Shown here: one piece after another, positions 1-64,000 of the stretch
Position numbering within the stretch: the stretch's first letter is position 1
Layout of the letters: each line of letters opens with the position of its first letter
NCBI GenBank assembly: GCA_043744775.1
Contig: JAYTUC010000027.1
Location: 11,940 to 75,939, forward strand
DNA length: 64,000 nucleotides
From: Fimbriiglobus sp.
Lineage (GTDB): Bacteria > Planctomycetota > Planctomycetia > Gemmatales > Gemmataceae
Direction of reading: 5' to 3'
Program-made: the position numbers and the translations under genes
The notes under the pieces: generated by a model
What the model was told of the DNA's origin: nothing
Seen by the model: only the letters and a program-made list of their open reading frames with translations
Database searches by the model: none

Positions 1-920
1 GCCGCGAGGTCGATGTGCGGGTGTCGATCATCCCCATGTCCCACGGCGAGGGGATCGTCATGCGTCTGCTCGACAAGGGCCGCATGGTGTTCAACCTCAA
101 GAACATCGGCATGTACGGCGAAACCGACCGCGTGTTCCGCCAGCTCATCGACCGGCCCCACGGTATCGTGATCGTCACCGGCCCCACCGGCTCCGGCAAA
201 TCGACGACCTTGTACTCCGCGCTTAATGAGGTGAAGTCGGAGACGGTCAAGATCATCACCGTCGAAGACCCCGTCGAGTACCAGCAGGCCGGCATTTGCC
301 AGATTCAGACGCACGCCAAGATCGGCTTGACGTTCTCGGCGGCCCTGCGAAGTATCTTAAGGCACGACCCCGACATCATTCTCATTGGCGAGATGCGCGA
401 CAAGGAGACCAGCGAGGCGGCGATCCAGGCGTCGCTAACGGGGCACCTCGTCTTCTCGACGCTGCACACCAACGACGCCCCGAGTGCCTTCACGCGGCTA
501 ATCGACATGGGCGTCGAGCCGTTCCTGGTGGCGAGTACCGTCGAGGGGATCATGGCGCAGCGGCTGGTGCGGACCTGCTGCCCCGACTGCAAGTCCGAGT
601 ACGCCCCCGCCCCCGACGACCTGCCGATCGACTTCCCCACGAAGACCGCCGACGGCAGCCCGCTGAAGCTGTGGAAGGGCACCGGCTGCCGCTCGTGCCG
701 CCAGTCCGGCTACCGCGGCCGCACCGGCATTCACGAACTGCTCGTCAACACCGACCTGATCCGCGACCTCGTCGTGCAGCGCGTCAACTCCAGCGTGATC
801 CGCCTCGAAGCGCTCAAGAACGGCATGAGGACGCTGCGCCAGGACGGCTGGGGCAAGGTCCTGATGGGCCGCACGACCGCCGACGAAGTCGGCCGCGTCA
901 CCGCCGGCGACGTGTCCTGA
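1..920 (+). CDS. gspE: Type II secretion / type IV pilus assembly ATPase (GspE/PilB family), 5'-truncated at window edge
   Basis: Walker A '[10 protein letters not shown]'. Conserved 'ILIGEMRD' and '[13 protein letters not shown]'. C-terminal tetracysteine 'CPDC...CRSC'. Frame is open to position 3. Confidence 0.9.
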
Positions 921-954
921 CGGCCCGCCCACTCCCTCCCCAAGGTCCCCCGTC

Positions 955-2247
955 ATGCGCACCCTCGCAGTCTTCTTGGCGTTCGCGGCGACGGCGTCGG
1001 CCGGGCCGCCGAACGTCGTGTTCCTCTTGGGCGACGACCAGGGCATGGCCGACTACGGCTTCCTCGGGCACCCGCACGTCCGCACGCCGCACCTCGACAA
1101 GCTCGCCGCGGAGAGCCTGACCTTCCCGCGCGGGCACGTGCCGACGAGCCTGTGCCGGGCCAGCCTGGCGACGATGATCACCGGGCTGTACCCGCACCAG
1201 CACCTCATCACCTCGAACGACCCCCCGATGCCCAAGGGCGCGACCCTCGGCACGGCCAACAAGGACGCCACCTACGTCGCGCAGCGGGCCGAGATGGTCG
1301 CGCTGTTCGAGCGGTCGCCGAACCTGGCCAGGATGCTCGGCGAGAAGGGCTACGTCAGCCTGCAAGCCGGCAAGTGGTGGGAGGGCAACGCCTGCCGCTG
1401 TGGCGGCTTCACGGAGGGGATGACGCTGGGCGACCCGGCCAAGGGCGGCCGCCACGGCGACATTGGCCTGACCATCGGTCGGGAGGGCCTGAAGCCGGTC
1501 GTCGCCTTCCTGGACGGGGTCAAGGCGTCGGGCAAGCCCTTCTACCTGTGGTACGCGCCGATGATGCCGCACACGCCGCACAACCCCCCGGCCCGCCTCC
1601 TCGACCACTACCGGGCCAAGACCGACTCCTTGTACGTGGCCAAGTACTGGGCCATGTGCGAGTGGTTCGACGAAACCGTCGGCGGCGTGCTGGCCGAACT
1701 CGACGCCCGCGGGTTGGCGGAGAACACCGTCGTCGTCTACCTGCACGACAACGGCTGGATTCAGGACCCCAAGGCGGACGGCTTCGCCCCCAAGTCGAAG
1801 CGCTCGCCGTACCAGACCGGCGTGCAGACCCCCATCCTGATCCGCTGGCCCGGCAAGGTGACGCCGGCCCGCAACGACGCCCCGGTCAGCTCGATCGACC
1901 TGGTGCCGACCGTGCTGGCTGCTCTTGGCGCGAAGCCGACGCCGGCGATGCGCGGGCTGAACCTCCTCGACGCGGCGGCCGTCAAAGCCCGCCCGGCGGT
2001 GTTCGGCGAAATCTTTGAGCACAACGCCGTTGACGTGCGCGACCCGGCGAAGAACCTGCTCTACCGCTGGGCGATGGACGGCCGCTGGAAGCTGATCGTG
2101 CCGAACGCCGACCGGCTCCCCCGCGCCGGCGTCGAACTCTACGACCTCCGCGAAGACCCGCTGGAAGCGACGAACCTCGCGGCCGGGCAAGCCGACCGCG
2201 TGGCGGCGATGCGCCAGTCGCTCGACGCCTACTGGCCCGGCAAGTGA
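955..2247 (+). CDS. Secreted sulfatase-family (alkaline phosphatase superfamily) hydrolase with degenerate formylglycine motif
   Basis: Signal peptide 'MRTLAVFLAFAATASA'. Metal-site 'VVFLLGDDQG'. 'SLCRASLATMITGLYPHQH' aligns to the sulfatase C-x-P-x-R...TG signature but reads C-R-A-S-L. 'VVYLHDNGW' also present. Confidence 0.8.
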   Translation: MRTLAVFLAFAATASAGPPNVVFLLGDDQGMADYGFLGHPHVRTPHLDKLAAESLTFPRGHVPTSLCRASLATMITGLYPHQHLITSNDPPMPKGATLGTANKDATYVAQRAEMVALFERSPNLARMLGEKGYVSLQAGKWWEGNACRCGGFTEGMTLGDPAKGGRHGDIGLTIGREGLKPVVAFLDGVKASGKPFYLWYAPMMPHTPHNPPARLLDHYRAKTDSLYVAKYWAMCEWFDETVGGVLAELDARGLAENTVVVYLHDNGWIQDPKADGFAPKSKRSPYQTGVQTPILIRWPGKVTPARNDAPVSSIDLVPTVLAALGAKPTPAMRGLNLLDAAAVKARPAVFGEIFEHNAVDVRDPAKNLLYRWAMDGRWKLIVPNADRLPRAGVELYDLREDPLEATNLAAGQADRVAAMRQSLDAYWPGK

Positions 2248-2281
2248 CGGCCCCACGGCACCAACCCAGGACGCACGACCG

Positions 2282-3514
2282 ATGCCCGACTTCACCTACA
2301 CCGCCGTCTCGAACGCCGGCACGAAATCGACCGGCACCATTTCCGCCGGCAACGACCGCGAGGTCGCGGCGCTGCTCGACGCGCGCGGGCTGTTCCCCGT
2401 CACGATCGCCGTCTTGCGCGAGGCCGGCAAGTCGCGCTTCAGCTTCGGCCGCGGCGGGGTCAGTGGCCGGCACCTGGCGACGTTCTACGCCCAGCTCGCG
2501 GACCTGCTGCACGCCGGGGTGCCGCTGCTTCGCTCGCTCGAACTCCTCGAAAAACAGTCGCCCAACGTGCGGCTGCAAGGAGTTTTGCGCGAGGTACGCA
2601 TGAAGGTCGCCGACGGCACGGGGCTGGCCCAGGCGATGGGGATGCACCCGAACGTCTTCAACGAACTCGCCGTTAGCATGGTCCGCGCCGGCCAGGAGGG
2701 CGGCTTCATGGAGGACGTGCTGAAGCGCATCGCCGTGTTCGTCGAGCGCGAGCAGGACTTGAAGTCGAAGGTGATCGGCTCGCTGGCCTACCCCGGATTC
2801 CTGGCGGTGGTGGGCTTCATCGTGATCAACATCTTAATCATCTTCTTCGTGCCCAAGTTCGAGGACATCTTCGCCAAGATGCGCGACAAGGGCGAGTTGC
2901 CGCTGATTACCGAAATGCTGCTCACAGTGTCGCACTTCCAGCAGTCGTGGCGCGGGGCGTTGACGGCGGTCCTCGCCTTCGCCGGCTTCGTCGCCTTCGC
3001 GCGCTGGACCCGCGGCAGCGGCCGCACCTGGGCCGACGGCATGCGCATCCGGATGCCGCTGTTCGGCCCCGTGTTCCTGAGCCTGGCGCTGTCGCGATTC
3101 ACGCGCATCCTGGGCACCATGCTCCAGAACGGCATCCCGATCCTGAAGGCCCTCGCGATTGCGAAGGACTCGACTGGCAACAAGGTCCTGTCGCACGCCA
3201 TCGAGGAGTCGGCCGAGAACATCACCGCCGGGCAAAAGTTGGCCGACCCGCTGCGTCGCTCGAAATACTTCCCCGTCGATGTGGTCGAGATGATTGCGAT
3301 TGCCGAGGAGTCGAACAACCTCGAAAAGGTGCTCATCGACATCTCCGACGGCCTCGAAAAGCGGACCGCCCGCAACCTCGACCTGATGGTCAAGTTGCTG
3401 GAGCCGCTGATGCTCCTGATCATGGGTATGGCGGTGCTGGTGGTCGTCCTGGCGCTACTGCTGCCGATCTTCAACATGGGCAACCAGGTCGGCGGCGACT
3501 CGCCGGGGGGGTGA
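2282..3514 (+). CDS. gspF: Type II secretion / T4P inner-membrane platform protein (GspF/PilC family)
   Basis: Two GspF-type repeats ('LLHAGVPLLRSLELL', 'MLQNGIPILKALAI'). Three hydrophobic TM segments. Size 410 aa. Lies beside gspE and the pseudopilin genes. Confidence 0.9.
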   Translation: MPDFTYTAVSNAGTKSTGTISAGNDREVAALLDARGLFPVTIAVLREAGKSRFSFGRGGVSGRHLATFYAQLADLLHAGVPLLRSLELLEKQSPNVRLQGVLREVRMKVADGTGLAQAMGMHPNVFNELAVSMVRAGQEGGFMEDVLKRIAVFVEREQDLKSKVIGSLAYPGFLAVVGFIVINILIIFFVPKFEDIFAKMRDKGELPLITEMLLTVSHFQQSWRGALTAVLAFAGFVAFARWTRGSGRTWADGMRIRMPLFGPVFLSLALSRFTRILGTMLQNGIPILKALAIAKDSTGNKVLSHAIEESAENITAGQKLADPLRRSKYFPVDVVEMIAIAEESNNLEKVLIDISDGLEKRTARNLDLMVKLLEPLMLLIMGMAVLVVVLALLLPIFNMGNQVGGDSPGG

Positions 3515-3519
3515 GGACT

Positions 3520-3597
3520 GGCGAGCCGTCGGCGTGAGCCGGCGGTTTCTCAGCCTGCGAGCGCCTTGAAACCCCCGGCTCACGCCGACGGCTCGCC
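3520..3597. repeat. Perfect 23-bp inverted repeat (GGCGAGCCGTCGGCGTGAGCCGG / CCGGCTCACGCCGACGGCTCGCC) with 32-nt loop; REP-like/terminator-like hairpin
   Basis: Arms at 3520-3542 and 3575-3597 are exact reverse complements. Located between gspF stop (3514) and the gspG-like start (3707). Confidence 0.85.
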
Positions 3598-3706
3598 GAA
3601 ACCGTCGCTCCGATCCCGGCGTCGGCGTTTCTCTCATGACCTGTTAAGCCCCCCTTCGGCTATAGTTCACGTACAGCCCGCCTGCCCCTCCTCGGGAGCC
3701 TCTGCC

Positions 3707-4114
3707 ATGACGACTCGCCCCGCCCGCCAAACGCGCCGCCGCCCGGCGTTCACGCTCGTCGAAGTCCTCGTCGTCATGGTGATCCTCGTGATCATCGCCG
3801 GGGCCGCGACCGTCGCCACCTTCTCGTACCTCGACAAGGCCAAGCGGCAGGAATTCAAACTGAAAGCGCAGAAGATCGAGAGCGCCGCGAAGGCGTACCA
3901 AGCCCTCTACGAGACCTACCCGACCGACCCGAGCCAGCTCGTCCAGCAAACCCCGGACGGCTCCGCGCCGCTCATCGAAGGCGGACAGTCGGCCGTGCTC
4001 GACCCGTGGGGCCAGCCGATGCAAATGTCGATCGTCACGGACGACACAGGCTCGACCCGGATTCGTGTCACGTCCAACGGCAGCGGCGCGACGCTCGCGT
4101 ACCCAGACCGGTAA
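3707..4114 (+). CDS. gspG: Major pseudopilin (GspG-like), prepilin-type N-terminal methylation motif
   Basis: 'RRRPAFTLVEVLVVMVILVIIAG' leader plus hydrophobic helix with Glu+5. 'LDPWGQP' is GspG-like. ATG at 3707 is preceded by GGGAG. The upstream part of ORF 3566 covers the palindrome. Confidence 0.8.
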   Translation: MTTRPARQTRRRPAFTLVEVLVVMVILVIIAGAATVATFSYLDKAKRQEFKLKAQKIESAAKAYQALYETYPTDPSQLVQQTPDGSAPLIEGGQSAVLDPWGQPMQMSIVTDDTGSTRIRVTSNGSGATLAYPDR

Positions 4115-4159
4115 CGTCAGTCACGGTTCCTCTGCCCCCGCTCTGAGGTCGCCCGCCCC

Positions 4160-4723
4160 ATGTTGACCGCCCGCCGCCCCGCCGCTCGCCGCCCCGGCGT
4201 CTCGCTCGTCGAAGTGATTGTCACCATGGCGGTTCTCGTCGCCATCGGCGGCATCCTCGCGCCGACCTTCCGCACGATGGGCCGCGACACCAAGTCGAAG
4301 GCCGGTGCCGACACCCTGCGCGGCCGCATCGCCGACGCCCGCGGCGCGGCCATCGAGGACGGCCGGCCGTACCGCCTCGCGGTCTCCACCGACGGCAAGC
4401 GGGTGCGGGTCGCGCCCGACGCCCAGGCCTTCGTGACGATGGCCGCCCACACCGAGGAGGACGACGCCGGCCCGCTCGTCGCCGAGAGTACGCTGCCGCC
4501 GGACGTGACCGCCACGACGCAGCACGAGGACGGCTCGCAGGCCACGCCCGACGAGGCCGGCTGGGTCCGCGTCGCCACCTTCCAGCCGGACGGCACCTGC
4601 CGCGAGGACACCGCCACCGTCAAGATCAGCGAGCCGGGAGTCAGGGCCATCACCATCCGCATCCGCGGGCTGACCGGGTCGGCCGTCACCGAGGTCGGCA
4701 CCGCCCCAGGGAAGCCGTCGTGA
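4160..4723 (+). CDS. Minor pseudopilin (GspH-like), prepilin-type N-terminus
   Basis: 'RRPGVSLVEVIVTMAVLVAIGGIL'. Position in the pseudopilin series. GTGA overlap with the next gene. Confidence 0.6.
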   Translation: MLTARRPAARRPGVSLVEVIVTMAVLVAIGGILAPTFRTMGRDTKSKAGADTLRGRIADARGAAIEDGRPYRLAVSTDGKRVRVAPDAQAFVTMAAHTEEDDAGPLVAESTLPPDVTATTQHEDGSQATPDEAGWVRVATFQPDGTCREDTATVKISEPGVRAITIRIRGLTGSAVTEVGTAPGKPS

Positions 4724-5187
4724 CCCTCCGCGCCAACCCCGCCACCCGCCCCGCCCGGCCGCACCAGCGCGCCGGGCTGTCGCTTTTGGAGGTCCTCGTC
4801 GCGCTCGCCATCTTCCTGATGTCGCTCGCCGCGATCGCGGGCCTCGTCGATTTCGGCGCGGAGCGCGCGCAGGCCGCCGCCATGACGACCCTCGGCACCC
4901 GGCTCGCTCAGAGCAAACTGGCCGAAGTCGAGGCCGGCCTGACCCCGCCCAACTCGTCCGAGTCGGGCACCTTCGACGACGAGCCCGACTGGACGTACAG
5001 CCTCGAAGCGGGGGCCGCGCTCGCCGCCAACACGTACCCCGTGACCGTGACCGCCCGCCGGGAGATGGGCGGCCGCAAGTACGAGGTCGCCCTGACGCAA
5101 GTCGTCTTCGACCCCGCCTTCCAGGGCAACGCCGCCGCCGTGGTCAAGCCGACGGCGACTACCGCCACCACGACGGGGGTTAAGTGA
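4720..5187 (+). CDS. Minor pseudopilin (GspI-like)
   Basis: 'QRAGLSLLEVLVALAIFLMSLAAI'. Small size (155 aa). Overlapping start and stop with both neighbours. Confidence 0.6.
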   Translation: MTLRANPATRPARPHQRAGLSLLEVLVALAIFLMSLAAIAGLVDFGAERAQAAAMTTLGTRLAQSKLAEVEAGLTPPNSSESGTFDDEPDWTYSLEAGAALAANTYPVTVTARREMGGRKYEVALTQVVFDPAFQGNAAAVVKPTATTATTTGVK

Positions 5188-6098
5188 TGCTCGCCCACCG
5201 CCGGACCCGCCGCGGCTACACGCTGCTCGAAGTGCTGCTCGCCAGTGTCGTCGCCGTCGTGCTGCTCGGGGCACTCTACGCCGCGCTCGAGGTGACGCTG
5301 GTCCGCATGGATGTGAACCGCAACGTCATCGTCGCCAACGACCTGAGCCGCGCGGTTTTCAACCGCCTCACCGCCGACCTGTCGAACGCTCTCGGACCGC
5401 TGCCGCCCAAGTCCGGCGGGGACGGCACCACCGGCAGCGCCGCCGCGACCGCAGCCGCCCCGGCAACGACCTCCACGACGACGACGGCCACCGCCGACGC
5501 CACGGCGTCGAGCGCGGCGAGTGCCCCCGACGCCTCCGGTAGCGCCGCTTCCTCCGGCGTCAACGTGCCGCTCGGGGCCGGCGTCGTCGGCACCGACAAG
5601 CAGCTTTCGCTGTTCCTCAGCCGCCTGCCGGCGGCGCTGACCGACCTCGACGTGATCAACGCGACCGACGTGGCCCTGCCGAGTGACTTGCGCAAGGTGA
5701 CGTACTACCTCGCCACCGACGGCGGCCTCGCCCGGCAGGAGCAGCCGTGGGTCACCGCCGAGGGCGTCTGGAACGCGACCGACCCCGACCGCGCCAACGA
5801 GGCGGCCGAGGTGATCGCGCCGGAGGTTCTCGACGCCACCTTCGAGTATTACGACGGCGGCACCTGGCAGTCGTCGTGGGACGGCTCCGCAACCGCCATC
5901 GACGGCACCTCACTGACCGGCCCGCCGCGCGCCATCCGCGTCACGCTGGTGCTGCAATTCGCCACGCGGGGGGTCCTCCAGCAGAAGCGCGTCTCGCAGA
6001 CGATTCCGCTCCGCGCCGCCGTCGGCAACTACTTGCCGGCCGACCCCGCCCCCGCCACGACGACCGCGACCCCGGCCGCCACGACAGGAGGCATGTGA
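5184..6098 (+). CDS. Minor pseudopilin (GspJ-like) with Thr/Ala/Ser-rich insert
   Basis: 'RRGYTLLEVLLASVVAVVLLGALY'. Low-complexity 'AATAAAPATTSTTTTATADATASSAASAPDASGSAASS'. Its stop overlaps the next start (TGATG). Confidence 0.55.
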   Translation: MMLAHRRTRRGYTLLEVLLASVVAVVLLGALYAALEVTLVRMDVNRNVIVANDLSRAVFNRLTADLSNALGPLPPKSGGDGTTGSAAATAAAPATTSTTTTATADATASSAASAPDASGSAASSGVNVPLGAGVVGTDKQLSLFLSRLPAALTDLDVINATDVALPSDLRKVTYYLATDGGLARQEQPWVTAEGVWNATDPDRANEAAEVIAPEVLDATFEYYDGGTWQSSWDGSATAIDGTSLTGPPRAIRVTLVLQFATRGVLQQKRVSQTIPLRAAVGNYLPADPAPATTTATPAATTGGM

Positions 6099-7789
6099 TG
6101 CGCTCACGCATGACCCACCCCGCCGCGAAGCCGCGTAAGGCGTACGTCCTGATCGCCGTGCTGATCGTCGTGACGGTTTTGTCGCTGGCGGCCTACCGCT
6201 TCACCGACGCCATGACCTCCGAGTACACGGTCGCCGCCCGCTCGGCCGAGGCAGCCCAGACGAAGGCGTTCGCCGCGTCCGGCGTCCACTACGCGATGGG
6301 GATGTTGTCGGACCCCGCCGCGTTCTCGGGCACGCTGGGCTACAACCCTTACGACAACCCCGCCGCCTTCTCCGCCCAGCCCGTCGGCCCCGCCACCAAG
6401 CGCAACGGCGGCCGCTTCAGCCTGATCAGCGTCGGCGACACCTACACCGGCAGCGGCGAGTCGCGCTACGCCGTGCGCTACGGCGTGACCGACGAGAGCG
6501 CGAAGCTCAACCTCAACAGCCTGATGCGGCTCGACCCCAGCGGCGACGCCTTGGCGAAGGCCCTGCTCAACCTGCCGAATATGACGGCCGACATCGCCGA
6601 CGCCATCGTCGATTACCTCGACGCCGACGATACCCCGCGCCCCGCCGGGGCCGAATCGTCATACTACGCGGGACTCAGCCCCCCCTACCGCGCGAAGAAC
6701 GGCCCCTTGAACAGCGTCGATGAACTCCTGATGGTCCGCGGGGTCACGCCGCAGTTGCTGTTCGGCAGCGACCGCAACCGCAACGGCAAGCTCGACCCCG
6801 GCGAGGACTCCGGCACCGACTTCGGCCGCGGCTGGGCCGAGTTCCTGACCGTCTACGGCCACGAACTCGACACGAGCTTCGACGGCACCCCGCGCCTGTA
6901 CCTCAACGACGCCGACCTCGACGCCCCAACGCTGTACGGCCAACTCACCGCCAAGCTGCCGCCGGGCCTGGCCGATTACGTCATGGCTGCTCGCCTCTAC
7001 GGCACGACCTCGACGGCCCCGGTCGCACTCTCGTTGACCGTGTCAACGAGCGCCGGGACTTCAGGTAGCTCCGTGTCGAACTCGAAGACGGCCACGGCGA
7101 CGAAGGCCACGACACCGACCACCGGCGACACCGACAGCACCAAGGCCAGCACGCCAGCGACGCGGATGGGGTCGGCGCAAGAGTTGAACGCCGCCGTCGC
7201 GGCCACGCTCGCCGCCAGCTCGGCCCCGCGGATGAAGAGCCAGGTCAAGTCGATGACGGCGCTCTTCAACACCCAGGTGACGCTGCCCAAAGTGACCGGG
7301 GCACCGGCGAACGCCCCGACGGTGAGCGTCGCCAGCCCGCTGAACACGCCGGCCAACGTCGCCGCGATGTTGCCGGCGTTGATGGAGTTCACGACGACGC
7401 GCGACCCGGCGGCCGACTTCGACATGACGCCGCGCGTCAACGTGACGACCGCGCCGCCGGAAGTCTTGCTCGGGCTGCCGGGCCTGGTGCAAGCCGACGT
7501 GGACGCCATCGTCGCCGCCCGCGCCGGCCTCGACCCCGCCGACCCCGCCACGACGACCGGGGCCTTCCTGGTGACCGTCGCGGGCCTGTCGCCGGCGAAG
7601 TTCGCGGCGGTGATGCCCTACGTCACCGGCAAGACGATGGTCTACAGGGTCCACAGCGTCGGCTACTTCGGCAAGGGCGGGCCGTCGTCGCGCGTCGAGG
7701 CGGTCATCGACACGAATAATGGCACGCCGCGCATCCTGTACTACCGCGACGTGACCGAACTCGGCAAGGGCTTCGACCTGCCCCGCTGA
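6098..7789 (+). CDS. gspK: Minor pseudopilin GspK-like
   Basis: Start ATG at 6098 overlaps the upstream TGA. N-terminus 'KAYVLIAVLIVVTVLSLAAY' lacks Glu+5. 'SYYAGLSPPYRAKNGPLNSVDELLMVRGVTPQLL' is typical of GspK. The longer ORF from 5747 is an Arg-rich shadow. Confidence 0.7.
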   Translation: MRSRMTHPAAKPRKAYVLIAVLIVVTVLSLAAYRFTDAMTSEYTVAARSAEAAQTKAFAASGVHYAMGMLSDPAAFSGTLGYNPYDNPAAFSAQPVGPATKRNGGRFSLISVGDTYTGSGESRYAVRYGVTDESAKLNLNSLMRLDPSGDALAKALLNLPNMTADIADAIVDYLDADDTPRPAGAESSYYAGLSPPYRAKNGPLNSVDELLMVRGVTPQLLFGSDRNRNGKLDPGEDSGTDFGRGWAEFLTVYGHELDTSFDGTPRLYLNDADLDAPTLYGQLTAKLPPGLADYVMAARLYGTTSTAPVALSLTVSTSAGTSGSSVSNSKTATATKATTPTTGDTDSTKASTPATRMGSAQELNAAVAATLAASSAPRMKSQVKSMTALFNTQVTLPKVTGAPANAPTVSVASPLNTPANVAAMLPALMEFTTTRDPAADFDMTPRVNVTTAPPEVLLGLPGLVQADVDAIVAARAGLDPADPATTTGAFLVTVAGLSPAKFAAVMPYVTGKTMVYRVHSVGYFGKGGPSSRVEAVIDTNNGTPRILYYRDVTELGKGFDLPR

Positions 7790-7809
7790 CCCGCCCCCGG
7801 AGACGTGCC

Positions 7810-9420
7810 GTGTCCCGCTTCTTGGCCCTCGACCCCGACGCCCGCGGGCTGTTCGTGCTTGCGGGCACCGTCACCAAGGCCGGGCCGCAGGTCGAGCACG
7901 CCTTCGCGTTGCCCGCCGGCCCCGACGACGCCCGGCCGCTGACCCCCGCCGGCATGGCCGCGCTCGGGGCGAAGCTCAAGGACGCGCTGAAGCAGGCCGG
8001 CATCGCCCCCGCGCCGGTGCTGCTGGTGTTGGGACGCGACCGCGTCATCTTCAAGGACGTGGACTACCCGCCGTCGTCCCCCGCCGACGAGCCGGCGATC
8101 GTGCGCGGCCAGGCCGGGCGCGACCTCGTCGAGGCCCTCGGCGACGTGCTGATGGACTACACGCCCTTGCCGCGCCGGGCGACCTCGCCCAACGCCGAGG
8201 CCGACCCGCTGCGGCAGGCCCAAGTCGTGATCGTTCGCAAGGACGTGGTCGTCGGGGCGCGCGAACTCTGCGACGCCGCCGGGCTGCGGCTCGCCGGCGT
8301 CACCCCCCGCCCTTACGCGCTGGCCGCCGGCCTGCCGCCGTCACCGACGGGTGGCGTCCAGGCGGTCGCGAGCGTCTGGGACGGCGGCGGCGAGTTCGTC
8401 GTCTGCCGCGGCCTCGAAGTCCTCTACGCCCGCACGCTGAGCGCCGCGGCCCACCAGAGTGACACGGCGCTGGCTGGCGAGTTGAAGCGCAACCTGACCG
8501 TCTACGCCGGGCAGCGCGGGGCGGCTGCCGTCGAAGTCCTCTACGTCGCCGAGGCCGGCCGCGGCGGGGTCGCCGGCCGGCTCGCCGACCTGCTGCCGCT
8601 GCCGGTGCGGCCGCTCGACCCGTGCGTCGGCAACCCCGCCACCGCCGGGGTCGCCGACGCCTTGCGGGGCCGCTTCGCCGCGCCGCTGGGCCTGCTCTGG
8701 CTGCGCGGCCACGGCCCGGTCCTGCCGATCAACTTCACCGTCCCGCGCCAGCCCAAGGCCGAGCCGACCAAGACGCGCTCCAAGGTCCTCGTCGGCGGCC
8801 TCGTCGCCGCGGCGGTCCTCGCGGTCGTCGGCGGCCTCGGCTTCCTCGAACTGCAGAAGGCCGACGACCGCATCGCCGGCTTGCAGTCGCGGAAGGCCGA
8901 CTTCGAGGCCGAACTGAAGCGCAGCGAACTCGACATGAAGCGGCTCGCCGCCGTGGACGAGTTCGAGGCCCGCCAGGTGGTCTGGCTCGACGAGCTGTAC
9001 GACCTCGCCGACCGCGTCCCCGACGTGTCGAAGGTCACCGTCACCCTCTTCGACGGCGACCCCCCCAGCGCAGCGTCCAAGCTCGCGCCGCGGCCGGGGC
9101 AGGCCGCGACCGACCCCAAGCTGGCGAAGCTCGCGCCCGTCGCGCGGCTGAAGGTCAGCCTGCGCGGGGCAGACGACAAGGCGTTCCAGCGGGCCTACGA
9201 CGGCTTCCAGGCCGACAGGTTCTACGCCGACACCAAGAAGACGATCCAGGGCGACGCCGGCGGCAAGGGCCAACTCTTCGAGTTGCAGACCAACGTCCTG
9301 CGCCGCTCGGCCGCCGACTACCTGCGGCAACTGAGCGTGGCCTTCCCGACCCGCAAGGCCCCGACCGACGACCCCGACGCGCCTCCCGCCGGCGACGACG
9401 AACTCCCCGGAGGCAACTGA
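7810..9420 (+). CDS. PilM-like + PilN-like fusion (GspL-type assembly protein)
   Basis: N-terminal cytoplasmic domain 'FLALDPDARGLFVLAG'. Single TM 'VLVGGLVAAAVLAVVGGLGFL' followed by a coiled coil. Cluster context. Confidence 0.5.
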   Translation: MSRFLALDPDARGLFVLAGTVTKAGPQVEHAFALPAGPDDARPLTPAGMAALGAKLKDALKQAGIAPAPVLLVLGRDRVIFKDVDYPPSSPADEPAIVRGQAGRDLVEALGDVLMDYTPLPRRATSPNAEADPLRQAQVVIVRKDVVVGARELCDAAGLRLAGVTPRPYALAAGLPPSPTGGVQAVASVWDGGGEFVVCRGLEVLYARTLSAAAHQSDTALAGELKRNLTVYAGQRGAAAVEVLYVAEAGRGGVAGRLADLLPLPVRPLDPCVGNPATAGVADALRGRFAAPLGLLWLRGHGPVLPINFTVPRQPKAEPTKTRSKVLVGGLVAAAVLAVVGGLGFLELQKADDRIAGLQSRKADFEAELKRSELDMKRLAAVDEFEARQVVWLDELYDLADRVPDVSKVTVTLFDGDPPSAASKLAPRPGQAATDPKLAKLAPVARLKVSLRGADDKAFQRAYDGFQADRFYADTKKTIQGDAGGKGQLFELQTNVLRRSAADYLRQLSVAFPTRKAPTDDPDAPPAGDDELPGGN

Positions 9421-9421
9421 C

Positions 9422-10807
9422 GTGACCCCCCGCGATCGCTCCCTCGCCGCGCTCCTCGGCGGCGTTCTGGTCCTCGCCGTCGCCGGCTTCCTCGGCTACT
9501 TCCTCCTCTACGCCCCCCTCCAAACGAAGACCGCGCAGGCCGACGCCCTCGCCGGCGAGGTCGCCGAGCAGGAGGCCAAGCTGCTCAAGGTCCGCCAGGA
9601 GTTGCCGCGTTACCAACTCGCGGTCAAGCGCAGCCTGCCGGCCAACGTCGATCAGTCGCGGCAGGAGTACGACGCGGTGGTGACGCAACTGATGCGCGAC
9701 GCCAAGGTGCCGCGCACGTCGCTGACCGTGAAGCCCAAGGCCGTCGAGGGCAAGGCGGCCCCCGAGCTGTCGCCCAAGCGGCCGGCCTACACCCGCGTCG
9801 GCCTCGAGGTCACGCTCAGCAAGGTGAGCCTCGCGACGGTGATCGACGTGCTGAAGCGCTACTACCAACTGAACCTGTTGCAGCAGATCACGAAGTTCAG
9901 CGTCAAGAAGTCCGACCAGGCCAAGGACGCCGCGACGCCGCGGGGGTCGCTCGTCGCCGACCGCGCCGACCTCGACGTGACGCTCGTGACCGAGGCGATT
10001 GTTCTGGACGGGGCCGAGGCGCGGCGGTCGCTGTTGCCGGTGTCGGCCGGGTTCGGGGCGGTCGGCGGTGGGGCCGGCCTGCTGACGCTCGAGCAGTCGC
10101 CCGGCCCGGCCCGCGGCCTGACGCCGCTGCAACTCGTGCGGACGCTCGCCGCCGCCGACCGCGATTACTCGCTGTTGCTGGTCAAGGACGTGTTCCACGG
10201 GCCGCCCCCGCCACCGCCCGCGGCCGTCGCCGCCAAGCCGCCCGCGCCGCCCAAGGAGGACACGAGTGCCTTCATCCGCGTCACGGGCCTGGCCCGCAAC
10301 CCGGACGGCTCCGGGACGGCCGTCATCGAGGACCTGGCGTCGAAGCAGGAGTACGTCGTCGATCTCGCCTGGGTGGACGCGAAGCTCACGCCGGCGGTGA
10401 CGAAGTTCTACTACAGCATCAAGGGCGTGAAGAAGTCGTACGACCCCGCGCCGGACCTCGACATCGGCGAGGCGTCGAGCGGCACGGCCCGGCAGTTCCG
10501 CGTCGTCGGCTTCGCCGAGGACGGCTTGGTCCTCGCCGACCTGAGCGCCACTGGGGCTACCCCGGCCAAGCGGCCGGCCCCCGGAGGCAGTCGCCAACGC
10601 GGCGGTAAGGCCCCGGCGAAGGTCTCGACGCCGGTCGAGGCGGACGGCGAGGCGTCGGCGGAGCGGGTGTACTTGTGGAGGCTGGGCCAGTCGCTCGACC
10701 AGGCGGCCGAGCTGACCGGCGAGGCGCGCGACAAGGCGGTCCGCTTGGCCCAGGGCTTGCCGGCGACGCCAGACGTGGCCCCGACGCCCCGCGCGGCGGG
10801 CGACTGA
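9422..10807 (+). CDS. PilO/GspM-like bitopic assembly protein with extended C-terminal domain
   Basis: GTG start. N-terminal TM 'LAALLGGVLVLAVAGFLGYFLLY' followed by a coiled coil 'ALAGEVAEQEAKLLKVRQEL'. Immediately follows the PilM/N-like gene. Confidence 0.45.
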   Translation: MTPRDRSLAALLGGVLVLAVAGFLGYFLLYAPLQTKTAQADALAGEVAEQEAKLLKVRQELPRYQLAVKRSLPANVDQSRQEYDAVVTQLMRDAKVPRTSLTVKPKAVEGKAAPELSPKRPAYTRVGLEVTLSKVSLATVIDVLKRYYQLNLLQQITKFSVKKSDQAKDAATPRGSLVADRADLDVTLVTEAIVLDGAEARRSLLPVSAGFGAVGGGAGLLTLEQSPGPARGLTPLQLVRTLAAADRDYSLLLVKDVFHGPPPPPPAAVAAKPPAPPKEDTSAFIRVTGLARNPDGSGTAVIEDLASKQEYVVDLAWVDAKLTPAVTKFYYSIKGVKKSYDPAPDLDIGEASSGTARQFRVVGFAEDGLVLADLSATGATPAKRPAPGGSRQRGGKAPAKVSTPVEADGEASAERVYLWRLGQSLDQAAELTGEARDKAVRLAQGLPATPDVAPTPRAAGD

Positions 10808-10970
10808 CCCCCGCCCGCGGCCAACCGCGGCCCGTCGGAATTCGGCACGCCGGCGCTTTTCGCTTGCACGCCGACTAGGAATGGTTATGCTCTGGCAACC
10901 TGCCTACCGCGCCTCGGGCGCGTCCGCGAACGCCCACCCTCGCCGCACCCCATCGACAGGACGCCTGCGC

Positions 10971-12599
10971 ATGAGGTCCCTCTGTCTGCTCGCTTTAGTC
11001 TGTTGCGCCGCGCCCGCGGCCCGCGCCGCCGAGGTGCCGCTCGAAGAACTGATCGACGCCCGCGTCGCGGAGAAGCTGCGGGCCGACGGCGTCACGCCGG
11101 CGCGGCAGGCCGACGACGCCACGCTCGTCCGCCGGCTGACGCTCGACCTCGTCGGCCGAATCCCCACCGGCGTGGAGTCGGACGCTTACGTCAAGTCGGC
11201 CGACCCGGCGAAGCGTGCCCGGCTCGTCGATCGGCTGATCGCCTCGCCCGGCTACGCCCGCTACCAGGCGGTGCTCTTCGACGTGATGCTCTCCGACCGC
11301 CCCGGCGTGGGCGGCAAGCCGGTCAAGCCCGGCAAGGGCGGCAGCCTTCAAGAGTACCTGACGCTCGCGCTGCGCGAGAACCGGCCGTGGGACGTGGTGT
11401 TCCGCGACCTGATGTTGCCCAGCGAAGACGACCCCGCCAAGCGCGGGTCGGCCGAGTACCTGCGGCCGAAGCTCGCCGACCTCGACAAGCTCACCGCCGA
11501 CGTGTCGGTGGCGTTCTTCGGCGTCAACGTGAGCTGCGCGCAGTGCCACGACCACCCGAGCGTGAAGGACTGGACCCAGGAGCACTTTTACGGGCTGAAG
11601 GGCTTCCTCGCCCGCACCTACGACGCCGGCGGCTACGTCGCCGAGCGCGGGGCGGGCCTGGTGAAGTACAAGCCGACGCAGGGGCCGGAGAAGTCGGCCC
11701 GGCTCATGTTCCTCACCGGCACGGCGGTCTCGACGCCGACGGTTCGGGAACCCGACAAGGACGAGCAGAAGCGCGACAAGGAGGCCCTCGACAAGGCCAA
11801 GGCAGACAAGTCGGCCCCGCCGGCCCCCGCGTACAGTGCGCGGGCCGAACTCGTGAAGGTGGCATTGCAGCCGAAGGAGAGCGACTACTTCGCCAGGTCG
11901 ATCGTCAACCGCCTCTGGCACCGCTTCCTCGGCTACGGCCTCGTCAACCCGCTCGACCAGATGCACGCCGCCAACGAGCCGTCGCACGCCGCGCTATTGG
12001 CCGAACTCGCCGACCGGGTGAGGGCCGCCAAGTACGACCTCGCGGCCCTCACGCGCGGCATCGTCCTGAGCCAGGCGTACTCACGCGACACGGTGTTCGG
12101 CAGCGAGTCGCACCCCGCGCCCGAGAGCTTCGCCGTCGGCCGCCTGCGGGCGCTGACCCCGCAACAGTTGGCGACCTCGCTGAAGCTCGCCGCGGCCGAC
12201 CCCAAGACGTTCGAGGACCTCAAGCCCGACGAGTTCGAGAAGCGCATCGAGCAGGCCGAGCAGTCGGCCAAGGGCTTCGCGGCGCTGATCGCGCAGCCGG
12301 GCGTTGACCTCTTCCAGATCGGCGTGGCCGAGGCGTTGCTGTTCAGCAACGGCGACCGCGTCGGCAGGGAGTTCCTCACCGACGGGGCCGGCTCGCTGCT
12401 CGCCCGCGCTAAGTCCGAGACGGACCCGACCGCTGTCGCCCGGCTGATCGTGCAATCGACCTACGGCCGGCCGGCGACCGCACCGGAAGTCGAGGCGCTG
12501 ACCGCTTACTTGACGGCCCGCGCCGACCGCCCAGTCGAGGCCCGCCGGCAACTGTTGTGGGCACTCGTCGCCAGCCCCGAATTCCGCTTCAACCACTAA
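10971..12599 (+). CDS. DUF1549/DUF1553 (PSD1-type) domain protein
   Basis: Signal peptide from ATG 10971 'MRSLCLLALVCCAAPAARA'. Hallmark 'FFGVNVSCAQCHDHPSVKDWTQEHFYGLKGFLART'. Followed by its usual DUF1501 partner. Confidence 0.85.
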   Translation: MRSLCLLALVCCAAPAARAAEVPLEELIDARVAEKLRADGVTPARQADDATLVRRLTLDLVGRIPTGVESDAYVKSADPAKRARLVDRLIASPGYARYQAVLFDVMLSDRPGVGGKPVKPGKGGSLQEYLTLALRENRPWDVVFRDLMLPSEDDPAKRGSAEYLRPKLADLDKLTADVSVAFFGVNVSCAQCHDHPSVKDWTQEHFYGLKGFLARTYDAGGYVAERGAGLVKYKPTQGPEKSARLMFLTGTAVSTPTVREPDKDEQKRDKEALDKAKADKSAPPAPAYSARAELVKVALQPKESDYFARSIVNRLWHRFLGYGLVNPLDQMHAANEPSHAALLAELADRVRAAKYDLAALTRGIVLSQAYSRDTVFGSESHPAPESFAVGRLRALTPQQLATSLKLAAADPKTFEDLKPDEFEKRIEQAEQSAKGFAALIAQPGVDLFQIGVAEALLFSNGDRVGREFLTDGAGSLLARAKSETDPTAVARLIVQSTYGRPATAPEVEALTAYLTARADRPVEARRQLLWALVASPEFRFNH

Positions 12600-12614
12600 C
12601 TCCGGGAGTGCGCC

Positions 12615-13904
12615 ATGCCCCGCTCGTTCTTCTGCGGCTCCGCCGACCACTCGCCCAGCCGGCGCGGCTTCCTTGGCACCGCCGCGGCCTTCGCTGGGAT
12701 GTCGGCCCTCGACGCGCTCTCGACGCCGGCGCTGGCCGGGGAGTTGAAGAAGCGGCAGAAGCGCGTCATCCTGCTCTGGCTCGCCGGCGGCGCGAGCCAA
12801 CTCGAGACGTGGGACCCCAAGCCGGGCGCGAGCACCGGCGGGCCGTTCCGCGCCATCCCGACCGACGTGCCCGGCACCCACATCTCCGAGCTGATGCCCG
12901 AGATGGCCAAGCGGATGAAGACGACGTGCGTGATCCGCGGGCTGAACACGAAGAACGGCGACCACGGCGGCGCGGCCAAGATGATGATGCGCGGCCGCAT
13001 GGACGTGGGCGGCGTGAGCTACCCCGACCTCGGCGCGGTGCTGGCGCGCGAGATGGGCCGCGTCGATAGCAAGGTCCCCGACTACGTGACCTTCTACACG
13101 CAGACCGAGGGCCGCAGTTTCGCCCCCGGCGCGAGCGGATTCTTGGGGTCGCGCTACGCCCCGATGGAGCTAACGACGAACAACATCCCCGAGTACATCC
13201 GCAAGCTCGACGGCGTTTCGGAACTCGACCACCAGCAGCGGGCCGACCTGCGCGACCTGCTCGGCAAGCAGTTCGCCGCGGGCCGGCAGTCCGACACCCT
13301 CGGCAGCCACAACCAGGCTTACGAGCGCGTCCGCGGCATCATGGCGTCCGAGAAACTCTTCGACATCACGCAGGAGCCGCAGAAGGTCCGCGACCGCTAC
13401 GGCAAGACGCAACTCGGCGAGCAGTGCCTGATCGCTAGGAGGCTCGTCGAGGCCGGGGTGCCGTTCGTGCGCGTGGCCCGCGCCTGGTGGGACAGCCACG
13501 GCCAGAACTTCGAGACGCACCAGGAGATGGTCCCCGAACTCGACCACGTCATGGCGACGCTCATCGACGACTTGACCGAACGCGGCCTGCGCGACGACGT
13601 GATGGTCGTGACACTCGCGGAGTTCGGCCGCACGCCGGCGATCAACGCCAGCCTCGGCCGCGACCACTTCGCGAGCGCGTGGAGCATGACGATGACCGGC
13701 GGCAAGGCGAAGGGCGGGGCCGTCTGGGGCAAGACCGACGACAAGGGCGCGAAGGTCGTCAAGGACGAGGTGAACGCCGGGACGCTGTTCGCGACGATTT
13801 ACGAGTGCCTGGGGATCAAGCACGACAAGAGCTACCGCGTGGGGGCGCGCCCCATCCCGCTCGTCGAGCCGGGCTTCGAGCCGGTCGCGGACCTGGTGGG
13901 GTAG
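12615..13904 (+). CDS. DUF1501 (sulfatase-like, Tat-exported) protein
   Basis: Twin-arginine leader 'SRRGFLGTAAAFAGMSAL'. 'LWLAGGASQLETWDPKPG' and 'EFGRTPAIN...GRDHF' motifs are typical of DUF1501. Confidence 0.85.
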   Translation: MPRSFFCGSADHSPSRRGFLGTAAAFAGMSALDALSTPALAGELKKRQKRVILLWLAGGASQLETWDPKPGASTGGPFRAIPTDVPGTHISELMPEMAKRMKTTCVIRGLNTKNGDHGGAAKMMMRGRMDVGGVSYPDLGAVLAREMGRVDSKVPDYVTFYTQTEGRSFAPGASGFLGSRYAPMELTTNNIPEYIRKLDGVSELDHQQRADLRDLLGKQFAAGRQSDTLGSHNQAYERVRGIMASEKLFDITQEPQKVRDRYGKTQLGEQCLIARRLVEAGVPFVRVARAWWDSHGQNFETHQEMVPELDHVMATLIDDLTERGLRDDVMVVTLAEFGRTPAINASLGRDHFASAWSMTMTGGKAKGGAVWGKTDDKGAKVVKDEVNAGTLFATIYECLGIKHDKSYRVGARPIPLVEPGFEPVADLVG

Positions 13905-13937
13905 AATGGCCGCACCCGAACCCTCCGGAGATCGACG

Positions 13938-14216
13938 ATGAACGGATCGCTCTCAAGCGTCCGCGACGAGGCGGAAGTCGAACGCAACGTGCAAGCCTAC
14001 CGCGAGGCGAAAGGCGAACTCGATCGCGCCTACCCCCTCAAGGAGTTCGTCGCGTTCGCCGGCGGCAAGCTGGCGGCCCACTCCGGCGACTTCGAGCAAG
14101 TCGTCGCGACCCTCCAGAAGGCCGGTCACGACCCGCGTCACTGCGTCGTCGTCCGGGTCGGCGACCCGGACGAGGGCGACGCTGACATCCTCGCGACCGA
14201 CCGGGTCGCGCTGTGA
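13938..14216 (+). CDS. Small hypothetical protein (92 aa)
   Basis: Protein-like composition. Its stop overlaps the next gene's GTG (GTGA at 14213-14216). Confidence 0.55.
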   Translation: MNGSLSSVRDEAEVERNVQAYREAKGELDRAYPLKEFVAFAGGKLAAHSGDFEQVVATLQKAGHDPRHCVVVRVGDPDEGDADILATDRVAL

Positions 14217-14632
14217 GTGAGCAGCGGAACCCGTACCTGGGTCGCACGCCCCGCCCGTGGCTCGAACTGCGGTTCCGCGACGCGAGCGGGGCCTCGATTG
14301 CCCTGAAGTTGGTCGCGGACACGGGGTCGCCCCAGGGGGTGATTCTGGCACCCCACTGGTTCGACAGGCTGGTGCGGTCGCGCGTCGCACCGATCCGCAC
14401 GAACTTCGGCGACATGGCGGGCGGCTGGCTGCAACTGTTCATGCCGGAGGACGGGTTGGTCGAACTCGTGCGGGGGTACTCTAGCGCGAGTATCGGCGAG
14501 AAAGTCGCCAAGAGCCACCCCGACTTCGCCGGACTCGTCGGCCTGCCGATCCTCCGCCTCGGCGTCTACGGCGGCGACGCCACCGACTTCTGGTTCCGCA
14601 CCCCCTCCCCCCAACCCCCCGGCACGCCATGA
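14213..14632 (+). CDS. Retropepsin-like (clan AA) aspartic protease candidate
   Basis: 'LKLVADTGSPQGVIL' contains a D-T-G-S catalytic-type motif. A later 'GLVGLPILRLG' segment is present. Size 139 aa. Overlapped starts and stops on both sides. Confidence 0.5.
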   Translation: MSEQRNPYLGRTPRPWLELRFRDASGASIALKLVADTGSPQGVILAPHWFDRLVRSRVAPIRTNFGDMAGGWLQLFMPEDGLVELVRGYSSASIGEKVAKSHPDFAGLVGLPILRLGVYGGDATDFWFRTPSPQPPGTP

Positions 14633-15648
14633 AGTCTCCTAGCCCTGAGTCGCTCAAGCTCGTCAAGGAATTCGGCCGGCCGTGCGCCCAGTTCGCGGTG
14701 GCGCGACTGCCGGGGTCGGGCCGCGTCTTCTGCGGCGGCTCCGACTTCAAGGTCTGCGAAGCCGACGTGACGACCCCCAAGTTCGAGCCGAAGGACCTGC
14801 AAAGCCACGGCAGCTACGTCACCACCGTCGCCCTCGCGGGCAACGTGCTCGTCAGCGGCGGCTACGACGGCAAGCTCGTCTGGTGGGACACCGCCAAGAA
14901 TCAGGCGATCCGCACGACCGACGCCCACGCCACGCGCATCCGTCAGGCCGCCGCCACGCCCGACGGTGCCGTCGTCGCTAGCGTCGGCGACGACATGCTC
15001 TGCAAGCTCTGGGACGCGGCGACCGGCAAGCTCCTCCGCGAGTTGAAGGGCCACGCCGCCAAGACGCCGGCGCACTTCAACTCGATGCTCTACGCCGTTG
15101 CTTTTAGCGCCGACGGCAAGTTCGTCGCCACCGGCGACAAGGTCGGCCACGTCGCGATTTGGGAGACCGAGTCGGGCAAGCCGGTCGGCACCGTCGAGGC
15201 CCCGACGCTCTACACCTTCGACGCGGCCCAACGCATGCACAGCATCGGCGGGATTCGCTCGCTGGCCTTCAGCCCGGACGGCAAGCAACTCGCGGTCGGC
15301 GGCATGGGCAAGGTCGGCAACATCGACCACCTCGAAGGCAAGGGGCGCGTCGAGGTCTTCGACTGGAGGGCCGGCGGCAAGCCGACGCTCGAACTGCAAA
15401 GCGACAAGTTCGCCGGCCTCGTCAACGCCCTGCGCTTCGCCCCGGACGGTTCCTGGCTGCTCGCGGCCGGCGGCGCGGCCGAGGGCTTCTTCCTGTTCGC
15501 CGACCTCGCCGCCAAGAAGTTGGTGCGGCAAGAGAAGGTCGGCACGCACGTCCACGACGTGGCCCTCAGTGCCGACGCCAGAACCCTGACCGCGGCCGGG
15601 CACAACAAGCTCGCCGTCTACACTCTCGGCGACGCCGCCGCGGCTTGA
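14629..15648 (+). CDS. WD40 / beta-propeller repeat protein
   Basis: Repeated 'GH...V..VA.SPDG..LAS.G.D..V.LWD'-type units, e.g. 'SGGYDGKLVWWD', 'SVGDDMLCKLWD', 'TGDKVGHVAIWE'. ATGA overlap with the upstream gene. Confidence 0.8.
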   Translation: MKSPSPESLKLVKEFGRPCAQFAVARLPGSGRVFCGGSDFKVCEADVTTPKFEPKDLQSHGSYVTTVALAGNVLVSGGYDGKLVWWDTAKNQAIRTTDAHATRIRQAAATPDGAVVASVGDDMLCKLWDAATGKLLRELKGHAAKTPAHFNSMLYAVAFSADGKFVATGDKVGHVAIWETESGKPVGTVEAPTLYTFDAAQRMHSIGGIRSLAFSPDGKQLAVGGMGKVGNIDHLEGKGRVEVFDWRAGGKPTLELQSDKFAGLVNALRFAPDGSWLLAAGGAAEGFFLFADLAAKKLVRQEKVGTHVHDVALSADARTLTAAGHNKLAVYTLGDAAAA

Positions 15649-15674
15649 CCTTCCCGAACCCCGGAGCCGAACCG

Positions 15675-16991
15675 ATGCCCCCAATGACTCGCCGCGCCGC
15701 GCTCCAAACTGCCGCCGTCGCGTTGGCCGTCCCGTCGGTTTACCGCTACTGCCGGGCCGCCCCGAGCGAAACCCTGTTGCACGTCAGCGTCGGCGCGGGC
15801 GGCATGGCCGGCGCGGACATCAACTCGCTGACCCGCAGCAAGAACCTCAAGCTCGTCGCCGTCGCCGACGTGGATACGTCCGCGGCCGATGCCCTGCGGA
15901 AGAAGTTCCCGGACGTGAAGGTCTACGCCGACTGGCGCGAGATGTACGCGCGCGAGAAGTTCGACTCGGTGAACGTGTCGTGCCCCGACCACATGCACGC
16001 CGCCCCGGCCATGCGCGCGGTCCTCGCCGGCAAGCACGTCTACGTCCAGAAGCCGCTCGCCCAAACCGTCGATGAGGCCCGGCGGCTCACGGCCGCGGCG
16101 GCGAAGGCCGGCGTCGTGTCGCAGATGGGCATCCAGATCCACTCGGCGGCCGCGCACAAGACCCTCGTCGAGGTCGTCCGCGGCGGGGCGATCGGGGCGG
16201 TGCGGGCCGTCCACAGTTGGAGCGACAAGGACTGGGGCGACGCCGGCCGCCGGCCCGACCGCGCCGACCCCGTGCCGAAGGGCCTCGACTGGGACAAGTG
16301 GCTCGGCGTCTCCGCCGAAACCCCGTACCTGGGCGGCGGCTACTACCACCCCGGCAACTGGCGCAAGCGGCTCGCCTTCGGCACCGGGACTTTCGGCGAC
16401 ATGGGCTGCCACATCCTCGACCCCGTCTTCGGCGCGCTCGGCGTCGGCAGCCCGAAGTCGATCGTCAGCACCGGCGACGCCCCCAACGAGACCAACTGGG
16501 GCCTGAACTGCCGCGTCGAGTTCGCCTTCCCCGGCAGCCGCTTCACGACCGAGACCGTGACGCTGACGTGGTACAACGGCAAGAGCAAGCCGCCCGCGGA
16601 GGTGCTCAAGCTGATCGAGCCGCACAAGGTCCCCGGCCAGGGGTCGATCCTCGTCGGCACCAAGGGTGTGTTGTTCTCGCCCTACGGCGGCGGGCTGCCG
16701 GTGCTGCTGCCCGCGGAGCAGTTCATCGACTTCAAGATGCCGAAGGTGCCCGGCGACGACCACTACTTGCAGTTCGTGGACGCCGCCCGCGGGGCCGGCA
16801 AGACGAGCGCGCCCTTCGACTACTCCGGCCCGCTGACCGAGGTGGTGCTGCTCGGCTGCCTGGCGACGCGCTTCCCGAAGCAGGAACTCCTGTGGGACGG
16901 CGACGCGCTGCGGGTGACGAACCTTGCCGCGGCGAACCAGTACGTCCGCAAGTCGTACCGCCAAGGCTGGGAGGAGCCGGGCCTGAGCTAA
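15675..16991 (+). CDS. Gfo/Idh/MocA-family oxidoreductase with Tat signal
   Basis: ATG 15675 preceded by GGAG. 'MTRRAALQTAAVALAV' Tat leader. Rossmann 'VSVGAGGMAGADI'. 'CPDHMHA' motif. The longer ORF from 15159 is a shadow of the WD40 gene. Confidence 0.85.
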   Translation: MPPMTRRAALQTAAVALAVPSVYRYCRAAPSETLLHVSVGAGGMAGADINSLTRSKNLKLVAVADVDTSAADALRKKFPDVKVYADWREMYAREKFDSVNVSCPDHMHAAPAMRAVLAGKHVYVQKPLAQTVDEARRLTAAAAKAGVVSQMGIQIHSAAAHKTLVEVVRGGAIGAVRAVHSWSDKDWGDAGRRPDRADPVPKGLDWDKWLGVSAETPYLGGGYYHPGNWRKRLAFGTGTFGDMGCHILDPVFGALGVGSPKSIVSTGDAPNETNWGLNCRVEFAFPGSRFTTETVTLTWYNGKSKPPAEVLKLIEPHKVPGQGSILVGTKGVLFSPYGGGLPVLLPAEQFIDFKMPKVPGDDHYLQFVDAARGAGKTSAPFDYSGPLTEVVLLGCLATRFPKQELLWDGDALRVTNLAAANQYVRKSYRQGWEEPGLS

Positions 16992-17056
16992 CAAACGCTT
17001 TTGTCTGGAGACGTCGCGGCTGTTGCGGTAAACTGCAACTTCCCAAGGAGTGAGCA

Positions 17057-17287
17057 ATGAACTTGCCGATCCGATTCCCGAAGGACGAGGACGTGATCGT
17101 TGAGGAGGTCGCGCGGTTTCGGGCGATGTCGCCGCAAGGCCGTATGCGGTCGATCCGGGACTTACTCGCGGCGGGGGCGTGGATGGCGTCGCGCTCCCCG
17201 AAAGCCGACTTCCTGCGTGTGTACACCCGCGAGCAGGAAGAGCTGACCCGGCAGTCCATCCGCGACTTCTGCTCACGTCATGGCTGA
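17057..17287 (+). CDS. Small hypothetical protein (76 aa)
   Basis: Strong SD 'AAGGAG' 6 nt upstream of the ATG. Balanced amino-acid composition. Confidence 0.6.
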   Translation: MNLPIRFPKDEDVIVEEVARFRAMSPQGRMRSIRDLLAAGAWMASRSPKADFLRVYTREQEELTRQSIRDFCSRHG

Positions 17288-17356
17288 GCAACTGGATCAT
17301 GCCTTCCGGATCGGTCGGAGTTTAGCAACGCGCGGTGGCGTCGGCTGCCGCAGTTC

Positions 17357-17488
17357 GGAGCGCAGGCCGGGCACCCACGAGGGGTACCCCTACAGTTCGC
17401 CTGCGGCGGAGCCGAAAGCCCGCGGCGGGGGCGGCGGAGCCGAAAATCTTGTAGGGGCATCCCCTTGTGGGTGCCCAGCCTGCGCTCC
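17357..17488. repeat. MITE/REP-like palindromic element, copy 1 (about 38-bp imperfect terminal inverted repeats)
   Basis: Left arm GGAGCGCAGGCCGGGCACCCACGAGGGGTACCCCTACA. Right arm TGTAGGGGCATCCCCTTGTGGGTGCCCAGCCTGCGCTCC. Internal direct repeat GCGGCGGAGCCGAAA x2. A second copy in inverted orientation lies at 52888-53048. Confidence 0.85.
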
Positions 17489-17633
17489 CCGCCGAGTCTT
17501 GTCTGACCCCCTCTGACTAAACTTGCCCCGCCCCAAGCGATCTCGGCATTCCGGAGCGTCGGCTGTTGGCTTCTGCCGGTGGCCGTGGTACGCTCTGCCC
17601 TTCCCGCCCCCCTCCCGTCGGTACGAACCCGCC

Positions 17634-18356
17634 ATGCGCCACCTCGCCGCCCTGCTCGCCGTGCTGATCGCCGGCCCCGCCTTCGCCCAGGAGAAGCCCG
17701 CCGCCAAGAAGAAGGCGGACCCCGTCGTCGTCGTCGCGCCGCTCAAGGGCGAGTCGAAGACGACGCAACTCTTCGACGGCAAGACCCTCGCCGGCTGGGA
17801 GGGCTACGAAGACCTCTGGAGCGTCAAGGACGGCGTCATCGTCGCCAAGAACACCAAGCCGCTGACGTTCAGCACCTACCTACTCACCAAGGGCAAGTAC
17901 ACCGACTTCCGGCTGACGTTCTCGGCGAAGCTCGTCGAGTCCGAGATGCACTCGGGCGTGGCCTTCTGGGGCGAAGTCCGGCCGAGCGTCAGCAAGGAGC
18001 CGGCCAAGGACCGCACCGAGCACACCTACGCCGGGCACCTCGTGATGTTCCCCTCGGGCTACGGCATGTACGACCTCTTCGGCCGCAACGGCCTGCCGGT
18101 GGACGGGGCCCCCGCCAAGAAGGTTGGCAAGCAGCACGACTGGAACGATGTCGAGATCCTCGCCCAGGGCAACCGCGTCCGCGTCGCGGTCAACGGCACC
18201 GCGGTCGTCGATTACCGCGACCCGAAGCCCGAGACGATCAAGGAGGCCCCCATCGGCCTGCAACTGCACTCCAACGGCGTCGCCCAGGAGATCCACTTCC
18301 AGGGCCTCACCATCGAAACGTTCCCCAAGGACGACAAGCTCGTCACCGTGAAGTGA
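17634..18356 (+). CDS. DUF1080 (3-keto-disaccharide hydrolase-like) secreted protein
   Basis: Signal peptide 'MRHLAALLAVLIAGPAFA'. 'LFDGKTLAGWEGY..LWSVKDGVIV' and 'IGLQLHSNG..IHFQGLTIE' are typical of the family. Confidence 0.85.
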   Translation: MRHLAALLAVLIAGPAFAQEKPAAKKKADPVVVVAPLKGESKTTQLFDGKTLAGWEGYEDLWSVKDGVIVAKNTKPLTFSTYLLTKGKYTDFRLTFSAKLVESEMHSGVAFWGEVRPSVSKEPAKDRTEHTYAGHLVMFPSGYGMYDLFGRNGLPVDGAPAKKVGKQHDWNDVEILAQGNRVRVAVNGTAVVDYRDPKPETIKEAPIGLQLHSNGVAQEIHFQGLTIETFPKDDKLVTVK

Positions 18357-18485
18357 CCCGGCGGCGTGAGATCGACTCCGGTCGCTGACGCTCTCGGCTC
18401 GCCGGGCGCGGGGTGCCTATGATACCGGTGCCCCGCGGCCGCCGACGCCGGGGGCCGGGGCTTGTCGGCGCGGCGAAGGCTCACG

Positions 18486-20783
18486 ATGAACCCGATCCTG
18501 ATCGCCGGCGTGGCCCTCGTCGGCCTGCCGGTGCTGTTGCACCTGATCCTCAAGCAGGAGCCGCGGCGGCTGCCGTTCCCCGCGTTGCGCTTCCTTCAGG
18601 CCAAGCAGCGGACCACTTCGCGCAAGCTCAAGCTGCGACACTTCGTGCTGTTGGCGATGCGGACGCTGCTGATCGCGCTGCTCGCCGTCGCGTTGTTCCA
18701 GCCCAAGATCCCCGCCGACTTCTCCGGGGCGTACGCCGGCCTCGACTTCGGCGAGGGCCGGCCGCTCGCCGTCGTCGTGGTCATCGACACCACGCCGAGC
18801 ATGGGCTACACCGCTGACCGCCGCACCCGGCTCGACGAGGCGGTGCGCCGCGCCGTCGAACTCGTCGATCGGCTGCCGGGGGCGTCGCGCGTCGCGGTGC
18901 TGACGACCGCGGAGCCGTTCGCGCCGTGGGAGTTGACGCCTGCCGACGCCCGCCGACGCCTGGAGTCGCTCAAGACGCCCGACGGCTCCGGGCTGCCGGT
19001 GACGAGCGTCTTGCCGAACGCCTACCAACTCTTCGCGGCGCTCGACGCCGAGTCGGGGTCGCTGGAGGCCGACCCGCTGCCGCGACTGGTGGCCGTGTTC
19101 ACCGACCGCACCGCCGAGTCGTGGAAGGCCGACCGCGTCGAGGACTTGAAGGCCGCCGCCGAGCGCCTGCCGTCGCCGAAGCCGGTCCACTTGCTCTTCG
19201 ACGTGGGCGTCGAGCAGCCGGCGAACGTGAGCCTACTCGCCGCCGAGGTCCGCCCCGCGGTCGCGCCGGCCGGTGCCCCGGTGACCGTCACGGCCACCGT
19301 TCAGGCGACCGGCCCGGCCGTGCCGGCGGCGCGCGTCAAGTGCCGGCTGACCGACACGGGGGCGACCGCGGCCAACGACGTGGCCCTGCCGGCCGGCACG
19401 CCGACGCTCACGGCCTTCACCTTCCGCGACCTGAAGCCGGGGTTGCACCAGGCCGAGGTGACCCTGGAAGCCCCGGACAACCTGGGGCCGGACGGCGTGC
19501 CGGGCTTCGACAACGTCCGCTACGTCACCTTCCGCGTCGGCGAGAGCCGGCGCACCCTCACCGTCTGCGACGACCCGACCGACGCCGCGTTCTGGCAACT
19601 GGCCCACCAAGGGGTGCGCGAGTTCGCCTGCGACGTGGTGACCCCCGCGGCGGTCAAGGACTTCGCCGCCTACGACGTGGTTTGCTTCCTCAGCCTGAAC
19701 GACCCCGCCAAGCCGCTCGCCGACGGCGAGAGCCTGTGGGCCAAGGCGTCGCGGTACGTCGGCCGCGGCGGCCGCTTGCTCGTCATCCCTGGCGGCCTCG
19801 ACCAGATCACGCTGAGCAGCTACGACCCCAACGGCCCCGCCGCGCGCTTGATGCCGGGCAAACTCACCGCCGTGATCGACGCGGCGACGCTGCCGAAGCC
19901 GGCCGACGCCACCGAACCCGACCGGCGGCTCGGCGTGAGTTGGTTCCTGGCCGGCGACGACGCCCTGCGGCACCCGCTGATGGCCCCTTTCAAAAAGTGG
20001 CAACTCAGCGGCAAGGTCGATTTCCTGATCAACCCGCGGCGGGCCTGGAAGTTCTGGGAGGTCGAGGCCAGCCCCGAGAACGTCGTCGCCCGCTACGACG
20101 ACAGCCCCGACGCGGCCAAGCGCCATCCGGCCGTCCTGGAGCGCGAGACGCCCGGAGGCGGCAAGGTCCTGCTGCTGACCACCCGCATGGACTCGCCGTG
20201 GGACGCGGAGCGGAAGTGGCACGACTACTACGAGTCGGCCGGCAGTTCGTGGGGCATCGTCTTCCCGAACCTGTTGGCGCGTTACCTCGCCGGCGACGCG
20301 GCCGAGGGGCTGTTCCAGTATACCGCCGGCCGCGCGGTGCCGGTGCCGCTGCCGAAGGGCGGCGACGCGGCCAAGGCGCTCGTCTTCGAGGGGCCAGGCG
20401 TGCGTCCCGAGGAGGCGACGCCGAAGGTCGAGCCGGGCGCGGCCGAGTGGCGCTTGCCGCCGGAGCGCACCCGCACCCCCGGCAACTACGCGCTGCGCAC
20501 CGAAGACCGCAGTTGGCAGGAGGGCTTCAGCCTCAACGCCCCCGCGGAGGAGAGCAACCTCGCCAAGGTCGATGCCGCGGCGATCGAGGCGTTGACCGGC
20601 CCCGGCGCGATCGTCGCCGTCGGCAAGGACTTCGACCTGGGCGCGTTGCTCGCGGGCAAGAGTGCGGACCTGCCCCTGCTGCCGTGGCTTCTGCTCGCGC
20701 TGCTGGTCCTGTTCGCGCTCGAGGGCGTGTTGGCGAACCGCTTCTACCGGCTGGGTCGCTCCCCGGCGGGCGGCGGGCGTTAG
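18486..20783 (+). CDS. BatA-type N-terminal double-TM + vWA domain membrane protein
   Basis: 'MNPILIAGVALVGLPVLLHLILKQEPRRLPFPALRFL' is a BatA-type N-terminus. vWA MIDAS-like 'VVVVIDTTPSMG'. C-terminal TM 'LLPWLLLALLVLFALEGVL'. Confidence 0.75.
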   Translation: MNPILIAGVALVGLPVLLHLILKQEPRRLPFPALRFLQAKQRTTSRKLKLRHFVLLAMRTLLIALLAVALFQPKIPADFSGAYAGLDFGEGRPLAVVVVIDTTPSMGYTADRRTRLDEAVRRAVELVDRLPGASRVAVLTTAEPFAPWELTPADARRRLESLKTPDGSGLPVTSVLPNAYQLFAALDAESGSLEADPLPRLVAVFTDRTAESWKADRVEDLKAAAERLPSPKPVHLLFDVGVEQPANVSLLAAEVRPAVAPAGAPVTVTATVQATGPAVPAARVKCRLTDTGATAANDVALPAGTPTLTAFTFRDLKPGLHQAEVTLEAPDNLGPDGVPGFDNVRYVTFRVGESRRTLTVCDDPTDAAFWQLAHQGVREFACDVVTPAAVKDFAAYDVVCFLSLNDPAKPLADGESLWAKASRYVGRGGRLLVIPGGLDQITLSSYDPNGPAARLMPGKLTAVIDAATLPKPADATEPDRRLGVSWFLAGDDALRHPLMAPFKKWQLSGKVDFLINPRRAWKFWEVEASPENVVARYDDSPDAAKRHPAVLERETPGGGKVLLLTTRMDSPWDAERKWHDYYESAGSSWGIVFPNLLARYLAGDAAEGLFQYTAGRAVPVPLPKGGDAAKALVFEGPGVRPEEATPKVEPGAAEWRLPPERTRTPGNYALRTEDRSWQEGFSLNAPAEESNLAKVDAAAIEALTGPGAIVAVGKDFDLGALLAGKSADLPLLPWLLLALLVLFALEGVLANRFYRLGRSPAGGGR

Positions 20784-20818
20784 TCCGCCGAGTCCGATCG
20801 CCCTCGCGGAGTCTGCCC

Positions 20819-21496
20819 ATGCGGAACCTGGCCGTCGGCGACATCCACGGCCGCTTCCGGGCGCTCACGACGCTCGCCGCGGCCGTGCCGTTCCGGCCCG
20901 ACGACACCGTCATCACGCTCGGCGACTACGTCGATCGCGGCCCCGACTCGCACGCCGTCCTCGACTGGCTGATCGCCTACGCCCGGCGCGGCACGCTCGT
21001 CGCGTTGCGGGGCAACCACGAGATCATGATGCTCGACGCCCATGACGGCGGCGAGTCGCTTTCGCGCTGGCTCGGCTGCGGCGGCGACGCGACGCTGGCC
21101 TCGTACTCGCCGCTGGGCGACGCCGGCCGGCTGGCCGACGTGCCCGACGCGCACTGGCAGTTCCTGGAACACCAGACGCGGAGCCACTTCGAGACGGCGA
21201 CGCACTTCTTCGTCCACGCCAACGCCTACCCCGACGTGCCGCTTGACGAGCAGCCGGACTTCATGCTGTACTGGGAGGGGTTCGGCGAGCCGCCGCCGCA
21301 CGAGTCAGGCAAGGTCATGGTGTGCGGGCACACGCCCCAGAAGTCCGGCCGGCCGCGAGACCTCGGCCACGCCGTCTGCCTCGACACGCACGCCCACGGC
21401 GGCGGCTGGCTGACGTGCCTCGACGCCGGCAGCGGCCGCTACTGGCAGGCCAACCAGCTCGGCGAGACGCGGCGCGGCGACCTCGACGGGCGCTGA
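20819..21496 (+). CDS. Metallophosphoesterase (PPP-family Ser/Thr phosphatase / ApaH-like)
   Basis: 'VGDIHGRF', 'LGDYVDRGPDS', 'LRGNHE', 'CGHTP' motifs. ATG at 20819. The longer ORF from 18926 is a shadow. Confidence 0.85.
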   Translation: MRNLAVGDIHGRFRALTTLAAAVPFRPDDTVITLGDYVDRGPDSHAVLDWLIAYARRGTLVALRGNHEIMMLDAHDGGESLSRWLGCGGDATLASYSPLGDAGRLADVPDAHWQFLEHQTRSHFETATHFFVHANAYPDVPLDEQPDFMLYWEGFGEPPPHESGKVMVCGHTPQKSGRPRDLGHAVCLDTHAHGGGWLTCLDAGSGRYWQANQLGETRRGDLDGR

Positions 21497-21527
21497 CGGC
21501 CCCGCCGCAGGCGCACGGGGCAGGTGG

Positions 21528-22199
21528 CTACTCCGGCATCTCCAGGATCAGGTCGAGTACCCAGCAGCCGCGGCGGTGCTCCCCCGGCTCGCGGCAGTGG
21601 CCCAAGATGTCCGCCTGCTCGCAGCCAGCTTCCTCGAGCGCGTCGGCCAGGACCGGCAGGCGGTCGAAGGCCTGAATCTCGTAAACGCACGAGGCGAGTT
21701 GGAGCACGTCGGTGGTCCGCCAGCGGGACTTGAACCAGGGCGCGGCGAACGGGTTGCCGAAGAACTCGCGGAGCAAGTCGGCCTGGAACGCGAAGTCGTC
21801 GCCGCCCGCCGACCCGACGACGCCGGCCCGGTAGGCCGCGGCGACGGCCGACACGACCACGCGCCCGGTATTGACATCGGGGTTGTGGGGCAGGGCGAGG
21901 GGGGCACCATCCACCAGGGGGTCGGGTGACTCGCCCCCCGCGACAGCGAGGGCTTCTTGCGCGACCACCCGCCCCCGCCACAGCTCGTCGTACGTGTACC
22001 GTGAATATCCGGATTCGTCCTCCTCAACAGCCCTGGCGTACTCGAGTGCCAGCGCGAGTTGCGGGTGGTCAAGGCGTTCTAGCGCCTTGCGGAACGACGC
22101 GGCGGCGAAGAGCCACCACTTGCGGACGCCCGCGGAGTTGATCAGCATCGGCAGCATCGCCAGAGGGTCGCGACACGTCCGCCATTGCTCTTCGTCCAC
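21528..22199 (-). CDS. Hypothetical protein (planctomycete/myxobacterial-type C-terminal 'LADALEEAGC...HCR...H.RGCWVLD' motif)
   Basis: GTG start with a G-rich SD. Protein-like composition. No catalytic motif recognised. Confidence 0.55.
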   Translation of the reverse strand: MDEEQWRTCRDPLAMLPMLINSAGVRKWWLFAAASFRKALERLDHPQLALALEYARAVEEDESGYSRYTYDELWRGRVVAQEALAVAGGESPDPLVDGAPLALPHNPDVNTGRVVVSAVAAAYRAGVVGSAGGDDFAFQADLLREFFGNPFAAPWFKSRWRTTDVLQLASCVYEIQAFDRLPVLADALEEAGCEQADILGHCREPGEHRRGCWVLDLILEMPE

Positions 22200-22236
22200 C
22201 CGTCAACCCCCCTTACTCACAACGCCGTCAACTCCG

Positions 22237-22389
22237 CCGCAGGCGCGGCGAGCGGCGGACGTCAGTCCGCTGTTCCAACCTGTTACGGGGAGTCCAGCCC
22301 GCGGGCAGTCTCGGGCGCACGCAAGCGGCAGTGCCCCCCACGCCGGGCTGGAACAGCGGACTGACGTCCGCCGCTCGCCGCGCCTGCGG
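22237..22389. repeat. Perfect 41-bp inverted repeat with 71-nt spacer
   Basis: CCGCAGGCGCGGCGAGCGGCGGACGTCAGTCCGCTGTTCCA (22237-22277) is the exact reverse complement of 22349-22389. It fills the gap between two minus-strand genes. Confidence 0.9.
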
Positions 22390-22391
22390 CG

Positions 22392-23951
22392 TCACCGGCT
22401 CGTCAGCGCGCGGAACGGGGTGACGAAGTCCTCGACGCGGTAGCCGTTGAGCCGCGACTGCCGGGACTGCCAGTCGAGCGCGGCCGGCTCCCGCGCCGCG
22501 CCGGCCGGCCGGGGGCGCACGGTCGTCGGCAAGACCTTCGCTAGCGCCGCGAGTCGGTCGGCGGGCAGGCCGTCGGAGAGGGCGACGTAGCCCCACGTCA
22601 GCACCAGCGCCGCCTCGGGGTCGCGGTTCGCCTCGCCGAGCGCGGCGTCGCCGAGGCGTTGACGCAGCGCGGCGACTTGCGCCTCGGAGTACAGCGCGGC
22701 GGGGTGGCGGCTCTGCACGTCGAGGAAGGCGTCGCACCAGCGGACGAGATCGGCCGCGGCGATTCGCACCGCGTCGGCGTTGCCGAACGGCCTCTCGACC
22801 GCGGCCGCGCTCAGGGCGTCCCACTTCGTCGCGAACTCGGCCGCCGACGCCTTCAGGGTCGCGTCCGGCGATGCGGCGGCGTGCGCGGCGACGACCCCGG
22901 CGAGCGCCGCGATCGACGGCCGCAGGGTCGGCCGGCCGGGTGCGCCGTGCTTGGGGCCGCGGGCCTGGCGGTCGCTCGGCGTCTTCAAGTCGTGGTGGCA
23001 CGCGGAGCAGTCGAAGCGGGCGAAGTCGAGCCCGTCGCGCGTCGAGTCGGTACCGGTTTGCAGCATCGTCGCCTCGGCCCGCAGCGCGGCGACCGCCCCG
23101 GCCGCGAGTTCCCGGCCCGCCGGGACCTCGTCGCCCGCCGGGTGGGAGTGGTAGCGCCGCCAGAGTTTGCCGGGGTCTTCGGCGAGCTTGTCGAAGTGCG
23201 GCAGCTTCGCCGTCGGTGCCCAGTGGCGCGGCTCGCCTTCGAGGTACGTCGCCAGCTCGAACGGCGGCAGCGGCGGGTGCCCGGCGGCGTACAGGTCGTG
23301 CGTCACGACGCGGCCCAACTCGTCGCTGCCGACGTGGCAGGTCGCGCACAGCCTCGCCTTGACCGCCGGGTCGCGCAAGTCGCGCAGACCGGCCTTGGCC
23401 TTCGCCGCCGGGTCGAGCTTGCGCCACGGCAGCGACTTCACGCCAGCGGCGTCGGTGCGCTCCTCGTAATGCTGCGTCTGCCACGCCTTCGCGGTGCCGT
23501 GGCAGGCCGTACACGACACGCCGTCCTTCGTGTCGAAGCGCGTGACGTGGTCGTGGACCGGCGGCGTGGCGTCGTCGCCGGCGAGCGTATCGACGGCGTG
23601 GCAGGTGGCGCAGTGGGCCGCGACCCAGACGGCGTCGTGGCCCTGCGGCAACCGCGAGAGCATCTTGCGGCCGAGTTCGTTGGTCATGCCGCGGTACGCC
23701 GCCGAATGCGGGTCTTCGCGCGGCCAGGTCCGGCCTTCGCTCAGCAGGATGAACTCGTGCGAGTCGTAGCGCGTGGCGAACGGGTGGCTCGCGGCGTCGG
23801 CGACGGTGGAGTTGTGGCACGCCACGCACGAGGCGACGCCCGCCGCCCCCAACGGCTCGGCGCGCGGCTCCGGCGGCGCAGCCAGGCCCAGCCCGGCGAC
23901 CGCGAGTGCCAGCAGTGTCGCCCCGATGGCACTCATGCGTGTCGTCGTCAT
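22392..23951 (-). CDS. Periplasmic pentahaem c-type cytochrome (paralogue 1)
   Basis: Signal peptide. Five CxxCH motifs (CVACH, CATCH, CTACH, CATCH, CSACH). Shared 'THDLYAAGHPPL' block. ATGA overlap with the upstream paralogue. Confidence 0.85.
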   Translation of the reverse strand: MTTTRMSAIGATLLALAVAGLGLAAPPEPRAEPLGAAGVASCVACHNSTVADAASHPFATRYDSHEFILLSEGRTWPREDPHSAAYRGMTNELGRKMLSRLPQGHDAVWVAAHCATCHAVDTLAGDDATPPVHDHVTRFDTKDGVSCTACHGTAKAWQTQHYEERTDAAGVKSLPWRKLDPAAKAKAGLRDLRDPAVKARLCATCHVGSDELGRVVTHDLYAAGHPPLPPFELATYLEGEPRHWAPTAKLPHFDKLAEDPGKLWRRYHSHPAGDEVPAGRELAAGAVAALRAEATMLQTGTDSTRDGLDFARFDCSACHHDLKTPSDRQARGPKHGAPGRPTLRPSIAALAGVVAAHAAASPDATLKASAAEFATKWDALSAAAVERPFGNADAVRIAAADLVRWCDAFLDVQSRHPAALYSEAQVAALRQRLGDAALGEANRDPEAALVLTWGYVALSDGLPADRLAALAKVLPTTVRPRPAGAAREPAALDWQSRQSRLNGYRVEDFVTPFRALTSR

Positions 23952-25423
23952 CGCGAGACCCTTGGGCCGGCCGTGGCGTCGTGGAGTGTGCGGAAGTGGC
24001 TCAAAATGTCGCCGCGGACCTCGCCCAGACCGGCGGGGCTGTCGGAGCGCACGCCCTTCGCGTCCGCGGGGAAGGCGAGGCGGCCGGCCAGCCCGCGCAC
24101 CGGCGCGGCCCAGCCCGGTGTGGTCGCGCGGCCGCCGCCGGCGTGGTACATCGCGGCGCAGCCCAAGTAGCGGGCGGCGAGCGCGTCCCAGTCGGCGTCG
24201 GCGAGCGCGGCGCGGTCGGGGGTGACGGCCGCGGACGCCAGGGCGTTGGCGACGCGGCGGGGCACGTCGGGGGGCAGGCGCGGCAGCCCACCGTCCTCGG
24301 CCGCCTGCAGCTGCGCGAGCCAGGCGTCGAACTCCGCGACGGCGTCGGCGGCCAGCCCGGCGACCGTCGCCGCCGCGGGGCTACGCTTCGCCATCTCGCG
24401 TTGCAGTGCCGTGAACGCGGTGAGCTTGGGCGGGGTCGTGCCGGGGTAGGCCGCCGGGGCGAACTCGGCCGCGACGCCGACCGTCGTGGCGACGCCGACC
24501 TCCCAGCCGGCCAGCGCCGCCGGCTTCGGGGCCGCGGCGACTCCGGTGGTCTTGCCGAGGCTCTGGTGGCAGGCGTAGCAGCTCTGCCCGGCGAACTCGG
24601 GCCACGGGGTCGCCGACCCCGCCACGGCGGCGCGACTCGCCCGGACGCGCAAGAGTTCCGTCGCCGCGCGGGCCGTGACCGCCTGCCCGGCGAGCCAGGC
24701 CCGCGCCTCGAAGTCGGGCTGCGGCGTCTTCTCGACCCAGTGCCTGGCGTACCCCGTGTCGAAGTGGAAGCGGGTCGCCTCGAAGCCGAGCCGCGGGTGG
24801 CCGGCGGCGATCAGGTCGTGGTTCACCTCACGCGTCGCGTCGCCGACGTGGCAGCCGACGCAGCCGCCGGAGCGGCCGACTTGCCCTTTCGTCGGCGCGA
24901 AGCCGTAGCGCTCGAACTTGGCGCGGGCCGACAGCGCCGACCAGCCCGGCGCGACGTGGGCGGCGTTCCACTTCTCCGCCGCGCCGTGGCAGCCTCCGCA
25001 GCCGACCCCGTCGGCGTGCCACTCGGGGGCCGCCCCCGGCACGGCGTGGCAGTTGAGGCAGCGGGCGTCGCGATGCGGCACGAGGTTGAGCGCGGTGCCG
25101 ATCCGGTGGGAGACTTCGTTGAACAGCACGCGGTGGGCGCGGGCGTGCGGGTCCGACGGCCGGCCGGGGAACGCCTCCGCGGCCCACGTCGAGTGCTCGC
25201 CACCCTTGGTGCCGGCCGGGCCGCCGTGGCACGAGTCCGACGCGCACGAGCCGCTCGACAGTTGCCGGAACGCCGCCGCTTCGCCGCCGTAAGGCTTGCC
25301 GGCAGCCTGCGACTGTTGAACGCGCGGCTCGGGCGGGGTGGCGGTGAGTAGCGGCAAGCCGACGGCCCCGCCCACGACCGCGAGGGGCCAGAACAGCAGC
25401 AGGCAGCGTAGGCGTCCGGTCAT
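23948..25423 (-). CDS. Periplasmic pentahaem c-type cytochrome (paralogue 2)
   Basis: N-terminal hydrophobic leader. First motif CASDSCH is CX4CH, followed by CLNCH, CGGCH, CVGCH, CYACH. 'NHDLIAAGHPRL' block. Confidence 0.85.
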   Translation of the reverse strand: MTGRLRCLLLFWPLAVVGGAVGLPLLTATPPEPRVQQSQAAGKPYGGEAAAFRQLSSGSCASDSCHGGPAGTKGGEHSTWAAEAFPGRPSDPHARAHRVLFNEVSHRIGTALNLVPHRDARCLNCHAVPGAAPEWHADGVGCGGCHGAAEKWNAAHVAPGWSALSARAKFERYGFAPTKGQVGRSGGCVGCHVGDATREVNHDLIAAGHPRLGFEATRFHFDTGYARHWVEKTPQPDFEARAWLAGQAVTARAATELLRVRASRAAVAGSATPWPEFAGQSCYACHQSLGKTTGVAAAPKPAALAGWEVGVATTVGVAAEFAPAAYPGTTPPKLTAFTALQREMAKRSPAAATVAGLAADAVAEFDAWLAQLQAAEDGGLPRLPPDVPRRVANALASAAVTPDRAALADADWDALAARYLGCAAMYHAGGGRATTPGWAAPVRGLAGRLAFPADAKGVRSDSPAGLGEVRGDILSHFRTLHDATAGPRVSR

Positions 25424-25454
25424 CGGGCGGTTCCTGCTACGGACACGGGGCGAG

Positions 25455-26828
25455 TCACCGGCGGGCGTCGCGCAGGGCTTCGTCGATCGCCAAGTTCGCG
25501 TCGCGCGGCGTCACCCGGAAGCGCTCAACGGCCACACGGACCGCGGGGGTCTGTGTGCCGGCCGAGCGCTCCAGGGCGGCCAGGCCGCGCAGCACGCCGT
25601 CGGCGTCCAGCCCCGCGGCCGACGGCGGGAAGACGCGACGCGCCAGCGGCCGCAGGTCGCCGTCGGCGTGGGCCAACTCTTCGCGCCACGCCGCGAGTTG
25701 GCCGGCCGCGGCGGTCGCCCGCCGGGTGACTTCGGCCGGGGCGGGGGCGCGGCTCGTGCCCATCCACGCGGCCAGCGACGCGAGTTCGGACGCCTCCGCC
25801 AGCGTGCCGCCGGTCAGCGGCCAGAGCGACTGCCAGCGCGTCGCCCCGAGTTTGCCGCCGGCGACGGGGCGCTCGGGGCCGGGGATCGCGTGGTGGCAGC
25901 CGCGGCAGTCAGACTCCGCGAGTTCCGGCCAGACGCCGTGGGCGGCGCGGTCGGCCAGCAGTCGCGCCGACGCCTCGCCGCAGGCGGCGCGGCCGACAAG
26001 CCACATGCGCCACGCGGCGTCCGGCCCGCGCGGCGGCTGGCCGGGGCGGGTGCGGTACTTCTCGGACCAGTGCGGCGTCAAGCGGAGTTGGGCCTCGGCG
26101 AAGTCGAAGCCGTCGAGCCGGGGGTGGCCGGCGGCGATCATGTCGTGGTTCATGTCGCGCGGAACCGCGGAACCCCCGACTTCGGCCGGCGCGCCGACGT
26201 GGCAGCCGGCACAGGCGGCGGCGCGGCGGCCGAGGTCGTACAGTGGGGCCATCCCGGTCGCGGCGTAGCCGGCGGCGCGCTCGGCCGGCGTCCGCCAGGT
26301 GGTGTGGTCGCGCAGGTAGCGCTCGGCGTGGCCGTGACACGACTCGCACCCGATCCCTTGGGCCAACGCCGCCTCCGGGACGCCGGGCCGCCCGACGAGT
26401 TGCGGGTCGGTGTGGCAAGCCAGGCAGCGATCGTACTCGGTCGCCTTCAACAGCCCGCCCGACGGCTTGGGGACATTCAGACGCGCCATCATGGCAATTG
26501 CGAGCGGCAGTTTTAACGCGTCGTAAGCCTGGGTGTGGGGGTCGCGGGCTTGCCAGTGCGTCGCCGCGCCGGCGTAGCCGTGGGCGTCGATCGGCGAGGT
26601 CAGCGACGGGGCGGGGCCGCCGTGGCAGGCCGTCGCCGCGCAGCCGGCGTTGCCGACGCGCTGACTCGCGGCGGCGACTTCAGGGGGGACCCGGTCCGCG
26701 GCCGGGGGCGTGGCGGCGGGGACCTCGGAGTGCGACTTCAACGGCGACAGGGCGAGCGCGAGCAGGCCGCCGACGGCGACCACGCCGCAGGTCAGGTATC
26801 GCGTCCGTCCGTCGAGTCGCCGCGCCAT
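25455..26828 (-). CDS. Periplasmic pentahaem c-type cytochrome (paralogue 3)
   Basis: Start ATG 26828 ('MARRLDGRTRYLTCGVVAVGGLLALAL'). First motif CAATACH is CX4CH, followed by CLACH, CESCH, CAGCH, CRGCH. 'NHDMIAAGHPRL' block. The upstream part of ORF to 27293 looks non-coding. Confidence 0.8.
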   Translation of the reverse strand: MARRLDGRTRYLTCGVVAVGGLLALALSPLKSHSEVPAATPPAADRVPPEVAAASQRVGNAGCAATACHGGPAPSLTSPIDAHGYAGAATHWQARDPHTQAYDALKLPLAIAMMARLNVPKPSGGLLKATEYDRCLACHTDPQLVGRPGVPEAALAQGIGCESCHGHAERYLRDHTTWRTPAERAAGYAATGMAPLYDLGRRAAACAGCHVGAPAEVGGSAVPRDMNHDMIAAGHPRLDGFDFAEAQLRLTPHWSEKYRTRPGQPPRGPDAAWRMWLVGRAACGEASARLLADRAAHGVWPELAESDCRGCHHAIPGPERPVAGGKLGATRWQSLWPLTGGTLAEASELASLAAWMGTSRAPAPAEVTRRATAAAGQLAAWREELAHADGDLRPLARRVFPPSAAGLDADGVLRGLAALERSAGTQTPAVRVAVERFRVTPRDANLAIDEALRDARR

Positions 26829-26984
26829 CGTCCGCCCCGTGCCCAGGGATTGCGTTGTGCCTAAGCTACCAGGCTCCCCGCGCCGTGGCGCACGCGATCC
26901 CCCGTTTCGGCGTGCGAATTCGACCGCTTCCTGATACAAAGACCGTCCAGCCATCACACCCTGCCAGTTTACGAGGACGGCCCC

Positions 26985-27824
26985 TTGCGCTTCGGTTCGG
27001 CCAAGTCGGTGCGCGGCCGCGTCGGCCGGCTCGTCGCCGCGGCGACCGTGGTGGCCGCCGCGCCGCTCGCCGCGGTCTACGCCGCGTCGCTCGTCGGCCT
27101 CGGCGACTGGCCGCCGCGGCCGAGTGCGCCGTTCGGCTTCACTTGCGGCGTCGCCGTCGGGGCGATCGTGCTCTTCGAGATGCTGTTGGCCCCGCGTAAG
27201 TGGCTGCGCGGCCGGCGACTCGGGGCGACGCGGGTCTGGATGAAGGTCCACGTCTGGCTTGGCCTGGTCGCGTTGCCGCTGGTGTTGCTGCACGCCGGCC
27301 TCGGCTTCGGCGGGCCGCTGCCGGCCGCGACGCTCACACTGTTCTTACTCGTCTTCGCCAGCGGCGTCTGGGGCCTGGCCCTGCAACAGTGGCTGCCGCA
27401 GAAGTTCCTCACGGACATGCCGGGCGAGGTGATCGTGGCGCAAATCCCCGTGCTCGCCGACGCCGCGGCGGCCGAGGCGGCGCGGGTCGTCGCGGCCTTG
27501 CCCGGCCCGCCGCGCCTTGAGGTGGCCGGCTTCCGCGACGCCGACCTGCTGCCGTACCTGCGCTCCGGGCGTGGCTCGCGCGCGGCCCTGGCCGGCCGCG
27601 CCGAGGCCGACCGGCGCTTCCGGGAGCTGGCCGGCACCGCCACGCCCGAGGCGGCCATCGCGTGGGCGCGCCTGCGCGAACTCGTCGATGTGCGGCGGCA
27701 GTGGGACGCCGTGGCGGCGTACCACTTCTGGCTGCACAACTGGCTGCTGATTCACCTGCCGCTGTCGGTGGGGATGACCGCGCTGATGGTCGTCCACGCC
27801 GTCCGCGCCCTGAAGTACTGGTGA
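26985..27824 (+). CDS. Integral membrane protein, putative dihaem b-type cytochrome (two H-x13-H helices)
   Basis: TTG start 6 nt after GAGGA. About five hydrophobic helices. 'KVHVWLGLVALPLVLLHAG' and 'LIHLPLSVGMTALMVVHAV' each have two His separated by 13 residues. Its stop lies 3 nt before the decahaem gene. Confidence 0.55.
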   Translation: MRFGSAKSVRGRVGRLVAAATVVAAAPLAAVYAASLVGLGDWPPRPSAPFGFTCGVAVGAIVLFEMLLAPRKWLRGRRLGATRVWMKVHVWLGLVALPLVLLHAGLGFGGPLPAATLTLFLLVFASGVWGLALQQWLPQKFLTDMPGEVIVAQIPVLADAAAAEAARVVAALPGPPRLEVAGFRDADLLPYLRSGRGSRAALAGRAEADRRFRELAGTATPEAAIAWARLRELVDVRRQWDAVAAYHFWLHNWLLIHLPLSVGMTALMVVHAVRALKYW

Positions 27825-27827
27825 CCC

Positions 27828-29435
27828 ATGCCGCGTTCCCCGAGCCGCGACCTGAGCGACCGCCACCACGCCAGCCGGAGTTACTTCCGCCGGCCGGACG
27901 CCGTCACGCGCTGGAAGTGGCTCCTCTCCGCGTTAGCGTTAGGTGTCGCCTTCGCCTGGGCGACGGTCGAAGTCGCGCGGCCTTCCGCGGCGACCCCGGC
28001 GCACACGCACGGCATGTTGACCAACCCGCACGCCGCCTGGGACAGCAACTGTCAGGCGTGCCACGTCGCGTCGTCGCCGGGCGACTTCCTGGCGAACCCG
28101 CTCTCGGCCGCGCACCCCGACCAGCGCTGGCGTAACCTGACCTGCGACAAGTGCCACAGCGGCCCGGCGCACCAGGCCACGCCGTTGACCGCCGACGCGG
28201 ACTTCCACAACCAGTGCGCGAACTGCCACCACGACCACGGCGGCCGCGGCAACTCGCTCGTGAAGCTGACCGACGCCCACTGCGCGACCTGCCACGGCGA
28301 CCTCGCCCCGCACCGCGCGCCGGGGGCGAGTCCGCTGCCGGCCAACCGCGTGACCAACTTCGCCACCGACCACCCCGACTTCGGCCCGCTCAAAACATCG
28401 CCCGAGACGCGGACGCTCAAATTCAGCCACGCCCAGCACATGACCCCCGGCATCCCGCACACCGCCGACGGCAAGGAACTGCTCACGCCCGAGCGTACGA
28501 AACTGCTGTTCGGGGAGGCGGTCGCCAAACGCTACGGCGTGGAGCGGCCCGACGCCGCGCCCGTGAAACTGGAGTGCGCGTCGTGCCACCGCCTCGACGC
28601 CGGCGTCGGCACCGCGAAGCACGACGAGTTGAGCCGCCGACTCACGGCAGGGCAGGTGCCGGCCAAGGCGGTTCTGCCGGCTCGCGCCGCCGGCGACTAC
28701 TACCTGGGCGTCAACTTCGAGGCGAGTTGCCGCGACTGCCACCCGCTCACCGCCAGCCCAAAGGCGTCCGGCGGGCAACTCGTCGAGGCGTTCGACCTGC
28801 CGCACCGGGCCACGCGTGCCAAGCTCGTGGACGAGGTCCGCACCGGCTACTTGAAGCAGCTGCTCGCCGCCGAGCACCGCGACCTCGACGTGCCGGCCGG
28901 GCTGCAAGTCGGCCGGCAACGCCCGCCGACCGACGCCCCGGACACGCTGCGCTCGGCCGACGACCGCTACGCCCACGCCGAAGTCGGCCGGCTGTTCGAG
29001 CCGCCGACTGCCGGGCCGGTGCAGGGCTGCGTCAAGTGCCACGACCTCGACAGCCAGGGAGTCAAGCCGGTGCCCGACCGCACCGTCTGGCTGCCGCACG
29101 CGAAGTTCAACCACGCCGCGCACCGGGCGAATGCGTGCGTGGAGTGTCACCCCGGCACCGCGGCGTCGTTCCCGGCCGCGGGCGCGAAGTGGGCCGAGAA
29201 GGAGCCGGTGCAGATCCTCGGCGTGCAGTCGTGCCGCGCCTGCCACGCCCCCGCCGGCACGCCGGTGAACCTCGCCGACGGCAAGACGCTGACGGGTGGC
29301 GGGGTGAAGCACGCCTGCACCGACTGCCACAGTTACCACAACGCGACGCACCCGCTGCAAGGCCGCGGCGCGCCGGCCCGCGCCCCCGCCGCGCCACTCT
29401 CGCTCGGTGACTACTTCCACGGCGGCAAGCGTTAG
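27828..29435 (+). CDS. Membrane-anchored decahaem c-type cytochrome
   Basis: N-terminal anchor 'WKWLLSALALGVAFAWATV'. Ten CxxCH motifs: CQACH, CDKCH, CANCH, CATCH, CASCH, CRDCH, CVKCH, CVECH, CRACH, CTDCH. Confidence 0.85.
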   Translation: MPRSPSRDLSDRHHASRSYFRRPDAVTRWKWLLSALALGVAFAWATVEVARPSAATPAHTHGMLTNPHAAWDSNCQACHVASSPGDFLANPLSAAHPDQRWRNLTCDKCHSGPAHQATPLTADADFHNQCANCHHDHGGRGNSLVKLTDAHCATCHGDLAPHRAPGASPLPANRVTNFATDHPDFGPLKTSPETRTLKFSHAQHMTPGIPHTADGKELLTPERTKLLFGEAVAKRYGVERPDAAPVKLECASCHRLDAGVGTAKHDELSRRLTAGQVPAKAVLPARAAGDYYLGVNFEASCRDCHPLTASPKASGGQLVEAFDLPHRATRAKLVDEVRTGYLKQLLAAEHRDLDVPAGLQVGRQRPPTDAPDTLRSADDRYAHAEVGRLFEPPTAGPVQGCVKCHDLDSQGVKPVPDRTVWLPHAKFNHAAHRANACVECHPGTAASFPAAGAKWAEKEPVQILGVQSCRACHAPAGTPVNLADGKTLTGGGVKHACTDCHSYHNATHPLQGRGAPARAPAAPLSLGDYFHGGKR

Positions 29436-29459
29436 ACTCCGACCCCAGGGCCGACCGGC

Positions 29460-31574
29460 ATGATCATTCAAGACCTGCGCGACATCCAGCACGAGTACGG
29501 CTACCTGCCGGACGCGGAGCTGCGCGCGCTGTCGCGGCGGATCGAGATGCCGCTGGCCCGCATCGAGGAGGTCACGACGTTCTTCCCCGCCTTCCGGCTC
29601 GAACGCCGCCGGCCGGCGGCCGTCGAGGTGCGCGTCTGCCGGGACATGACGTGCCACCTGCGTGGGGCACCGGCGCTGATTGCCGCGGGGCAGAAAGTCG
29701 CGGCGGAGTTGAACGCCGACGGCGGGGATGTCGAGGTGACCGGCGTGTCGTGCCTGGGCCGCTGCGACCGCGCGCCGGCCGTCTGGGCGGAGCGGCAGCC
29801 GATGCCCGACAAGGAGCACGCCTGGGTCTACGCCGCCCCCGACGCCAAGCGGCTCGAGCGGATCGTCCGCACCCTCGCCGCCGGTCAGCGGCCGGAGCCG
29901 GACCCCGACGAAGCGTACAAGCCGGCGGGGAACTTCCTCACCGGGGCGCTCGACGTGTACGCCCGCAACGGCTGGCCGCGCGACTACCGCGCCGTGCGCG
30001 GCTTCGCGGAGACGCTCGTCGAGAAGCGGCGGCGTTGCGTGCCGCGGCCGCCGCTCGTCGATGGGCAGCCGCTGCAAGGCCCGGCGCTCGACGCCTACGT
30101 CCGGGAGGCGCACCCGTGGCTGTGGAAGCTCAACGAGTCGCGGCTCGGCGGCATGGGCGGCGCGGGGGCACCCGCCTACCAGAAGTGGCTCGACGTGTGG
30201 GGCCAACGCTCGCCGTTCGACGAGGACGCCGGGGCGCGGCCCGCGCTGGCGGACACCAAGCCGACGCTCTTCGACAAGTACGTCGTGGCCAACGGCGACG
30301 AGAGCGAGCCGGGGACGTTCAAGGACCGCGAGATCATGCAGCGCACGCCGCACCTGATTGTGGAAGGTGTCATCCTCGCGGGCCTGTTCGCCGGGTGCAG
30401 CTCCGGGTACATCTTCGTCCGCCACGAGTACCACGAGCAGGTCAAAGTGTTGCGCGAGGAGGTCGTCCGGGCGGAGGCGATGGGGGCGTGCGGGCCGAAC
30501 GTCTTCGGCTCCGGCCGCGCCTTCCCCGTCGAGGTGATCGAAAGCCCCGGCGGCTACATCTGCGGCGAGCAGACCGCGCTCATCGAGGCGATGGAGGGGC
30601 GGCGGGCGCAGCCGCGGAACCGACCGCCGGACATCACCTCGAACGGCTTCCGCGACCGGCCGACGATCCTCAACAACGTCGAGACGCTCGCCTGGACGCC
30701 GCTGATCGTGCTGACCGGCGGGGCGGCGTACTCCGGCGGCGGCTGGAGGGTGCCGGCCACGCCCAAGCTCGTCGAGAAGCCGCCGCGCTTCGGCGGCCGC
30801 CGGCTACTCTCGGTCAGCGGCGACGTGAAGCGCCCCGGCGTCTACGAGGTGCCGATCGGCCTGCCGCTGGGCGAACTCTTCGGCGGCCCCGACTACTGCG
30901 GCGGCGTGCTGGGCACGCTCAAAGCGGTGGCGACTTCGGGGCCGTCGGGCGGGATTCTGCCGGCGAAGTTCCCGCTGCCGCCGGACTTCCACGCGAAGTT
31001 CGCCGAGCAGTTGGGCCGCAAGAAGGACCGCGCCCGCAAAGACGGCGACGCCAAGCGGGCCGAGGCGGTCAAGGCCGGCAAGGAGTACCGCGAGCCGGCC
31101 GAGGAGGCGTACTCGCTCGAGGAGTGGTTCGTCGCCACGCACCTGCCTGCCGGGGCCACTCACTTCGACCTGGCGACGGCACCCATCGACTTGAAGTTCT
31201 TCGGCCTGATGGCTGACCTCGTCGGGCTGCCGGTGTCGCCGCTCTTGGGGGCCGGCATCGTCGTCTACGCCGAGGGCGCGGACATCCTCGACCAGGCGGT
31301 TTGCTTCACGCGCTTCTTCCGCAACGAGTCGTGCGGCAAGTGCGTGCCGTGCCGGCTGGGGGCGGAGAAGCTCGTGCGCATCGGCGAGTCGCTGCTGGCG
31401 GCCCGCCGCGCCGGCGGCAACGCCGAGGTCGCCGCGGTGCGCTCCGACATCAACGACGTGGCCTGGGCCTTGACGCAAACGTCGATCTGCTCGCTGGGCA
31501 CTTCGGCGGCGACCCCGCTGGCGTGCGCCCTGACGTACTTCCCCGACGAGGTGGCGAATGGCCGAGCCGAATGA
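29460..31574 (+). CDS. NuoE-like (2Fe-2S) / NuoF-like (FMN, NADH, 4Fe-4S) fusion protein
   Basis: N-terminus 'LRDIQHEYGYLPDAELRALSRRIEMPLARIEEVTTFF...VCRDMTCHLRG...CLGRCDRAP' is NuoE-like. 'VVANGDESEPGTFKDREIM' and 'ESCGKCVPCRLG' are NuoF-like. Confidence 0.85.
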   Translation: MIIQDLRDIQHEYGYLPDAELRALSRRIEMPLARIEEVTTFFPAFRLERRRPAAVEVRVCRDMTCHLRGAPALIAAGQKVAAELNADGGDVEVTGVSCLGRCDRAPAVWAERQPMPDKEHAWVYAAPDAKRLERIVRTLAAGQRPEPDPDEAYKPAGNFLTGALDVYARNGWPRDYRAVRGFAETLVEKRRRCVPRPPLVDGQPLQGPALDAYVREAHPWLWKLNESRLGGMGGAGAPAYQKWLDVWGQRSPFDEDAGARPALADTKPTLFDKYVVANGDESEPGTFKDREIMQRTPHLIVEGVILAGLFAGCSSGYIFVRHEYHEQVKVLREEVVRAEAMGACGPNVFGSGRAFPVEVIESPGGYICGEQTALIEAMEGRRAQPRNRPPDITSNGFRDRPTILNNVETLAWTPLIVLTGGAAYSGGGWRVPATPKLVEKPPRFGGRRLLSVSGDVKRPGVYEVPIGLPLGELFGGPDYCGGVLGTLKAVATSGPSGGILPAKFPLPPDFHAKFAEQLGRKKDRARKDGDAKRAEAVKAGKEYREPAEEAYSLEEWFVATHLPAGATHFDLATAPIDLKFFGLMADLVGLPVSPLLGAGIVVYAEGADILDQAVCFTRFFRNESCGKCVPCRLGAEKLVRIGESLLAARRAGGNAEVAAVRSDINDVAWALTQTSICSLGTSAATPLACALTYFPDEVANGRAE

Positions 31575-34386
31575 CGAGCTGACCCGCGGCCGCGACGAGG
31601 AGTCGGTCTTCGCCCGCGGCGAGAACGACGAACTCGTCCGCCGCGAAAAAGCCACCCGCGACCAGTTCGCCCGGACCGTCACCGTCAAGATCGACGGCTA
31701 CGCGGTCACGGTGCCGCAGGCGGTCCCGAAGACCGACGCCCGCGGCAACCCGCTGCGCGCCCCCGACGGCGGCCTGGTGCCGCGCAACTCGACCATCTAC
31801 GACGCGGCGATGAAGCTGGCCCGCGACGGCGCGTGGGCCGAGAGCGAGCTGCCCGAGCGCATCCCCCTGCTGTGCCACCAGCCGCACCTGCACCCGGTCG
31901 GCGTCTGCCGCATGTGCGTCGTGCAGATCCAGCAGATCAAGCGTGGGACGGCGCGCACCGAGCGGAAGTTGCTGCCGGCGTGTCAGCACATGGTCGCCGA
32001 GAACATGGTGGTGACGACCCGCGCCGGCTGGCCGGGCCACGAACCCGGCGAGAAGGCCCGCCTCGTCGGCGAGGCGTGCGCCAAGGCGGCGACCGACTTC
32101 GAGGCCGATTTCGCCCGGCGCGGCGGCGACCCGGAGGCCAAGCCGGCGGCCCTCGCGGCGGCGCTCACGAAGGCCGAGGCGCGGGCCGGCGACGGCGTCG
32201 AGAAGTTCGCCGCGAACATCCGCCGCAGCACCGGCCTCCTCGCGGAACTCCTCCTCGCCGACCACGCCCGGCCCGAACTCTCCGCGGTGCGCCGCCACGA
32301 GGACGAGTTGACCGCCGTCGCCAAGGTCGTCGGCGTCAGCGGCCCGCGGCCGCGGCTGGCGCGGCCGGCCGACGCCCCGTCGCGCAACGCCGCCCCCGGC
32401 GAGCGCTCGCGCCGCCTGAGCCTGCCGATCGCGGCGACGGTGATCGAAGACGAGCAGTTGGCCGACCCCGCCGCGCAAGTCGCCTGGGCGGGCTGGAACA
32501 AGCTCATCGACGAGGCGTTGCCGTACTCGTCGCGGACCGTCGTCGTGGATCACGACCGCTGCATATTGTGCGACCGCTGCGTGCGGTCGTGCGCCGACGT
32601 GAAGCCGTTCAAGGTCATCGGCCACACCGGCAAGGGCTACGAGACGCGCGTGAGTTTCGACCTCGACGCGCTCATGGGAGACTCGTCGTGCGTGCAGTGC
32701 GGCGAGTGCATGACCTCGTGCCCGACGGGGGCACTCTCGCTGCGCCGGCGGGTGCAGCCGCGGGCCTGGGACGACTCGCCGGCGGCGATCGCGCAGAACC
32801 CCAACACGCCCTTCCCCGACGGCTCCGGCTTCCTCGACGCCGACGAGATGCGCGACGTGTGGCTGAGTTACAGCAGCCCGACCCGCGGGCCGCAAGTCGT
32901 CTACCCGTTCCGCGCAGTACCGTTCTCGTACCTGAAGTGGAACGAGGGGGCGGTGCGGCGCTGGGAGGTCGCGCCGGGCACCGAGCGGGTGCTGTGCACC
33001 GAGGGCGAGTACGCCACGACGGCCTTCCTGACGCAGGGCAACGGCGACTTCGCCATCTACGTCCGCGGCACCGGCCCCGTCAAGAAGCCCGGCCTCTTCA
33101 AGCGCCTCTTCGGCGGCGGCGAGGCGGCGGACGGCGGCCTCGGGCGCAAGGTCCACACCGCCGGCGGCGACGAGTTCCTCATCGGCGAGATGAGCTGCCT
33201 GACGCACCGGCCGCGCACCGCCTCGGTCGTCGCCATCGCTCCGGCGGACAACCCGCGCCTGGCGCTCACGGCCGACGGCCGGGGCGTCGTCGCGGTCGCC
33301 GGCGCGGCGGGGCCGGTGGTCGTCTACGAGGTGACGCGCAACCTGCTCGACGTGATGCAGCGCTCCGCGGCGATCCGCGAGGACATCGCGGAGGTCTACT
33401 CGCAGCGGGCCGTGCAGTCGTGCGTGTCGAAGGGCCTGATGTTCGCCACGCTCGCCGACGCCGAGAAGGCCGCCGTGACGCGCTTCCTGCTGGTCAGCGG
33501 CAAGCTCGAACTGCGGCAACTCGACGCCGGCCAGGCGCTCGTCGCCGAGGGCGACTTGGTGGGCGACGCCAGCTTCTTCTACGTCGTGCGGCTCGGCACG
33601 TTGCGCGTGTTCAAGGGCGAGGCCGGCCGCGAGCGCGACCTGCGCCTACTGGGGCCGGGCGACAGCTTCGGCGAGGTGTCGATGCTACCCGGCGGCGAGG
33701 GCGTCCGCACGGCCAGCGTGGCGACCCTCGACCCCGCCGAGGTCGTGCTGGTGCCCAAGGCGCTGTTCCTCCAGATGTGCGAGGCGTTCCCGGCGGTCCG
33801 GGCCGAACTCGAGCGCGAGAAGCGCGAGCGCGTCGCCGGGTCGCCGCCGCCGGCGATGCTGACCGAGTACGTCCGCCAGGGGCTTTACCAGGCGCAAAAG
33901 GTGTTGGCACTCGACCTGGTGAACTGCACCCGCTGCGACGAGTGTACCAAGGCGTGCGCCGACTCGCACGGCGGCCAGGCGCGGCTGCTGCGCGAGGGCT
34001 TGCGCTTCGGGGACTTCCTCGTCGCCACGTCGTGCCGGTCGTGCCAGAAGCCGTACTGCATGGACGGCTGCCCCGTCGATGCGATCCACCGCCGCGGCAC
34101 GAGCCTGGAAGTCGTGATCGAGGACCACTGCATCGGTTGCGGATTGTGCGAGCGCAACTGCCCCTACGGCGCGATCCACATGGTGCCGCGCGACGAGAGA
34201 AACGAGGCGGCGGCGGGGCACCCGGCCGGCGACCCGACCCGCACGGCCGCGCGGGTGGCGGCGAACTGCGACCTGTGCGACGGCGGCGAGCCGCGCTGCG
34301 TCGAGGCGTGCCCCCACGAGGCGGCGTTCCGGTTCACCGGCGCGGGGCTGCTGCAAGTCGTCGAGGCGCGGCGGGCGGGGGGGTAA
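31558..34386 (+). CDS. Polyferredoxin: NuoG-N-terminal-like 2Fe-2S/4Fe-4S + two cyclic-nucleotide-binding domains + DmsB/NrfC-like four-cluster domain
   Basis: NuoG-N-like: 'VKIDGYAVTVPQ', 'LLCHQPHLHPVGVCRMCVVQI', 'CILCDRCVRSC', 'CVQCGECMTSCPTGA'. CNB-like: 'GDEFLIGEMSCLTHRPRTASVVA' and 'GPGDSFGEVSMLPGGEGVRTASVA'. DmsB-like: 'CTRCDECTKAC', 'CRSCQKPYCMDGCPVDAI', 'CIGCGLCERNCPYGAI', 'CDLCDGGEPRCVEACPHEA'. 17-nt overlap with the upstream gene. Confidence 0.8.
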   Translation: MAEPNDELTRGRDEESVFARGENDELVRREKATRDQFARTVTVKIDGYAVTVPQAVPKTDARGNPLRAPDGGLVPRNSTIYDAAMKLARDGAWAESELPERIPLLCHQPHLHPVGVCRMCVVQIQQIKRGTARTERKLLPACQHMVAENMVVTTRAGWPGHEPGEKARLVGEACAKAATDFEADFARRGGDPEAKPAALAAALTKAEARAGDGVEKFAANIRRSTGLLAELLLADHARPELSAVRRHEDELTAVAKVVGVSGPRPRLARPADAPSRNAAPGERSRRLSLPIAATVIEDEQLADPAAQVAWAGWNKLIDEALPYSSRTVVVDHDRCILCDRCVRSCADVKPFKVIGHTGKGYETRVSFDLDALMGDSSCVQCGECMTSCPTGALSLRRRVQPRAWDDSPAAIAQNPNTPFPDGSGFLDADEMRDVWLSYSSPTRGPQVVYPFRAVPFSYLKWNEGAVRRWEVAPGTERVLCTEGEYATTAFLTQGNGDFAIYVRGTGPVKKPGLFKRLFGGGEAADGGLGRKVHTAGGDEFLIGEMSCLTHRPRTASVVAIAPADNPRLALTADGRGVVAVAGAAGPVVVYEVTRNLLDVMQRSAAIREDIAEVYSQRAVQSCVSKGLMFATLADAEKAAVTRFLLVSGKLELRQLDAGQALVAEGDLVGDASFFYVVRLGTLRVFKGEAGRERDLRLLGPGDSFGEVSMLPGGEGVRTASVATLDPAEVVLVPKALFLQMCEAFPAVRAELEREKRERVAGSPPPAMLTEYVRQGLYQAQKVLALDLVNCTRCDECTKACADSHGGQARLLREGLRFGDFLVATSCRSCQKPYCMDGCPVDAIHRRGTSLEVVIEDHCIGCGLCERNCPYGAIHMVPRDERNEAAAGHPAGDPTRTAARVAANCDLCDGGEPRCVEACPHEAAFRFTGAGLLQVVEARRAGG

Positions 34387-34399
34387 CTGCCGCCGCGCC

Positions 34400-36067
34400 T
34401 CACTTCCCCGGCAGGTCGGCGACGCGGCTCCAGCGGTCGCGCGAGATCAGCGCCTCCATCGTGCGGGCCATGAGCGCGACCGCCGGGCCTTCCACGACCT
34501 CTTGGCTCTGGATCACGCCGCTGAGCACCTTTGCCGCCTCGGGCAGGCGGTGCGCCTCGTACAGGCTCAGCGCCTCCTCGTAGCGGGCCTTCGTGTCCGC
34601 CCAGCCCGGCTCGCCGCGCTTCACGAGTTCGTGCAACTGCAGCGGCTCGCCGATGTTGACCACGCGGACCTCGGCGAGCCGGCGCGACTCGAACTCGGTG
34701 CCGACGCGGTCGAGGGTCGATTGCGACACCACCAGCCGCGTCTTGAGGTACTTCGTCGCCCCCTGGACCCGGCTGGCGACGTTGACCACGTTGCCCAAGA
34801 CGCCGTACTTGAAGCGCTGCTCGGTGCCCATGTTGCCGACTTGGGCGACGCCGCTGTTGATGCCGATGCTGTAGTCGAGGACCTCAGGGAGGCGGCCGGC
34901 CCAGCGAGCGTTCAACTCGGGCAGGCAGTCGATCATCGCCAGCGCGGCGCGGCAGGCGAACTGGGCGTGCTCGGGCTGGTTCGAGGGCGCGCCCCACATC
35001 GCCATCATGCCGTCGCCGATGAAATCGACCACGACCCCGCGGTACTCCGCCACGCACCCCGTGAGGACGCCCATCGTGTCGCGCACCAGTTGCAGAGTCT
35101 GCACGGTGCCGAGCTTCTCGCTGAGCCGGCTGAAGCCGCGGATGTCGCAGAACAGCACCGAGACCTCGGCGTCGCGGGCCTCGTTGACGAGTTCGGGGTT
35201 GTCGATGAGTTGGCGGGCGATCTCGGGGGGGAAGAACTTCTCCATCATGCGGAGGTGCTGCCGCCGCGTGTCGATGTTGGCCTCGACCTTGACGCGCAAG
35301 AGGCCGTGGTCCACCGGCTTCGTCAAGAAGTCGTTGGCGCGGGCCTTCAGGCAGGCGGCGATCTTGTCGATCTCGTGCTCGCCGGAGACCATGAGCACGG
35401 GCACCTCGCTGCGGCCGCTGCCCTCGCGCATGGCCTTGAGCACGGTCAGGCCGTCGGCCTCGGGCAGGTTCAGGTCGAGCAGGATGAGGTCGAAGGTGAC
35501 CTTCTCGGCCAGGTGGATCGCCTGCCGGCCGTCGGCCGCCTCCCAGACCTCGTAGCCGAGGCCGCGCAAGAGGTGGCGCACGTCGCGGCGGCCCTCGTCG
35601 TCGTCGTCCACGACCAGGATGCGCGCCAGGTGCGGCCGCGGCGCGAGCGCCGGGCCGGCGTCGGGGCCGGCGTCGGGGGCGGCCTCGGCGGCCGGGGGCG
35701 GGGCGGCCGGCGGGGCCTCGCCCGCGTCGGGGCGGTCGATCTGGCGGTTGGCCTCCCAGCCGAGTTTGACGATGGCGGTCAGTTGGTCCGCGTAGCCGCC
35801 GGGGTGCTTGCGGTGCAGGATTTGCCCGCCGCCGAGCACGCGGTTGAGCAGCCCCTTGAGGTCGTGGCGGCTGAGGTTCGAGGAGTTGACCGCGGCCGCG
35901 AACCGCTCGGCGGCCTGCGCCATGCGCTCCGCCCCCGCGCGGAAGTCGGCCGGGGCGTCCGGGGGCAGCCCGGCCAGCAGCGCGGCGGCGCGCTCGACGA
36001 GCCGTGCGGCCAGGGGCGGCAGGAGGCCGGGCGTCTCCGGCGCGGCGGCGAGTGAGTCGGCGGGCAT
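34400..36067 (-). CDS. HPt-like / receiver / class III adenylate-guanylate cyclase fusion
   Basis: 'NLSRHDLKGLLNRVLGG' is HPt-like (H-x-LKG). REC: 'RILVVDDDDEGRR...DLILLDLNLPEADG'. Cyclase: 'VSVLFCDIRGFSRLSE...DFIGDGMMAMWGAP...GINSGVAQVGNMG'. Confidence 0.8.
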   Translation of the reverse strand: MPADSLAAAPETPGLLPPLAARLVERAAALLAGLPPDAPADFRAGAERMAQAAERFAAAVNSSNLSRHDLKGLLNRVLGGGQILHRKHPGGYADQLTAIVKLGWEANRQIDRPDAGEAPPAAPPPAAEAAPDAGPDAGPALAPRPHLARILVVDDDDEGRRDVRHLLRGLGYEVWEAADGRQAIHLAEKVTFDLILLDLNLPEADGLTVLKAMREGSGRSEVPVLMVSGEHEIDKIAACLKARANDFLTKPVDHGLLRVKVEANIDTRRQHLRMMEKFFPPEIARQLIDNPELVNEARDAEVSVLFCDIRGFSRLSEKLGTVQTLQLVRDTMGVLTGCVAEYRGVVVDFIGDGMMAMWGAPSNQPEHAQFACRAALAMIDCLPELNARWAGRLPEVLDYSIGINSGVAQVGNMGTEQRFKYGVLGNVVNVASRVQGATKYLKTRLVVSQSTLDRVGTEFESRRLAEVRVVNIGEPLQLHELVKRGEPGWADTKARYEEALSLYEAHRLPEAAKVLSGVIQSQEVVEGPAVALMARTMEALISRDRWSRVADLPGK

Positions 36068-36068
36068 G

Positions 36069-36446
36069 TCAGCGGGCCTCGGGGGGCAGGTGCCGCGCGA
36101 CGACCGCCAGGAAGGCGTCGAAGTCGTACGGCTTGAACACGTAGTCGTCGCAGCCGGCCTCGCGCGCCTTGGCGATGGCGTTGCTCATCGCGTGGCCGCT
36201 CATCGCCACGACCGCCAGGCCGCGCGTGGCCGGGTCGGCGCGCAGCTCGGCGATGGCGCGCAGGCCGTCGCCGGGGCCAGGGCAGTCGATGTCCATGACG
36301 ACCAGCCGCGGCCGCTCGCGCTTCGCCGCCTCGAAGGCCAGGTGCGCCGCCGGCACCTCGACGACCTCGTGCCCGGCCCCGCCGAGCAGGTCGTTTAGGA
36401 GTTCGCGCTCGAACTCGCTGTCCTCGACAATCAGGATCTTCGCCAT
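36069..36446 (-). CDS. Single-domain CheY-like response regulator
   Basis: 'MAKILIVEDSEFERELL...LVVMDIDCPGPGDGL...MSGHA'. Size 125 aa. Its stop lies 1 nt before the cyclase start. Confidence 0.85.
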   Translation of the reverse strand: MAKILIVEDSEFERELLNDLLGGAGHEVVEVPAAHLAFEAAKRERPRLVVMDIDCPGPGDGLRAIAELRADPATRGLAVVAMSGHAMSNAIAKAREAGCDDYVFKPYDFDAFLAVVARHLPPEAR

Positions 36447-36452
36447 CGCGGC

Positions 36453-39400
36453 TCACCTCTCAAGGGGTCGGTCGTCGGGCGAGGCCGGGGGCTGCCACCC
36501 CGGCTGGAGTTTGCGGATGCGCGCGGCCATGTCGGTCCAGGACTTGACCGGCTTGACGACCCAGTCGTCCGCGCCGTTCGCCTTCGCCTTCTCCGGCTCG
36601 TCGTGCACACTTACGATGATGACCGGGATGTCGTGGGTGCCGGGGTCCTCCTTCAACGCGACCAGGATCGCCCAGCCGTTGAGCGAGTCGCGCAGCACGA
36701 TGTCGAGCAGGATCGCGCAGGGGCGGTAGTCCTTCACCGACTGGATCGCGGTCGTGTCCGAACTCGCCACGCGCACCTCGAAGCCGCGCTCGGTCAGCAT
36801 CGCCTCGGCGAGTTCGCGGTTGCTCGGCTCGTCGTCCACGACCAGGACGCGGCGGTTCACGGCCGCCGGCGTCACCGGCACGGGCACCGGGGCCGGCGGG
36901 GCGGTCGCCGGCTTGCCCGGCTCGTGGGCGTCGGCGAGCCGCGCGGCGAAGCTCGCCGTGAACGTGGACCCCAGGCCGAGGCCGCCGCTCTCGACGGTGA
37001 CGCGGCCGCCCATCTTCTCGCACAGCCCCTTGCAGATGACCAGGCCCAGCCCAGTACCCTCGCGGTTCAGCTCGCGGTCCTTGATCTTGCCGAACGGCTT
37101 GGGGTCGCGCACCTTCACCAGCTCGTCCTCCGTCATGCCGCGGCCCTGGTCGCGCACGGCGATGTGCACGAGGTCGCCGCCGGGGCCGGCCTCGCGGCGG
37201 CACTCGACGCGGATGGGGCCGTCCTTGGTGAACTTCGAGGCGTTGCCGATCAGGTTGTACAGCACCTGCTTGAGCCGCACGTCGTCCTGGAAGACCGTGC
37301 CGATCTCGGCGGGGCACTCGACCTCGAGGCAGTTCTTGCCCTCCTCGACCTTGGCGCGCATCTCGTTGGCGACCTTGCCGACGAACTCGGGCAGGTCGAA
37401 CTCGCGCGGGTTCAGGTCGAGCTTGCCCTCCATGATCTTCATCGAGTCGAGGATGTCGTTGACGAGTGCCGTGAGGTAGTTCATCGACTCGTAGATGCGC
37501 CGCACGCGCCGCTCGACCTCGGGGGCCGGCTTGCCGCGCAAGAGCATCTGCGTGTCGCCGCTAATGACGGTCAGCGGGGCGCGCAGCTCGTGGCTGACGT
37601 TGGCCATGAACATGTCCTTGGCGCTGTTGGCCAGTTGCAACTCCTTGTTGGTGCGGTCCTGGGCGAGGTTGGCGACGTTGAGCTTCTCGACGCTCTCGGA
37701 GAGCTGCCGCGTCTTGTGCTGCACGCGGCGCTCCAGCTCCTGCTGCCGCGCGAGTTCGCCGGTGATGTCGCGGACGATGCCGGTGTAGTGGGCCTGGCCG
37801 CCCAGTTCCAGCGGCGTGAAGGTCGCCCCGGCGGGGAAGGTCGTCCCGGCCGGGCGGCGGGCGGTCAGCAGGATGCGCGGCACGGTCCAGAAGTTCGCGC
37901 CGCCCAACGCGCTGTGCATGTCCGAGAACGAGGTGCCGGGGTCGGGCCGCGCGCCGTCGTGCTCGCCGGGCCTCACGAGGTAGCTGTGCAGGTTGGTGCC
38001 GATCACCTGGGCGGCCGGGCCGAGGCCGAAGAGCTTCGAGAACTTGACGTTGGCCTGGGTGATGTACCCCAGCGCGTCGATGACCACCACGCCGTCGGGG
38101 GCGTTGTTGAGGATGAACTCGAACTGGGCGGTGCGCTGCCGCAGGTGCGTGCTGAGGTTGCCCATCTCCCGGACCATCGTGCGGAAGGCGTCCGCGAGGG
38201 TGACGACCTCCTGCGGCCCCTTCGACGGCAACTCGTCGAGCGCCAAGAATGTCGAGGTGCCGTGCGGCCCGAAGGCGTCGGAGTCGGCCCCCGCGTCGCC
38301 GGCGGTGTGCTTGACGCGCTCGGCGAGCGACCAGGCGGCGTGCTTGATCTGCCGCAGCGGCCGCGTCACGTACCACGCCATGAGTAGCGCCACCGACCCC
38401 CCGCCGACGATGCTCAGCAGCACCACCATGACCAGGTGCGGGAAGGTCTCGATCCAGACGTCCTGCTTGATCTCCGCGACCGACGCCGTGACCACCAGCC
38501 GCGGGGCGGTGCCGTCGGGCTGCTCGCCCTCGAGGCCGGTCTGGAGGAGGGTGTACGAGCCGATGGCGTCGCGGTTGCTCACCGCCGGCCGCCAGCCGCT
38601 CTTGGCGTAGCCGAGTTGCGGCAGGTAGGTGGCGTAGTCGATCCGGTCCTTCGGCAGCCAGTCCTCGCCGAGGAGCCGGCCCGCCTCGGCCTGGGCCAGC
38701 CGCAACTCCTCCCGGTCAGAGTGCGACATCGCGAGGAGCATTTCGCCGTGAAGGTCGTCCGGCTCGGGGTCGAGGTCGTAGTAGCTCAGGCCGCGCCCCC
38801 CCCGCTCGCGCAGCGCCTCGTTGAACGCCTTGCACTTCGACTGCGCCTCCGCCAACTCCACCCGCGGCGGGACGCGGACCACCCGCTTCGTGGTGTAGAC
38901 GCGCTCGGGATCGACCGGCCCGCCGTCCGGGAGGTCGGAGGTGCGGAAGGTGTCCTTGCTGCTCTTGCGGGTGTCGGCCGGCGAGAGGTTCGTCACCGCG
39001 CCGGAGCAGAACACCCGGAGTTGACTGTCGCCCTTCAGGAAGTAGGGCTGCTCGGCCGGCGCGTTCTTGTCGAGGCGGCCCCCCGCGGACAGCGAGGGCC
39101 AGCGGAACTCCGTCTCGGGCGACCACTTCGCGAACGGCCTGGCCTCGGAGTCGAGGTGCGGGACGGCGACCGTGCCCGACGGGTGGTACAGGAACTCCGC
39201 CGGCGTCTTGGCGGGGTCGATCAGGTAGTACAGCACGCGCGGGGAGAGCCGCCACAGGTCGTCGAGGTAGTGCGTCACGTTGACCGCCGCCACCAGCGCC
39301 GGGCCGTCGGCCCGCTCCGCGAGCGGGCAGCTCAGGTAGACGCGGCACGTCCCCGTCTTGGCCGGCGCGAAGACGCGATTGGGGTCCGGTGCGTCGAGGG

Positions 39401-39878
39401 AGAAGGGGCTGCACTCGGCGACGGGGTGCCGCGGCCCGGCGGGACGCTTGGCGAGTTGCTCCTGCCAGGTCGCGAACGACGCCGCGACCCCCGCCGGCGG
39501 GCGGGTCGAGAGGAACACCGTCACGATCTCGGCGTTGCGGACTTCGGTGCCCGTCGCCAGTTGCCGCTTCGTGGGCGGGCTCCACGCCGTCACCAGATCC
39601 TTGCCGACCTTCTCGTCGAGGACCGTGACGTCCGGCTTGAGGGCGTTCGCCGCCGCCCGCAGCTTGATCGCGAACCCGAGGACTTGGTCCCGGAATTCGC
39701 GCGACCGGAGGTTCGTCTCGTCCTTCAAATCGACGATCTCGTGGTCGAGCAATGCCTTCTCGCCGCTACGCCAGACCAGCCGGCCAGTCAGGACGGTCGT
39801 GACCGCCAGGATGACCACGGCCAGCAGCGCGTTCTGGACGTTGAGCGGCCAGCGCAGCGGGCGCAGGAGGGCATTCAT
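36453..39878 (-). CDS. Hybrid sensor histidine kinase (large extracytoplasmic sensor, HAMP, PAS, HisKA, HATPase, REC)
   Basis: Start ATG 39878 ('MNALLRPLRW'). Two TMs flank a sensor region of about 490 aa. 'FEFILNNAPDGVVVID' (PAS). 'SHELRAPLT' (H-box). 'NLIGNASKFT', 'DQGRGM', 'GTGLGLVICKGL'. REC 'RVLVVDDEPSNRE...ILLDIVL'. The upstream ORF extension to 40058 covers a palindrome. Confidence 0.85.
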   Translation of the reverse strand: MNALLRPLRWPLNVQNALLAVVILAVTTVLTGRLVWRSGEKALLDHEIVDLKDETNLRSREFRDQVLGFAIKLRAAANALKPDVTVLDEKVGKDLVTAWSPPTKRQLATGTEVRNAEIVTVFLSTRPPAGVAASFATWQEQLAKRPAGPRHPVAECSPFSLDAPDPNRVFAPAKTGTCRVYLSCPLAERADGPALVAAVNVTHYLDDLWRLSPRVLYYLIDPAKTPAEFLYHPSGTVAVPHLDSEARPFAKWSPETEFRWPSLSAGGRLDKNAPAEQPYFLKGDSQLRVFCSGAVTNLSPADTRKSSKDTFRTSDLPDGGPVDPERVYTTKRVVRVPPRVELAEAQSKCKAFNEALRERGGRGLSYYDLDPEPDDLHGEMLLAMSHSDREELRLAQAEAGRLLGEDWLPKDRIDYATYLPQLGYAKSGWRPAVSNRDAIGSYTLLQTGLEGEQPDGTAPRLVVTASVAEIKQDVWIETFPHLVMVVLLSIVGGGSVALLMAWYVTRPLRQIKHAAWSLAERVKHTAGDAGADSDAFGPHGTSTFLALDELPSKGPQEVVTLADAFRTMVREMGNLSTHLRQRTAQFEFILNNAPDGVVVIDALGYITQANVKFSKLFGLGPAAQVIGTNLHSYLVRPGEHDGARPDPGTSFSDMHSALGGANFWTVPRILLTARRPAGTTFPAGATFTPLELGGQAHYTGIVRDITGELARQQELERRVQHKTRQLSESVEKLNVANLAQDRTNKELQLANSAKDMFMANVSHELRAPLTVISGDTQMLLRGKPAPEVERRVRRIYESMNYLTALVNDILDSMKIMEGKLDLNPREFDLPEFVGKVANEMRAKVEEGKNCLEVECPAEIGTVFQDDVRLKQVLYNLIGNASKFTKDGPIRVECRREAGPGGDLVHIAVRDQGRGMTEDELVKVRDPKPFGKIKDRELNREGTGLGLVICKGLCEKMGGRVTVESGGLGLGSTFTASFAARLADAHEPGKPATAPPAPVPVPVTPAAVNRRVLVVDDEPSNRELAEAMLTERGFEVRVASSDTTAIQSVKDYRPCAILLDIVLRDSLNGWAILVALKEDPGTHDIPVIIVSVHDEPEKAKANGADDWVVKPVKSWTDMAARIRKLQPGWQPPASPDDRPLER

Positions 39879-39984
39879 GGGGCCGCCGTCTGGGGTAGTC
39901 GGGGTGAGTCTGTGAGTGGCGTTAGTGTGCGGAGTCGCCCACGCCCGGTCAAGCGAATTGTCGTCGTGCAACCGTCGAAGTGGC

Positions 39985-40056
39985 GGCGAGCCGGAAGCGT
40001 CAGCGCCCGGAGTCTTCGCGTGGACGGACTCCGGGCGCTGACTCTTCCGGCTCGCC
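39985..40056. repeat. 30-bp inverted repeat of the GGCGAGCC...GGCTCGCC family (1 mismatch, 12-nt loop)
   Basis: GGCGAGCCGGAAGCGTCAGCGCCCGGAGTC (39985-40014) pairs with GACTCCGGGCGCTGACTCTTCCGGCTCGCC (40027-40056). Sits between the OM-protein stop and the kinase start. Confidence 0.85.
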
Positions 40057-40059
40057 AAG

Positions 40060-41949
40060 TTAGAACGTCACCACCACCTCGACGAAGCCGGCGACGAGCG
40101 ACGGGGCCTTCGTGTCCTTCGAGTTGTAAAGCTGCCGGAAGCCGTCGCCGGGGATCAGCCCCGACACGCCGCCCAACAAGATGATGTTGTTGTTCAGCCG
40201 CGGCCGCCACTCCACACCCGTGCTCAGGTCGGTGCCGATGTAGCGGTCGAGCTGGCTCTGGAAGGTGAACGTCTCCAGCGACGCCGTCTTGTCGAAGAAC
40301 AGCGCGTTGACGTTGTTGATCGAGCGCAGCCGCGGCGTCACCTCCACGTCGGCCCCGAAGCCGACGAGCCACAGGCCGGGGTTGACGAAGTTGCTCTGGC
40401 CCTGCACCCGGCTCGACCGCAGGTTGGCGTACTGGCTCTGGTCGTTGGTCAGGCCGACGCCGAACAGCGGGATGCGCTGGCGACGCCAGAAGGCGAACTC
40501 GCCGCCGAAGTTGGTCTGGTCGATGATGCCGTCGAAGCCGGTGGCCCGCGAGTTGTTGGTGTTGCCGTCGCCGGACTGGTACAGCCCGCTCGCCTTGAAG
40601 CGCACCCAGTCGCGGTCGTAGGACAGCTCGAGCGCGGCCATCTGCGCGGAGATGGTCTGCTCGCTGCCGGCCAGCGGGTTCAGGCTGTCCTTGCCGAGCA
40701 CCCAGTACGCGGCGTGCGAGACGTTGTAGCGGCCGATGTGACCGTCGCCGGCCAGGCCCAGGTAGACCGCCTGCACGCGGTGCTCCTGGAACACCCCCAC
40801 CGGGTCCGGCCGCACCAAAAATCCGTTGCGGTCGAAGCGCGTCCGCGAGGCGTCGTCGTTGTAGTGGACGCTCGCCGAGGCGGTGTAGCCGGGGACGAGG
40901 AAGTCTTGCCGGTAGACGTTGGCGATCACGATATTCTGGTTGCGGTCCTCGAATGTGTTGAGCTGGCTGTTGGTGTCTTTTTCGAGCTGGCGGAAGTAGG
41001 CGAGGTTGAACTGCGTGCGGTTGCCGCCGAGGTTGCCGAAGAGCCGCACGCCGCGGTTCACGTCGCTGAAAATGAAGCCCCGGAAGTCGCTGGTGAACGG
41101 CTGGCTGCCGGCCCGCACCGAGACGAAGTCGTACTGCGAACTCAGGTCGGCCAGCTTGTACTCAGCGAACCACTCCTGGAGCGTCGTCCACGTCTGCGTC
41201 CGGGTCGTGCCCTCGCGCACGTCGGGGCTGACCACCGCGAGTTCCTGGGCCGCCAGGCTGTTCAGGTTGAACGCCGGGGTCAGCTTCACGCGCCAGTCCG
41301 GCGGCTTGAACGAGGCGTCGCCGCGGGTGATGTCGGCCGACACCGTGAGCAACTGCTGCGTGGCGAACTGGCCGTTGCGGCCGAAGAAGTCCGCCGAGTT
41401 CGGCCGCGCCGTGCTCTCGAACGGCGTCGTCGCTGTCGGGATCGCCCGGCCTTCCATCAGCGAACTCAGGCTGCCCGAGAGGTTGAGGAAGATGTCCTGT
41501 CCGTAGATCGGGAAGTCGCCCTTGAGGACGTTCTGGTTGAACTGGTCGGCGACGCGGCCGGGCCGGTACGGGTAGTCGAAGACGCGCGGGTGCCCCAGGC
41601 CGTAGCGGTCCCAGCCGGGGTAGCCGAGTCGCCAGCGGTCTTCGATCGTGTCGTACTCGACGTTGTTCCCGCTGCGGGGCAAGATGCCACTCGGCCCGGT
41701 GTAGCCCGGCGGCGGCGGGTAGCGGTACTCGACCGGCTCCACAGCAACCGCCGGCAGCTTGACCGGAGCGACCGGCGGCGGCTCCAACTCGCGGTCGAGC
41801 GGGCGCGTCATCGGGGCCTGCGTCACGACCAGGCTGGCCCGCGTCAGGACGGAGTTGCGCAGCAGCGGCGCGGGGTCGGCGGCCGCAGCAGGGCTTCCCC
41901 CGAGTGCCAGCGCGAGTCCCAGGAGGCGGATGCGTCCGACGCCGGCCAT
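40060..41949 (-). CDS. Putative outer-membrane beta-barrel protein (porin/alginate-export-like)
   Basis: Start ATG 41949 with signal peptide 'MAGVGRIRLLGLALALGGSPAAAA'. Aromatic/Gly/Asn-rich alternating pattern. C-terminal '...GFVEVVVTF' ends in Phe. Confidence 0.55.
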   Translation of the reverse strand: MAGVGRIRLLGLALALGGSPAAAADPAPLLRNSVLTRASLVVTQAPMTRPLDRELEPPPVAPVKLPAVAVEPVEYRYPPPPGYTGPSGILPRSGNNVEYDTIEDRWRLGYPGWDRYGLGHPRVFDYPYRPGRVADQFNQNVLKGDFPIYGQDIFLNLSGSLSSLMEGRAIPTATTPFESTARPNSADFFGRNGQFATQQLLTVSADITRGDASFKPPDWRVKLTPAFNLNSLAAQELAVVSPDVREGTTRTQTWTTLQEWFAEYKLADLSSQYDFVSVRAGSQPFTSDFRGFIFSDVNRGVRLFGNLGGNRTQFNLAYFRQLEKDTNSQLNTFEDRNQNIVIANVYRQDFLVPGYTASASVHYNDDASRTRFDRNGFLVRPDPVGVFQEHRVQAVYLGLAGDGHIGRYNVSHAAYWVLGKDSLNPLAGSEQTISAQMAALELSYDRDWVRFKASGLYQSGDGNTNNSRATGFDGIIDQTNFGGEFAFWRRQRIPLFGVGLTNDQSQYANLRSSRVQGQSNFVNPGLWLVGFGADVEVTPRLRSINNVNALFFDKTASLETFTFQSQLDRYIGTDLSTGVEWRPRLNNNIILLGGVSGLIPGDGFRQLYNSKDTKAPSLVAGFVEVVVTF

Positions 41950-42120
41950 AACCGCCCCCTCCGTGCGTGACACTACCCCCGCGACAGGTATCGGACGGAC
42001 CGGCGGTCGGACTGTAGCGGTTGGGCAATCTCTGCCGATTATTCCAGAATCGCGTCGAGAGTTGGGCCACCGCGTCCCGATAAGACTCACGTCCCGCGCC
42101 GCCACCTCGGAGTCTCCGCC

Positions 42121-44469
42121 ATGCCCGGCCGCCCCACCCCGAGCCGCGGGCCGTTGCACTGCGAGCGGCTCGAAGCCCGCGACGTGCCGGCCTCGACGGC
42201 GACCCTCGCCGGCGGCGTGCTGACCGTGACCGGGACCGCCGGGGCCGACCGCCTCCACATCACCGAAGTCGCCGGCACGATCGCCGTCGATGATGGCAGC
42301 ACCCACGTCGGCGACTTCGCGGCGGCCGCCGTGACCGCGCTCGTCGTGGACGCCGGCGCGGGCAACGACGCGGTGACCGTCGGCCCGACCGTGGCCGCGC
42401 CCGCCACCCTGCGTGGCGGCGACGGTAACGACCGGCTCTCCGCCGGCGGCGGCCCGGCGACGCTCGACGGCGGCCCCGGCGACGACCTGTTGCGGGGCGG
42501 CCTGGCCTCGACGGCGTTCGTCGGCGGCCCCGGCCGCAACGAGTTCGTCCGCGTCCGCCCGACCGACATCGCCGTCCCCGGCCCGCAGGACCGGCTGTTG
42601 CTCGACACGCCCGACCCGGCCACCGGCCCCGCCCCGACGCTCTCGGCGGACGACGTGACGGCCCTGCTCCGCCGCGCCGCCGCGGCGTCCGCCAGCTCCG
42701 ACGGCATCTTTGTCGTGGTGGACCGCGGCGGACGTATTCTGGGCGTGCGCGTGGAGTCGGGCGTCGCCACGGAACTCACGTCGGACCCGGCGCTCTTGGC
42801 CTTCGCCGTCGATGGGGCAGTGTCGCTAGCCCGCACGGGGGCGTACTTCGCCAACGACCAGGCCCCGCTCACGTCGCGCACCATCCGTAGCTTGAGCCAA
42901 TCGACGATCACCGAGCGCGAGGTCAACTCGAACCCGAACGTCACCGACCCCAACTCGACCGTGCGCGGCCCCGGCTTCGTGGCCCCCGTGGGGATCGCCG
43001 GGCACTTCCCGCCGGGCATCGCCAACACCCCGCAGGTCGATTTGTTCCAGATCGAGCACACCAACCGCGACGCCACCTTCGCCCCCGGCCCCGACGGCGT
43101 CCGCGGCACGGCCGACGACGTGGCGCTCGCCCGGCGCTTCAACGCCGACCCCGCCTTCGTGACCCCCGGCCAGGAACTAGTCCCGCCCGACGGCTACGGC
43201 GCGACCTCCGGCACCGGCGGCGTCACGGCCAACGGCCGGCCGGTGTCGCAGGGCCGCGGCATCGCGACGCTGCCCGGCGGCGTGCCGATCTTCAAGGGCG
43301 GCCAGCTCGTCGGCGGCCTCGGCGTGTTCTTCCCCGGCAAGACCGGCTACGCCACCGAGGAGAACTCGCCGCTCGGCACCACCTACGACCCGTCGAAGCC
43401 CGACCGCACGCTCGAGGCCGAGTGGGTCGCCTTCGCCGCCGCGGGCGGCACGCAGAGCGCCATCGGCGGCGTGCCGACGACGCCCATCGGCGACCTCGGC
43501 GGCGTGCCGCTGCCGGCGGGAATCGGCTCGCCGGCCGGCCGCATCGACCTCGTCGGCATCACGCTCGACGTGTTCGGCCCCGGCGGCACCGACCGCGGCC
43601 GCGACGCGCTCATCGCCGAGAGTCGGGCCGTCGGCCGCGGCTCGCCGGACGACGGCACCAACCTCCGCGTCACGCCCACGAACATCACGATCCTCGCCGG
43701 CCTCGCGGTGCCCGACGGCTGGCTGGTCCGGCCGCACTCCGGCGACGGCGTCACGCAAGCCGAAGTCGAGCGCATCATCGCGCGGGGCCTCGAGCAGGCG
43801 GCCAAGACGCGCGCGGCGATTCGCTTGCCGCTGGGCAGCCGGGCGAAGTTCGTCTACGCCGTGGCCGACCGCCGCGGCAACGTCGTCGGACTGTACCGCG
43901 AGCCGGACGCGACGGTCTTCTCGATCGACGTGGCGGTCGCGAAGGCCCGCAACGTCGCCTACTACGCCGACGCCGCGGCCCTCCAACCGATCGACCGCGT
44001 CGCCGGGGTCCCGGCCGGCACGGCGCTCACCAACCGGACCTTCCGCTACCTGGGGCTGCCGCGCTTCCCCGAGAGCGTGGAGGGGTCGTCGCCCGGCCCG
44101 TTCTCGCAGCTCAACGACGGCGGCGTCGATCCTGGCACCGGCCGGCAGGTCGGCCCGCCGTTGCCGGCGTCGGCGTACCAGAGCGTCGTCGGCTACGACG
44201 CCTTCCACCCCAGCACCAACTTCCGCGACCCGGCCGACCAACTCAACCAGGACGGCATCGTCTTCTTCCCCGGCAGCGCCCCGCTCTACCGCGGCGCGCT
44301 GCTCGTCGGCGGCTTCGGCGTCAGCGGCGACGGGGTCGATCAGGACGACGTGACCACGATCGGCGGCCAGTCCGGCTTCGAGCCGGCCGGGGTGCTGAAG
44401 GCCGACGAGGTGTTCGTCGGCGGCGTGCGGCTGCCGTACCAGAAGTTCAACCGCAACCCCGAAGGCTGA
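42121..44469 (+). CDS. Secreted protein with RTX-like Gly/Asp repeats and two GlcG/HbpS-like (DUF336) domains
   Basis: N-terminal 'CERLEARDVPAS' planctomycete-type motif. 'GGDGNDRLSAGGGPATLDGGPGDDLL'. DUF336-like 'IFVVVDRGGRILGVRVE' and 'AVADRRGNVVGLYREPDATVFSIDVAVAKARNVAYY...GGFGVSGDGVDQDD'. Confidence 0.6.
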   Translation: MPGRPTPSRGPLHCERLEARDVPASTATLAGGVLTVTGTAGADRLHITEVAGTIAVDDGSTHVGDFAAAAVTALVVDAGAGNDAVTVGPTVAAPATLRGGDGNDRLSAGGGPATLDGGPGDDLLRGGLASTAFVGGPGRNEFVRVRPTDIAVPGPQDRLLLDTPDPATGPAPTLSADDVTALLRRAAAASASSDGIFVVVDRGGRILGVRVESGVATELTSDPALLAFAVDGAVSLARTGAYFANDQAPLTSRTIRSLSQSTITEREVNSNPNVTDPNSTVRGPGFVAPVGIAGHFPPGIANTPQVDLFQIEHTNRDATFAPGPDGVRGTADDVALARRFNADPAFVTPGQELVPPDGYGATSGTGGVTANGRPVSQGRGIATLPGGVPIFKGGQLVGGLGVFFPGKTGYATEENSPLGTTYDPSKPDRTLEAEWVAFAAAGGTQSAIGGVPTTPIGDLGGVPLPAGIGSPAGRIDLVGITLDVFGPGGTDRGRDALIAESRAVGRGSPDDGTNLRVTPTNITILAGLAVPDGWLVRPHSGDGVTQAEVERIIARGLEQAAKTRAAIRLPLGSRAKFVYAVADRRGNVVGLYREPDATVFSIDVAVAKARNVAYYADAAALQPIDRVAGVPAGTALTNRTFRYLGLPRFPESVEGSSPGPFSQLNDGGVDPGTGRQVGPPLPASAYQSVVGYDAFHPSTNFRDPADQLNQDGIVFFPGSAPLYRGALLVGGFGVSGDGVDQDDVTTIGGQSGFEPAGVLKADEVFVGGVRLPYQKFNRNPEG

Positions 44470-44865
44470 GTGCCCACGATGTGTCACCGACTCCGTCTCG
44501 CCCTGATCGCCGTGGCCGTGATTGCCGGCCGGGCCGACGCCCAGCGCTACGCCGAGCGGACGCCGCCGCCCCGCGCCCCGGCCGTCGCCCCCGCGTGGCC
44601 GGCCGACGGCCTCCCGCCGCTGGCCCGCTACGTCCGCCCCTCGACGATTCCGCGCTTGGGCGTCGGCAACATCAACGGCACCTTCGGCTACGACTACGTC
44701 AACCGCCGCCCCGGCCGCGTCTTCCTGACGCCGAGTGCCGACCCGTCGCGCGGCCCGTCGATCGCGCGGGCCTACCGCACCGACCCCGTCGTGACCTACG
44801 ACCCGATCGCGCTGCGCCCGGTGCGTAAGGCAGTCCTCGAAGCGAAGGCGAGCCAGGAGCGTTAG
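44470..44865 (+). CDS. Small secreted hypothetical protein
   Basis: Signal peptide 'MCHRLRLALIAVAVIAGRADA'. Directly abuts the upstream stop. Its last codons lie inside a palindromic repeat arm. Confidence 0.5.
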   Translation: MPTMCHRLRLALIAVAVIAGRADAQRYAERTPPPRAPAVAPAWPADGLPPLARYVRPSTIPRLGVGNINGTFGYDYVNRRPGRVFLTPSADPSRGPSIARAYRTDPVVTYDPIALRPVRKAVLEAKASQER

Positions 44866-44912
44866 CGACTGGAGATCGAGACAGCTCCAGTCGCTGACGC
44901 TTCTGGCTCGCC
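44847..44912. repeat. 28-bp inverted repeat of the GGCGAGCC...GGCTCGCC family (2 mismatches)
   Basis: GGCGAGCCAGGAGCGTTAGCGACTGGAG (44847-44874) pairs with CTCCAGTCGCTGACGCTTCTGGCTCGCC (44885-44912). Lies between convergent genes. Confidence 0.8.
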
Positions 44913-44922
44913 GGTCGTCGGG

Positions 44923-45345
44923 TTATCTCGTCGTGACGACCAACTCCTTGTAGCCGAACGTGTCATCGACCTGGCGGTCGAACTGCACCTTGGTCAACTC
45001 GACGACCACGACCTCGGCCGTCGTGTAAATCAGACACCCGTCGAGCAGGTGCCCGCCGGACATCGCCCCCAGCTCGTCGGCGACGCCGAGGTGGAAGTGC
45101 CCGCCGACCTCGCCGAAGGTGCCGACGAGCGAGACGATCTCGAAGTGCCCGCGACGCGTCACGCCGTCGGGCCGGTTGGCGTAGCGGAGGCAGACATCGG
45201 TGAGGCTGCCGACGCAGGTGACAATCGCCGCGGCCCTGAGGTGGTGGCGCGCGGCGAAGGCCAGCAACCCTTGCCGCAGGTCCGACCCCGGCGTCAGGCG
45301 GAAGGCGTAGGCCGTCACGCCCGACGGCACAGACTCTGCGCTCAC
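44923..45345 (-). CDS. PPC (DUF296) domain protein
   Basis: 'AYAFRLTPGSDLRQGLLAFA...AAAIVTCVGSL...FEIVSLVGT...HFHLGVAD..G...GGHL' pattern is typical of PPC/DUF296. Size 140 aa. Confidence 0.7.
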   Translation of the reverse strand: MSAESVPSGVTAYAFRLTPGSDLRQGLLAFAARHHLRAAAIVTCVGSLTDVCLRYANRPDGVTRRGHFEIVSLVGTFGEVGGHFHLGVADELGAMSGGHLLDGCLIYTTAEVVVVELTKVQFDRQVDDTFGYKELVVTTR

Positions 45346-45348
45346 GAG

Positions 45349-46368
45349 CTACTCCGGGGAGATCGTCTCGCCGCGGGCGGGGGTCTCGCCGGCCGACCAG
45401 GCGGGGTCGCTCACGCTGCTGCTGATGTAGCGCACCGAGCCGTCGGCGAACGCGGCCTGGATGCCGCCGGCCGTGACGCCCTGCGACTTCAGGCAGTGGG
45501 CGTTGTCCGCCGGCGGGGCGAACTCCGGCCGCAACATGCAGCGGCACATCCACGGGTCGGTCCCGGTCCACGAGGTCGGGACGGTGCCGCCCTTGTTGAC
45601 GAACCCCGTCCGCGGCCAGTAGCCGTTGACGTACAGCGACGTGGGGGCCATGCCGTTGGCCCACTGCGCGTCGCCGGGGTACTGGTTGCCGGTCAGCGCC
45701 GGCGTGAAGTCGCCGGGGATGGTGCGCGGATCGACGCCGTAGCCCCACAGGGTCGCCCCGAAGCGCGGGTTGCCCGTCGGCCGCTGCACCACGGCGTACT
45801 TCTCGTTGAAGACGATCGTGTTCGACAGGCCGTCCTGAATCTTCGTGAGCCGCGCCCCCTGGTCGCCGAAGACCTGCCAGTTCGCGCCGTAGCTGCTCAG
45901 GCCCCACTGGGTGTTAGCGGAGTTCGCCCAGGCGGGGTACGGGTTGGCCGTCCCGCTCGCGGCCGCCCAGGCCGGGGCACCGGTCGGCAGGTCGAACAGG
46001 CCGTCGCCGGTCATCGTCTTGTCGGCCGGGTGCTTCAACACTTTCAGGGCCACCGACCGGGCGGCGTCCGGGCCGAGGTCGTAGACGGCGTTCTGTTCGA
46101 GGCCCGGCAGCAGGTGGTAGAAGATCGACCCGGCGACGCCGGCGGCGTTGACCTGGCCGAAGATCGGCGGGGTCGTCTGGCGGGCCGACTCGAAGGTCAT
46201 CGCGGCGAGCGCGACCTGCTTCAAATTATTCTGCGACTGCGACCGCGCGGCCGACTCGCGAATCTTCTGCACGGCGGGCAGTAGCAGGCCGATCAGAATC
46301 GCGATGATGGCAATCACCACCAGCAGCTCGATCAGCGTGAACCCCGGCCGACTCCGACGCTTCGTCAT
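45349..46368 (-). CDS. DUF1559 protein with prepilin-type N-terminal methylation motif
   Basis: '[43 protein letters not shown]' and C-terminal '[10 protein letters not shown]'. Confidence 0.9.
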
Positions 46369-46496
46369 GGGAAACTCCTGCTCAGTTTGAGGACCCCAGG
46401 CGGCACAGAGCGGGGTGACTCGGGGGTAACAACCCCGTCGTCACAAGCCCAACTCCGGATTCGTGCCCCCTGGCGTCCGGACATCAACACCGACAC

Positions 46497-47999
46497 TCAG
46501 CCGAGGCCGTGGCGCTTCCGTAGCACCCGCGCGGCCTCGACGATCACCCCCAACTTGCGCTCGGCCACGGCGGCCGACGCGACGGGGCTGTCCGCGAACG
46601 TGGCGAACCCGCAATCGGGGTTCAGCAGCACTCGCCCCACGCCGAACGCCGCGACGGCGGCCTCGGCGAGGGCTGTCACTTCGGCGACCGTCTCGACCCG
46701 GTCGAGCTTCTGGTTCACGACCCCGACCCCGATGCGGCGGTCGTCGGGCAGTCCCGCAAGCGGGCCGAGTTCCCCGGCCCGCGGCGTTGCCATTTCGAGG
46801 AAGTACGTCCCGACCGGCAGGCCGGCCAGCAGCGGTACTAAGGGCGTGTACGGCCCCGACAGGGCGACCGACTCGTCGCGCGACCAGTTGCCGCGGCAGA
46901 CGTGCAACGCCACCCGGTCGCGCGGCAAGCCGTCGAGCAGTGACTTCAGCAGCCGCCCGGCGAACTCCAGTTCCTCCGTCTGCCCCCGACGCTCGCCGAG
47001 GGCACCGCACATGAACGTCCGCCGGCCGGCCGCGCGCGTGAACACGACTTCGGTCAGCACCGGCTCGTCGAACTGCACGATCGCCGCGCCGTCGGCGAGC
47101 AGTTGCAACGCCTCCTCGCGCAGCACGGTCACGATGTCGGCGGCTAAACTTTCGCGGTCGGGGTACGCCCGATCGGAAACGCATTCGAGCCACATCGTCC
47201 GCGTCAGCAGGTACGGCCCCGGCAACGCGACTTTCACCGGCCGGTCGGTGATGCTTTGCGTGAAGGCCAGTTCGCGGCCGGCCAGCGACCGCGAGCGGCG
47301 GAGCTTGCCGAACACCGCCGGGTGGCGAATCTGGTCGGCCGGCACGTCGAGCGCGGCCAAGTCGGCGGCGAACTTGGCGGGGTCGGTGACGTACGGCAGC
47401 AGGTCGGTGACCGGGATGAGCTGGCAGTTGTCGAGCCGCGCCGCGACGAAGCTGGCGTAGTTGTCGCGCCGCTGCTCGCCGTCGGTGACGACATCGACGC
47501 CGGCGCGCAGTTGCGCCGCGACGGCCAGCCGCACCGCGTCGTCGGCGTGGCCGTGGAACTCCTCCTCCGGCATTCGCCCGGCGAGCCACTCGTGCAGCGC
47601 GGCGACCAGCGCCGCCGGCCGCGGCCAACTGCCGACGCCCATCACTTCTAAGTGCGTATTCGGGGGCCGAAACCCCACTGTCGAAGTTGCTGGAACGGCC
47701 TCACGGCCCGGAGTTTCAGGCTCTGCGTTCCGCGTGCGAGAAGCGGCTTTGCGGATGCGGTAGCGCGTACTGTCGCCGTCGGGGGTCGCGCTCAGCAGCG
47801 CGTTGCCGGTCAGGCGCGCCCACGACGGCAGGTCGTCGGCGACGGACGCCTCGCGCGACCGCACTTCGAGCACCTGCCCCGCGATGAGGGGATCGATGTG
47901 CCGGCGGATCAGCAGCAGCAGGCCGTTGCCGCAGTCGAGATTACCGCCGTCGAAACTCGCGGCGGGCGTGTCGTCGGGGGGTGGCACGGCGGCGCTCAA
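46497..47999 (-). CDS. TusA-like domain fused to MetE-family (cobalamin-independent methionine synthase-like) Zn methyltransferase
   Basis: N-terminus 'LDCGNGLLLLIRRHIDPLIAGQVLEVRSREASVADDLPSWARLTGNALL...YRIRK' is TusA-like. MetE-like Zn ligands 'LHVCRGN', 'YFLEMA', 'LLNPDCGF'. Start uncertain: TTG 47999 overlaps the upstream TGA, or GTG 47987. The ORF part upstream of 47999 is Arg-rich shadow. Confidence 0.7.
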   Translation of the reverse strand: MSAAVPPPDDTPAASFDGGNLDCGNGLLLLIRRHIDPLIAGQVLEVRSREASVADDLPSWARLTGNALLSATPDGDSTRYRIRKAASRTRNAEPETPGREAVPATSTVGFRPPNTHLEVMGVGSWPRPAALVAALHEWLAGRMPEEEFHGHADDAVRLAVAAQLRAGVDVVTDGEQRRDNYASFVAARLDNCQLIPVTDLLPYVTDPAKFAADLAALDVPADQIRHPAVFGKLRRSRSLAGRELAFTQSITDRPVKVALPGPYLLTRTMWLECVSDRAYPDRESLAADIVTVLREEALQLLADGAAIVQFDEPVLTEVVFTRAAGRRTFMCGALGERRGQTEELEFAGRLLKSLLDGLPRDRVALHVCRGNWSRDESVALSGPYTPLVPLLAGLPVGTYFLEMATPRAGELGPLAGLPDDRRIGVGVVNQKLDRVETVAEVTALAEAAVAAFGVGRVLLNPDCGFATFADSPVASAAVAERKLGVIVEAARVLRKRHGLG

Positions 48000-48370
48000 T
48001 AGTACGGGTCGCGGGCGACCACCACGGGCGACTTCAGGGCCACGGCGTAGACCGCCTCGCGTGCGGTCGCCTTGCCCTTGCGGTCCTTCAAATTCAGCGT
48101 GACGGCGTAGCGGATCACGGCCGGGTCGGTGCCATCGACCTTGCCAACCGTGTAGCTTGTGAGCGTGAAGTTCGCGCGGAGGTCTTCGGGGAACTCGACC
48201 GGGTCCGGCAGCGCTTTCAACCCGGCGGCCGGGGTGTTCGCCTGCCACGAGTCGAGCGCGGCAACGACGGCGACGCGGCCCCGCTCGATATCGGCGGCCG
48301 GACGGCTCCCACCGCACCCGGCGGCGGCGAGCGTGAGTAAAGCGACGGCGAGTTTGGCCGCGGGGTCAAT
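47996..48370 (-). CDS. Small lipoprotein candidate (non-canonical ATT start proposed)
   Basis: The ORF track starts at TTG 48220. The in-frame upstream extension reads 'IDPAAKLAVALLTLAAAGCGGSRP' (lipobox LAAAGC). There is no ATG/GTG/TTG upstream of it. ATT at 48370 overlaps the DsrE-like stop (ATTGA). Confidence 0.45.
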   Translation of the reverse strand: MDPAAKLAVALLTLAAAGCGGSRPAADIERGRVAVVAALDSWQANTPAAGLKALPDPVEFPEDLRANFTLTSYTVGKVDGTDPAVIRYAVTLNLKDRKGKATAREAVYAVALKSPVVVARDPYY

Positions 48371-48728
48371 ACGACACGCTCGGGCAGCCGCCGGCCATGA
48401 ACTCGACCAGCTTCGCCCCGCCGACGATCACCGCCCCCGGTACGAGGGTCGCGGCGTCGAGTTGCCGCTTCTTGAAGCACGGCGAGCAGACGAAGATCGT
48501 CCCACCCGCCGCGGCGAAGTTGGCGATCAGGTCTTTGAGTGGGGCGAACCCCTCCTCGGCGACGGCGTCGGCGGCCCCGCCGACGGCCAGGCGCACCGCC
48601 TCGGTGCTCAGGAAGACAACAGTCTCCTGGTCGCAGGCGACTGCCGCGTTGGCGACGACGAAGGCGACCGTCGCCCGGTCGGGGTCGTCGGCCCCGGCGG
48701 TCAGGCTCACGCAGAATTTCCCGGCCAT
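48366..48728 (-). CDS. DsrE/DsrF-like sulfur-relay family protein
   Basis: 120 aa. 'KFCVSLTAGADDPDRATVAFVVANAA', 'VVFLSTEAVRL', 'IFVCSPCFKKR' are typical of the DsrE-like fold. Confidence 0.7.
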   Translation of the reverse strand: MAGKFCVSLTAGADDPDRATVAFVVANAAVACDQETVVFLSTEAVRLAVGGAADAVAEEGFAPLKDLIANFAAAGGTIFVCSPCFKKRQLDAATLVPGAVIVGGAKLVEFMAGGCPSVSY

Positions 48729-48731
48729 GAC

Positions 48732-49232
48732 TCAAGCTCCCTTGCGGCGGATTCGGTACACCGGCGGCGACGCGGACACCAGCGTGTGCCCCGTCAGCCG
48801 GCACCACGCGGGCACGTCCTCCGGGGCGGCCGGGTCGGTTGCGGTCACCGCGACCACGGACCCTGGCGGCAGCGGCAGTAGCTTGATTCGCAGTGCCAAC
48901 GCCAACTCGCCGCAGCCGATCGCGCCGGCGTCCCAGGCGACTTCGCCGCCGGTCAGCGTCGCCGTCTCGGCCCCGTCCAGTCGCTCGGCCTCGGCCCACG
49001 CCGCGGCGTAGCACTCGCGGCGGCGGACGTAGTCGGCGAGCTGCGACCGCAGTTCGCCGGGTTCGCGCCCTAGCCCGCGGCCGAGACAGGGCAGGCACCG
49101 CGGCGTGTCCTTGAACCCCAGTGCGATGCTCCAGACCGCCTCCCGCGCCAGGCAGCGGCCGCTACACCCCGCGCACGGCCGGCCGGCGACCTGCCGCAAC
49201 GTGGCTTCAACTGTCGCGGCGGACTGGCTCAT
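48732..49232 (-). CDS. Cys-rich N-terminal domain + TusA-like sulfurtransferase domain protein
   Basis: 'RPCAGCSGRC...RCLPCL...REC' N-terminus. C-terminus 'WDAGAIGCGELALALRIKLLPLPPGSVVAVTATDPAAPEDVPAWCRLTGHTLVSASPPVYRIRRK' aligns to TusA (Cys retained). Confidence 0.6.
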   Translation of the reverse strand: MSQSAATVEATLRQVAGRPCAGCSGRCLAREAVWSIALGFKDTPRCLPCLGRGLGREPGELRSQLADYVRRRECYAAAWAEAERLDGAETATLTGGEVAWDAGAIGCGELALALRIKLLPLPPGSVVAVTATDPAAPEDVPAWCRLTGHTLVSASPPVYRIRRKGA

Positions 49233-49291
49233 GGGCAGACAGTGTAGGCCGGCCGGGGGGTCGCTTCAACGGCTCCGCTGAGGACCGCCGT

Positions 49292-50263
49292 TCACTTCGT
49301 CAGCGGCACGCGGTAGGTCGTCGTCCACGCGAACGACTGGCCCGGTTGCAACTCGTCGATGCTCACGAACGGCTCGGGGCAGATCACCGTCGAGAGGCCC
49401 CAGACGCGGAACGCACTCATCGGCCGGTCGCTACTCACCTCGACGGCGGTGCCCGACGGCGCGTGCCGCATCGTGAAGCGGTACGGGGTGCTAAGCAAGT
49501 CGCCGTACTCGGCGTAGACCTGGCCGGCGTCGAGCTTGCCGCGGAAGGTCAGCGCGCCCGCGTCCTTGCCGGCCAACTCGTCGTAGCGGCTTTCGGACTT
49601 CGTCACGCGAAGTTTGCCGGCGAATTCGAGCTTGTAGTTCGGGCCGATCGGGTCGCGGTTGACGTTGAAGAAGTTGTGGTTGTAGACGCGGGTCGTGAGC
49701 GGCCGGGTGCCGGCGTTCGTCAGCGTCGAGCGGAGCCGTAGCACGGCGGCGGTGGCGTCGTCGGCCGACTCGACCGTCTTGGCGAGCGTATAACCGACGC
49801 CAGATTTCGCCGCGACCTCGTGCGTGAACGTGTACTTGCCGGCGACGACGGTCAGCGTCCGCTTGCCGGGGTTGACGACGGGGTACGCCTTCTGGAACTG
49901 GTACGGCTCGTCCTTGACTTTGCGCAGCTCGCCGACGCCGATCTTGACGAAGGTGTCGCCGACTTTCGCGGCGGCGTAGTCGGCGGGGCCGGCCTGGTCG
50001 AACTCCTCGCACGGCCCGGTGATGTCGTCGGCGTTGGCCGGGTCGTGGGTGCCCTTCCAGGCGTGGAACAGCGTCGCGCCGTTGACCTTCCAGTCGGCGA
50101 CGACCCCGCCGCGGTCGAAGCGGGTGCCGCGGTAGAAGCCCTTCGCGTCGTCCGGCAAGTACAGCGTGAACGCCGAAGACTGGCCGGTCACGGCCGCCTT
50201 CGGGTAGTCCTGCGCCGTCGCCGGCGACGCCAGCAGCAGAAGAGCAAGTAGACATCGCGGCAT
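49292..50263 (-). CDS. Secreted hypothetical protein (323 aa)
   Basis: Signal peptide 'MPRCLLALLLLASPATAQ'. Beta-rich, protein-like composition. No motif recognised. Confidence 0.6.
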   Translation of the reverse strand: MPRCLLALLLLASPATAQDYPKAAVTGQSSAFTLYLPDDAKGFYRGTRFDRGGVVADWKVNGATLFHAWKGTHDPANADDITGPCEEFDQAGPADYAAAKVGDTFVKIGVGELRKVKDEPYQFQKAYPVVNPGKRTLTVVAGKYTFTHEVAAKSGVGYTLAKTVESADDATAAVLRLRSTLTNAGTRPLTTRVYNHNFFNVNRDPIGPNYKLEFAGKLRVTKSESRYDELAGKDAGALTFRGKLDAGQVYAEYGDLLSTPYRFTMRHAPSGTAVEVSSDRPMSAFRVWGLSTVICPEPFVSIDELQPGQSFAWTTTYRVPLTK

Positions 50264-50273
50264 CGGGGGTTCC

Positions 50274-50915
50274 TCACTTCACGGGGGGGATGACGTTCGC
50301 GGCGGCGAGGCCGTCGAGGACGAACTGCACGGCGATGCCGGCGAGTACGAGGCCCAGCACGCGGCCGACGACGCGGATGCCGGTCACGCCAAGTCGTCGC
50401 TGGATGGGGTCGGCAAGACGCAACGTGGCGTAGGCGGTCAAGCCGGTCAGGCCGATGGCGACGAAGACCCCGGCCGACTCGAAGACGTTACTCGCCCGGC
50501 TCATCAGCACCGCGACCGTCGAGAGCGCGGCCGGCCCGGCGAGTAGCGGCACCGCGAGGGGGGTGATGGCTACGTCGCCGGCGTCGGCGGAGCCGTCGGC
50601 CTCGGCCCCCTCGACGGCCGCGTCGTCGCCCGGCTCGCTCTTCTCGCGGATCATGTCGAGCGCCACCAGGAACAGGATCAGCCCGCCGGCGATCTGGAAC
50701 GCCGGCAGCGACAGGCCGAGCTTCGCGAAGAGCCAGGTGCCCACCAGCGCGAACGCCGTCATGATGGCCGTGGCCGCGGCGCAGGCGACCAACGCCGTGC
50801 GGCGACGCTTGCGCGGGGCGTAGCGGGCCGTCAGCGCTAGGAACGGCGGGATCGTCCCCGGCGGGTCCACGAGGAACAGCAGCGACACGAGTGCGGTCAG
50901 GGTGAAGTCGAACAT
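50274..50915 (-). CDS. MarC-family (UPF0056) integral membrane protein
   Basis: 'LVSLLFLVDPPGTIPPFLALT' N-terminus. Six hydrophobic segments. Size 213 aa. Confidence 0.8.
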   Translation of the reverse strand: MFDFTLTALVSLLFLVDPPGTIPPFLALTARYAPRKRRRTALVACAAATAIMTAFALVGTWLFAKLGLSLPAFQIAGGLILFLVALDMIREKSEPGDDAAVEGAEADGSADAGDVAITPLAVPLLAGPAALSTVAVLMSRASNVFESAGVFVAIGLTGLTAYATLRLADPIQRRLGVTGIRVVGRVLGLVLAGIAVQFVLDGLAAANVIPPVK

Positions 50916-50981
50916 CCCGGTTTAAGGTACGCCGGCCCCGGCCGCGCGTTCCTAAGATTACGGCCAACGGGAGGCTCCACG

Positions 50982-52364
50982 ATGGAACGGTTCACGCTTC
51001 GCTCGCCGGTCTCGGCGTCGGCCGCGGCGCTCTACGACTGGCACGCGCGGCCGGCGGCTTTTGCCCGGCTCGCGCCGCCGTGGGAGCGCGTCAAGGTCGC
51101 CTCCGTCGCGGGAAGTTTCGGCGACGGCCAGCGGGTGACCCTGCGCGCGAGCCTCGTCGGCCCGGTCGCCAAGGACTGGGTCGCCGAGCTGTTCGAGGTC
51201 GTCCCCGGCCGGCAGTTCCGCGACCGCCAGTTGCGCGGGCCGTTCGCCGAGTGGACGCACACCCACCGCTTCCTGCCCGACGGCCCCGACGCCTCGATCC
51301 TCGAAGACGACATCGAGTACCGCCTGCCGCTCGGCGTCCTCGGCCAGCTCGTCGGCGGCGGCTTGGTGCGGGGCAAGTTGGCGGCGATGTTCGCCTACCG
51401 CCACGCCGTCACCGCGTCGGACCTGCGCCGCCACGCCCCGTTCGCCGGCCGGCCGCCGCTGACGGTCGGGGTCACCGGGTCGAGCGGCCTGATCGGCAGC
51501 GAGTTGACGCACTTCCTCGGGGCCGGCGGGCACCGCGTCGTGCGGCTGGTGCGCGGCCCCGTCAAGCCGGCGGCTTACGACGACGGCACGACCTCGCGGA
51601 CCTGGACCCCCGACGCGCCGCTCGACCCGGCGACCCTCGCCGGCCTCGACGCGGTCATCCACCTCGCCGGCGACGGCATCGCCGACGGCCGCTGGACGGC
51701 GGCCAAGAAGGCCCGCATCCGCGACAGCCGCGTCGGCCCGACGCGCCGGCTGGCCGAGGCGGTCGTCGCCGCGAGGGTCCCGGTCTTCCTGAGCGCGTCG
51801 GCCGTCGGCGTCTACGGCGTCCGCGGCGACGAACTATTGACGGAGGACTCGCCGCCCGGCACCGGCTTCCTCGCCGACGTGGCCAAGGGCTGGGAGGGGC
51901 CGACGCACCTGGCCGCCGACGCCGGCGTCCGCGTGGTGAACCTGCGCATCGGCGTGGTGCTGACGCCGAAGGGCGGCGCGCTCGGCAAGCAGCTCCTCGC
52001 CTTCAAGGCCGGCAACGGCGCGGTCCTCGGCGGCGGCACGCAGTTCGTCAGTTGGGTCACGCTCAACGACCTGATCGGCGGCGTCCACCACGCGCTGATG
52101 ACCGAGACGTTGCGCGGCCCCGTCAACCTGACGGCCCCGAACCCGGTGACCAACCGCGAGTTCGGCCGCACCCTCGCCGGCGTTCTGAACCGCCCCTACC
52201 TGCTGACAATCCCCGCCCCGGCGTTGCGGCTGCTGTTCGGCGAGTTGGCCGACGCCGCGCTGCTGGCGAGTATCCGCGTGCAGCCGGCGCGGCTAACCGC
52301 CGCCGGCTACAAGTTCGACCACCCCGACCTGGCCGCCGGCCTGGGGAGCGTGCTGGGGCGGTGA
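50982..52364 (+). CDS. SRPBCC domain fused to SDR-type epimerase-family protein (YfcH/TIGR01777-like with DUF1731 C-terminus)
   Basis: N-terminal 'LYDWHARPAAFARLAPPWERV'. Rossmann 'VGVTGSSGLIGSEL'. C-terminal 'NLTAPNPVTNREFGRTLAGVLNRPYLLTIPAPALRLLFGE...R..P.RL...GYKF'. Confidence 0.8.
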   Translation: MERFTLRSPVSASAAALYDWHARPAAFARLAPPWERVKVASVAGSFGDGQRVTLRASLVGPVAKDWVAELFEVVPGRQFRDRQLRGPFAEWTHTHRFLPDGPDASILEDDIEYRLPLGVLGQLVGGGLVRGKLAAMFAYRHAVTASDLRRHAPFAGRPPLTVGVTGSSGLIGSELTHFLGAGGHRVVRLVRGPVKPAAYDDGTTSRTWTPDAPLDPATLAGLDAVIHLAGDGIADGRWTAAKKARIRDSRVGPTRRLAEAVVAARVPVFLSASAVGVYGVRGDELLTEDSPPGTGFLADVAKGWEGPTHLAADAGVRVVNLRIGVVLTPKGGALGKQLLAFKAGNGAVLGGGTQFVSWVTLNDLIGGVHHALMTETLRGPVNLTAPNPVTNREFGRTLAGVLNRPYLLTIPAPALRLLFGELADAALLASIRVQPARLTAAGYKFDHPDLAAGLGSVLGR

Positions 52365-52453
52365 AAGTGTGCTGCGGAACCGGCCCGACCTGCGATGATG
52401 CCACGGCAGTCGCCCACTCGGGGCGGCGCGCTAGCGTCGAACGGGGGCCAATC

Positions 52454-52837
52454 GTGGAGCGGACTGCGGAGCAACGGGCGAGCCGGCGTAAGGTCGGCAT
52501 GGTCCTGTTCGGCCTGGCCGTCGGCCTGCCGGGCATGGTCGTGTTCACCGACAAAACGGACAGCCCAGGGCTCGTCACGGCGTGCGGGGCCGTCGCGGTG
52601 TTGGGCAGCGCGGTCGCCGCCGCGGCCGGGGCCGAGCGCCGGCTGCTGGCGGTCGTGCCGGGGCTGCTCGCCGGGGCCGGGGCCTTCGTGGCGCTGCTGG
52701 CCTACGCGTCGGTGCGCGACTCGATCCGCATGTTCGAGCTGGTGATCCCCCTGGGCCTGGGGTCGCTGCCGGGGCTGGGGCTGTACTGGCTCCTCGACAC
52801 CGTCTTCCCGACACAGGGTGAGAATCGCGGCGATTGA
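52454..52837 (+). CDS. Small membrane protein (3-4 TM), hypothetical
   Basis: 'MVLFGLAVGLPGMVVF', 'ACGAVAVLGSAVAAAAG', 'VVPGLLAGAGAFVALLAY', 'LVIPLGLGSLPGLGLYWLL'. Start is GTG 52454 or ATG 52499. Confidence 0.45.
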   Translation: MERTAEQRASRRKVGMVLFGLAVGLPGMVVFTDKTDSPGLVTACGAVAVLGSAVAAAAGAERRLLAVVPGLLAGAGAFVALLAYASVRDSIRMFELVIPLGLGSLPGLGLYWLLDTVFPTQGENRGD

Positions 52838-52887
52838 ATCGAGCCGGACTACCACGGCTTGGGGCTTCTCGACGGAGGGCGTCGTCG

Positions 52888-53048
52888 GCTCCGCGGTGGG
52901 AAGCGCAGGCCGGGCACCCACAAGGGGATGCCCCGACAAGAACCGGCAGCGCCGGCCCCGCCGCAGGCGACCGGCTTTCGGCTCCGCCGCAGGCGAACTG
53001 TATGGGTACCCCTCGTGGGTGCCCAGCCTGCGCCTCCCACCGCGAAGC
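52888..53048. repeat. MITE/REP-like palindromic element, copy 2 (inverted relative to copy at 17357-17488)
   Basis: Arms GGGAAGCGCAGGCCGGGCACCCACAAGGGGATGCCCCGACA and TGTATGGGTACCCCTCGTGGGTGCCCAGCCTGCGCCTCCC. The segment GGCTTTCGGCTCCGCCGCAGGCGAACTGTATGGGTACCCCTCGTG is the reverse complement of copy 1 with 1 mismatch. Confidence 0.85.
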
Positions 53049-53107
53049 CGACGACCGCCCGCGTCGGACCACGGCACACTGACATGAACCGTTTGAGGAC
53101 ATGGCGA

Positions 53108-53578
53108 ATGAGCGCGTTGCGTATCGAGTTGCCGGAGGCGTTGAGGGCCGCGGTCGCCAACCAACTCGCCCAGCGTGGGATCAGCGAGTCGGCGTGGGTC
53201 GAGGAGGCCGTGCGCGAGAAGTTGGCGGCCGAGGCGGAGTTGAAACCCCTCGCGGCGCGGGCGGCACGCGGCAACCGGGCGGCGTTCGAGCGCATCCTGT
53301 CGAAGATACTCGACGCGGAACCCGACCCCGGCGACGCACTTGACTCCGCCCGACTCACGCCCACAGCCGCCGGGCCACGGCCCACGCCGTCGCCCCGAGG
53401 CGGGCGCGAAGCACCTCCTCGCCCGGTTCCGCCGGCGGCAACTCGACGCAGACCATCGCCGCCAGCGTCAGCACCAGCAAACTGCACAGGCTCCAGCCCA
53501 CGTCCAGCGGCGTCACGTCGCCGATCGCCACGGCGTCGTGCAGGCCAAGCAGGTTGGCGAACATGCCGACGGCCATGA
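53108..53578 (+). CDS. Ribbon-helix-helix (antitoxin/CopG-like) small ORF, 3' end doubtful
   Basis: 'MSALRIELPEALRAAVANQLAQRGISESAWVEEAVREKLAAEAE' looks RHH-like. There is no stop until 53578, so the tail overlaps the convergent glycosyltransferase gene by 224 nt. Confidence 0.3.
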   Translation: MSALRIELPEALRAAVANQLAQRGISESAWVEEAVREKLAAEAELKPLAARAARGNRAAFERILSKILDAEPDPGDALDSARLTPTAAGPRPTPSPRGGREAPPRPVPPAATRRRPSPPASAPANCTGSSPRPAASRRRSPRRRAGQAGWRTCRRP

Positions 53579-55031
53579 CCGCGGCCAGCCCGGCGAACAG
53601 GGCGAAGAGTTGCCAGTGGATGATCACGCCGTCGCGCGACTGGCCCTTGGCCGTGACGCGGAACGGCGAGCCGAAAGGGCTGACGAACGACTTCAGCACC
53701 GCCGCCGTCAGGTGGAACGCCGGCACCACCTTGCCGACGGAGCCGACGATCGGCACCACCTTGCCCTCCGACAGCCAGTACATGATCACCGCCCGCGCGG
53801 TCACCCGCGGGATCACGAAAAGCATCACGTCGGTGGCGGTCGCGTGCAGCGCCGGGATGCCGGCGTACCACTGGACGATCGGGGCCAACAGCAACAGCAC
53901 CAGGAACGGGAAGGTCAGCCAGTAGACCACCGTCTCGAAGTAGAACAGGCGCTGCAACAGGCTCAGGCCGGGTGCCCTGAAGGGGCCGGACTCCAGGAAC
54001 ACCTGCTGCATCGTCCCCTGACACCACCGGACCCGCTGCTTGATGTACTCCGGCACGCTCTCGGGGGCCAAGCCGTCGCTCAGCGGCTCGTTGAGGAACA
54101 CAGTCCGGTAGCCCTTGCCCCGCAGTGCGTACGAGAGTTGCAAGTCTTCGGAGAGCGACCCCTGGGCGAAGCCGCCGAGGGTTTCCAGCGCGGCGCGACG
54201 CACGACGAAGCCGGTGCCGACGCAGAAGGCGTTGCCCCAGGCGTCGCGGCACGGCTGCGTGACCGTCATGAAGTAGTTCGTCTCCTCCGTCCAGGCCGCC
54301 CCGCCGAAGAGGTTGTGCTGGATCGGGTCCGGGTTGCGGAAGTGCTGCGGCGTCTGCACCAGCCCCACGCCCGGCCCGTAGACCAGGAAACCGAGCGTGC
54401 GGTAGATCAGGTGCGGCTTGACGACGAAGTCGGCGTCCAGGCACAGGATGAAGTCGCCGTCGGTGCGTGGGTAGGCGTAGTTCAGGTTGCCGGCTTTGCC
54501 GTGTTCGTTACTCGGCCGCGCCAGGTAGCCTACCCCCCGGCGCTCGCACAGTTCGCGCAGCCACGGCCGCCGGCTGTCGTCGAGGACCCAGACCCTCAGC
54601 AGGTGCATCGGGTAGTCGAGGCCCAGCGCCCCGACAATGGTGTCGTCGAGGATGTCGGCCGGCTCGTTGTAGGTCGCGATGTACACGTCCACCGTCGGCA
54701 GGTCAGCCGAGGCCCGCAACCGGGTCTCGTAGCCGTCGGCCTCGGGAGTGCGGTTGATGTAGCCGGTCAGCACGTACAGGCACCAGCCCTCGTAGACCAG
54801 GGCCACGGCTTCGAGCGCGAAGAAAGTCCAGGGCCACAGTGCCGCCGGCGTCCAGTCGAACGCCGGCAGCGTTTGGGTGACCCGCCAGGTGGCGTAGTAG
54901 GCCGTCAGCCCTGCCATGAGGCCGACGACCAGCCACCGGGCGGCCGCGACGCTCACCGGGAGGCGGTAGAGGGCGAGCATCAGGCCGAGCGGCAGCAACA
55001 GGTTCATCAGGAGCCGGTCGTCGAGGCTCAT
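53355..55031 (-). CDS. Processive family-2 glycosyltransferase, cellulose-synthase (BcsA/CelA)-like, no PilZ domain
   Basis: 'VDVYIATYNEP', 'VWVLDDSRR', 'HGKAGNLN', 'ILCLDADF', 'VQTPQHF', 'GSLSEDLQLS', 'QRVRWCQG' (QxxRW). Multiple TMs at both ends. ATG 55031 overlaps the HlyD stop (ATGA). Confidence 0.85.
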   Translation of the reverse strand: MSLDDRLLMNLLLPLGLMLALYRLPVSVAAARWLVVGLMAGLTAYYATWRVTQTLPAFDWTPAALWPWTFFALEAVALVYEGWCLYVLTGYINRTPEADGYETRLRASADLPTVDVYIATYNEPADILDDTIVGALGLDYPMHLLRVWVLDDSRRPWLRELCERRGVGYLARPSNEHGKAGNLNYAYPRTDGDFILCLDADFVVKPHLIYRTLGFLVYGPGVGLVQTPQHFRNPDPIQHNLFGGAAWTEETNYFMTVTQPCRDAWGNAFCVGTGFVVRRAALETLGGFAQGSLSEDLQLSYALRGKGYRTVFLNEPLSDGLAPESVPEYIKQRVRWCQGTMQQVFLESGPFRAPGLSLLQRLFYFETVVYWLTFPFLVLLLLAPIVQWYAGIPALHATATDVMLFVIPRVTARAVIMYWLSEGKVVPIVGSVGKVVPAFHLTAAVLKSFVSPFGSPFRVTAKGQSRDGVIIHWQLFALFAGLAAVMAVGMFANLLGLHDAVAIGDVTPLDVGWSLCSLLVLTLAAMVCVELPPAEPGEEVLRARLGATAWAVARRLWA

Positions 55032-56449
55032 CGGAACCTCGCGTTCGAGAACAGCCAGACGACGGCTTGGTGGCACGGCCCGGCCTCGCAGTCGGCGACG
55101 AGGACCCGGACGTGGCGGCCGATCAGGGCCGCGGGGTCACCGACGCCGGGGTCGAGGTCGATCACGACGCGGAGCTTCCGGGGGTCGTGGTCGGAGGCCC
55201 CGAGGGCGAACGTCGGCTCGTTGTCGCCGGCCCGGCCACTGCGCACCGCCCGGACGCGGCCGCGGAGCGACGGGCCTCCGGTCACGTTGACCACCGCCGG
55301 GGCACCGGCCGTCACCGAGCCGAGGTAGCCCTGGTGGACGACGGCCTCGACGAACACCGTGCCGCCGTCGGCGATCTCGTACAGGACCTCGTTCTGCTTG
55401 ACCCCCTGGCCGCGGTTGCCCTGGCGCACCCAGACGGTGCCGCCGGCGGGGGCGACCGCCGTCGCCAGGGCCAGCCGCCCGGTGCGGCCCCGCTCGCGGT
55501 CGATCTCGGCCTCGACGCCGCTGAGCAAGTCGGCGGCCTCCTTCAGCGAGGCCTTCAGGGTCGGCACCTTGAGCGCGAGTTCGTCGGCCCGCTGCTGGAA
55601 GTGCGGCGAGTCCTTCTGCAGGAACAGCCCCTGCTTCGCGGCCTCCAACTCGGCCCGCCACTTGGCGACCGTCGCCTGGTCGGTGTCGAGGCGGATGCGG
55701 CAGACCGACTCCGACTCCCGCGCCGCGTCGAGTTCGGTTTCGCTCAGGCCGGCCCCGCCCCGCTTGGCCCGCTCCAGCCGGCGGGCGGCCGTCTCGTGCT
55801 CGACCTTGCCCGAGCGCGCCTTGGACTCGGTCTCCTTCAGGCTCGCCTCCAGGTTGGCGACCACGGCGTCGCGGTAGCGTGCGGCCTCGGCACGGCAGAG
55901 TTCCTCGTTGCGGACCACCTCGCCCAGTTCGCTCTCGAGGCGCTCGCGGCGGGTGACCAGTTCGGACTGGCGGCCGGTCAGGGCGGTCAGCCCCGACGTG
56001 TCGAGGTGGCGGTTGACCAGGCGGGCCATCGGCTGGCCGGGGGCCACCGGGTCGCCGACGTCGAAGCTCAGGTCCGAGGCGGTGCCGTCGATCGGGGCGC
56101 GGACCTGGACCGTCCGGGCGTTGACGACCGCCTCGCTCGTAACGGGGAACACCAGCGGCAAGACCAGCCACCACAGGGCCGCGACGACGAGCGCCACGCC
56201 GACCGTGCGGCGGGCCGCCGCGGTGGCCCACTGGCGGAGGGTTCGCCGCGGGGCGGGGCGGGCCGGGGTCGGGGCAGCCGGCAGTGCCAGCGCCGGTGCC
56301 GGTGCCGGTATCGTCTGGGCCGTCAGGGGGACCATTTGCTCGGTCGGCGACAACGTCGAAGTCGCCGGCGCGGGCTGTTGCTGGGCCGGCAGCGTGGCGT
56401 GGGTGCGGGGGTGCCCGACGGGGGCAAGCTGGACGCTCGAATCTGTCAT
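55028..56449 (-). CDS. HlyD-family membrane-fusion / periplasmic adaptor protein
   Basis: Start ATG 56449. TM 'VGVALVVAALWWLVLPLVF'. 'SEAVVNARTVQVRAPIDGT' lipoyl-like segment. Long coiled coil. 'APAGGTVWVRQGNRGQGVKQNEVLYEI'. Confidence 0.8.
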   Translation of the reverse strand: MTDSSVQLAPVGHPRTHATLPAQQQPAPATSTLSPTEQMVPLTAQTIPAPAPALALPAAPTPARPAPRRTLRQWATAAARRTVGVALVVAALWWLVLPLVFPVTSEAVVNARTVQVRAPIDGTASDLSFDVGDPVAPGQPMARLVNRHLDTSGLTALTGRQSELVTRRERLESELGEVVRNEELCRAEAARYRDAVVANLEASLKETESKARSGKVEHETAARRLERAKRGGAGLSETELDAARESESVCRIRLDTDQATVAKWRAELEAAKQGLFLQKDSPHFQQRADELALKVPTLKASLKEAADLLSGVEAEIDRERGRTGRLALATAVAPAGGTVWVRQGNRGQGVKQNEVLYEIADGGTVFVEAVVHQGYLGSVTAGAPAVVNVTGGPSLRGRVRAVRSGRAGDNEPTFALGASDHDPRKLRVVIDLDPGVGDPAALIGRHVRVLVADCEAGPCHQAVVWLFSNARFR

Positions 56450-56553
56450 GATGTTCTCTCGACGGTGAACAGAGCCAAAACCCGTCGGGGATTCCAGGTC
56501 GTGGGCGGAAACTTGAAGACGACTTCGCGGCACTTCAGGATTCGCGTTTCCGC

Positions 56554-56582
56554 GAAAACCGGCCCATGAATACGGGCCGGCC
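56554..56582 (-). terminator. Intrinsic-terminator-like hairpin on the minus strand (CCGGCCC-N8-GGGCCGG followed by TTTTC)
   Basis: Minus-strand read: GGCCGGCCCGTATTCATGGGCCGGTTTTCGCGG. About 105 nt upstream of the HlyD start and about 370 nt downstream of the stop of the 56953-58722 gene. Confidence 0.4.
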
Positions 56583-56952
56583 TGCAGGACGAAAAGTCGG
56601 GGGGTTATTGGCAACTTGAATGCCGATTGCGACGATCGGGCGAAGTCTCTGACCGGGGGAGTGCCTCAAAACGTGCCGAAACGGCCCCTAAACCGACAGT
56701 TTCGCTACGCTTGCAGCGGATGCGTAGATGTCGTGAAAAGTCGGGTGGGCCGCGAACGTCGTACGCTACCGTACAGTAGTAACGCTGCGCAAGAAGTGCA
56801 CAACGCATGCTGAACTCGATCGCAACTGCTTAAGAAGTCGGCAGAAAGTTGAACTGGCACGGGCATTACAGATAATTGAAGATAATATGTGGAGGATGCT
56901 AGGTTGTAAACCACAATGAACAGGACACGTTCCTACACAAATTGAACGGCTA

Positions 56953-58722
56953 TTACTCGGCAAATACTTGGGCGGGGAGTCGGAGGCCGCCGGCGGCGTC
57001 GAACAGGCCTGGAACGAGCAACTCGACGACGCGGCCGGTCGTAACGCGGCAGCCGGGCAATAGGGTGACCCAGCCGTCGGGGTGGTCGAAGACGTTGGCC
57101 GGCTCGAAGGGGCGCACGCCGAAGGGCCCGTCGAGCAGTTGGGCGAGCGCGTGCGCGAAGCCCTCGGCCCCGTCGGGGTCGGCGGGGTGCCAGGTCGGCC
57201 GAACGCGGCCCCAGAAGAGTTGGAACAGCTCGACCGCGGCGAGTTCGAGGTAGCCGTGCAGCGCGGCCGGCCGCAACCCGGCGAGCGCGGCCTTCAACTC
57301 GTCCCGCGAGTCCGCCGGCGACGAGGGCACGAGGGCCTCGAGTTCCGCGCAGCCCGGCGGTTGCGGCCCGGCGCTGACGACGACCTCGGCCGGGCGTAAG
57401 GTCCGCCCGCCGGCGGCGAGGCCGAAGGCGCGGACGCGGACGACGCCCCCGGCCGGCGGGGCGTTGCGGAAGACCGGCACCGCCCGGACGCCGGTGACCG
57501 CCTCGTCGGCCGCGGGGTCGTAGCCGGCCGCCCCGACGAGCGTCGCGCCGCACCAGTGGGCAAGGCGCGTCAGCGTCGGCCCGGCGGCGGCGGCGGCCAC
57601 CGGCGAGTCGGGCGGCGTCGCGGCGTCGAGCAGCGCCGCCAGCCGCGCGGCGTCGGGGGCCGCGCCGGCCAAGTAGCCGTCGAGGTGCGGGCCGATGGCG
57701 GCCTGCCAAGCCGGCTCCGTTGACAGCGCCCACAGGTCGTAAGCGGCGGACGCGGCCGACGGCTCCGGCCCCAGGCTCACGGCGAACCGCGCCGCCGCCG
57801 GGTCGGTGTCGATGCGCTCGGCGGCCACGACAGTGCCCAGGGGCCGCGCGGCGAATTCGCCGCGCAGTCCCGGCTGCGACAGCGGCACCCCGGCCGGCCA
57901 GACCCAGCCGTCGGCCGTCGGCGTCGGGTATAGAGTCGTCGGGGCCTTGGGTCCGGTGCTGACGCGCCAGGTTGGCCGGGCCGGCGGCGCGGCGAGACGC
58001 GCGACGCCGACGACGGTGCCGGCCGGCTCGGGCGACTCGACGCCGGCGGTGGGGTCGGCGGGGTCCGGCGGGTCCAGCGGCCGCAGGGTCACGGGGTCGA
58101 GGCGTGGCCGCAGCCCCGGCGCGGCCCGGCCCAGCTCGCGGTAGAAGAACGCCAACTCCGGCGACGGACCCTCGGCCGCGAGCCTCGCCTCGAAGTCGCC
58201 GCCGGGCACGACGCGAACCGCCAGGGCGTCGCGGGTGCCCGCCGGCAGGCCGGGGACGCCGGCGAAGAAGTGGTCGCGCAAGCCGGGCCAGTCGTCGGGG
58301 CACGGGTCGGGGGCCGGGGGCCACGGCGCGACCGACTCGCCGAGGCGGCCCAGGCGCACCGCGGGGTCGGCGTCGGCGAGCGCGGCCAGCGCGGCGTCGA
58401 GGGCGGCCGCGAGCGTGGCGAGGTGGTCGAGCCGCGCCGTCAGTGCCGGGTCGGGCGTGGACCAGACGGCGACGGGGCCACCGAGGAGGCGGTTGAGCGC
58501 GCCGCCGCGTGCCGCGCGGGCCTTGCGGGCGAGCAGCCGGTGCGGCCGGAAGTCCGCCCACGCGGCCACGACGGCGGCGGCGTGCCAGGCGTCCGGCGGC
58601 GGCGGCGTCACCCCGCGGCGCAGCGCCTCGGCCTCGGCGGCGCAGCCGGGCAGCCGCCCCAGCGCGGCGGCGTACTCGGCCCAGGCGGCGGCGAGTCCGG
58701 CCGGCCACGGCCGCGCGGGCAC
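56953..58722 (-). CDS. Orphan Ala/Pro/Leu-rich protein (589 aa), last gene of the dynamin/Hsp70-like operon
   Basis: GTG 58722 lies 2 nt after the Hsp70-like stop. The frame is continuous to TAA at 56953. The 5' 2.1 kb of the 1303-aa ORF (to 60864) is an Arg-rich shadow over the Hsp70-like gene. No known motif recognised. Confidence 0.55.
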   Translation of the reverse strand: MPARPWPAGLAAAWAEYAAALGRLPGCAAEAEALRRGVTPPPPDAWHAAAVVAAWADFRPHRLLARKARAARGGALNRLLGGPVAVWSTPDPALTARLDHLATLAAALDAALAALADADPAVRLGRLGESVAPWPPAPDPCPDDWPGLRDHFFAGVPGLPAGTRDALAVRVVPGGDFEARLAAEGPSPELAFFYRELGRAAPGLRPRLDPVTLRPLDPPDPADPTAGVESPEPAGTVVGVARLAAPPARPTWRVSTGPKAPTTLYPTPTADGWVWPAGVPLSQPGLRGEFAARPLGTVVAAERIDTDPAAARFAVSLGPEPSAASAAYDLWALSTEPAWQAAIGPHLDGYLAGAAPDAARLAALLDAATPPDSPVAAAAAGPTLTRLAHWCGATLVGAAGYDPAADEAVTGVRAVPVFRNAPPAGGVVRVRAFGLAAGGRTLRPAEVVVSAGPQPPGCAELEALVPSSPADSRDELKAALAGLRPAALHGYLELAAVELFQLFWGRVRPTWHPADPDGAEGFAHALAQLLDGPFGVRPFEPANVFDHPDGWVTLLPGCRVTTGRVVELLVPGLFDAAGGLRLPAQVFAE

Positions 58723-58724
58723 GG

Positions 58725-61364
58725 CTACAGGTCCCCCCGGTTTTGCAGCGAGACGTGCTCGAGCGGGTCGGTCAGGTCCTCGTAGTCGGACTCCTCGCCG
58801 TTGGAGGTCACCACGAAGCGGCTCTGCTCGTCGTCGTAGTCGATCTGCGCCGCCGCGGTGAGGCCCTCGCGGAAGGTGTACGATGCGAAGCGCGAGTAGC
58901 GCGGGTCGCCGGGGAACTTGCGCTCCAGCACCAACGTCTCGGCCTGGCCCGAGGCGGTCAGCCGCATGGCGAGCGACTGCGCTTTGGCGAGCTCCTCGTA
59001 GCGGGTGAACTCCGGGAAGATCATCTTGTGGCTGTTGTTGTGCATCTCGTGGACGCCGACCTCGTAGGGCAGACGCTCGCTGAGGTCGGCCGGGTATTGG
59101 ACGGCGGCCGTGCGGACCACGCGCCCCATGAGCCGCGCCATGACGGCCCCCTTGGCGACGGCGTGCTTGAGGTTGTCCGAGTCGAAGGTGAAGCGGTCGC
59201 CGCCCTCCTCGGTCAGCCCGGCGACCCGCAGCGTCTCGCGCAAGAGTTGTCGCACGAGCGGGTAGCGGGCCGCGTTGCCCGACAGCACGACCCACTCGAC
59301 CTCGGCGGCGACCCCGCCGGCGTCGGGCCGCAGCTTCTCGGCCATCAAGTTGTTGCACTTCGTCACGACGGCCTCGACGTCCGCGCGGACCAAGGCGTCC
59401 ACCTCCCACGGGGCGACGGACACCTCGCCGAGTTGCTGGAGGACCTGCGCGGCCACGGCGGTCGGCTTGCCCTCGAGCGCGAGCCGCACGAGGGCCGAGG
59501 TGCCCTGGAGCAGGTGCGCCGCCGTAAGCTGGGAGAACTTGACCGGCTTGCCGTCGGAGAGCTTGCGCTTCAACTCCTCGGCGAGTTGCCAGAGCGCGCG
59601 GAAGGCGGCCTGGCGGGCGAGCGAGTCGGCGGAGAGGGCCTTGGGGTCGAAGCGCGTCGGGGCGTACTCCGCGGCCCCGCCGGCCGGCGGGCGCAGGGCC
59701 TCGGCCCTGGCCAAGAACGCCTCGACGAGCTTGTTGGCCGCGGCGGGTTCGGCCGGGCCGGCGGACGGCAAGGGGTTCAGTCCGCCGGCGGTCGCGGGCT
59801 GCAACACGCGGGCGAGCAGCGCGGTGAACTTGGCCTTCACGAGCCGGCAGGCGGCGCGGGTGATGTTGTCGCCGCCGAAGGTGCGGACGCCGGTGCGGGC
59901 GAGGACGTCGAGCTTGAGGACGCGGGGGTCCGGGGCGGTGGCGTGGACGAGGACCACGTCGGTGGTGCCGCCGCCGCAATCGACGACCAGCACGTGCAGG
60001 CCGCGCGGGTGCAGGTAGCGGAAGCGGACGAGCGCGCCGGGCCGCTCGAAGACGCGGCGGTGGACATGGAAGAAGGCGGCCGCCGTCGCCTCGTCCATCG
60101 TGAGCTTCACCAGCGGGCACGCGGCGGACTTGCGGCCGGGGTCGGCCAGCCAGCCGCGGCACCGGCCGACGAGGGCGTCGAGCGGGCCGTCGCCGGTCGG
60201 CGTCGCCTCGGCGGCGACCGACTGCGGCTGCTGCATGGTGCGCAGCCAGCCGCGCACGGCCGCCGTGACCAGTTGTCGCAGCTCGCCGCGCGTGTAGGTC
60301 GTCGGGTAGGTCAGCGCCACGTCGGCCGGCCACGCCTTGACCTCGGCGCGGAAGCAACTGAAGGCGTGCGCGAAGATCAACTCGCCGGGGAAGTGGTTCA
60401 TCACCTCCATCTGCTCGGTCTGCGCCGGCCCGCCGTCGGCCGGCAGGTGCGGCACGTTCAGTGCGAAGAACGGCGGCGACTTCGCGGGCTTCGGGGACGC
60501 GGCGGGCGACGGCTCGGGGACCGACAGGAGTTGCTTGACGCCCAGGACGACGCTCTCGCTCAGGCCGTCCGCCCCCGCCAGGGCGACCCGCCCGACGACG
60601 AAGCGGACCGAGTCCGGCAGGTCGTCCGAGGGGCGACTCGGCAGGCGGCGCGTGCCGGCGGCGGCCCCGCCCGGCGTGCGCACCTCGACCAGCCGCACCG
60701 CGGAGGCGAGCAGCCTCGGGTCGGCGGCCCCGCGGTCGAGGCCGATCAGCGCGACCGCCGACGACTCGTAGACCCGCGCGGCGTCGGCCAGCGCCGCGAC
60801 CGAGGTCACCGCGTTGCCCAGGTCGATCGCCATCGCCCCGACGAACATCGGCAGCGGCGTACACGGCCGGCAGGTCAGGTCGAGTCGCGACGCCTGATCG
60901 ACGTACTGCTGGAACTGCTTGCCGTCGAAGTAGCGTAGCTCGACCGGCAGGACCAGTTGGCCGGTGGTGGGGTCGCGGTGCGCCTCGACGGCGGCGCGGA
61001 AGCCGGCGGCGTCCGTGTCGAGCGTCACGACGAGTTCGACGACGCTGCTCGGGGTCAGGCTGGCCGCGAGGTAGGCGCGCTGCTCCAGGAACCCCGCGGG
61101 GGCGAGTTGGGGGCGCGGCACAACGTGGCGGAGGCAGACGGCGTCCAATCCGGCGAGGTCGTCGGCGAAGTGGGCCGCCGGGGTGGCCAGGACGCGGCCG
61201 CTGACGCGCAGCCAGTCCTGGGCACGCGGCCAGTGGACGAGCAGGCCGAACTCGGCGAGCGTGTGGAGGGGGCGGGCCGGGCGGAGTTGCCCGGCGACGG
61301 GGAACGCCTTCTCGACGCGGCCGGCCCGCAGGTAGACTTCGTCCAGCGTGAGCGTGAGGGGCAT
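58725..61364 (-). CDS. Divergent Hsp70/actin-fold ATPase (879 aa) with about 175-aa N-terminal extension
   Basis: Phosphate-1 'AIDLGNAVTS'. Phosphate-2 'VLVVDCGGGTTDVVLV'. Adenosine motif 'VVLSGNAARYPLVRQLL'. SD GAAGGA upstream of ATG 61364. Confidence 0.75.
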   Translation of the reverse strand: MPLTLTLDEVYLRAGRVEKAFPVAGQLRPARPLHTLAEFGLLVHWPRAQDWLRVSGRVLATPAAHFADDLAGLDAVCLRHVVPRPQLAPAGFLEQRAYLAASLTPSSVVELVVTLDTDAAGFRAAVEAHRDPTTGQLVLPVELRYFDGKQFQQYVDQASRLDLTCRPCTPLPMFVGAMAIDLGNAVTSVAALADAARVYESSAVALIGLDRGAADPRLLASAVRLVEVRTPGGAAAGTRRLPSRPSDDLPDSVRFVVGRVALAGADGLSESVVLGVKQLLSVPEPSPAASPKPAKSPPFFALNVPHLPADGGPAQTEQMEVMNHFPGELIFAHAFSCFRAEVKAWPADVALTYPTTYTRGELRQLVTAAVRGWLRTMQQPQSVAAEATPTGDGPLDALVGRCRGWLADPGRKSAACPLVKLTMDEATAAAFFHVHRRVFERPGALVRFRYLHPRGLHVLVVDCGGGTTDVVLVHATAPDPRVLKLDVLARTGVRTFGGDNITRAACRLVKAKFTALLARVLQPATAGGLNPLPSAGPAEPAAANKLVEAFLARAEALRPPAGGAAEYAPTRFDPKALSADSLARQAAFRALWQLAEELKRKLSDGKPVKFSQLTAAHLLQGTSALVRLALEGKPTAVAAQVLQQLGEVSVAPWEVDALVRADVEAVVTKCNNLMAEKLRPDAGGVAAEVEWVVLSGNAARYPLVRQLLRETLRVAGLTEEGGDRFTFDSDNLKHAVAKGAVMARLMGRVVRTAAVQYPADLSERLPYEVGVHEMHNNSHKMIFPEFTRYEELAKAQSLAMRLTASGQAETLVLERKFPGDPRYSRFASYTFREGLTAAAQIDYDDEQSRFVVTSNGEESDYEDLTDPLEHVSLQNRGDL

Positions 61365-61398
61365 CGGTCGGGGTCCTTCGCCGGGGGCCGAGGGGCGG

Positions 61399-63348
61399 TC
61401 ACGAGTTCGCGGTCAGTTGGTCGAGGTCGGCGGCCACCTCGCCGAGGCGGGCGCGCAGCCGGCCGCGGAGCGCCAGCATGGTCGCGTGGACGGTGGCGTC
61501 GATCTTGTGGCACAAGAGGTCGAGGTAGACCGCGCCATCGACGCTGCCGTCGGACGCGGCGGTGAGCCACTGCGCGACCTCGTCGCTCTCGAACTTGGGC
61601 AACCCCGCCCAGGCGTCGGCGGCCGGGGCGGCGTCGTCGTCGCGGATCGCCTGCCAGGCGTCGCGGCAGGTGCCGGCGGTGCCGAGCGGGACGCGGGGCA
61701 GGCCGTCGAGCCGCTGACCGACCTGCTCGTACGCCGGCTCCAGGAGTCGCGCCGTCACCTCGGCCTTGAAGGTCCGCGTCAGCAGTCGCGAGTGCCGGCC
61801 GAACTCTCGCGGCAACTCGGCCGGCGGCATCTGGGTCAGGAAGGGGCGGGTCTGCGGGTTGTCGATCAGGAGCCGCAGGCGGCCGCGGAACTCCTCCGCC
61901 GACTGGAGCATCCCGAAGGCCCCCGGCTCGACGGTCAGGGTCCGCGCCAGCAGCGCCACCGCGACGCGGCAGTTCTCGACCTTCTCGTGCAGTTGCGACC
62001 CGCCGGCGAGCCGCGCCTTCTCGGCCGCGACGCGCCTGTCGAGTTCCTTGCGCACCTTCTCCAAGCCGCGCTCGGCGCTGAGGCGGATCTCGTTCGAGAG
62101 CGAGTCGGCCACGTCGTCGGTGATGAGCTTGCGCAGTTGGCCGATGCCGCCGTCCGCGAGCAGGGCCTCCCAGGCGGGCCGGAGTTCGGGCGGGCAAGTC
62201 TCGGGAATGGGCCGGTCGATCGATTGCTTGAGGCGCTCGGCTGCCCACGCGGCCCGCGCCTCGGCGGGCTTGCGGGCCAACTCCTTGGTCATCTCGTTCG
62301 AGACGAAGCAGACTTGCGACAGCGGCACGCCGTTGTCCTTGAGCAGCCCGCGGACCACGGTGAAGAAGTTCTCGCCGCCGGTGCGGAAGTGCGCGTCGGT
62401 CAGGCCGTCCATGCGCGTGAAGACGAGCCACGAGCGGCCGGCCACGTCGCCCTCGAAGACGCGCTTGAAGCGGTTGATCGCGCCGGTCAGGCTCACGTCG
62501 CACATGTTCGTCGAGGCGTTAACGAAGAGGAGCGCCCCGTTCAAGTGTTCCAGGTAATCGAAGGTGACCACGTCGTCCACGCTGCGCTCGCTGCCGAGGC
62601 CGGGCAGGTCGCAGATTTCGAGGTCCTGCGGCAGCGCGGCGAGGTCGAGGTGGAGGCGGGCTTCCTTGATGAGTAGGGACTGGTCCTCCGTCGCGCCTGG
62701 CGAGTGGGTGGTGTACTTGAGGCGGTCGGCGAAGGGCAGCCCGGCGTCCACGCGGCCCTCGGCCGTGAGGTGGGTCGCGCCGTACTTGCGGGCCGCGCCG
62801 AGGAACTTCTTCAGGTACTCGCGGTCCTTGCGGACGCGCGGGTCGTCCCGGACGGCCACGAACACCTCGTCGTCGTCGAGTTGCTTCAGCAGGTCGTCGT
62901 CCGCCCCAGGGTTCAGCAAGCCGACCTCTTTGCAAAGCCGCAGCCGCCTCGCCTCGTAGTTGGCGGTCGTCAGGTAAGCCACGTCGAGGCTCCTGGCCGG
63001 GGCGCGGAGCAGGCGGGCCGGCTGACTGGACGTGGCGGCACCGGCCCCGGACTTGCAGACTTCGGCGTCGCCGAGCAGGTTGTTGACGGTCGTCGATTTC
63101 CCGGCCTGCGACAGGCCGATGAAGCCGACGGTGTAGCGCGGCCGCGCCATCTCGCCGCGCACCTTCGCCAAAGGCTTCAGCACGGCCTCCTCGAACACCG
63201 CGGTGCCGACGATCTGGCCCACCTCGGCGTCGGCGCGGGTCGCGCGCAGTTGCCCGGCGACCGCGTTGTAGGCGCGGACCAGGTCCGCCCCGGACGGGTG
63301 CCGGGTCAGCAGCGGGCAGTCGATCTCGCGCAAGTCGTCGGTGCTCAT
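61399..63348 (-). CDS. Dynamin-like large GTPase
   Basis: G1 'GLSQAGKSTTVNNLLG'. G3 'ICDLPGLGS' (DLPG as in dynamins). G4-like 'VFTRMDGL'. C-terminal half of about 330 aa is helical-looking. ATG 63348 is preceded by GAGGA (GTG 63363 is an alternative). Confidence 0.75.
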   Translation of the reverse strand: MSTDDLREIDCPLLTRHPSGADLVRAYNAVAGQLRATRADAEVGQIVGTAVFEEAVLKPLAKVRGEMARPRYTVGFIGLSQAGKSTTVNNLLGDAEVCKSGAGAATSSQPARLLRAPARSLDVAYLTTANYEARRLRLCKEVGLLNPGADDDLLKQLDDDEVFVAVRDDPRVRKDREYLKKFLGAARKYGATHLTAEGRVDAGLPFADRLKYTTHSPGATEDQSLLIKEARLHLDLAALPQDLEICDLPGLGSERSVDDVVTFDYLEHLNGALLFVNASTNMCDVSLTGAINRFKRVFEGDVAGRSWLVFTRMDGLTDAHFRTGGENFFTVVRGLLKDNGVPLSQVCFVSNEMTKELARKPAEARAAWAAERLKQSIDRPIPETCPPELRPAWEALLADGGIGQLRKLITDDVADSLSNEIRLSAERGLEKVRKELDRRVAAEKARLAGGSQLHEKVENCRVAVALLARTLTVEPGAFGMLQSAEEFRGRLRLLIDNPQTRPFLTQMPPAELPREFGRHSRLLTRTFKAEVTARLLEPAYEQVGQRLDGLPRVPLGTAGTCRDAWQAIRDDDAAPAADAWAGLPKFESDEVAQWLTAASDGSVDGAVYLDLLCHKIDATVHATMLALRGRLRARLGEVAADLDQLTANS

Positions 63349-63385
63349 CGTCGCCGTCCTCACACCAGTCGGGGGTCGCCGAGGG

Positions 63386-64000
63386 CTACTTCTTGGCGTC
63401 GCGGTCGCGGGCCTGCTTGACGTTCGCCTGCCACGACGTGTCGAAGCGGTCGAGCGCGAACACCTTGCCGACCTCGGCCTTGGGGTGCTGCGTGCGGATC
63501 GCCACCGGCGGGTTCGTGCCGTCGTCGAACTCCCAGACGATCAGCTTGCCGATGGTCTTGTACTTCGCCGCGAGGTCGAACAGGTTCTCGACGCCGATCG
63601 TCCGGCTGAAGCGGCCGCGCGGGTTGTCCTCGGGCAGGCTCAGCTCGTACCACTTCGGGCCGTCGTCGGCCTTGATCGTCGCCGCGCCGGCCTTGACCTG
63701 GTTCTTGCGGATCTCCTGCGACAGCGCCTCGGAGGTCATCTTGGGGTCGCGGAACTTCGCCACCGCGTCCTTCATCCCCGCCTCGTCGAGCGGGTAGTAG
63801 GCCCAGACGCGCTTCACCCGGCTGCTCTTGAGGTTCTCCGCGGCGATCGTCACGTTATCGACGCCGACGGTGTCGTCGCCGGTGTCGTCGGCCGTCGAGT
63901 TCAGCGACGCGAAGGCGAACAGCAGGTCGTCGGCGCGCTTCACGTTGAACGGGTTCGGCACCACGTTGGGGTCGCGCAACTTGTCGAAGAGCAACTCGCG
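63386..64000 (-). CDS. Orphan protein, 5'-truncated at window edge (first visible gene of the dynamin/Hsp70-like operon)
   Basis: Frame open to position 64000. Lys/Asp-rich, globular-looking sequence ('KRVWAYYPLDEAGMKDAVAKFRDPKMTSE...GKLIVWEFDDGTNPPVAIRTQHPKAEVGK'). Its stop lies 37 nt before the dynamin-like start. Confidence 0.6.
   Translation of the reverse strand, partial: RELLFDKLRDPNVVPNPFNVKRADDLLFAFASLNSTADDTGDDTVGVDNVTIAAENLKSSRVKRVWAYYPLDEAGMKDAVAKFRDPKMTSEALSQEIRKNQVKAGAATIKADDGPKWYELSLPEDNPRGRFSRTIGVENLFDLAAKYKTIGKLIVWEFDDGTNPPVAIRTQHPKAEVGKVFALDRFDTSWQANVKQARDRDAKK

Follow-up and report, generated by a model that had tools for sequence, protein, structure and literature searches.

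A candidate cNMP-controlled NADH-to-periplasm electron outlet encoded by a conserved planctomycete gene module

A four-gene module (g1 to g4) found in Fimbriiglobus sp. (GCA_043744775.1, JAYTUC010000027.1:11940-75939) and staying linked in 58 or more planctomycete species is best read as a cNMP-controlled transmembrane electron outlet from NADH to the periplasm, a reading with about an even chance of being right. Cofactor motifs, the conservation of these motifs, a predicted membrane topology and a conserved gene linkage were established; haem binding by g1, a physical complex, a direction of electron flow, an effect of cNMP and an acceptor are inferred. No publication describing the module was found, and it appears to be previously undescribed. 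Positions below are those of the window, the whole 64,000-nt stretch of DNA that was analysed, and its relevant features are as follows.

22392..23951, minus strand: cC, pentahaem cytochrome c paralogue, 519 aa, with signal peptide, five CxxCH motifs and a C-terminal helical domain
23948..25423, minus strand: cB, pentahaem cytochrome c paralogue, 491 aa, CX4CH plus four CxxCH motifs
25455..26798, minus strand: cA, pentahaem cytochrome c paralogue, 447 aa from the Met at 26798, CX4CH plus four CxxCH motifs
26799..26984, no strand: divergent intergenic region between the pentahaem operon and g1-g4, 186 bp, placed from both gene starts
26985..27824, plus strand: g1, proposed dihaem b protein, 279 aa from a TTG start, with five predicted transmembrane helices and a cytoplasmic helical insert of ~110 aa
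27828..29435, plus strand: g2, decahaem cytochrome c, 535 aa, N-terminal anchor or signal helix at ~29-49
29460..31574, plus strand: g3, NuoE-NuoF fusion, 704 aa, with [2Fe-2S], FMN/NADH site and [4Fe-4S]
31558..34386, plus strand: g4, polyferredoxin, 942 aa, with one [2Fe-2S] and six [4Fe-4S] motifs and two cNMP-binding domains
34400..36067, minus strand: response-regulator receiver fused to an adenylate/guanylate cyclase catalytic domain (profile search)
36069..36446, minus strand: single-domain CheY-like response regulator (profile search)
36453..40058, minus strand: hybrid histidine kinase with PAS, HisKA, HATPase_c and receiver domains (profile search)
40060..42306, minus strand: conserved 748-aa protein of no known family, ending ...VVVTF, no Pfam or NCBIfam match

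The four genes follow one another as g1-g2-g3-g4, with spacings of 3 nt and 24 nt and then a 17-nt overlap of g3 and g4. This layout, given in an earlier note on the same DNA, was reproduced from the ORF coordinates, and profile searches and motif counts confirmed all of the parts list and structural details given there. An ORF at 25455-27293 on the minus strand, which apparently overlaps g1, was rejected as an antisense extension of the kind produced by high-GC DNA; the true start of cA is at 26798. Both a sigma-70-like promoter site and an Rfam match were sought in the divergent intergenic region and neither was found. Complex I membrane-arm, Rieske, molybdopterin and NrfD-type domains were not found in the neighbouring genes scanned, which bears out the earlier claim that NuoH/L/M/N-type, Rieske, molybdopterin and NrfD-type subunits are missing.

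Neither g3 nor g4 has a signal peptide, and the cofactor motifs of both are complete and invariant, in favour of the main reading. The domains 2Fe-2S_thioredx (NuoE) and Complex1_51K, SLBB and NADH_4Fe-4S (NuoF) each score above the curated Pfam cut-off in g3, as expected of the fusion that had been proposed, and its FMN loop, NADH motif and cluster cysteine motifs are directly readable. Among solved structures the closest to g3 are HydB and NuoF, and HydB/HydA, HoxF and FdsB/FdsA-type subunits are closest to g3 together with the N-terminal part of g4. On the NCBIfam equivalog models both proteins fall far short of every cut-off (for instance 262 vs 559 bits for g3 on NuoF and 80 vs 333 for g4 on HoxU). 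The N-terminal part of g4 is NuoG/HoxU-like, with one [2Fe-2S] and two [4Fe-4S] motifs, and is followed by cNMP-binding domains at residues ~445-600 and 653-742 and by a HycB/DmsB-like four-cluster domain at residues 785-925 (Pfam Fer2_4, Fer4_Nqo3, cNMP_binding and C-terminal multi-cluster ferredoxin domains). The earlier description of g4 as a polyferredoxin with two cNMP domains holds, one scoring 69.7 bits on PF00027 (cut-off 27.5) and the other being weak in Pfam (E 0.009). All 28 cluster cysteines are invariant, as are G543, E544 and R553 of the phosphate-binding cassette in the weakly scoring domain, and also G705 and R717. Together g3 and g4 account for nine FeS clusters. An N5-type cluster as in NuoG is absent from g4, which counts against the main reading with regard to the continuity of the cluster chain; searches of g4 also gave no CCG domain match and, in Pfam, no DNA-binding or other output domain.

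The two H-x13-H helices reported earlier for the membrane protein g1 were confirmed as H89-x13-H103 in predicted helix 3 and H257-x13-H271 in predicted helix 5, an i/i+14 spacing. These four residues and H251 are invariant among 21 g1 relatives; a more diverse set of 65 relatives keeps H103, H257 and H271 without exception and has H89 and H251 in at least 90% of its members. Five membrane helices are seen in the AlphaFold2 model, and the topology predicted by the positive-inside rule places one His pair close to each membrane face. As predicted, the histidine geometry is that of a transmembrane dihaem wire, in which g1 would bind the haems. The family is large (3397 representatives at E<=1e-3). 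Judged by sequence, g1 is a previously unclassified membrane protein outside every curated family searched, no Pfam or NCBIfam family being reached at threshold. Below threshold, g1 matches DUF4405 (PF14358; 16.2 bits, cut-off 26.7), as do 19/21 and 42/65 of its relatives over the same region (best E 8.9e-5), and Ferric_reduct (PF01794; 14.7 bits, cut-off 28), as do 20/65 (best E 1.4e-4). Ni_hydr_CYTB (cytochrome b561) is weakly matched by 8/65, and the families matched, always sub-threshold, by more than three of the 65 are exclusively haem-b membrane cytochrome families, which, like the conserved histidines, favours the main reading. DUF4405 has been experimentally demonstrated, by expression and a pyridine haemochrome assay, to bind haem b through four central histidines (PMC11334425). 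Nitrate_red_gam was not matched by g1 even at E<=10, the model had no fold match in the PDB (best E 0.48), and hhalign of the g1 profile against an approximate E. coli MsrQ sequence found nothing; the last two results count against the main reading.

The motif count of g2 (ten CxxCH) and its N-terminal hydrophobic helix agree with the earlier call of a membrane-anchored decahaem cytochrome c. Exactly ten motifs occur in 66 of 71 complete orthologues, and g2 scores 30.1 bits on Mtrc-MtrF_II-IV, with a cut-off of 30. The three divergently encoded pentahaem paralogues were likewise found as claimed, with five haem motifs each, bringing the c haems to 25 in all; orthologues of cC lie upstream of g1 in most loci. 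For cB there are weak matches to cytochrome c554 and CX4CH-domain families, and its AlphaFold2 model, in which pLDDT averages 71 and the C-terminal helical domain is confident, has no significant fold match in the PDB. Each pentahaem protein has five invariant histidines outside its motifs (in cB these are H93, H156, H202, H209 and H228), or one per haem, which suggests bis-His electron carriers rather than catalytic haems.

Gene order, whose loss the earlier note had named as evidence against the module, is kept across a survey of 80 species-level planctomycete genomes, in which adjacency was counted where the locus had room. The genes g1 and g2 are adjacent in 74 of 75 such loci, and g3/g4 are linked to them in 58 of 64 informative loci: 46 directly downstream, seven cut after g3, four convergent and one permuted (g3-g4-g1-g2, in a Tepidisphaeraceae MAG). 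The linkage thus outlives four inversions and one permutation and spans Gemmataceae, Isosphaeraceae, Pirellulales and Phycisphaerae, four family- or order-level groups in two classes of the phylum. Four Isosphaeraceae loci (L051, L055, L062 and L078) have g1-g2 without g3-g4 within 10 kb, so g1-g2 may there have another electron source. These loci, a g4 paralogue standing alone away from the module (L084) and the sub-threshold family scores of g1 count against the main reading. In L071 the gene directly before g1 encodes just that half of g4 which carries the cNMP and four-cluster domains, and in L081 g1 comes after g4 with no g2; such arrangements point to g1 as the likely hub.

Downstream of g4, and convergent with it, lies an operon of histidine kinase, CheY and response-regulator-cyclase, in which the hybrid kinase is the head of a phosphorelay ending in the cyclase. 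The receiver-cyclase is a candidate supplier of the cNMP bound by g4; it also lies downstream of the module in L004, along with a hybrid kinase, and cyclases are close to the module in 10 further loci. This recurrence and the invariant cassette residues argue for cNMP binding. The 748-aa protein is possibly an outer-membrane beta-barrel, judging by its sequence, and is tentatively assigned to the module; homologues occur near it in L006, L020, L071 and L072.

In the proposed pathway, cytoplasmic g3 would oxidise NADH at FMN and pass electrons to the seven-cluster polyferredoxin g4, whose C-terminal four-cluster domain would deliver them to the cytoplasmic face of g1. Two b haems stacked in g1, the inner held by H89/H257 and the outer by H103/H271, would carry them across the membrane to the anchored decahaem g2, from which one to three secreted pentahaems would lead to a periplasmic or extracellular acceptor. 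Flux would be set by cAMP/cGMP through the two domains inside g4, with the signal supplied here by the adjoining relay. Since outward flow is favoured by the membrane potential, NAD+ would be regenerated and no proton-motive force built, and the module would therefore serve as a sink for electrons or a means of exporting reductant rather than as a coupling site. A terminal acceptor or enzyme is not evident, which counts against this reading.

The earlier phrase "without a quinone module" is not established, because g1 itself could react with quinone: NarI, FdnI and cytochrome b561 are dihaem b subunits that are quinone sites. With a quinone-reactive g1 like NarI, FdnI, CybB or CbcL, the module would comprise two half-reactions sharing g1, a non-pumping NADH:quinone oxidoreductase (g3-g4-g1) and a quinol:cytochrome c oxidoreductase (g1-g2). 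This is unlikely, though the likeliest of the alternatives: the Ni_hydr_CYTB family that some relatives weakly match is quinone-reactive, the solitary g1-g2 pairs need some other electron source, and four-cluster FeS subunits dock on quinone-reactive b subunits in NarH-NarI and FdnH-FdnI. However, no quinone-site motif was identifiable in g1, a single complex is suggested by how tightly translation of the four genes is coupled, and the more frequent weak matches, DUF4405 and Ferric_reduct, are known transmembrane wires and not quinone sites (PMC11334425).

The remaining alternatives are each improbable. The same parts would serve a reversed flow, in which an external donor (Fe(II) or reduced humics, for instance) feeds the periplasmic multihaem cytochromes and NAD+ is reduced in the cytoplasm, and in Hox, Fds and complex I modules of the NuoEF type can run both ways. 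Inward transfer would oppose the membrane potential, however, and on bioenergetic grounds would call for a donor far below -320 mV, and an energy-coupling subunit is absent from the operon and the neighbouring genes scanned; this direction is quite improbable. Little likelier is a redox-sensing or signalling device in place of a pathway that carries flux, with g1-g2 reporting the periplasmic redox state and g4 acting as a cNMP- and redox-responsive regulator. The cNMP domains within g4, the adjoining two-component relay and the cyclase beside g1-g2 even where g3-g4 are missing (L055) would suit such a device, but an NADH/FMN site, nine FeS clusters and 25 c haems are excessive for a sensor, and g4 lacks an output domain. 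The similarity of g3 and the g4 N-terminus to HydB/HydA, HoxF and FdsB/FdsA could also mean that they belong, as its diaphorase, to a soluble hydrogenase or formate dehydrogenase whose genes lie elsewhere, a concern raised in the earlier note, with g1-g2 nearby by coincidence. This is very improbable, given that the linkage survives inversion and permutation across two classes, that in L071 the second half of g4, even by itself, is still found just ahead of g1, and that no hydrogenase or molybdopterin catalytic subunit was found in any locus inspected (the window neighbourhood, L001, L002 and L083).

The outlet proposed here resembles NOX/MsrQ in how it would work and Tmc/Hmc in its layout, and is a member of neither. 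The earlier note had set the module apart from Nuo, Rnf, Nqr, ACIII, Qrc and Mtr/Pcc, a list that left out the closest analogues, namely NOX/MsrQ, clusters of MsrQ-like with NuoF-like proteins, and Tmc/Hmc. As in NOX, STEAP and MsrQ, electrons would pass from cytoplasmic NAD(P)H through flavin and two b haems to an acceptor outside the cytoplasm, and g1 has the four histidines in two transmembrane helices, 12-13 residues apart, of the ferric-reductase domain (PF01794). By sequence g1 is below the PF01794 and DUF4405 thresholds, and it has five predicted helices rather than the six of the ferric-reductase core and carries a 110-aa cytoplasmic insert. The fused FAD/NADPH domain of NOX is absent (FAD_binding_8 and NAD_binding_6 unmatched); the donor is instead a separate NuoEF and seven-cluster polyferredoxin, and the acceptors are multihaem cytochromes c rather than flavinylated proteins, O2 or MsrP. 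Gene clusters that join an MsrQ-like membrane cytochrome to a NuoF-like protein have been predicted bioinformatically and taken as a sign that NAD(P)H is the donor on the cytosolic side (Meheust et al. 2021, 10.1101/2021.01.07.425746). In contrast to those clusters, neither ApbE nor FMN-binding flavinylation substrate domains were found among the genes from 18.9 to 44.5 kb.

The same transmembrane three-part architecture of periplasmic multihaem c, membrane dihaem b and cytoplasmic FeS protein occurs in Tmc/Hmc of the sulfate reducer Desulfovibrio. Those complexes have a NarI/HdrE-type b subunit and an HdrD-like FeS subunit with CCG motifs, neither of which was detected here; they also carry electrons inward and lack an NADH dehydrogenase module. 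NarGHI and Fdh-N pair a HycB/DmsB-type four-cluster domain with a dihaem b membrane protein, as proposed here, but theirs is a quinone site; g1 is not detectably NarI or FdnI, and a molybdopterin catalytic subunit is missing. All NuoE and NuoF cofactor motifs of NuoEFG, HoxEFU and HydABC are present in g3, and the g4 N-terminus resembles NuoG/HoxU, whereas the NuoE-NuoF fusion, the low equivalog scores, the missing N5-type cluster, the cNMP domains and four-cluster tail of g4, and the lack of a hydrogenase, formate dehydrogenase or complex I partner set the module apart. Membership in complex I, whose NuoE/NuoF module it shares above Pfam cut-offs, was rejected, as the Q-module and membrane arm (NuoB/C/D/H/I and antiporter-like L/M/N) were not found in the operon or scanned neighbours. 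CymA, CbcL, ImcH and Mtr-type systems also form an inner-membrane entry to a periplasmic multihaem chain including a decahaem, but draw on quinol and have no NADH module; an MtrB-type porin was not confirmed here, the 748-aa neighbour being a candidate with no family match.

It is possible, though doubtful, that the module is a quinone-independent NADH:multihaem-cytochrome-c oxidoreductase, a new type of complex built on an unclassified dihaem-b family, with an FeS wire switched by cAMP/cGMP and so far found only in Planctomycetota. If true, the module would contain the first electron-transfer chain seen to be gated allosterically by a second messenger, and it would provide nominally aerobic planctomycetes with a regulated extracytoplasmic electron sink.

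The four genes considered here lie on the forward strand of a window with a uniform GC content of ~72%, and ORF calling placed each of them where the earlier note had read it, with the same spacing (gaps of 3 and 24 nt, followed by a 17-nt overlap).

Genes of the operon
26985-27824, forward strand: g1, membrane protein with paired His motifs, 279 aa, TTG start
27828-29435, forward strand: g2, ORF of the decahaem cytochrome c
29460-31574, forward strand: g3, ORF of the NuoE-NuoF fusion
31558-34386, forward strand: g4, ORF of the cNMP-domain polyferredoxin

The TTG start of g1 is backed by the co-linear N-termini of its relatives, and the protein carries two paired His motifs, H89-x13-H103 and H257-x13-H271. 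In g2, ten CxxCH motifs come after an extended basic N-terminus and a single hydrophobic helix, and the number of haem motifs is exactly ten in 66 of 71 complete orthologues. The g3 product is a fusion of NuoE and NuoF that matches the Pfam families 2Fe-2S_thioredx, Complex1_51K, SLBB and NADH_4Fe-4S, each above threshold, and contains a glycine-rich FMN loop, an NADH-site motif (GDESEPGTFKDR) and an ESCGKCxPCR cluster motif. The N-terminal part of g4 holds one [2Fe-2S] motif and then a pair of NuoG/HoxU-type [4Fe-4S] motifs; the closest solved relatives of its C-terminal four-cluster domain are HycB3/HycB4-type electron-wire ferredoxins. A cNMP-binding domain occupies residues 653-742 of g4 (69.7 bits), with a second, divergent cNMP-like domain upstream of it (Pfam E 0.009). 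Across an alignment of 22 orthologues the cluster cysteines (28/28) and both phosphate-binding cassettes, G543-E544...R553 and G705...R717, are invariant. A signal peptide is absent from both g3 and g4.

The membrane protein g1 falls below threshold for every Pfam and NCBIfam model. Five long membrane helices make up its AlphaFold2 model (mean pLDDT 82), with a helical insert of ~110 residues separating helix 4 from helix 5. The N-terminus, the loop joining helices 2 and 3, and the insert are rich in basic residues, so the positive-inside rule predicts them to be cytoplasmic; H89 and H257 would then lie close to the inner face of the membrane, and H103 and H271 close to the outer one. Two bis-His haems stacked through the membrane would have their putative ligands arranged in just this way. 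H103, H257 and H271 are invariant in 65 representatives sharing only 30-47% identity with g1, and H89 and H251 are kept in at least 90% of them. Weak Pfam matches among 21 close and 65 diverse relatives were obtained for DUF4405 (19/21 and 42/65, best E 8.9e-5), Ferric_reduct (13/21 and 20/65, best E 1.4e-4), Ni_hydr_CYTB (1/21 and 8/65, best E 1.7e-3) and PepSY_TM (5/21 and 3/65, best E 4.9e-3), all of which are transmembrane haem-b proteins, and any other family matched at most two members in the scan of the 65. The DUF4405 and Ferric_reduct matches of the window's own g1 fall on helices 2-3. DUF4405 binds haem b experimentally via four central His and resembles MsrQ and PepSY-type wires (PMC11334425).

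A Foldseek comparison of the g1 model with the PDB returned unrelated helical bundles only (best E 0.48), and the long cytoplasmic helices probably dominate this comparison. A profile search against PDB sequences gave nothing meaningful, and hhalign of the g1 alignment found no match to E. coli MsrQ, a weak negative given that the template was a single unverified sequence. Longer relatives, scanned for fusion partners, contained no additional domains. In our reading g1 is an unclassified, remote relative of the dihaem-b transmembrane cytochromes and a putative haem-binding protein. An exhaustive profile search yielded 3397 cluster representatives at E<=1e-3, a number that falls to 1430 at E<=1e-10; the relatives found by word search are unannotated and come almost entirely from Gemmataceae and other Planctomycetota.

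A scan of one genome per species gave 80 loci, 77 of them labelled Planctomycetota (the exceptions are L071, labelled Candidatus Cryosericum, and L042 and L048, labelled 'bacterium' only), the best match being a Fimbriiglobus MAG at 92% identity; all the loci were then searched with the window's proteins. The earlier note had read the four genes as one operon, and the gene order bears this out: g2 comes directly after g1 in 74 of the 75 loci where there is room for it, and g3/g4 are linked to them in 58 of 64 informative loci, convergent and permuted loci included.

Arrangement of g3 and g4 in the 64 informative loci
46 loci: g3-g4 directly downstream, same strand
7 loci: contig end just after g3
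4 loci: g3-g4 downstream and convergent (three MAGs labelled Pirellulales, Planctomycetaceae and Planctomycetia, and one Planctomicrobium)
1 locus: order g3-g4-g1-g2 (Tepidisphaeraceae MAG, class Phycisphaerae)
2 loci: g4-like gene alone, directly upstream of g1 (L071, L081)
4 loci: g3/g4 absent within 10 kb either side (Isosphaeraceae/Tundrisphaera-type)

Since the linkage outlasts both inversion and permutation, there is strong evidence that g1-g4 are a functional unit. In L071 the gene before g1 encodes only the cNMP and four-cluster half of g4, and in L081 g1 comes after a g4-like gene and g2 is missing. The hub of the module is g1, with the decahaem on one side and the cNMP/four-cluster ferredoxin on the other. 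The His motifs of g1 are retained in the loci without g3/g4, and in three of those four a cyclase gene lies directly before g1. In the variant loci L051, L055, L056 and L078 (Isosphaeraceae/Tundrisphaera-type) a cytoplasmic cyclase, FHA-like by eye at its N-terminus, is followed by g1 and g2, and the cyclase-g1 adjacency is conserved among them. NuoEF and polyferredoxin genes were not found within 10 kb in L051, L055 and L078, and L056 is uninformative for g3/g4, its contig stopping about 1.7 kb after g1. A DUF1570 protein comes after g2 in L055, the sole variant locus scanned with Pfam. Members of the g4 family also occur outside the module: a g4 paralogue with 43% identity and the same domain order stands alone in another homologous locus (L084, 9001-11631), where it adjoins a PSCyt1/PSCyt2/PSD1 protein and g1-g3 are missing; cNMP-binding polyferredoxins thus have other partners in planctomycetes. 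Three MAGs labelled Candidatus Kuenenia or Cryosericum (L029, L033, L071) have loci organised near-identically to those of MAGs labelled Gemmataceae or Planctomycetaceae, and their labels are probably binning or labelling errors in public records. Horizontal acquisition of the module was rejected, as its GC content is the same as that of its surroundings.

Upstream of g1, on the opposite strand, are three paralogous secreted cytochromes (cA, cB and cC) with five haem motifs each, and the full seven-gene module including them is also found in Frigoriglobus tundricola, an Isosphaera MAG and a metagenome contig. The first haem motif of two paralogues (23948-26798, reverse strand) is an invariant CX4CH (CAATACH, CASDSCH), and these proteins match a Geobacter CxxxxCH/CxxCH domain family near threshold. 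Because each of the three pentahaems has five invariant non-motif His for its five haems, the sequences point to electron carriers; NrfA-like catalytic enzymes were rejected, as the number of invariant distal His, five, is that expected for five bis-His haems. The confidently modelled C-terminal helical domain of the pentahaems has no recognisable relative by structure model, fold search or Pfam. The top fold matches of cB, Algp7 and EfeO (E about 0.8), are not significant and, lacking Pfam support, are at most a faint lead to metal binding by this domain; PDB sequence searches with cB and with g2 gave no match. The nearest pentahaem gene has its real start at 26798, and it only seems to overlap g1 because its ORF is extended on the antisense strand. 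All along this GC-rich window, real genes are overlapped by long antisense ORFs, e.g. 25455-27293 (reverse) against 26985-27824 (forward), and tblastn even shows these as conserved in close relatives, an effect of the conservation of the sense gene. No promoter or terminator was detected by scanning the divergent region (26600-27100).

On its other side the operon meets a convergent unit.

Genes converging on g4
34400-42306, reverse strand: four-gene unit, its genes listed below in order
40060-42306, reverse strand: 748-aa protein ending ...VVVTF, no family hit
within 34400-42306, reverse strand: hybrid histidine kinase with PAS
36069-36446, reverse strand: single-domain CheY-like regulator
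within 34400-42306, reverse strand: receiver-adenylate/guanylate cyclase fusion, its end 13 nt from the g4 stop

This unit is a phosphorelay with cyclic-nucleotide output, beside a protein with two cNMP-binding domains, and its kinase and cyclase are found again downstream of g4 in the homologous locus L004. Homologues of the 748-aa protein (45-70% identity) occur near the module in L006, L020, L071 and L072, some of them distant; its C-terminus looks like an outer-membrane beta-barrel signature, and it could be an outer-membrane partner of the module. A 782-aa protein (42121-44469, forward strand) combines RTX-type calcium-binding repeats with a C-terminal HbpS-like (haem-degrading/haem-binding) domain, and an HbpS-like protein is also found just past the module in F. 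tundricola (L001, 20493-20882). Very large LVIVD-repeat proteins adjoin the module in two distant loci (L071 12948-16754, reverse strand, which also has a cytochrome c3-like stretch, and L001 1-1816) and may be cell-surface partners. Elsewhere the window has the usual planctomycete content (a sulfatase, type II secretion genes, a PSCyt2/PSD1-DUF1501 pair). In that widespread planctomycete pair, at 10881-13904 (forward strand), a PSCyt2/PSD1 (DUF1549/DUF1553) protein precedes a DUF1501 protein, and it appears unrelated to the module. The window contains no further CxxCH-rich ORFs, and Rfam gave no matches over its whole length.

The best-supported reading of the module is an outward electron conduit from NADH to periplasmic cytochromes. 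Electrons would pass from NADH through FMN and two clusters of g3 to the seven clusters of g4, and from there through the two b haems of g1 and the ten c haems of g2 to the pentahaems and an acceptor. On bioenergetic grounds the membrane potential would assist outward movement, and an inward path would require a donor of much lower potential than the NAD+/NADH couple; reverse electron flow, which would depend on such a donor, is a weaker explanation. It follows from the outward direction that the path would dissipate proton-motive force and build none, and its role would be NAD+ regeneration or the supply of reductant outside the cytoplasm. The cNMP domains sit between the NuoG-like and four-cluster parts of g4, and ligand-dependent repositioning of the latter could plausibly, if speculatively, be an on/off switch.

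The earlier note had described the path as lacking a quinone module, which is not established. In Nar, Fdh-N, hydrogenases and CbcL it is a dihaem b subunit that forms the quinone site, and some g1 relatives weakly match that family; g1-g2 also occur without neighbouring NuoEF in Isosphaeraceae loci. These observations favour a quinone-coupled module, which we consider less likely than the outward conduit but the strongest of the alternatives. Catalytic subunits are absent from the module, and both a diaphorase placed beside g1-g2 by coincidence and a sensory role for the proteins are weaker explanations still.

The module functions like NOX/MsrQ-type ferric-reductase-domain systems, with energetics like those of NOX, MsrQ and Listeria-type electron export, and its layout resembles the Tmc/Hmc complexes of sulfate reducers as well as NarHI/FdnHI; however, it belongs to none of NOX/MsrQ, Tmc/Hmc and NarHI/FdnHI. 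It differs from NOX/MsrQ in lacking a family-threshold score, the helix number and a fused dehydrogenase domain, and from Tmc/Hmc in lacking NarI/HdrE and HdrD signatures. Meheust et al. reported 31 MsrQ-like clusters that contain a NuoF-like gene, and deduced that NAD(P)H is the donor (10.1101/2021.01.07.425746), whereas the ApbE/FMN-binding partners of those clusters are absent here. Full-text literature searches yielded no earlier description of the module. The principle is known already, and what is new is the combination of the membrane family, a NuoEF/polyferredoxin donor, multihaem-c output and embedded cNMP control.

The usual view of Gemmataceae and Isosphaeraceae is that they are aerobic heterotrophs, and neither family is known to have an extracytoplasmic redox metabolism. 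A conserved NADH-fed chain with up to 25 c-type haems would alter that physiological picture. It may mean that in peat and sediments NAD+ is regenerated with iron, humics or something else outside the cell as acceptor or, alternatively, that reductant is supplied to the enlarged periplasm of these planctomycetes. The g1 family has thousands of unannotated members without a Pfam model. Control by cNMP-binding domains inside a polyferredoxin would be an unusual, directly testable regulation of electron transfer, and the module lends itself to asking cleanly whether, in bacteria, electrons can pass from NADH to periplasmic cytochromes without going through the quinone pool.

Follow-up and report, generated by a model that had tools for sequence, protein, structure and literature searches.

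Tandem cyclic-nucleotide-binding domains between two Fe-S modules in a subunit of a probable NADH-to-cytochrome electron-transfer cluster of Fimbriiglobus sp.

A gene located in a 64,000-nucleotide stretch of DNA from Fimbriiglobus sp. (the window) was here found to encode a 942-aa protein in which, as supported by structure prediction and profile comparison, two genuine cyclic-nucleotide-binding (CNB) folds sit between two Fe-S modules. The gene belongs to a conserved cluster that also encodes a membrane protein with four conserved His, a decahaem cytochrome and a NuoE-NuoF fusion. This cluster occurs in hundreds of species of Planctomycetota and Verrucomicrobiota, and its products probably transfer electrons from NADH to extracytoplasmic multi-haem cytochromes. 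The best explanation of these data, to which an about even chance is given, is that the target protein would serve as the connecting Fe-S subunit in an electron conduit that leads from the cytoplasm to the periplasm and is gated by cyclic nucleotides (cNMP) through the tandem CNB domains. The features considered in the window were as follows:

22392..23951, 23948..25423 and 25455..27293, minus strand: three multihaem cytochrome c genes, divergent (domain scans, synteny)
26985..27824, plus strand: polytopic membrane protein of 279 aa with ~5 TM helices and conserved H89, H103, H257 and H271 (TM scan, alignments)
27828..29435, plus strand: membrane-anchored decahaem cytochrome c with 10 CXXCH and one N-terminal TM helix (Pfam, TM scan)
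29460..31574, plus strand: NuoE-NuoF fusion of 704 aa with NADH/FMN site and N1a and N3 cluster motifs (Pfam, NCBIfam)
31558..34386, plus strand: target gene, 942 aa, with HoxU-like Fe-S module, tandem CNB and four-cluster polyferredoxin (ORF, Pfam, NCBIfam, AF2)
31777..32022, plus strand: [2Fe-2S] Fer2_4 domain, aa 74-155, with invariant Cys106/117/120/142 (Pfam, alignment)
32539..32736, plus strand: HoxU/Nqo3-type ferredoxin domain with two [4Fe-4S], aa 328-393, C335..C345 and C378..C388 (Pfam, NCBIfam)
32827..33393, plus strand: CNB-A, aa ~424-612, divergent, with two variable loop insertions (AF2, Foldseek, hhalign; Pfam below cut-off)
33166..33234, plus strand: CNB-A phosphate-binding cassette GDEFLIGEMSCLTHRPRTASVVA / GEMSCLTHRPRTASVVA, aa 537-559 (ORF translation, alignment, consensus table of PMC2246266)
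33433..33837, plus strand: CNB-B, aa ~626-760, a canonical CNB domain (Pfam, PDB sequence matches, hhalign)
33652..33723, plus strand: CNB-B phosphate-binding cassette GPGDSFGEVSMLPGGEGVRTASVA / FGEVSMLPGGEGVRTASVA, aa 699-722 (ORF translation, alignment)
33898..34335, plus strand: DmsB/HydN-like polyferredoxin with Cys4 motifs at 790-800, 826-838, 858-868 and 904-918 (Pfam, NCBIfam, alignment)
34400..36067, minus strand: response-regulator receiver (REC) joined to a class III nucleotide cyclase (Guanylate_cyc), convergent with the target (ORF, Pfam)
36069..36446, minus strand: stand-alone receiver, co-oriented with the cyclase gene and upstream of it (Pfam)
36453..40058, minus strand: PAS hybrid histidine kinase, likewise upstream of the cyclase gene and co-oriented with it (Pfam)

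The homologue search retrieved 665 homologues of the target protein, and its AF2 model reached a pLDDT of 82.1 and a pTM of 0.80. Neither a signal peptide nor a TM segment was detected in the TM scan, and the protein is therefore considered cytoplasmic. Seven Fe-S clusters are predicted for the chain. The Fer2_4 domain scored 30-34 bits in Pfam, and the Fer4_Nqo3 domain, whose CxxCxxCxxxC motifs start at aa 335 and 378 and whose Cys are all invariant, scored 27.6 bits against a cut-off of 27. The same order of Fer2_4 and a two-[4Fe-4S] Fer4_Nqo3 domain characterizes the HoxU/NuoG N-terminal domain (HoxEFU, Nqo1-3), and, as for HoxU/NuoG of NADH dehydrogenase-type diaphorases, the gene directly follows and is translationally coupled to NuoE/NuoF homologues. 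Partial NCBIfam matches to the N-terminal module were obtained for HoxU (80 bits) and FeFe hydrogenase A6 (107 bits). Membership in NuoG was rejected: the N5 motif (His-x3-Cys-x2-Cys-x5-Cys) is absent, with zero conserved Cys between C142 and C335 in the alignment, and the molybdopterin-like domain is missing. Together with the low NuoG score (60 bits against an equivalog cut-off of 470; HoxU 80 bits against 333), this identifies the N-terminus as HoxU-like and not NuoG. The protein differs from HoxU/NuoG by a ~160-aa helical insertion (aa ~160-320), by the C-terminal extension with CNB-CNB-polyferredoxin and by NCBIfam scores that are all far under the equivalog cut-offs.

The polyferredoxin contains 16 Cys in four motifs, all invariant in the homologue alignment; it was matched by Fer4_11 (27.1 bits, Pfam cut-off 26.2), and the DmsB, ArrB, DsrO and HydN profiles match aa 780-930. 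Its four Cys4 motifs occur in the identical order as in the four-cluster ferredoxin subunits DmsB/NrfC/HybA/HydN. Unlike these subunits it has no molybdo-enzyme partner, is preceded by CNB domains and lacks a Tat signal, the last of which again points to the cytoplasm.

The original prediction had located two CNB domains at 32836..33830, between NuoG-N-like clusters and a DmsB-like ferredoxin domain. This span corresponds to aa 427-758 and thus to the tandem CNB region (aa ~424-760, between the HoxU-like module and the polyferredoxin), and both cassette peptides that had been quoted are present in ORF 31558..34386 (+). The flanking Fe-S domains are as described. The suggested scan with the cNMP_binding profile (Pfam PF00027, cut-off 27.5 bits, profile length 89) detected CNB-B with 69.7 bits (E 2e-19, profile positions 2-87 of 89) but not CNB-A, which gave 17 bits in a match limited to profile positions 46-71, the cassette. 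Similarly, phmmer against PDB sequences matched CNB-B alone (Crp, PKG, PKA-R), with no match for CNB-A, and in hhalign the CNB-B profile aligned with E. coli CRP at E 4e-10, whereas the comparison of the CNB-A profile with this one CRP sequence lacked significance (E 0.42). Despite the sub-threshold Pfam score of CNB-A, the model and profile comparison support a CNB fold for this domain as well. Profile-profile alignment of CNB-A with CNB-B gave E 2e-5 over 74 columns with the cassettes aligned, and the AF2 pLDDT in CNB-A is mostly 86-97 at aa 400-500 and 530-600, with 67-75 in the inserted loops (~aa 500-530 and 540-550). Strand runs are predicted at 436-593 and 651-733 and helices at 544-549 and 706-709, at the cassettes; by AF2 and Foldseek, the predicted folds fit an eight-stranded beta-barrel that has a short cassette helix between strands 6 and 7 and helical subdomains on its flanks.

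Among the Foldseek PDB matches listed, 50 of 50 were CNB-domain structures of PKG, PKA-R and protist or yeast relatives, most of them tandem CNB-A/B covered by single alignments of ~280-330 columns (best E 5e-14). The best matches of the target model were the PKA-R/PKG tandems (PDB 4z07, 1ne4, 1rgs; E 5e-14 to 1e-13, ~300 aligned columns), with which it shares two consecutive CNB beta-barrels joined by B/C helices and the canonical cassette with Gly-Glu and Arg-Thr-Ala. Identity to these structures is 16-18% and the rmsd is 12-15 A, the latter being high because the relative domain orientation differs. Moreover, the output module of the target is an Fe-S electron carrier, its CNB-A contains two large inserted loops, and domain scans of the protein and its neighbouring genes revealed no kinase partner, inhibitor sequence or site, or dimerisation/docking domain. 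The protein would work in the manner of a PKA-R/PKG regulatory module without belonging to PKA-R/PKG. Another likeness is the 'Bact_Pyrredox' family of Kannan et al. 2007 (PMC2246266), a bacterial tandem CNB covalently joined to a redox enzyme, whose cassette consensus GEMGLISGRRRGATVRA resembles CNB-A; its partner is a flavoenzyme, a pyridine nucleotide-disulphide oxidoreductase, in place of Fe-S ferredoxin modules. In Table 1 of PMC2246266, which lists 30 CNB families, none is described as Fe-S-linked, and a search of the paper's text for ferredoxin and Fe-S terms gave no match.

Both CNB domains retain the defining residues of cNMP-binding cassettes, namely G543, E544, R553, T554 and A555 in CNB-A, where the Glu-Arg spacing is canonical (8 residues), and G705, E706, R717, T718 and A719 in CNB-B. 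The alignment of the cassette Arg/Thr/Ala to CRP/PKA that had been proposed bore this out: in hhalign G705/E706 align with CRP G71/E72 and R717/T718/A719 with CRP R82/S83/A84, and the CNB-A cassette aligns with that of CNB-B. The conserved Arg and Gly are thus present in both cassettes, and the predicted folds match PKG/PKA-R CNB domains. In 108 homologues, G543 and E544 (108/108), R553 (107/108) and A555 (106/108) of CNB-A as well as G705 and R717 (108/108), E706 (102/108) and A719 (104/108) of CNB-B are conserved. Both cassettes (GE...R-[TS]-A) are retained in nearly all of the 76 species-level relatives (Planctomycetota and Chthoniobacterales, two phyla), which share 31-93% identity. Between GE and R of CNB-B, relatives have insertions of 0-45 aa; the longest, up to ~45 aa and found in many relatives, could alter the pocket, which speaks against the best explanation.

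Variants of the gene were found in related loci. In L082/L083 one gene encodes the HoxU-like part (395 aa) and another the CNB-CNB-polyferredoxin (530 aa), a 3xCNB-polyferredoxin without NuoEF or HoxU part lies beside the membrane-protein and decahaem genes in L103, and NuoE, NuoF, Fer2, Fer4, CNB and Fer4 are united in one 1483-aa chain in P0359, a Rosetta-stone fusion. The number of CNB domains in related proteins ranges from 1 to 3, and one related protein (P0324) is fused to a NUDIX hydrolase. From the split, fully fused and 3xCNB variants it follows that CNB-polyferredoxin is the evolutionary module; given L082/L083 and L103, the CNB domains are best understood as a regulatory region at the N-terminus of the polyferredoxin, and their position in the middle of the wire is a lineage-specific fusion. 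In L081 the target is distributed over three ORFs, maybe due to a frameshifted assembly, and this locus was left out of the evidence.

The NuoE-NuoF gene and the start of the target gene share 17 nt, and the former is directly upstream in 61 of 65 loci. An electron-bifurcating enzyme of the Bfu/HydABC type was rejected, as the NuoF part has no extra ferredoxin domains in Pfam. The decahaem gene and the membrane-protein gene are upstream in 47 of 54 loci, the former on the same strand. In the membrane protein two His pairs, H89/H103 and H257/H271, are spaced i/i+14 on two TM helices; H89, H103 and H271 are invariant in both alignments (A3 and A4, 29 and 68 homologues), and H257 is invariant in A3 and conserved to at least 90% in A4. 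Sub-threshold Pfam matches of this family were DUF4405 (16 of 29 members, best E 4e-4), Ferric_reduct (5/29) and Ni_hydr_CYTB (2/29). The protein may accordingly be named a putative di-haem b transmembrane conduit, a role resting on sequence logic because its model (pLDDT 87.8) had no significant Foldseek match in the PDB (best E 0.5). The UniRef name of P0159 was among the bases for this reading. The three divergent multihaem cytochrome c genes are syntenic with the cluster in Gemmatales; the start of the one at 25455..27293 (-) is probably near 26831.

The CNB/Fe-S fusion is already annotated in databases. Literature searches found no functional study of a protein of the target type; a Geobacter match was irrelevant, and one preprint describes PtdE (10.1101/2023.11.21.568154), a CNB-domain protein with 4Fe-4S clusters from the ptdABCDEFG cluster of Alphaproteobacteria and Nitrospirales. 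Its partners are the NAD(P)-flavoprotein PtdC, the ferric-reductase-like membrane protein PtdF and the decahaem cytochrome PtdG, and the function of Ptd is 'completely unknown' according to the authors (10.1101/2023.11.21.568154). Compared by description only, the gene content of PtdC-G is analogous to that of the target cluster. Differences are that the Ptd cluster has a porin and penta- and tetra-haem proteins, that two clusters are reported for PtdE, which carries no fused HoxU-like module, and that PtdC is a flavoprotein of the FAD/NAD(P) type while the partner of the target is NuoEF.

It had further been claimed that a class III cyclase gene ending 13 nt from the target stop strengthens a functional link. 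The convergent gap between the target (ending at 34386) and the cyclase gene (34400) is indeed exactly 13 nt, but this arrangement is kept in 1 of 54 loci, that of the closest relative only (synteny count), so that the adjacency as stated is weak evidence for such a link. In the survey of co-occurrence most of the 54 loci had no cyclase nearby, and a reverse search placed the cyclase subfamily close to cluster genes in ~4 independent distant metagenome loci against ~0.1 expected by chance. A pure-chance view of the adjacency, taken from the 1/54, was revised on account of this above-chance recurrence in distant lineages. The receiver and the PAS hybrid histidine kinase likely form a phosphorelay controlling the cyclase, and both genes are kept with the cyclase in locus L002. 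At two substrate-specifying positions the cyclase subfamily has Asp/Gly, compared to Lys/Thr in CyaB and CyaC; the product is uncertain because this pair is unusual.

In the proposed mechanism, the NuoE-NuoF fusion would oxidise NADH (FMN, N1a and N3 clusters), and electrons would be taken up by the HoxU-like [2Fe-2S] and 2x[4Fe-4S] N-terminus of the target, go on to its C-terminal four-cluster polyferredoxin, cross the membrane via the His-rich, putatively di-haem b protein and arrive at the membrane-anchored decahaem cytochrome c and then at further periplasmic multihaem cytochromes. The PKA-R/PKG-like CNB tandem would bind cAMP or cGMP at its two intact phosphate-binding cassettes, and the ligand-driven rearrangement could reposition the polyferredoxin against either the HoxU-like module or its partner in the membrane, thereby switching NADH-driven electron export on or off post-translationally. 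In Fimbriiglobus sp. the messenger may come from the adjacent relay of PAS kinase, receiver and receiver-cyclase. Since the cluster probably exports electrons from NADH and the binding motifs of both CNB domains are intact, a second messenger may switch the electron path, and cNMP gating of electron transfer through the target is plausible. A more specific form is tentative and reaches only about one chance in three: that a cyclic nucleotide, possibly cGMP from the dedicated Asp/Gly cyclase subfamily, directly gates electron transfer between the Fe-S modules of the target, as a second-messenger valve on a conduit from NADH to periplasmic multihaem cytochromes that is widespread in Planctomycetota and Verrucomicrobiota.

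Other roles of the CNB tandem have to be weighed against this. It might be a structural scaffold or oligomerisation spacer that has lost its ligand response, electron transfer then being constitutive, as would suit the highly divergent CNB-A with its large variable loops and failure in Pfam, the 0-45-aa insertions accommodated by the CNB-B cassette, the 1 to 3 CNB domains of related proteins and the lack of a cyclase near most loci. However, few residues of the region are as conserved as the ligand-contacting Gly-Glu and Arg-[TS]-Ala, with Gly, Arg and the CNB-A Glu kept in 107-108 of 108 homologues and the CNB-B Glu and both Ala in 102-106, while surrounding positions vary, and degenerate CNB domains normally lose the Arg (PMC2246266), which makes this reading unlikely. 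Equally unlikely is that the domains bind a ligand other than cAMP/cGMP, for example a nucleoside, a phosphorylated metabolite or a different cyclic nucleotide such as one with a pyrimidine base, and report metabolic state and not a classical second messenger. CNB families for other ligands are without the cassette Arg (PMC2246266), but here this cyclic-phosphate-binding Arg and the Gly-Glu are kept, and the cassette is almost identical, residue by residue, to the consensus of HCN, bacterial channels and PKG (table of PMC2246266). Base-contacting residues are not readable from the sequence, and the Asp/Gly pair of the neighbouring cyclase subfamily leaves its product uncertain, both of which favour another ligand. 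The trypanosome PKA-R CNB domains bear on both sides: they bind nucleosides, according to the titles of the Foldseek matches PDB 6flo, 6hyi and 6hyq, but in 6h4g, an engineered cAMP-related mutant, the cAMP-independent protein needed T318R alongside E311A and V319A (PDB title).

A still more doubtful view holds that the target is mainly a signalling device, in which the Fe-S clusters would serve as redox sensors for the NADH or cytochrome pool and the CNB domains would add the cNMP level, together controlling partner binding, e.g. assembly on the membrane protein, without bulk electron flux. The sensor-like multi-domain layout beside a two-component and cyclase relay and the NUDIX hydrolase fusion in P0324 are in its favour, but seven predicted clusters, obligatory FMN/NADH pairing and a transmembrane and decahaem partner typify electron conduits and not sensors.

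Known outputs of CNB domains are kinases, channels, exchange factors and transcription factors. If the preferred reading of a cNMP-gated conduit is true, the control of an Fe-S electron wire would be a new output class for CNB domains, and a post-translational, ligand-gated respiratory or electron-export wire would have no characterised precedent that was found in the searched literature. Bacteria would thereby gain a fast and reversible means of opening and closing an electron-export route that drains NADH. Because the cluster is present in hundreds of species and resembles the Ptd cluster of marine Alphaproteobacteria and Nitrospirales, solving one system would annotate many genomes and bear on extracellular and periplasmic electron transfer in environmentally abundant groups.

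The span 32836..33830, for which the original prediction had proposed two cyclic-nucleotide-binding (CNB) domains embedded in an iron-sulfur subunit, falls within a 942-aa open reading frame on the plus strand (31558..34386) with a GC3 of 0.96, typical of genuine genes at the 72% GC of the window. Both phosphate-binding-cassette peptides quoted in support were found in the protein (aa 537-559 and aa 699-722), and Pfam and NCBIfam searches placed the span, as had been proposed, between an N-terminal HoxU/Nqo3-type and a C-terminal DmsB/HydN-like Fe-S module. The following domains were assigned:

aa 74-155, Fer2_4 [2Fe-2S] domain (Pfam/NCBIfam)
aa 328-393, HoxU/Nqo3-type two-[4Fe-4S] domain (Pfam/NCBIfam)
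aa 653-742, strong cNMP_binding match, CNB-B (69.7 bits against a cut-off of 27.5)
aa 790-918, polyferredoxin of the DmsB/HydN type at the C-terminus, four Cys4 motifs (Pfam/NCBIfam)

The profile scan thus confirmed only half of the proposed pair, since CNB-B was recovered but CNB-A (aa ~424-612) reached 17 bits only, with the cassette part of the profile alone being matched. That CNB-A is a real domain is supported by the predicted structure, the fold matches and a profile-profile alignment. The AF2 model of the protein (108 homologues) had a mean pLDDT of 82.1 and a pTM of 0.80; values per 10 residues were mostly 86-97 at aa 400-500 and 530-600, and fell to 67-75 in the loop insertions near aa 500-530 and 540-550. 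All 50 matches listed by Foldseek against the PDB were CNB-domain structures (PKG I-beta, PKA RI/RII, Bcy1, protist PKA-R/PKG), and the majority of those listed were CNB-A/B tandems whose alignments ran over ~280-330 columns and took in both domains (best E 5e-14). The CNB-A and CNB-B profiles matched each other with an E of 2e-5 and with the cassettes in register. When CNB-B was aligned to E. coli CRP (E 4e-10), G705/E706 fell on G71/E72 and R717/T718/A719 on R82/S83/A84. With its 17 residues, the CNB-A cassette, GEMSCLTHRPRTASVVA, is of canonical form and is close to the consensus motifs of HCN, bacterial channels and PKG (table in PMC2246266).

Homologues of the protein are detectable in 665 cases, chiefly in Gemmataceae, and a scan with one genome per species returned 388 loci across Gemmatales, Pirellulales, Planctomycetales and Chthoniobacterales, the nearest relative being a Fimbriiglobus MAG with 93% identity. 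Loss of the cassette Arg and Gly residues upon proper alignment had been named as the outcome that would speak against nucleotide-binding domains; these residues survived in at least 107 of the 108 aligned homologues, and among 76 species-level relatives, with identities as low as ~31%, almost all retained the cassette motifs. Retention among the 108 homologues was as follows:

CNB-A G543 and E544, kept in 108/108
CNB-A R553, kept in 107/108
CNB-A A555, kept in 106/108
CNB-B G705 and R717, kept in 108/108
CNB-B E706, kept in 102/108
CNB-B A719, kept in 104/108

Many of the 76 relatives carry insertions of 10-45 residues in the CNB-B cassette. At loci L043, L045, L057, L058, L066, L079 and L080 they lie between GE and R-[TS]-A (aa 705-717 here); they occur in Pirellulales, Zavarzinella and Chthoniobacterales relatives and are unusual among CNB domains.

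The genes preceding the Fe-S protein encode further redox components:

22392..27293, minus strand, three consecutive multihaem cytochrome c genes, divergent from the operon
26985..27824, plus strand, 279-aa membrane protein with about 5 TM helices, upstream of nuoEF
27828..29435, plus strand, membrane-anchored cytochrome with 10 CXXCH motifs, upstream of nuoEF
29460..31574, plus strand, NuoE-NuoF fusion, nuoEF (Pfam domains)

The start of the Fe-S protein gene overlaps the nuoEF stop by 17 nt, and inspection of the NuoE-NuoF translation by eye showed N1a and N3 Cys motifs as well as one for the FMN/NADH site. This order is widely kept, with nuoEF immediately 5' of the gene in 61/65 loci and the membrane protein and decahaem genes upstream of it in 47/54. 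The divergent cytochromes, Cytochrome_C554- and C7-like with 4-5 CXXCH each, keep their synteny with the operon across Gemmatales; in Pirellulales loci, copies are interleaved. A few kb from this cytochrome-rich cluster, a 782-aa protein (42121..44469, plus strand) carries a C-terminal HbpS-like haem-degrading domain and a weak, sub-threshold match to RTX calcium-binding repeats (19.8 bits, cut-off 23).

The 279-aa membrane protein, whose constant companion is the decahaem cytochrome gene, is a candidate for a new di-haem transmembrane electron conduit. Its His pairs H89/H103 and H257/H271 each lie on one TM helix with i/i+14 spacing; three of these four conserved residues are invariant in both membrane-protein alignments, and H257 is invariant in one and at least 90% conserved in the other. 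No Pfam family was matched above threshold, and the AF2 model (pLDDT 87.8) gave no significant match to PDB folds; the putative di-haem role is inferred from the His pairs together with weak matches to haem-b families (DUF4405 in 16/29 members; also Ferric_reduct and Ni_hydr_CYTB). One UniRef name among its homologues is 'Ferric oxidoreductase domain-containing'.

The modules also occur in other combinations. For the CNB-B plus polyferredoxin half, 391 representatives (50% identity clusters, E <= 1e-30) with varied architectures were obtained (first four entries below; the last two are variant loci):

CNB + Fer4, about 380 aa
CNB-CNB-Fer4, about 530 aa
P0359, a metagenome protein of 1483 aa with NuoE, NuoF, Fer2_4, Fer4, CNB and polyferredoxin (Fer4) in a single chain
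P0324, 1058 aa, Fer4, CNB, Fer4 and a C-terminal NUDIX hydrolase
L082 6817..9593 and L083 2330..5106, split genes with a 4-nt overlap, on 6 contigs
L103 752..10939, variant cluster without NuoEF

As a Rosetta-stone fusion, P0359 argues for NuoEF and the Fe-S protein acting in one complex. The NUDIX (nucleotide-pyrophosphatase) domain of P0324 might be related to ligand turnover. At L082/L083 the protein is naturally split at the linker preceding CNB-A into two proteins, one HoxU-like (395 aa) and one CNB-CNB-polyferredoxin (530 aa), with unchanged neighbours. The L103 cluster encodes a protein of 866 aa in which three cNMP_binding stretches are followed by a polyferredoxin, next to the membrane protein, two c554-like cytochromes and the decahaem cytochrome. 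These split, fused and NuoEF-less forms point to CNB(n)-polyferredoxin, membrane protein and decahaem cytochrome as the evolutionary unit; in the Gemmataceae form, CNB(n)-polyferredoxin and the HoxU-like subunit of a NuoEF diaphorase are fused. On a long metagenome contig (L081 4511..9167) the corresponding region consists of three ORFs (283, 160 and 388 aa) downstream of nuoEF, representing either a further split form or assembly frameshifts.

The convergent gene 13 nt away (34400..36067, minus strand) encodes a receiver domain (REC) and a class III cyclase, as claimed, and is preceded on its own strand by a stand-alone receiver and a PAS hybrid kinase. The exact arrangement was kept in only 1/54 loci (L002, 75% identical), but the cyclase subfamily recurs near the cluster. 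Members sharing a common C-terminal extension (75% identical in L002, 41-47% in more distant relatives) were found no more than 10 kb from the cluster at L068, L072, L078 and L082. At L082/L083 the cyclase lies 2.3 kb upstream of nuoEF, separated from it by a NAD kinase; about 7 kb downstream at this locus is a gene resembling class II cAMP phosphodiesterases (PDEase_II / metallo-beta-lactamase). In the reverse check of 80 metagenome loci with the cyclase subfamily, together 750 kb, L097, L100/L103, L113 and L118 contained cluster genes. These are about 4 independent cases where, on an estimate that takes one cluster per ~8 Mb genome, about 0.1 would be expected by chance; in L103 the operon and the divergently transcribed cyclase are 160 nt apart. 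The link between cyclase and cluster appears loose but real. Within the subfamily, W250 and Y257-E258 of the extension are conserved, and Asp/Gly is invariant at the two substrate-specifying positions. These are Glu/Gly in the guanylate cyclase Cya2 (2w01), and Lys/Thr in CyaB and CyaC. The substrate may be GTP, and cGMP as the product is regarded as a lead and not a conclusion.

In the best-supported reading, NADH would be oxidised by the FMN of NuoF, and electrons would travel from N3 through the HoxU-like clusters to the polyferredoxin, cross the membrane via the putative haem b pair and arrive at the decahaem cytochrome, further periplasmic cytochromes and finally an acceptor. The CNB tandem would serve as a cyclic-nucleotide-operated switch on electron entry to, or exit from, the polyferredoxin. 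What the analysis established is the domain make-up, the predicted folds, the kept motifs and the gene linkage, whereas the binding of haem b and of a ligand, the direction of electron flow and the gating are inferences. Alternatively, the tandem could be a ligand-independent scaffold, or it could bind a ligand other than cAMP/cGMP. The protein might also act in redox signalling and not carry flux.

The CNB/Fe-S fusion is already known from generic annotation in public databases ('cyclic nucleotide-binding domain-containing protein' at NCBI, 'Fe-S-cluster-containing hydrogenase component 2/CRP-like cAMP-binding protein' at JGI) and from mention in one preprint (10.1101/2023.11.21.568154); no functional work on it was found in the literature searched. 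This preprint describes the Ptd set of Alphaproteobacteria and Nitrospirales, of 'completely unknown' function, with PtdC (NAD(P) flavoprotein), PtdE (CNB + 4Fe-4S), PtdF (ferric-reductase-like membrane protein) and PtdG (decahaem cytochrome), to which the present cluster is analogous in described gene content. Among the 30 CNB families of Kannan et al. 2007 (PMC2246266), one is flavoenzyme-linked and none is described as Fe-S-linked. Judged by its predicted domains, the protein would be a CNB-regulated one whose output, Fe-S electron transfer, is uncharacterised.

Follow-up and report, generated by a model that had tools for sequence, protein, structure and literature searches.

To our knowledge, few partners are known for bacterial dynamins, and almost no jobs for bacterial Hsp70s beyond DnaK, HscA and HscC.

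Two of the closest described systems frame this work. GAP1-N2 systems are predicted NTP-dependent biological-conflict systems, noted with FGS effectors in planctomycetes; a HSP70+GrpE theme was reported for them in actinobacteria and firmicutes, where recognisable HSP70 and GrpE are joined by FNIII-DnaJ or TPR proteins (Kaur et al. 2020, eLife; PMC7159879). SrfABC is a proposed membrane- or vesicle-borne tripartite toxin platform: its SrfA consists of a degenerate kinase-like N-domain, a TM helix and a periplasmic lipocalin-like domain, and srfABC loci are reported to have an FGE-family gene and vWA genes at their flanks (bioRxiv 10.64898/2026.09.18.752743).

Here we analyse a stretch of 64,000 nucleotides from Fimbriiglobus sp., hereafter the window. 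It carries all but the first gene and part of the second of a conserved module, X-A-B-C-D (the 3' four-fifths), whose five products are predicted to span the envelope and which combines a dynamin-like GTPase (B) with an Hsp70-architecture ATPase (C).

The operon and its products

Four genes of the module lie in the window, all on the minus strand: the 3' part of A (63386..64000 and on past the window end; the last 204 of 438 codons), B (61399..63363; 654 aa from a GTG, or 649 aa from the ATG at 63348), C (58725..61364; an ORF of 879 aa) and D (56953..58722; an ORF of 589 aa with a GTG start). Their co-direction and tight spacing are as originally predicted: the A-B gap is 22 nt with the GTG start of B or 37 nt with its ATG start, the B-C gap 34 nt and the C-D gap 2 nt. 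The motifs quoted in that prediction are likewise all found, GLSQAGKST, DLPG and TRMD in B and IDLGN, DCGGGTTD and SGNAARYP in C. At third codon positions, A, B and C reach a GC of 0.95-1.0, like other window genes passing the same filter; D did not pass it and is taken as coding because of its homologues, its start being backed by the Fimbriiglobus ruber orthologue, to which it aligns end to end. About 20 other loci encode homologues of all four products in this order and, together with the third-position GC of A, B and C, this makes the four genes more than a chance arrangement.

An extension beyond position 64000 was obtained from an identical Logan contig (L002), on which the full A (438 aa) occupies 876-2192 and is preceded by X, which overlaps the start of A. 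The proposed four-gene unit retains its A-B-C-D order, and the operon begins one gene earlier, with X. Downstream, the module is bounded by an AT-richer intergenic spacer outside it (56450..56952, unstranded), with a GC content of 0.55 at 56500-56999 against 0.70-0.81 around. We found no Rfam family, tRNA or terminator-like site in the spacer; a Sigma70-like promoter at 56910-56882 on the minus strand stands upstream of HlyD-like and GT2 genes. The spacer had been offered in favour of a conflict or defence module: it is real, and it gives no support to that reading. It is intergenic DNA of the ordinary kind, holding a promoter-like site that would serve these two genes. The conflict module itself is supported by the GAP1-N2 linkage described below. 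The visible window flank consists of ordinary housekeeping genes, and no mobile-element marks were found at the locus.

X, just past the window end, combines a degenerate kinase-like domain, a single TM helix and an outer domain. Its profile matches the catalytic-loop/DFG region of YopO (0.0015), six of ten X members match the kinase region of LanL (best 2.8e-6), and the HRD aspartate is replaced. The outer domain is helical, not lipocalin-like, and X has no SrfA match in NCBIfam. A is predicted from its N-terminal signal peptide to be an exported protein with no known domain: signal-peptide-like N-termini recur across its homologues, and searches of Pfam and the PDB gave no match.

B is a mitofusin/BDLP-type dynamin-like GTPase of 649-654 aa, in agreement with the original assignment. 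Pfam Dynamin_N scores 28.1 bits against the window protein (gathering cut-off 27) and matches 11 of 11 family members (best 4e-12); the G1 GxSQxGKST and G3 DLPG motifs are invariant in the family. In the PDB, the B-family profile finds mitofusin-2 (2.7e-7), SynDLP (1.3e-5) and the Campylobacter DLP (Cj-DLP; 0.003). The C-terminal half, about 300 aa beyond the GTPase domain, is presumed to be a helical stalk; a hydropathy scan revealed no TM-like segment or hydrophobic paddle in B. Window B also bears weak similarity to the PADLOC models of LeoA (9e-5) and LeoBC (0.012), with a best value of 1e-7 in a homologue. PF10139, which we take to be the SrfC family, is matched by 4 of 11 members, at best with 0.0013 and below the gathering score.

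C is a true Hsp70-architecture protein, and the Hsp70 fold attributed to it is borne out by Foldseek, the AlphaFold2 model and invariant catalytic motifs. An extra N-terminal beta domain (residues ~1-170) precedes an NBD with inserts (~176-750), a linker and an SBD-beta-like domain (~750-865), beta-rich in the model; an alpha-helical lid is absent. The model (pLDDT 88.8, pTM 0.89) matches DnaK (4b9q, 2e-21) as well as BiP and Ssb in the PDB, at E values of 2e-21 and below and over ~720 aligned columns that span whole Hsp70 chains, and its target-normalised TM-score is best, 0.63-0.65, for lid-less Hsp70 constructs. IDLGN, DEATAAA, DCGGGTTD and SGNAARYP are invariant across 21 C homologues: the NBD has the phosphate-1 (DxG), phosphate-2 (DxGGGTxD) and adenosine motifs of Hsp70 together with the catalytic Glu. 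For the SBD, the sequence LPYEVGV resembles TPLSLGIE of DnaK.

In sequence, the family is a separate one. Pfam HSP70 gives window C 14.4 bits, below its gathering cut-off of 20.6, which the L013 orthologue passes with 27.6 bits; 13 of the 21 members match at E<=1 (best 5e-6). Pfam SrfB is matched by 6 of 21 (best 5e-5, below the gathering score), and NCBIfam DnaK, HscA and YegD reach only 16-22 bits, with cut-offs of 331-1019. The C-family profile retrieves 1343 proteins at E<=1e-3 among 1.84 billion, so few that ordinary Hsp70s must lie mostly outside its reach; at E<=1e-30 the family comprises at least 187 clusters. By the low NCBIfam scores and this narrow reach, C does not group with the ordinary DnaK, HscA or HscC paralogues.

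D probably ends in two GrpE-type beta-domains. Its N-terminal two-thirds are variable and Ala/Pro-rich, conservation being confined to the C-terminal ~200 aa; the model has a pLDDT of 73.9 overall and 80-90 at residues 320-540. Unit 1 (57373..57555, minus strand; residues ~390-450) has the motif PAGxVVRVxxFGLxxGGRxxRPAEVVVSAG, and hhalign aligns it to the GrpE C-terminus with a probability of 64% (P 6e-5). Unit 2 (56956..57114, minus strand; residues ~537-589), modelled at low confidence (pLDDT ~50), has FGxxxFxPxxxxDHPDGW...TGRVxxLxxPGLxDxxGGLRxPAxVxxE and ends at the stop codon. The two form an internal repeat (hhalign probability 57%, P 1e-4), with a helical hairpin between them in one chain according to hhalign and the model. 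GrpE profiles score D at E 0.075 in NCBIfam and, in 2 of 14 members, at 0.45 in Pfam. Nine of the top 12 PDB matches of the D model are GrpE, all at E 0.6-1.5, and the best local structural fit covers 72 columns at an rmsd of 3.1 A and 26% identity. The syntenic homologue in L016 matches Pfam GrpE at 6e-4 and aligns to unit 1 with a probability of 83%; conversely, the D-family HMM matches two separate units in it. No single GrpE signal for D is significant alone (Pfam is sub-threshold, Foldseek E > 0.6), and several weak ones agree. The helical part of GrpE, its long N-terminal dimerisation helix and four-helix bundle, has no sequence match in D. We propose, from sequence and model, that D would be a nucleotide-exchange or NBD-binding partner of C.

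Hence the description of A and D as two orphans gives way to a predicted exported protein and a probable GrpE-like one, and the statement that GrpE is absent is probably wrong. The view that this is not a DnaK chaperone operon stands as to the J-domain: profile searches of the module proteins (A, B, C, D, X and S207, the FGS-type gene product discussed below) gave no DnaJ match, so no J-domain protein is encoded in the module; one may be encoded elsewhere in the genome.

Recurrence and linkage to GAP1-N2 systems

The X-A-B-C-D order is kept in about 20 planctomycete loci, all five genes being collinear and co-directional in L004, L006, L010, L012, L013, L023-L029 and L034-L037. Shorter contigs show B-C-D, and L005 shows C-D alone; B adjoins C in every locus but one. 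A word-index search yielded 36 clusters at 90% identity, nearly all from Gemmataceae: the family is rare and patchy. We did not find the module on viral contigs, nor a match for C in the plasmid collection, and with PADLOC the module fits no defence model.

Co-occurrence beyond close relatives, on which the original prediction had hinged, is seen in two loci. A non-Gemmata Planctomycetota MAG (L016) has Dynamin_N, HSP70 and GrpE-like genes in a row. In the actinomycete Actinocorallia longicatena (L015), a C-like protein, which matches Pfam SrfB at 0.005, occurs with a GrpE-like gene, two genes for dynamin-like proteins, a vWA gene and a 1173-aa protein in which an Hsp70 NBD, devoid of an SBD, is fused to a B-like dynamin.

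An FGS/GAP1-N2/DO-GTPase2 system is placed directly upstream of the module in 8 loci. S207 (FGS-type), GAP1-N2 and DO-GTPase2 are co-directional with it in L004, L010, L012, L035, L036, L037 and the P0012 contig; for L028, the C-terminal signature ...KRGWFG-stop is all that is visible. PF20013 together with PF19993 or Beta_helix proteins directly precede X in L004, L036, L037 and the P0012 contig, and tblastn gave matches to one or both upstream proteins in L010, L012 and L035. In the C tree, this linkage spans three branches, the deep L012 included, and the window groups with two GAP-linked loci, L004 and L010. Overall, about half of the lineages have a GAP1-N2 system upstream of the module, and this genome very probably also carries FGS/GAP1-N2/DO-GTPase2 there. 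The window itself shows neither X nor the GAP1-N2 genes; their presence is deduced from the identical short contig and from relatives. In about five lineages (L006/L034, L024-27, L023, L013) X-A-B-C-D occurs without GAP1-N2, implying that the module can act alone and that the linkage could be an island-type co-location.

Proposed role and alternatives

From the gene content, the folds, the synteny and the GAP1-N2 linkage observed in relatives, we infer who binds whom, in which direction control runs and what the module does. X would be a bitopic inner-membrane protein whose degenerate kinase-like cytoplasmic domain provides a docking platform; A would be exported to the periplasm, probably pairing there with the outer domain of X. 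C would act as an active ATPase of the Hsp70 type, in which an SBD-beta clamp but no lid joins the NBD, and D as its dedicated partner, the two GrpE-like beta-domains most likely binding the C NBD and setting the nucleotide cycle. B would be a soluble dynamin-like GTPase: without a membrane anchor of its own, it must be recruited to the membrane by the other components. The Hsp70-like/GrpE-like pair would then load, activate or dismantle dynamin assemblies at the cytoplasmic membrane, triggered by an envelope or invader signal that X and A pass on. As the module, in about half of the lineages and very probably in this genome, sits directly downstream of a predicted conflict switch, its most likely role is a conflict- or defence-linked membrane-remodelling output. 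We give an even chance to this reading, in which the output is nucleotide-driven and membrane-associated and the dynamin is either the target or the co-worker of the Hsp70/GrpE-like pair.

A membrane protein, a dynamin and an Hsp70 would also suit a housekeeping machine of planctomycetes, where the dynamin and its Hsp70/GrpE-like helpers remodel the cytoplasmic membrane in invagination, endocytosis-like uptake or division by budding. Once the dynamin has done its scission, the Hsp70 would take the part of Hsc70, as the original prediction offered in its second reading. The ordinary flanking genes free of mobile-element marks are in line with such a role, as are the absence of the module from viral contigs and of C from plasmids in the collections searched, and the five-gene core standing alone in several lineages. 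It is nevertheless unlikely, given how rare and patchy the family is (those 36, nearly all Gemmataceae clusters) and how repeatedly it is coupled to a predicted conflict system. Endocytosis-type scission and uncoating is not directly supported: an actinomycete and a non-Gemmata planctomycete, neither of them known for endocytosis, also have related trios, and no coat-like gene (membrane-coat, beta-propeller/alpha-solenoid) was found in the module.

The three-part layout that X shares with SrfA raises the question of a distant kinship with proteobacterial SrfABC, X corresponding to SrfA, C to SrfB and B to SrfC. SrfB matches in 6 of 21 C members and in the Actinocorallia C-like protein, PF10139 matches in 4 of 11 B members, and the reported FGE-family and vWA flanks, echoed by the FGS gene here and the vWA gene in L015, all point that way. 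Every Pfam match is, however, below its gathering score, X with its helical outer domain lacks an NCBIfam SrfA match, the gene order is different, and nothing in Srf corresponds to A or D; moreover, the proposed toxin function of SrfABC is itself on weak ground. We regard this kinship as quite improbable. Finally, C-D, the tightest pair and the sole part kept in L005, might be a single-client chaperone like HscA/HscB for IscU, folding, holding or delivering X, A or B with the dynamin as a passenger. C does keep an SBD-beta-like clamp, and an exported A and a membrane-inserted X could be clients. Against this, the fusion of an Hsp70 NBD to a dynamin without any SBD argues for cooperation between NBD and GTPase and not for client holding; the module encodes no J-domain protein to deliver a client, and B is kept beside C in all loci but one. 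Such a chaperone is very improbable.

The boldest reading would be a dedicated bacterial Hsp70/GrpE-type machine that assembles or disassembles a dynamin polymer on the cytoplasmic membrane, anchored by the pseudokinase scaffold and its periplasmic partner; we consider it a long shot. If true, the dynamin-assembly machine would give prokaryotes an equivalent of the dynamin-Hsc70 partnership of eukaryotes, and in Gemmata-type planctomycetes it could serve endocytosis-like invagination or membrane sealing after attack. Already, the conserved operon and the one actinomycete gene fusion suggest that, in prokaryotes, the ATPase cycle of a chaperone-type protein is linked directly, and in a testable way, to membrane-remodelling GTPases. 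Planctomycete GAP1-N2/DO-GTPase systems gain a defined downstream module, which may also offer a clue to the kind of machine behind the enigmatic SrfABC operon. If confirmed, the putative tandem GrpE-like protein, two units in a single chain, would be a new form of nucleotide-exchange factor.

Comparison with known systems

A dynamin together with its own Hsp70-like ATPase and a GrpE-like protein is not described as such. The original prediction did not recognise the combination as a known system, and we concur: PADLOC returned weak LeoA/LeoBC similarity for B, and a literature search found no description. Like the bacterial dynamins BDLP, DynA, Cj-DLP1/2 and SynDLP, B has a Dynamin_N GTPase domain followed by a presumed helical stalk; unlike them and Eleos, it comes as one gene and not as a pair, has no recognisable paddle or TM segment and is partnered by an Hsp70-like ATPase. 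The earlier distinction from Eleos/LeoABC is thereby upheld, with one dynamin-like gene per locus, no LeoBC partner and only weak LeoA/LeoBC matches.

With DnaK-DnaJ-GrpE, C shares the NBD, linker, SBD-beta and intact catalytic motifs, the putative GrpE-like D following 2 nt downstream. However, the module has no J-domain; C is lid-less, carries an extra N-terminal domain and large inserts, and resembles DnaK in sequence only sub-threshold, whereas D has no recognisable long dimerisation helix and two beta-domain units per chain. In eukaryotes, dynamin followed by Hsc70/auxilin couples the same kinds of GTPase and ATPase at a membrane, but the module has neither a clathrin-like coat nor an auxilin (J-domain) equivalent. 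This parallel is an analogy only, without evidence for shared descent of the pairing.

SrfABC of Salmonella, Xenorhabdus and Haemophilus likewise unites a bitopic degenerate-kinase protein, a large Hsp70/actin-fold-like ATPase and a P-loop GTPase-like protein, and the weak Pfam SrfB (C) and PF10139 (B) matches, profile matches that do not demonstrate homology, go in the same direction. It differs in gene order, in the lipocalin-like periplasmic domain of SrfA as opposed to the helical one of X, and in having neither an A-type exported protein nor a GrpE-like protein.

Compared with the GAP1-N2 HSP70+GrpE theme, the GTPase beside the Hsp70 is here dynamin-like, and the word "dynamin" is absent from the paper describing that theme (PMC7159879). 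C belongs to a separate Hsp70 family of 800-1000 aa, and D is a divergent, tandem GrpE-like form. The module showed no FNIII, DnaJ or TPR protein and has no J-domain; it adds a kinase-like TM protein and an exported protein, and the five genes also occur without GAP1-N2. Yet in both, a TRAFAC-class GTPase shares its neighbourhood with an HSP70-family protein and with a GrpE-type partner, putative in the module, and the module, like the GAP1-N2 systems, is predicted to work at the membrane with extracytoplasmic parts.

A conserved five-gene operon

ORF calls confirmed four co-directional minus-strand genes: A (63386 to past the window end, 204 codons visible), B (61399-63363), C (58725-61364) and D (56953-58722). 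The predicted gaps of 37, 34 and 2 nt hold as well, the first being 22 nt, or 37 nt with the ATG start of B preferred by gene callers, and every motif quoted in the original prediction is present. Third-position GC reaches 0.95-1.0 in A, B and C. D failed this filter and is taken as coding, as are the other three, because conserved homologues exist. Owing to a GC content of ~72-75%, many long spurious ORFs overlap the real genes, among them ORFs of 1303 aa at 56953-60864 (minus strand, the frame of D continuing through C), 591 aa at 56933-58708 (minus) and 809 aa at 58509-60938 (plus).

The operon extends beyond what the window shows. On a short Logan contig identical to the window (L002), A is complete with 438 aa, and a fifth gene, X, is co-directional with A and overlaps its start.

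The AT-richer spacer 3' of D is real, with a GC content of 0.55. It contains no Rfam family, tRNA or terminator-like site; there is a sigma70-like promoter match (56882-56910, minus strand; TTTACA, 17 nt, TATTAT), 3' of which lie an HlyD-like gene (55028-56449) and a family-2 glycosyltransferase/cellulose-synthase-like gene (53355-55031). We rejected an island border or RNA gene and treat the spacer as an ordinary intergenic region that carries a putative promoter of the genes that follow. Elsewhere in the window, a response-regulator/nucleotide-cyclase gene adjoins that of a 1201-aa PAS hybrid histidine kinase (34400-40058, minus strand), beside which lies a 748-aa ORF without Pfam match (40060-42306). 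A 782-aa protein (42121-44469, plus strand) shows the unusual combination of a C-terminal HbpS-like haem-degrading domain with a weak RTX-repeat match.

The five products were placed by tblastn and HMMs on loci fetched via the Hsp70-like protein C; locus counts are lower bounds, and absence of the module carries little weight. Among the matches listed, X-A-B-C-D keep one order and strand in at least Fimbriiglobus ruber (L004), a Fimbriiglobus MAG (L010), Thermogemmata-type contigs (L006, L024-27, L034), other Gemmataceae/Planctomycetia contigs (L012, L023, L028, L029, L035-37) and the Kuenenia-binned contig L013. The most distant of these loci encode C proteins that share no more than ~27-33% identity with that of the window. 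In L023, L024, L006 and L034 the genes 5' of X are on the opposite strand, so X heads a five-gene operon there. Shorter contigs show B-C-D. One locus among the matches listed, L005, retains C-D without B, A and X, making C-D the tightest pair; it also encodes a 921-aa protein without Pfam match and divergent from C (L005:7119-13433).

Some of these loci call for comment. L013 (CAMAWN010000030.1) is binned as Candidatus Kuenenia stuttgartiensis and has a GC content of 54%, whereas Kuenenia genomes are near 41%; the binning, and hence the presence of the module in anammox bacteria, is doubtful. In L012 (7906-12633), the reading frames of B and C are both broken into two overlapping ORFs, and GAP1-N2 is present in fragments; these breaks probably reflect indel errors in an assembly from long reads rather than true pseudogenes. 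In L006 (7796-9845) the dynamin-like gene is called as two ORFs of 221 and 444 aa, where L034, a near-identical lineage, shows a single gene of 684 aa; L006 has either suffered a frameshift or truly carries a split gene.

Predicted folds of the five products

The assignment of B as a dynamin-like protein was borne out. Its window protein scores 28.1 bits with Pfam Dynamin_N, just above the 27-bit cut-off, and all 11 family members tested match (best 4e-12). Against solved structures, the family profile retrieves mitofusin-2 (2.7e-7), the cyanobacterial SynDLP (1.3e-5) and a Campylobacter DLP (0.003), and G1 and G3 are invariant in the family. A hydropathy scan of B found no hydrophobic segment. 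Outside the GTPase domain, a DCPLL motif near the N-terminus (residues 16-19) shows little or no variation among family members, and C16 none at all.

By sequence methods alone, C gave Hsp70, YegD and HscA matches, all sub-threshold. Its predicted Hsp70 fold was upheld by an AlphaFold2 model built with 21 homologues (pLDDT 88.8, pTM 0.89), for which Foldseek retrieved whole ATP-open Hsp70 chains, DnaK 4b9q at 2e-21, then BiP and Ssb, over ~720 aligned columns. The target-normalised TM-score was highest against lid-less constructs, and C thus consists of a nucleotide-binding domain (NBD), linker and SBD-beta without helical lid, to which a beta-rich N-terminal domain of ~170 residues and large inserts are added. 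All nucleotide-binding motifs are invariant, so C should be an active ATPase. Among 1.84 billion representatives, the C profile found at least 187 relatives with E<=1e-30, a number that rises to only 1343 when the cut-off is relaxed to E<=1e-3. Such a small number places C in a distinct family of 800-1000-aa proteins, set apart from ordinary DnaK/HscA/HscC paralogues.

Other loci with weak relatives of C were discarded as different systems because no dynamin lies nearby. In L014 and L017-19 the neighbouring genes are of TPR or PP2C type. L020, from an Acidovorax MAG, carries a different non-canonical Hsp70 pair: two adjacent Hsp70-fold genes (L020:7310-12214), one of them a fusion with DUF3731 ("DNA-K related protein", 4e-89).

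The original prediction saw no GrpE in the operon; on this point it is probably wrong. Conservation of D is confined to the last ~200 residues, which contain two probable GrpE-type beta-domain units. Unit 1 reads PAGxVVRVxxFGLxxGGRxxRPAEVVVSAG, and unit 2, at the very C-terminus, resembles it (TGRVxRVLRPGLxDxxGxLRxPAxVEVE; hhalign of the two units, probability 57%, P 1e-4). NCBIfam GrpE matches exactly this conserved region at E 0.075, and Pfam GrpE matches 2 of 14 members at E 0.45. Aligned to three GrpE C-termini (the E. coli sequence checked against 1DKG), unit 1 reaches a probability of 64% and P 6e-5. A homologue search with the aligned C-terminal domain of D added a single protein, so that the model of D was built on 10 close sequences. 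Compared with 350,000 PDB chains by Foldseek, it retrieved GrpE of four species in 9 of the top 12 hits, each at E 0.6-1.5; the best local fit, with 26% identity, extends over 72 columns at an rmsd of 3.1 A. The D profile found no GrpE among PDB sequences, the link having come via structure and profile-profile comparisons.

The strongest support is transitive: in L016, the gene that follows the dynamin-like and Hsp70-like genes has two D-family HMM matches and a Pfam GrpE match at 6e-4. These signals, individually weak but mutually consistent, make it likely that D carries GrpE-derived domains. We infer that the two-unit single chain may mimic the asymmetric GrpE dimer. The DHPDGW stretch of D, with its HPD triplet, was rejected as a J-domain signature, its His not being conserved (H/F/Y).

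All homologues of A begin with a typical signal peptide, and no domain could be detected in the protein. X starts with a domain of ~290 residues, followed by a single transmembrane helix and a helical C-terminal part that varies. Its profile matches the catalytic-loop/DFG region of YopO kinase (0.0015), and 6 of 10 members match the kinase region of LanL (best 2.8e-6). Although the Asn and DLG Asp never vary, the HRD Asp is replaced (GLxxPxNV), so that X looks like a membrane-anchored pseudokinase-type scaffold.

Recurrence of the trio and proposed working

The two NTPases also co-occur outside close relatives. A Planctomycetota MAG (L016) encodes Dynamin_N, HSP70 (973 aa, C-HMM 8e-29) and GrpE-like proteins in a row. 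In the isolate genome of Actinocorallia longicatena JCM 9377 (L015, NZ_BAAAUV010000021.1), one run of genes encodes a dynamin-like protein of 796 aa, a 197-aa GrpE-like protein (Pfam 1.3e-3; hhalign P 5e-4), a second dynamin-like protein of 635 aa, a fusion of an Hsp70 NBD with a B-like dynamin, a 1103-aa C-like and SrfB-like Hsp70-fold protein (C-HMM 1e-23) and, farther along, a vWA protein. The fusion is a single ORF of 1173 aa (5131-8652) with Pfam HSP70 at 5e-39, DLGGGTFD, a P-loop at 434, DLPG at 665 and B-HMM at 1e-12. It is the best available evidence that an Hsp70-type NBD and a dynamin may act as one machine.

The folds, the intact catalytic motifs, a predicted topology in which one component is exported and another bitopic, the tight synteny, the fusion and the repeated coupling to a predicted conflict switch are shown here; beyond them we propose a mechanism that, taken as a whole, has roughly even chances of being right. 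X and A would form an envelope-spanning sensor or anchor, and D would control the ATP cycle of C. B, without a membrane anchor of its own, would first be recruited; C would then drive its assembly or disassembly at the membrane. The output would be membrane remodelling, for instance sealing, scission or abortive damage, and where a GAP1-N2/DO-GTPase2 switch is present, it would govern the module.

Conflict-system linkage and relation to known systems

Immediately upstream of X, on the same strand, an FGS-type gene of ~210 aa, GAP1-N2 (PF20013) and DO-GTPase2 were seen in L004, L010, L012, L035, L036, L037 and the P0012 contig; complete planctomycete GAP1-N2 systems span L004:130-5126, L036:115-5081 and L037:187-5168. 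DO-GTPase2 combines a zinc ribbon at its N-terminus with a GPTGHGKT P-loop and a beta-helix at its C-terminus, and ends in a conserved ...(K/R)R(G/T)WFG-stop where the C-terminus was read (L004, L010, L036). A matching ...KRGWFG-stop tag is all that is visible of the upstream gene in L028. When C is placed in a neighbour-joining tree, loci with the linkage fall on three branches, the deep L012 included. Two of them, L004 and L010, group with the window, whose genome therefore very probably shares these upstream genes. In about five lineages X-A-B-C-D stands without GAP1-N2.

A housekeeping or endocytosis-type role is rather unlikely in our estimate. Several observations speak against a defence role: the visible window flank is ordinary, no copy of the module was found in the viral contigs searched, and tblastn of C against plasmids gave no match, as did that of the C-like protein of L015. 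PADLOC, run on all module proteins and relatives, likewise returned no defence-model match for the module and only a weak LeoA/LeoBC similarity of B, in keeping with the original view that this is not a named system. That the products serve as a chaperone for a single client seems very unlikely.

A SrfABC-type platform is unlikely too, although the parallel in parts is striking. According to a 2026 preprint (bioRxiv 10.64898/2026.09.18.752743), SrfA is built of a degenerate kinase-like domain followed by a TM helix and a domain in the periplasm, and is modelled to bind SrfB, then SrfC; FGE-family and vWA genes are reported to adjoin srfABC. Pfam SrfB is matched by 6 of 21 C members (best 5e-5) and PF10139 by 4 of 11 B members, both sub-threshold, and the outer domain of X is unlike that of SrfA. 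The module may nonetheless be related to SrfABC.

Returning to membrane remodelling under a conflict switch, both FGS effectors in planctomycetes and an HSP70+GrpE theme in actinobacteria and firmicutes have been described (Kaur et al. 2020, PMC7159879). Dynamin is not mentioned there, and neither Fimbriiglobus nor Gemmata nor Kuenenia is listed in the supplement. Altogether, the four-gene set is richer in its details than a first reading of the bare sequence could reveal: its dynamin, Hsp70-like and GrpE-like core belongs to a conserved five-gene trans-envelope module. The core is not wholly without precedent, and the module is in keeping with a theme already known from GTPase-centric conflict systems with HSP70 and GrpE.
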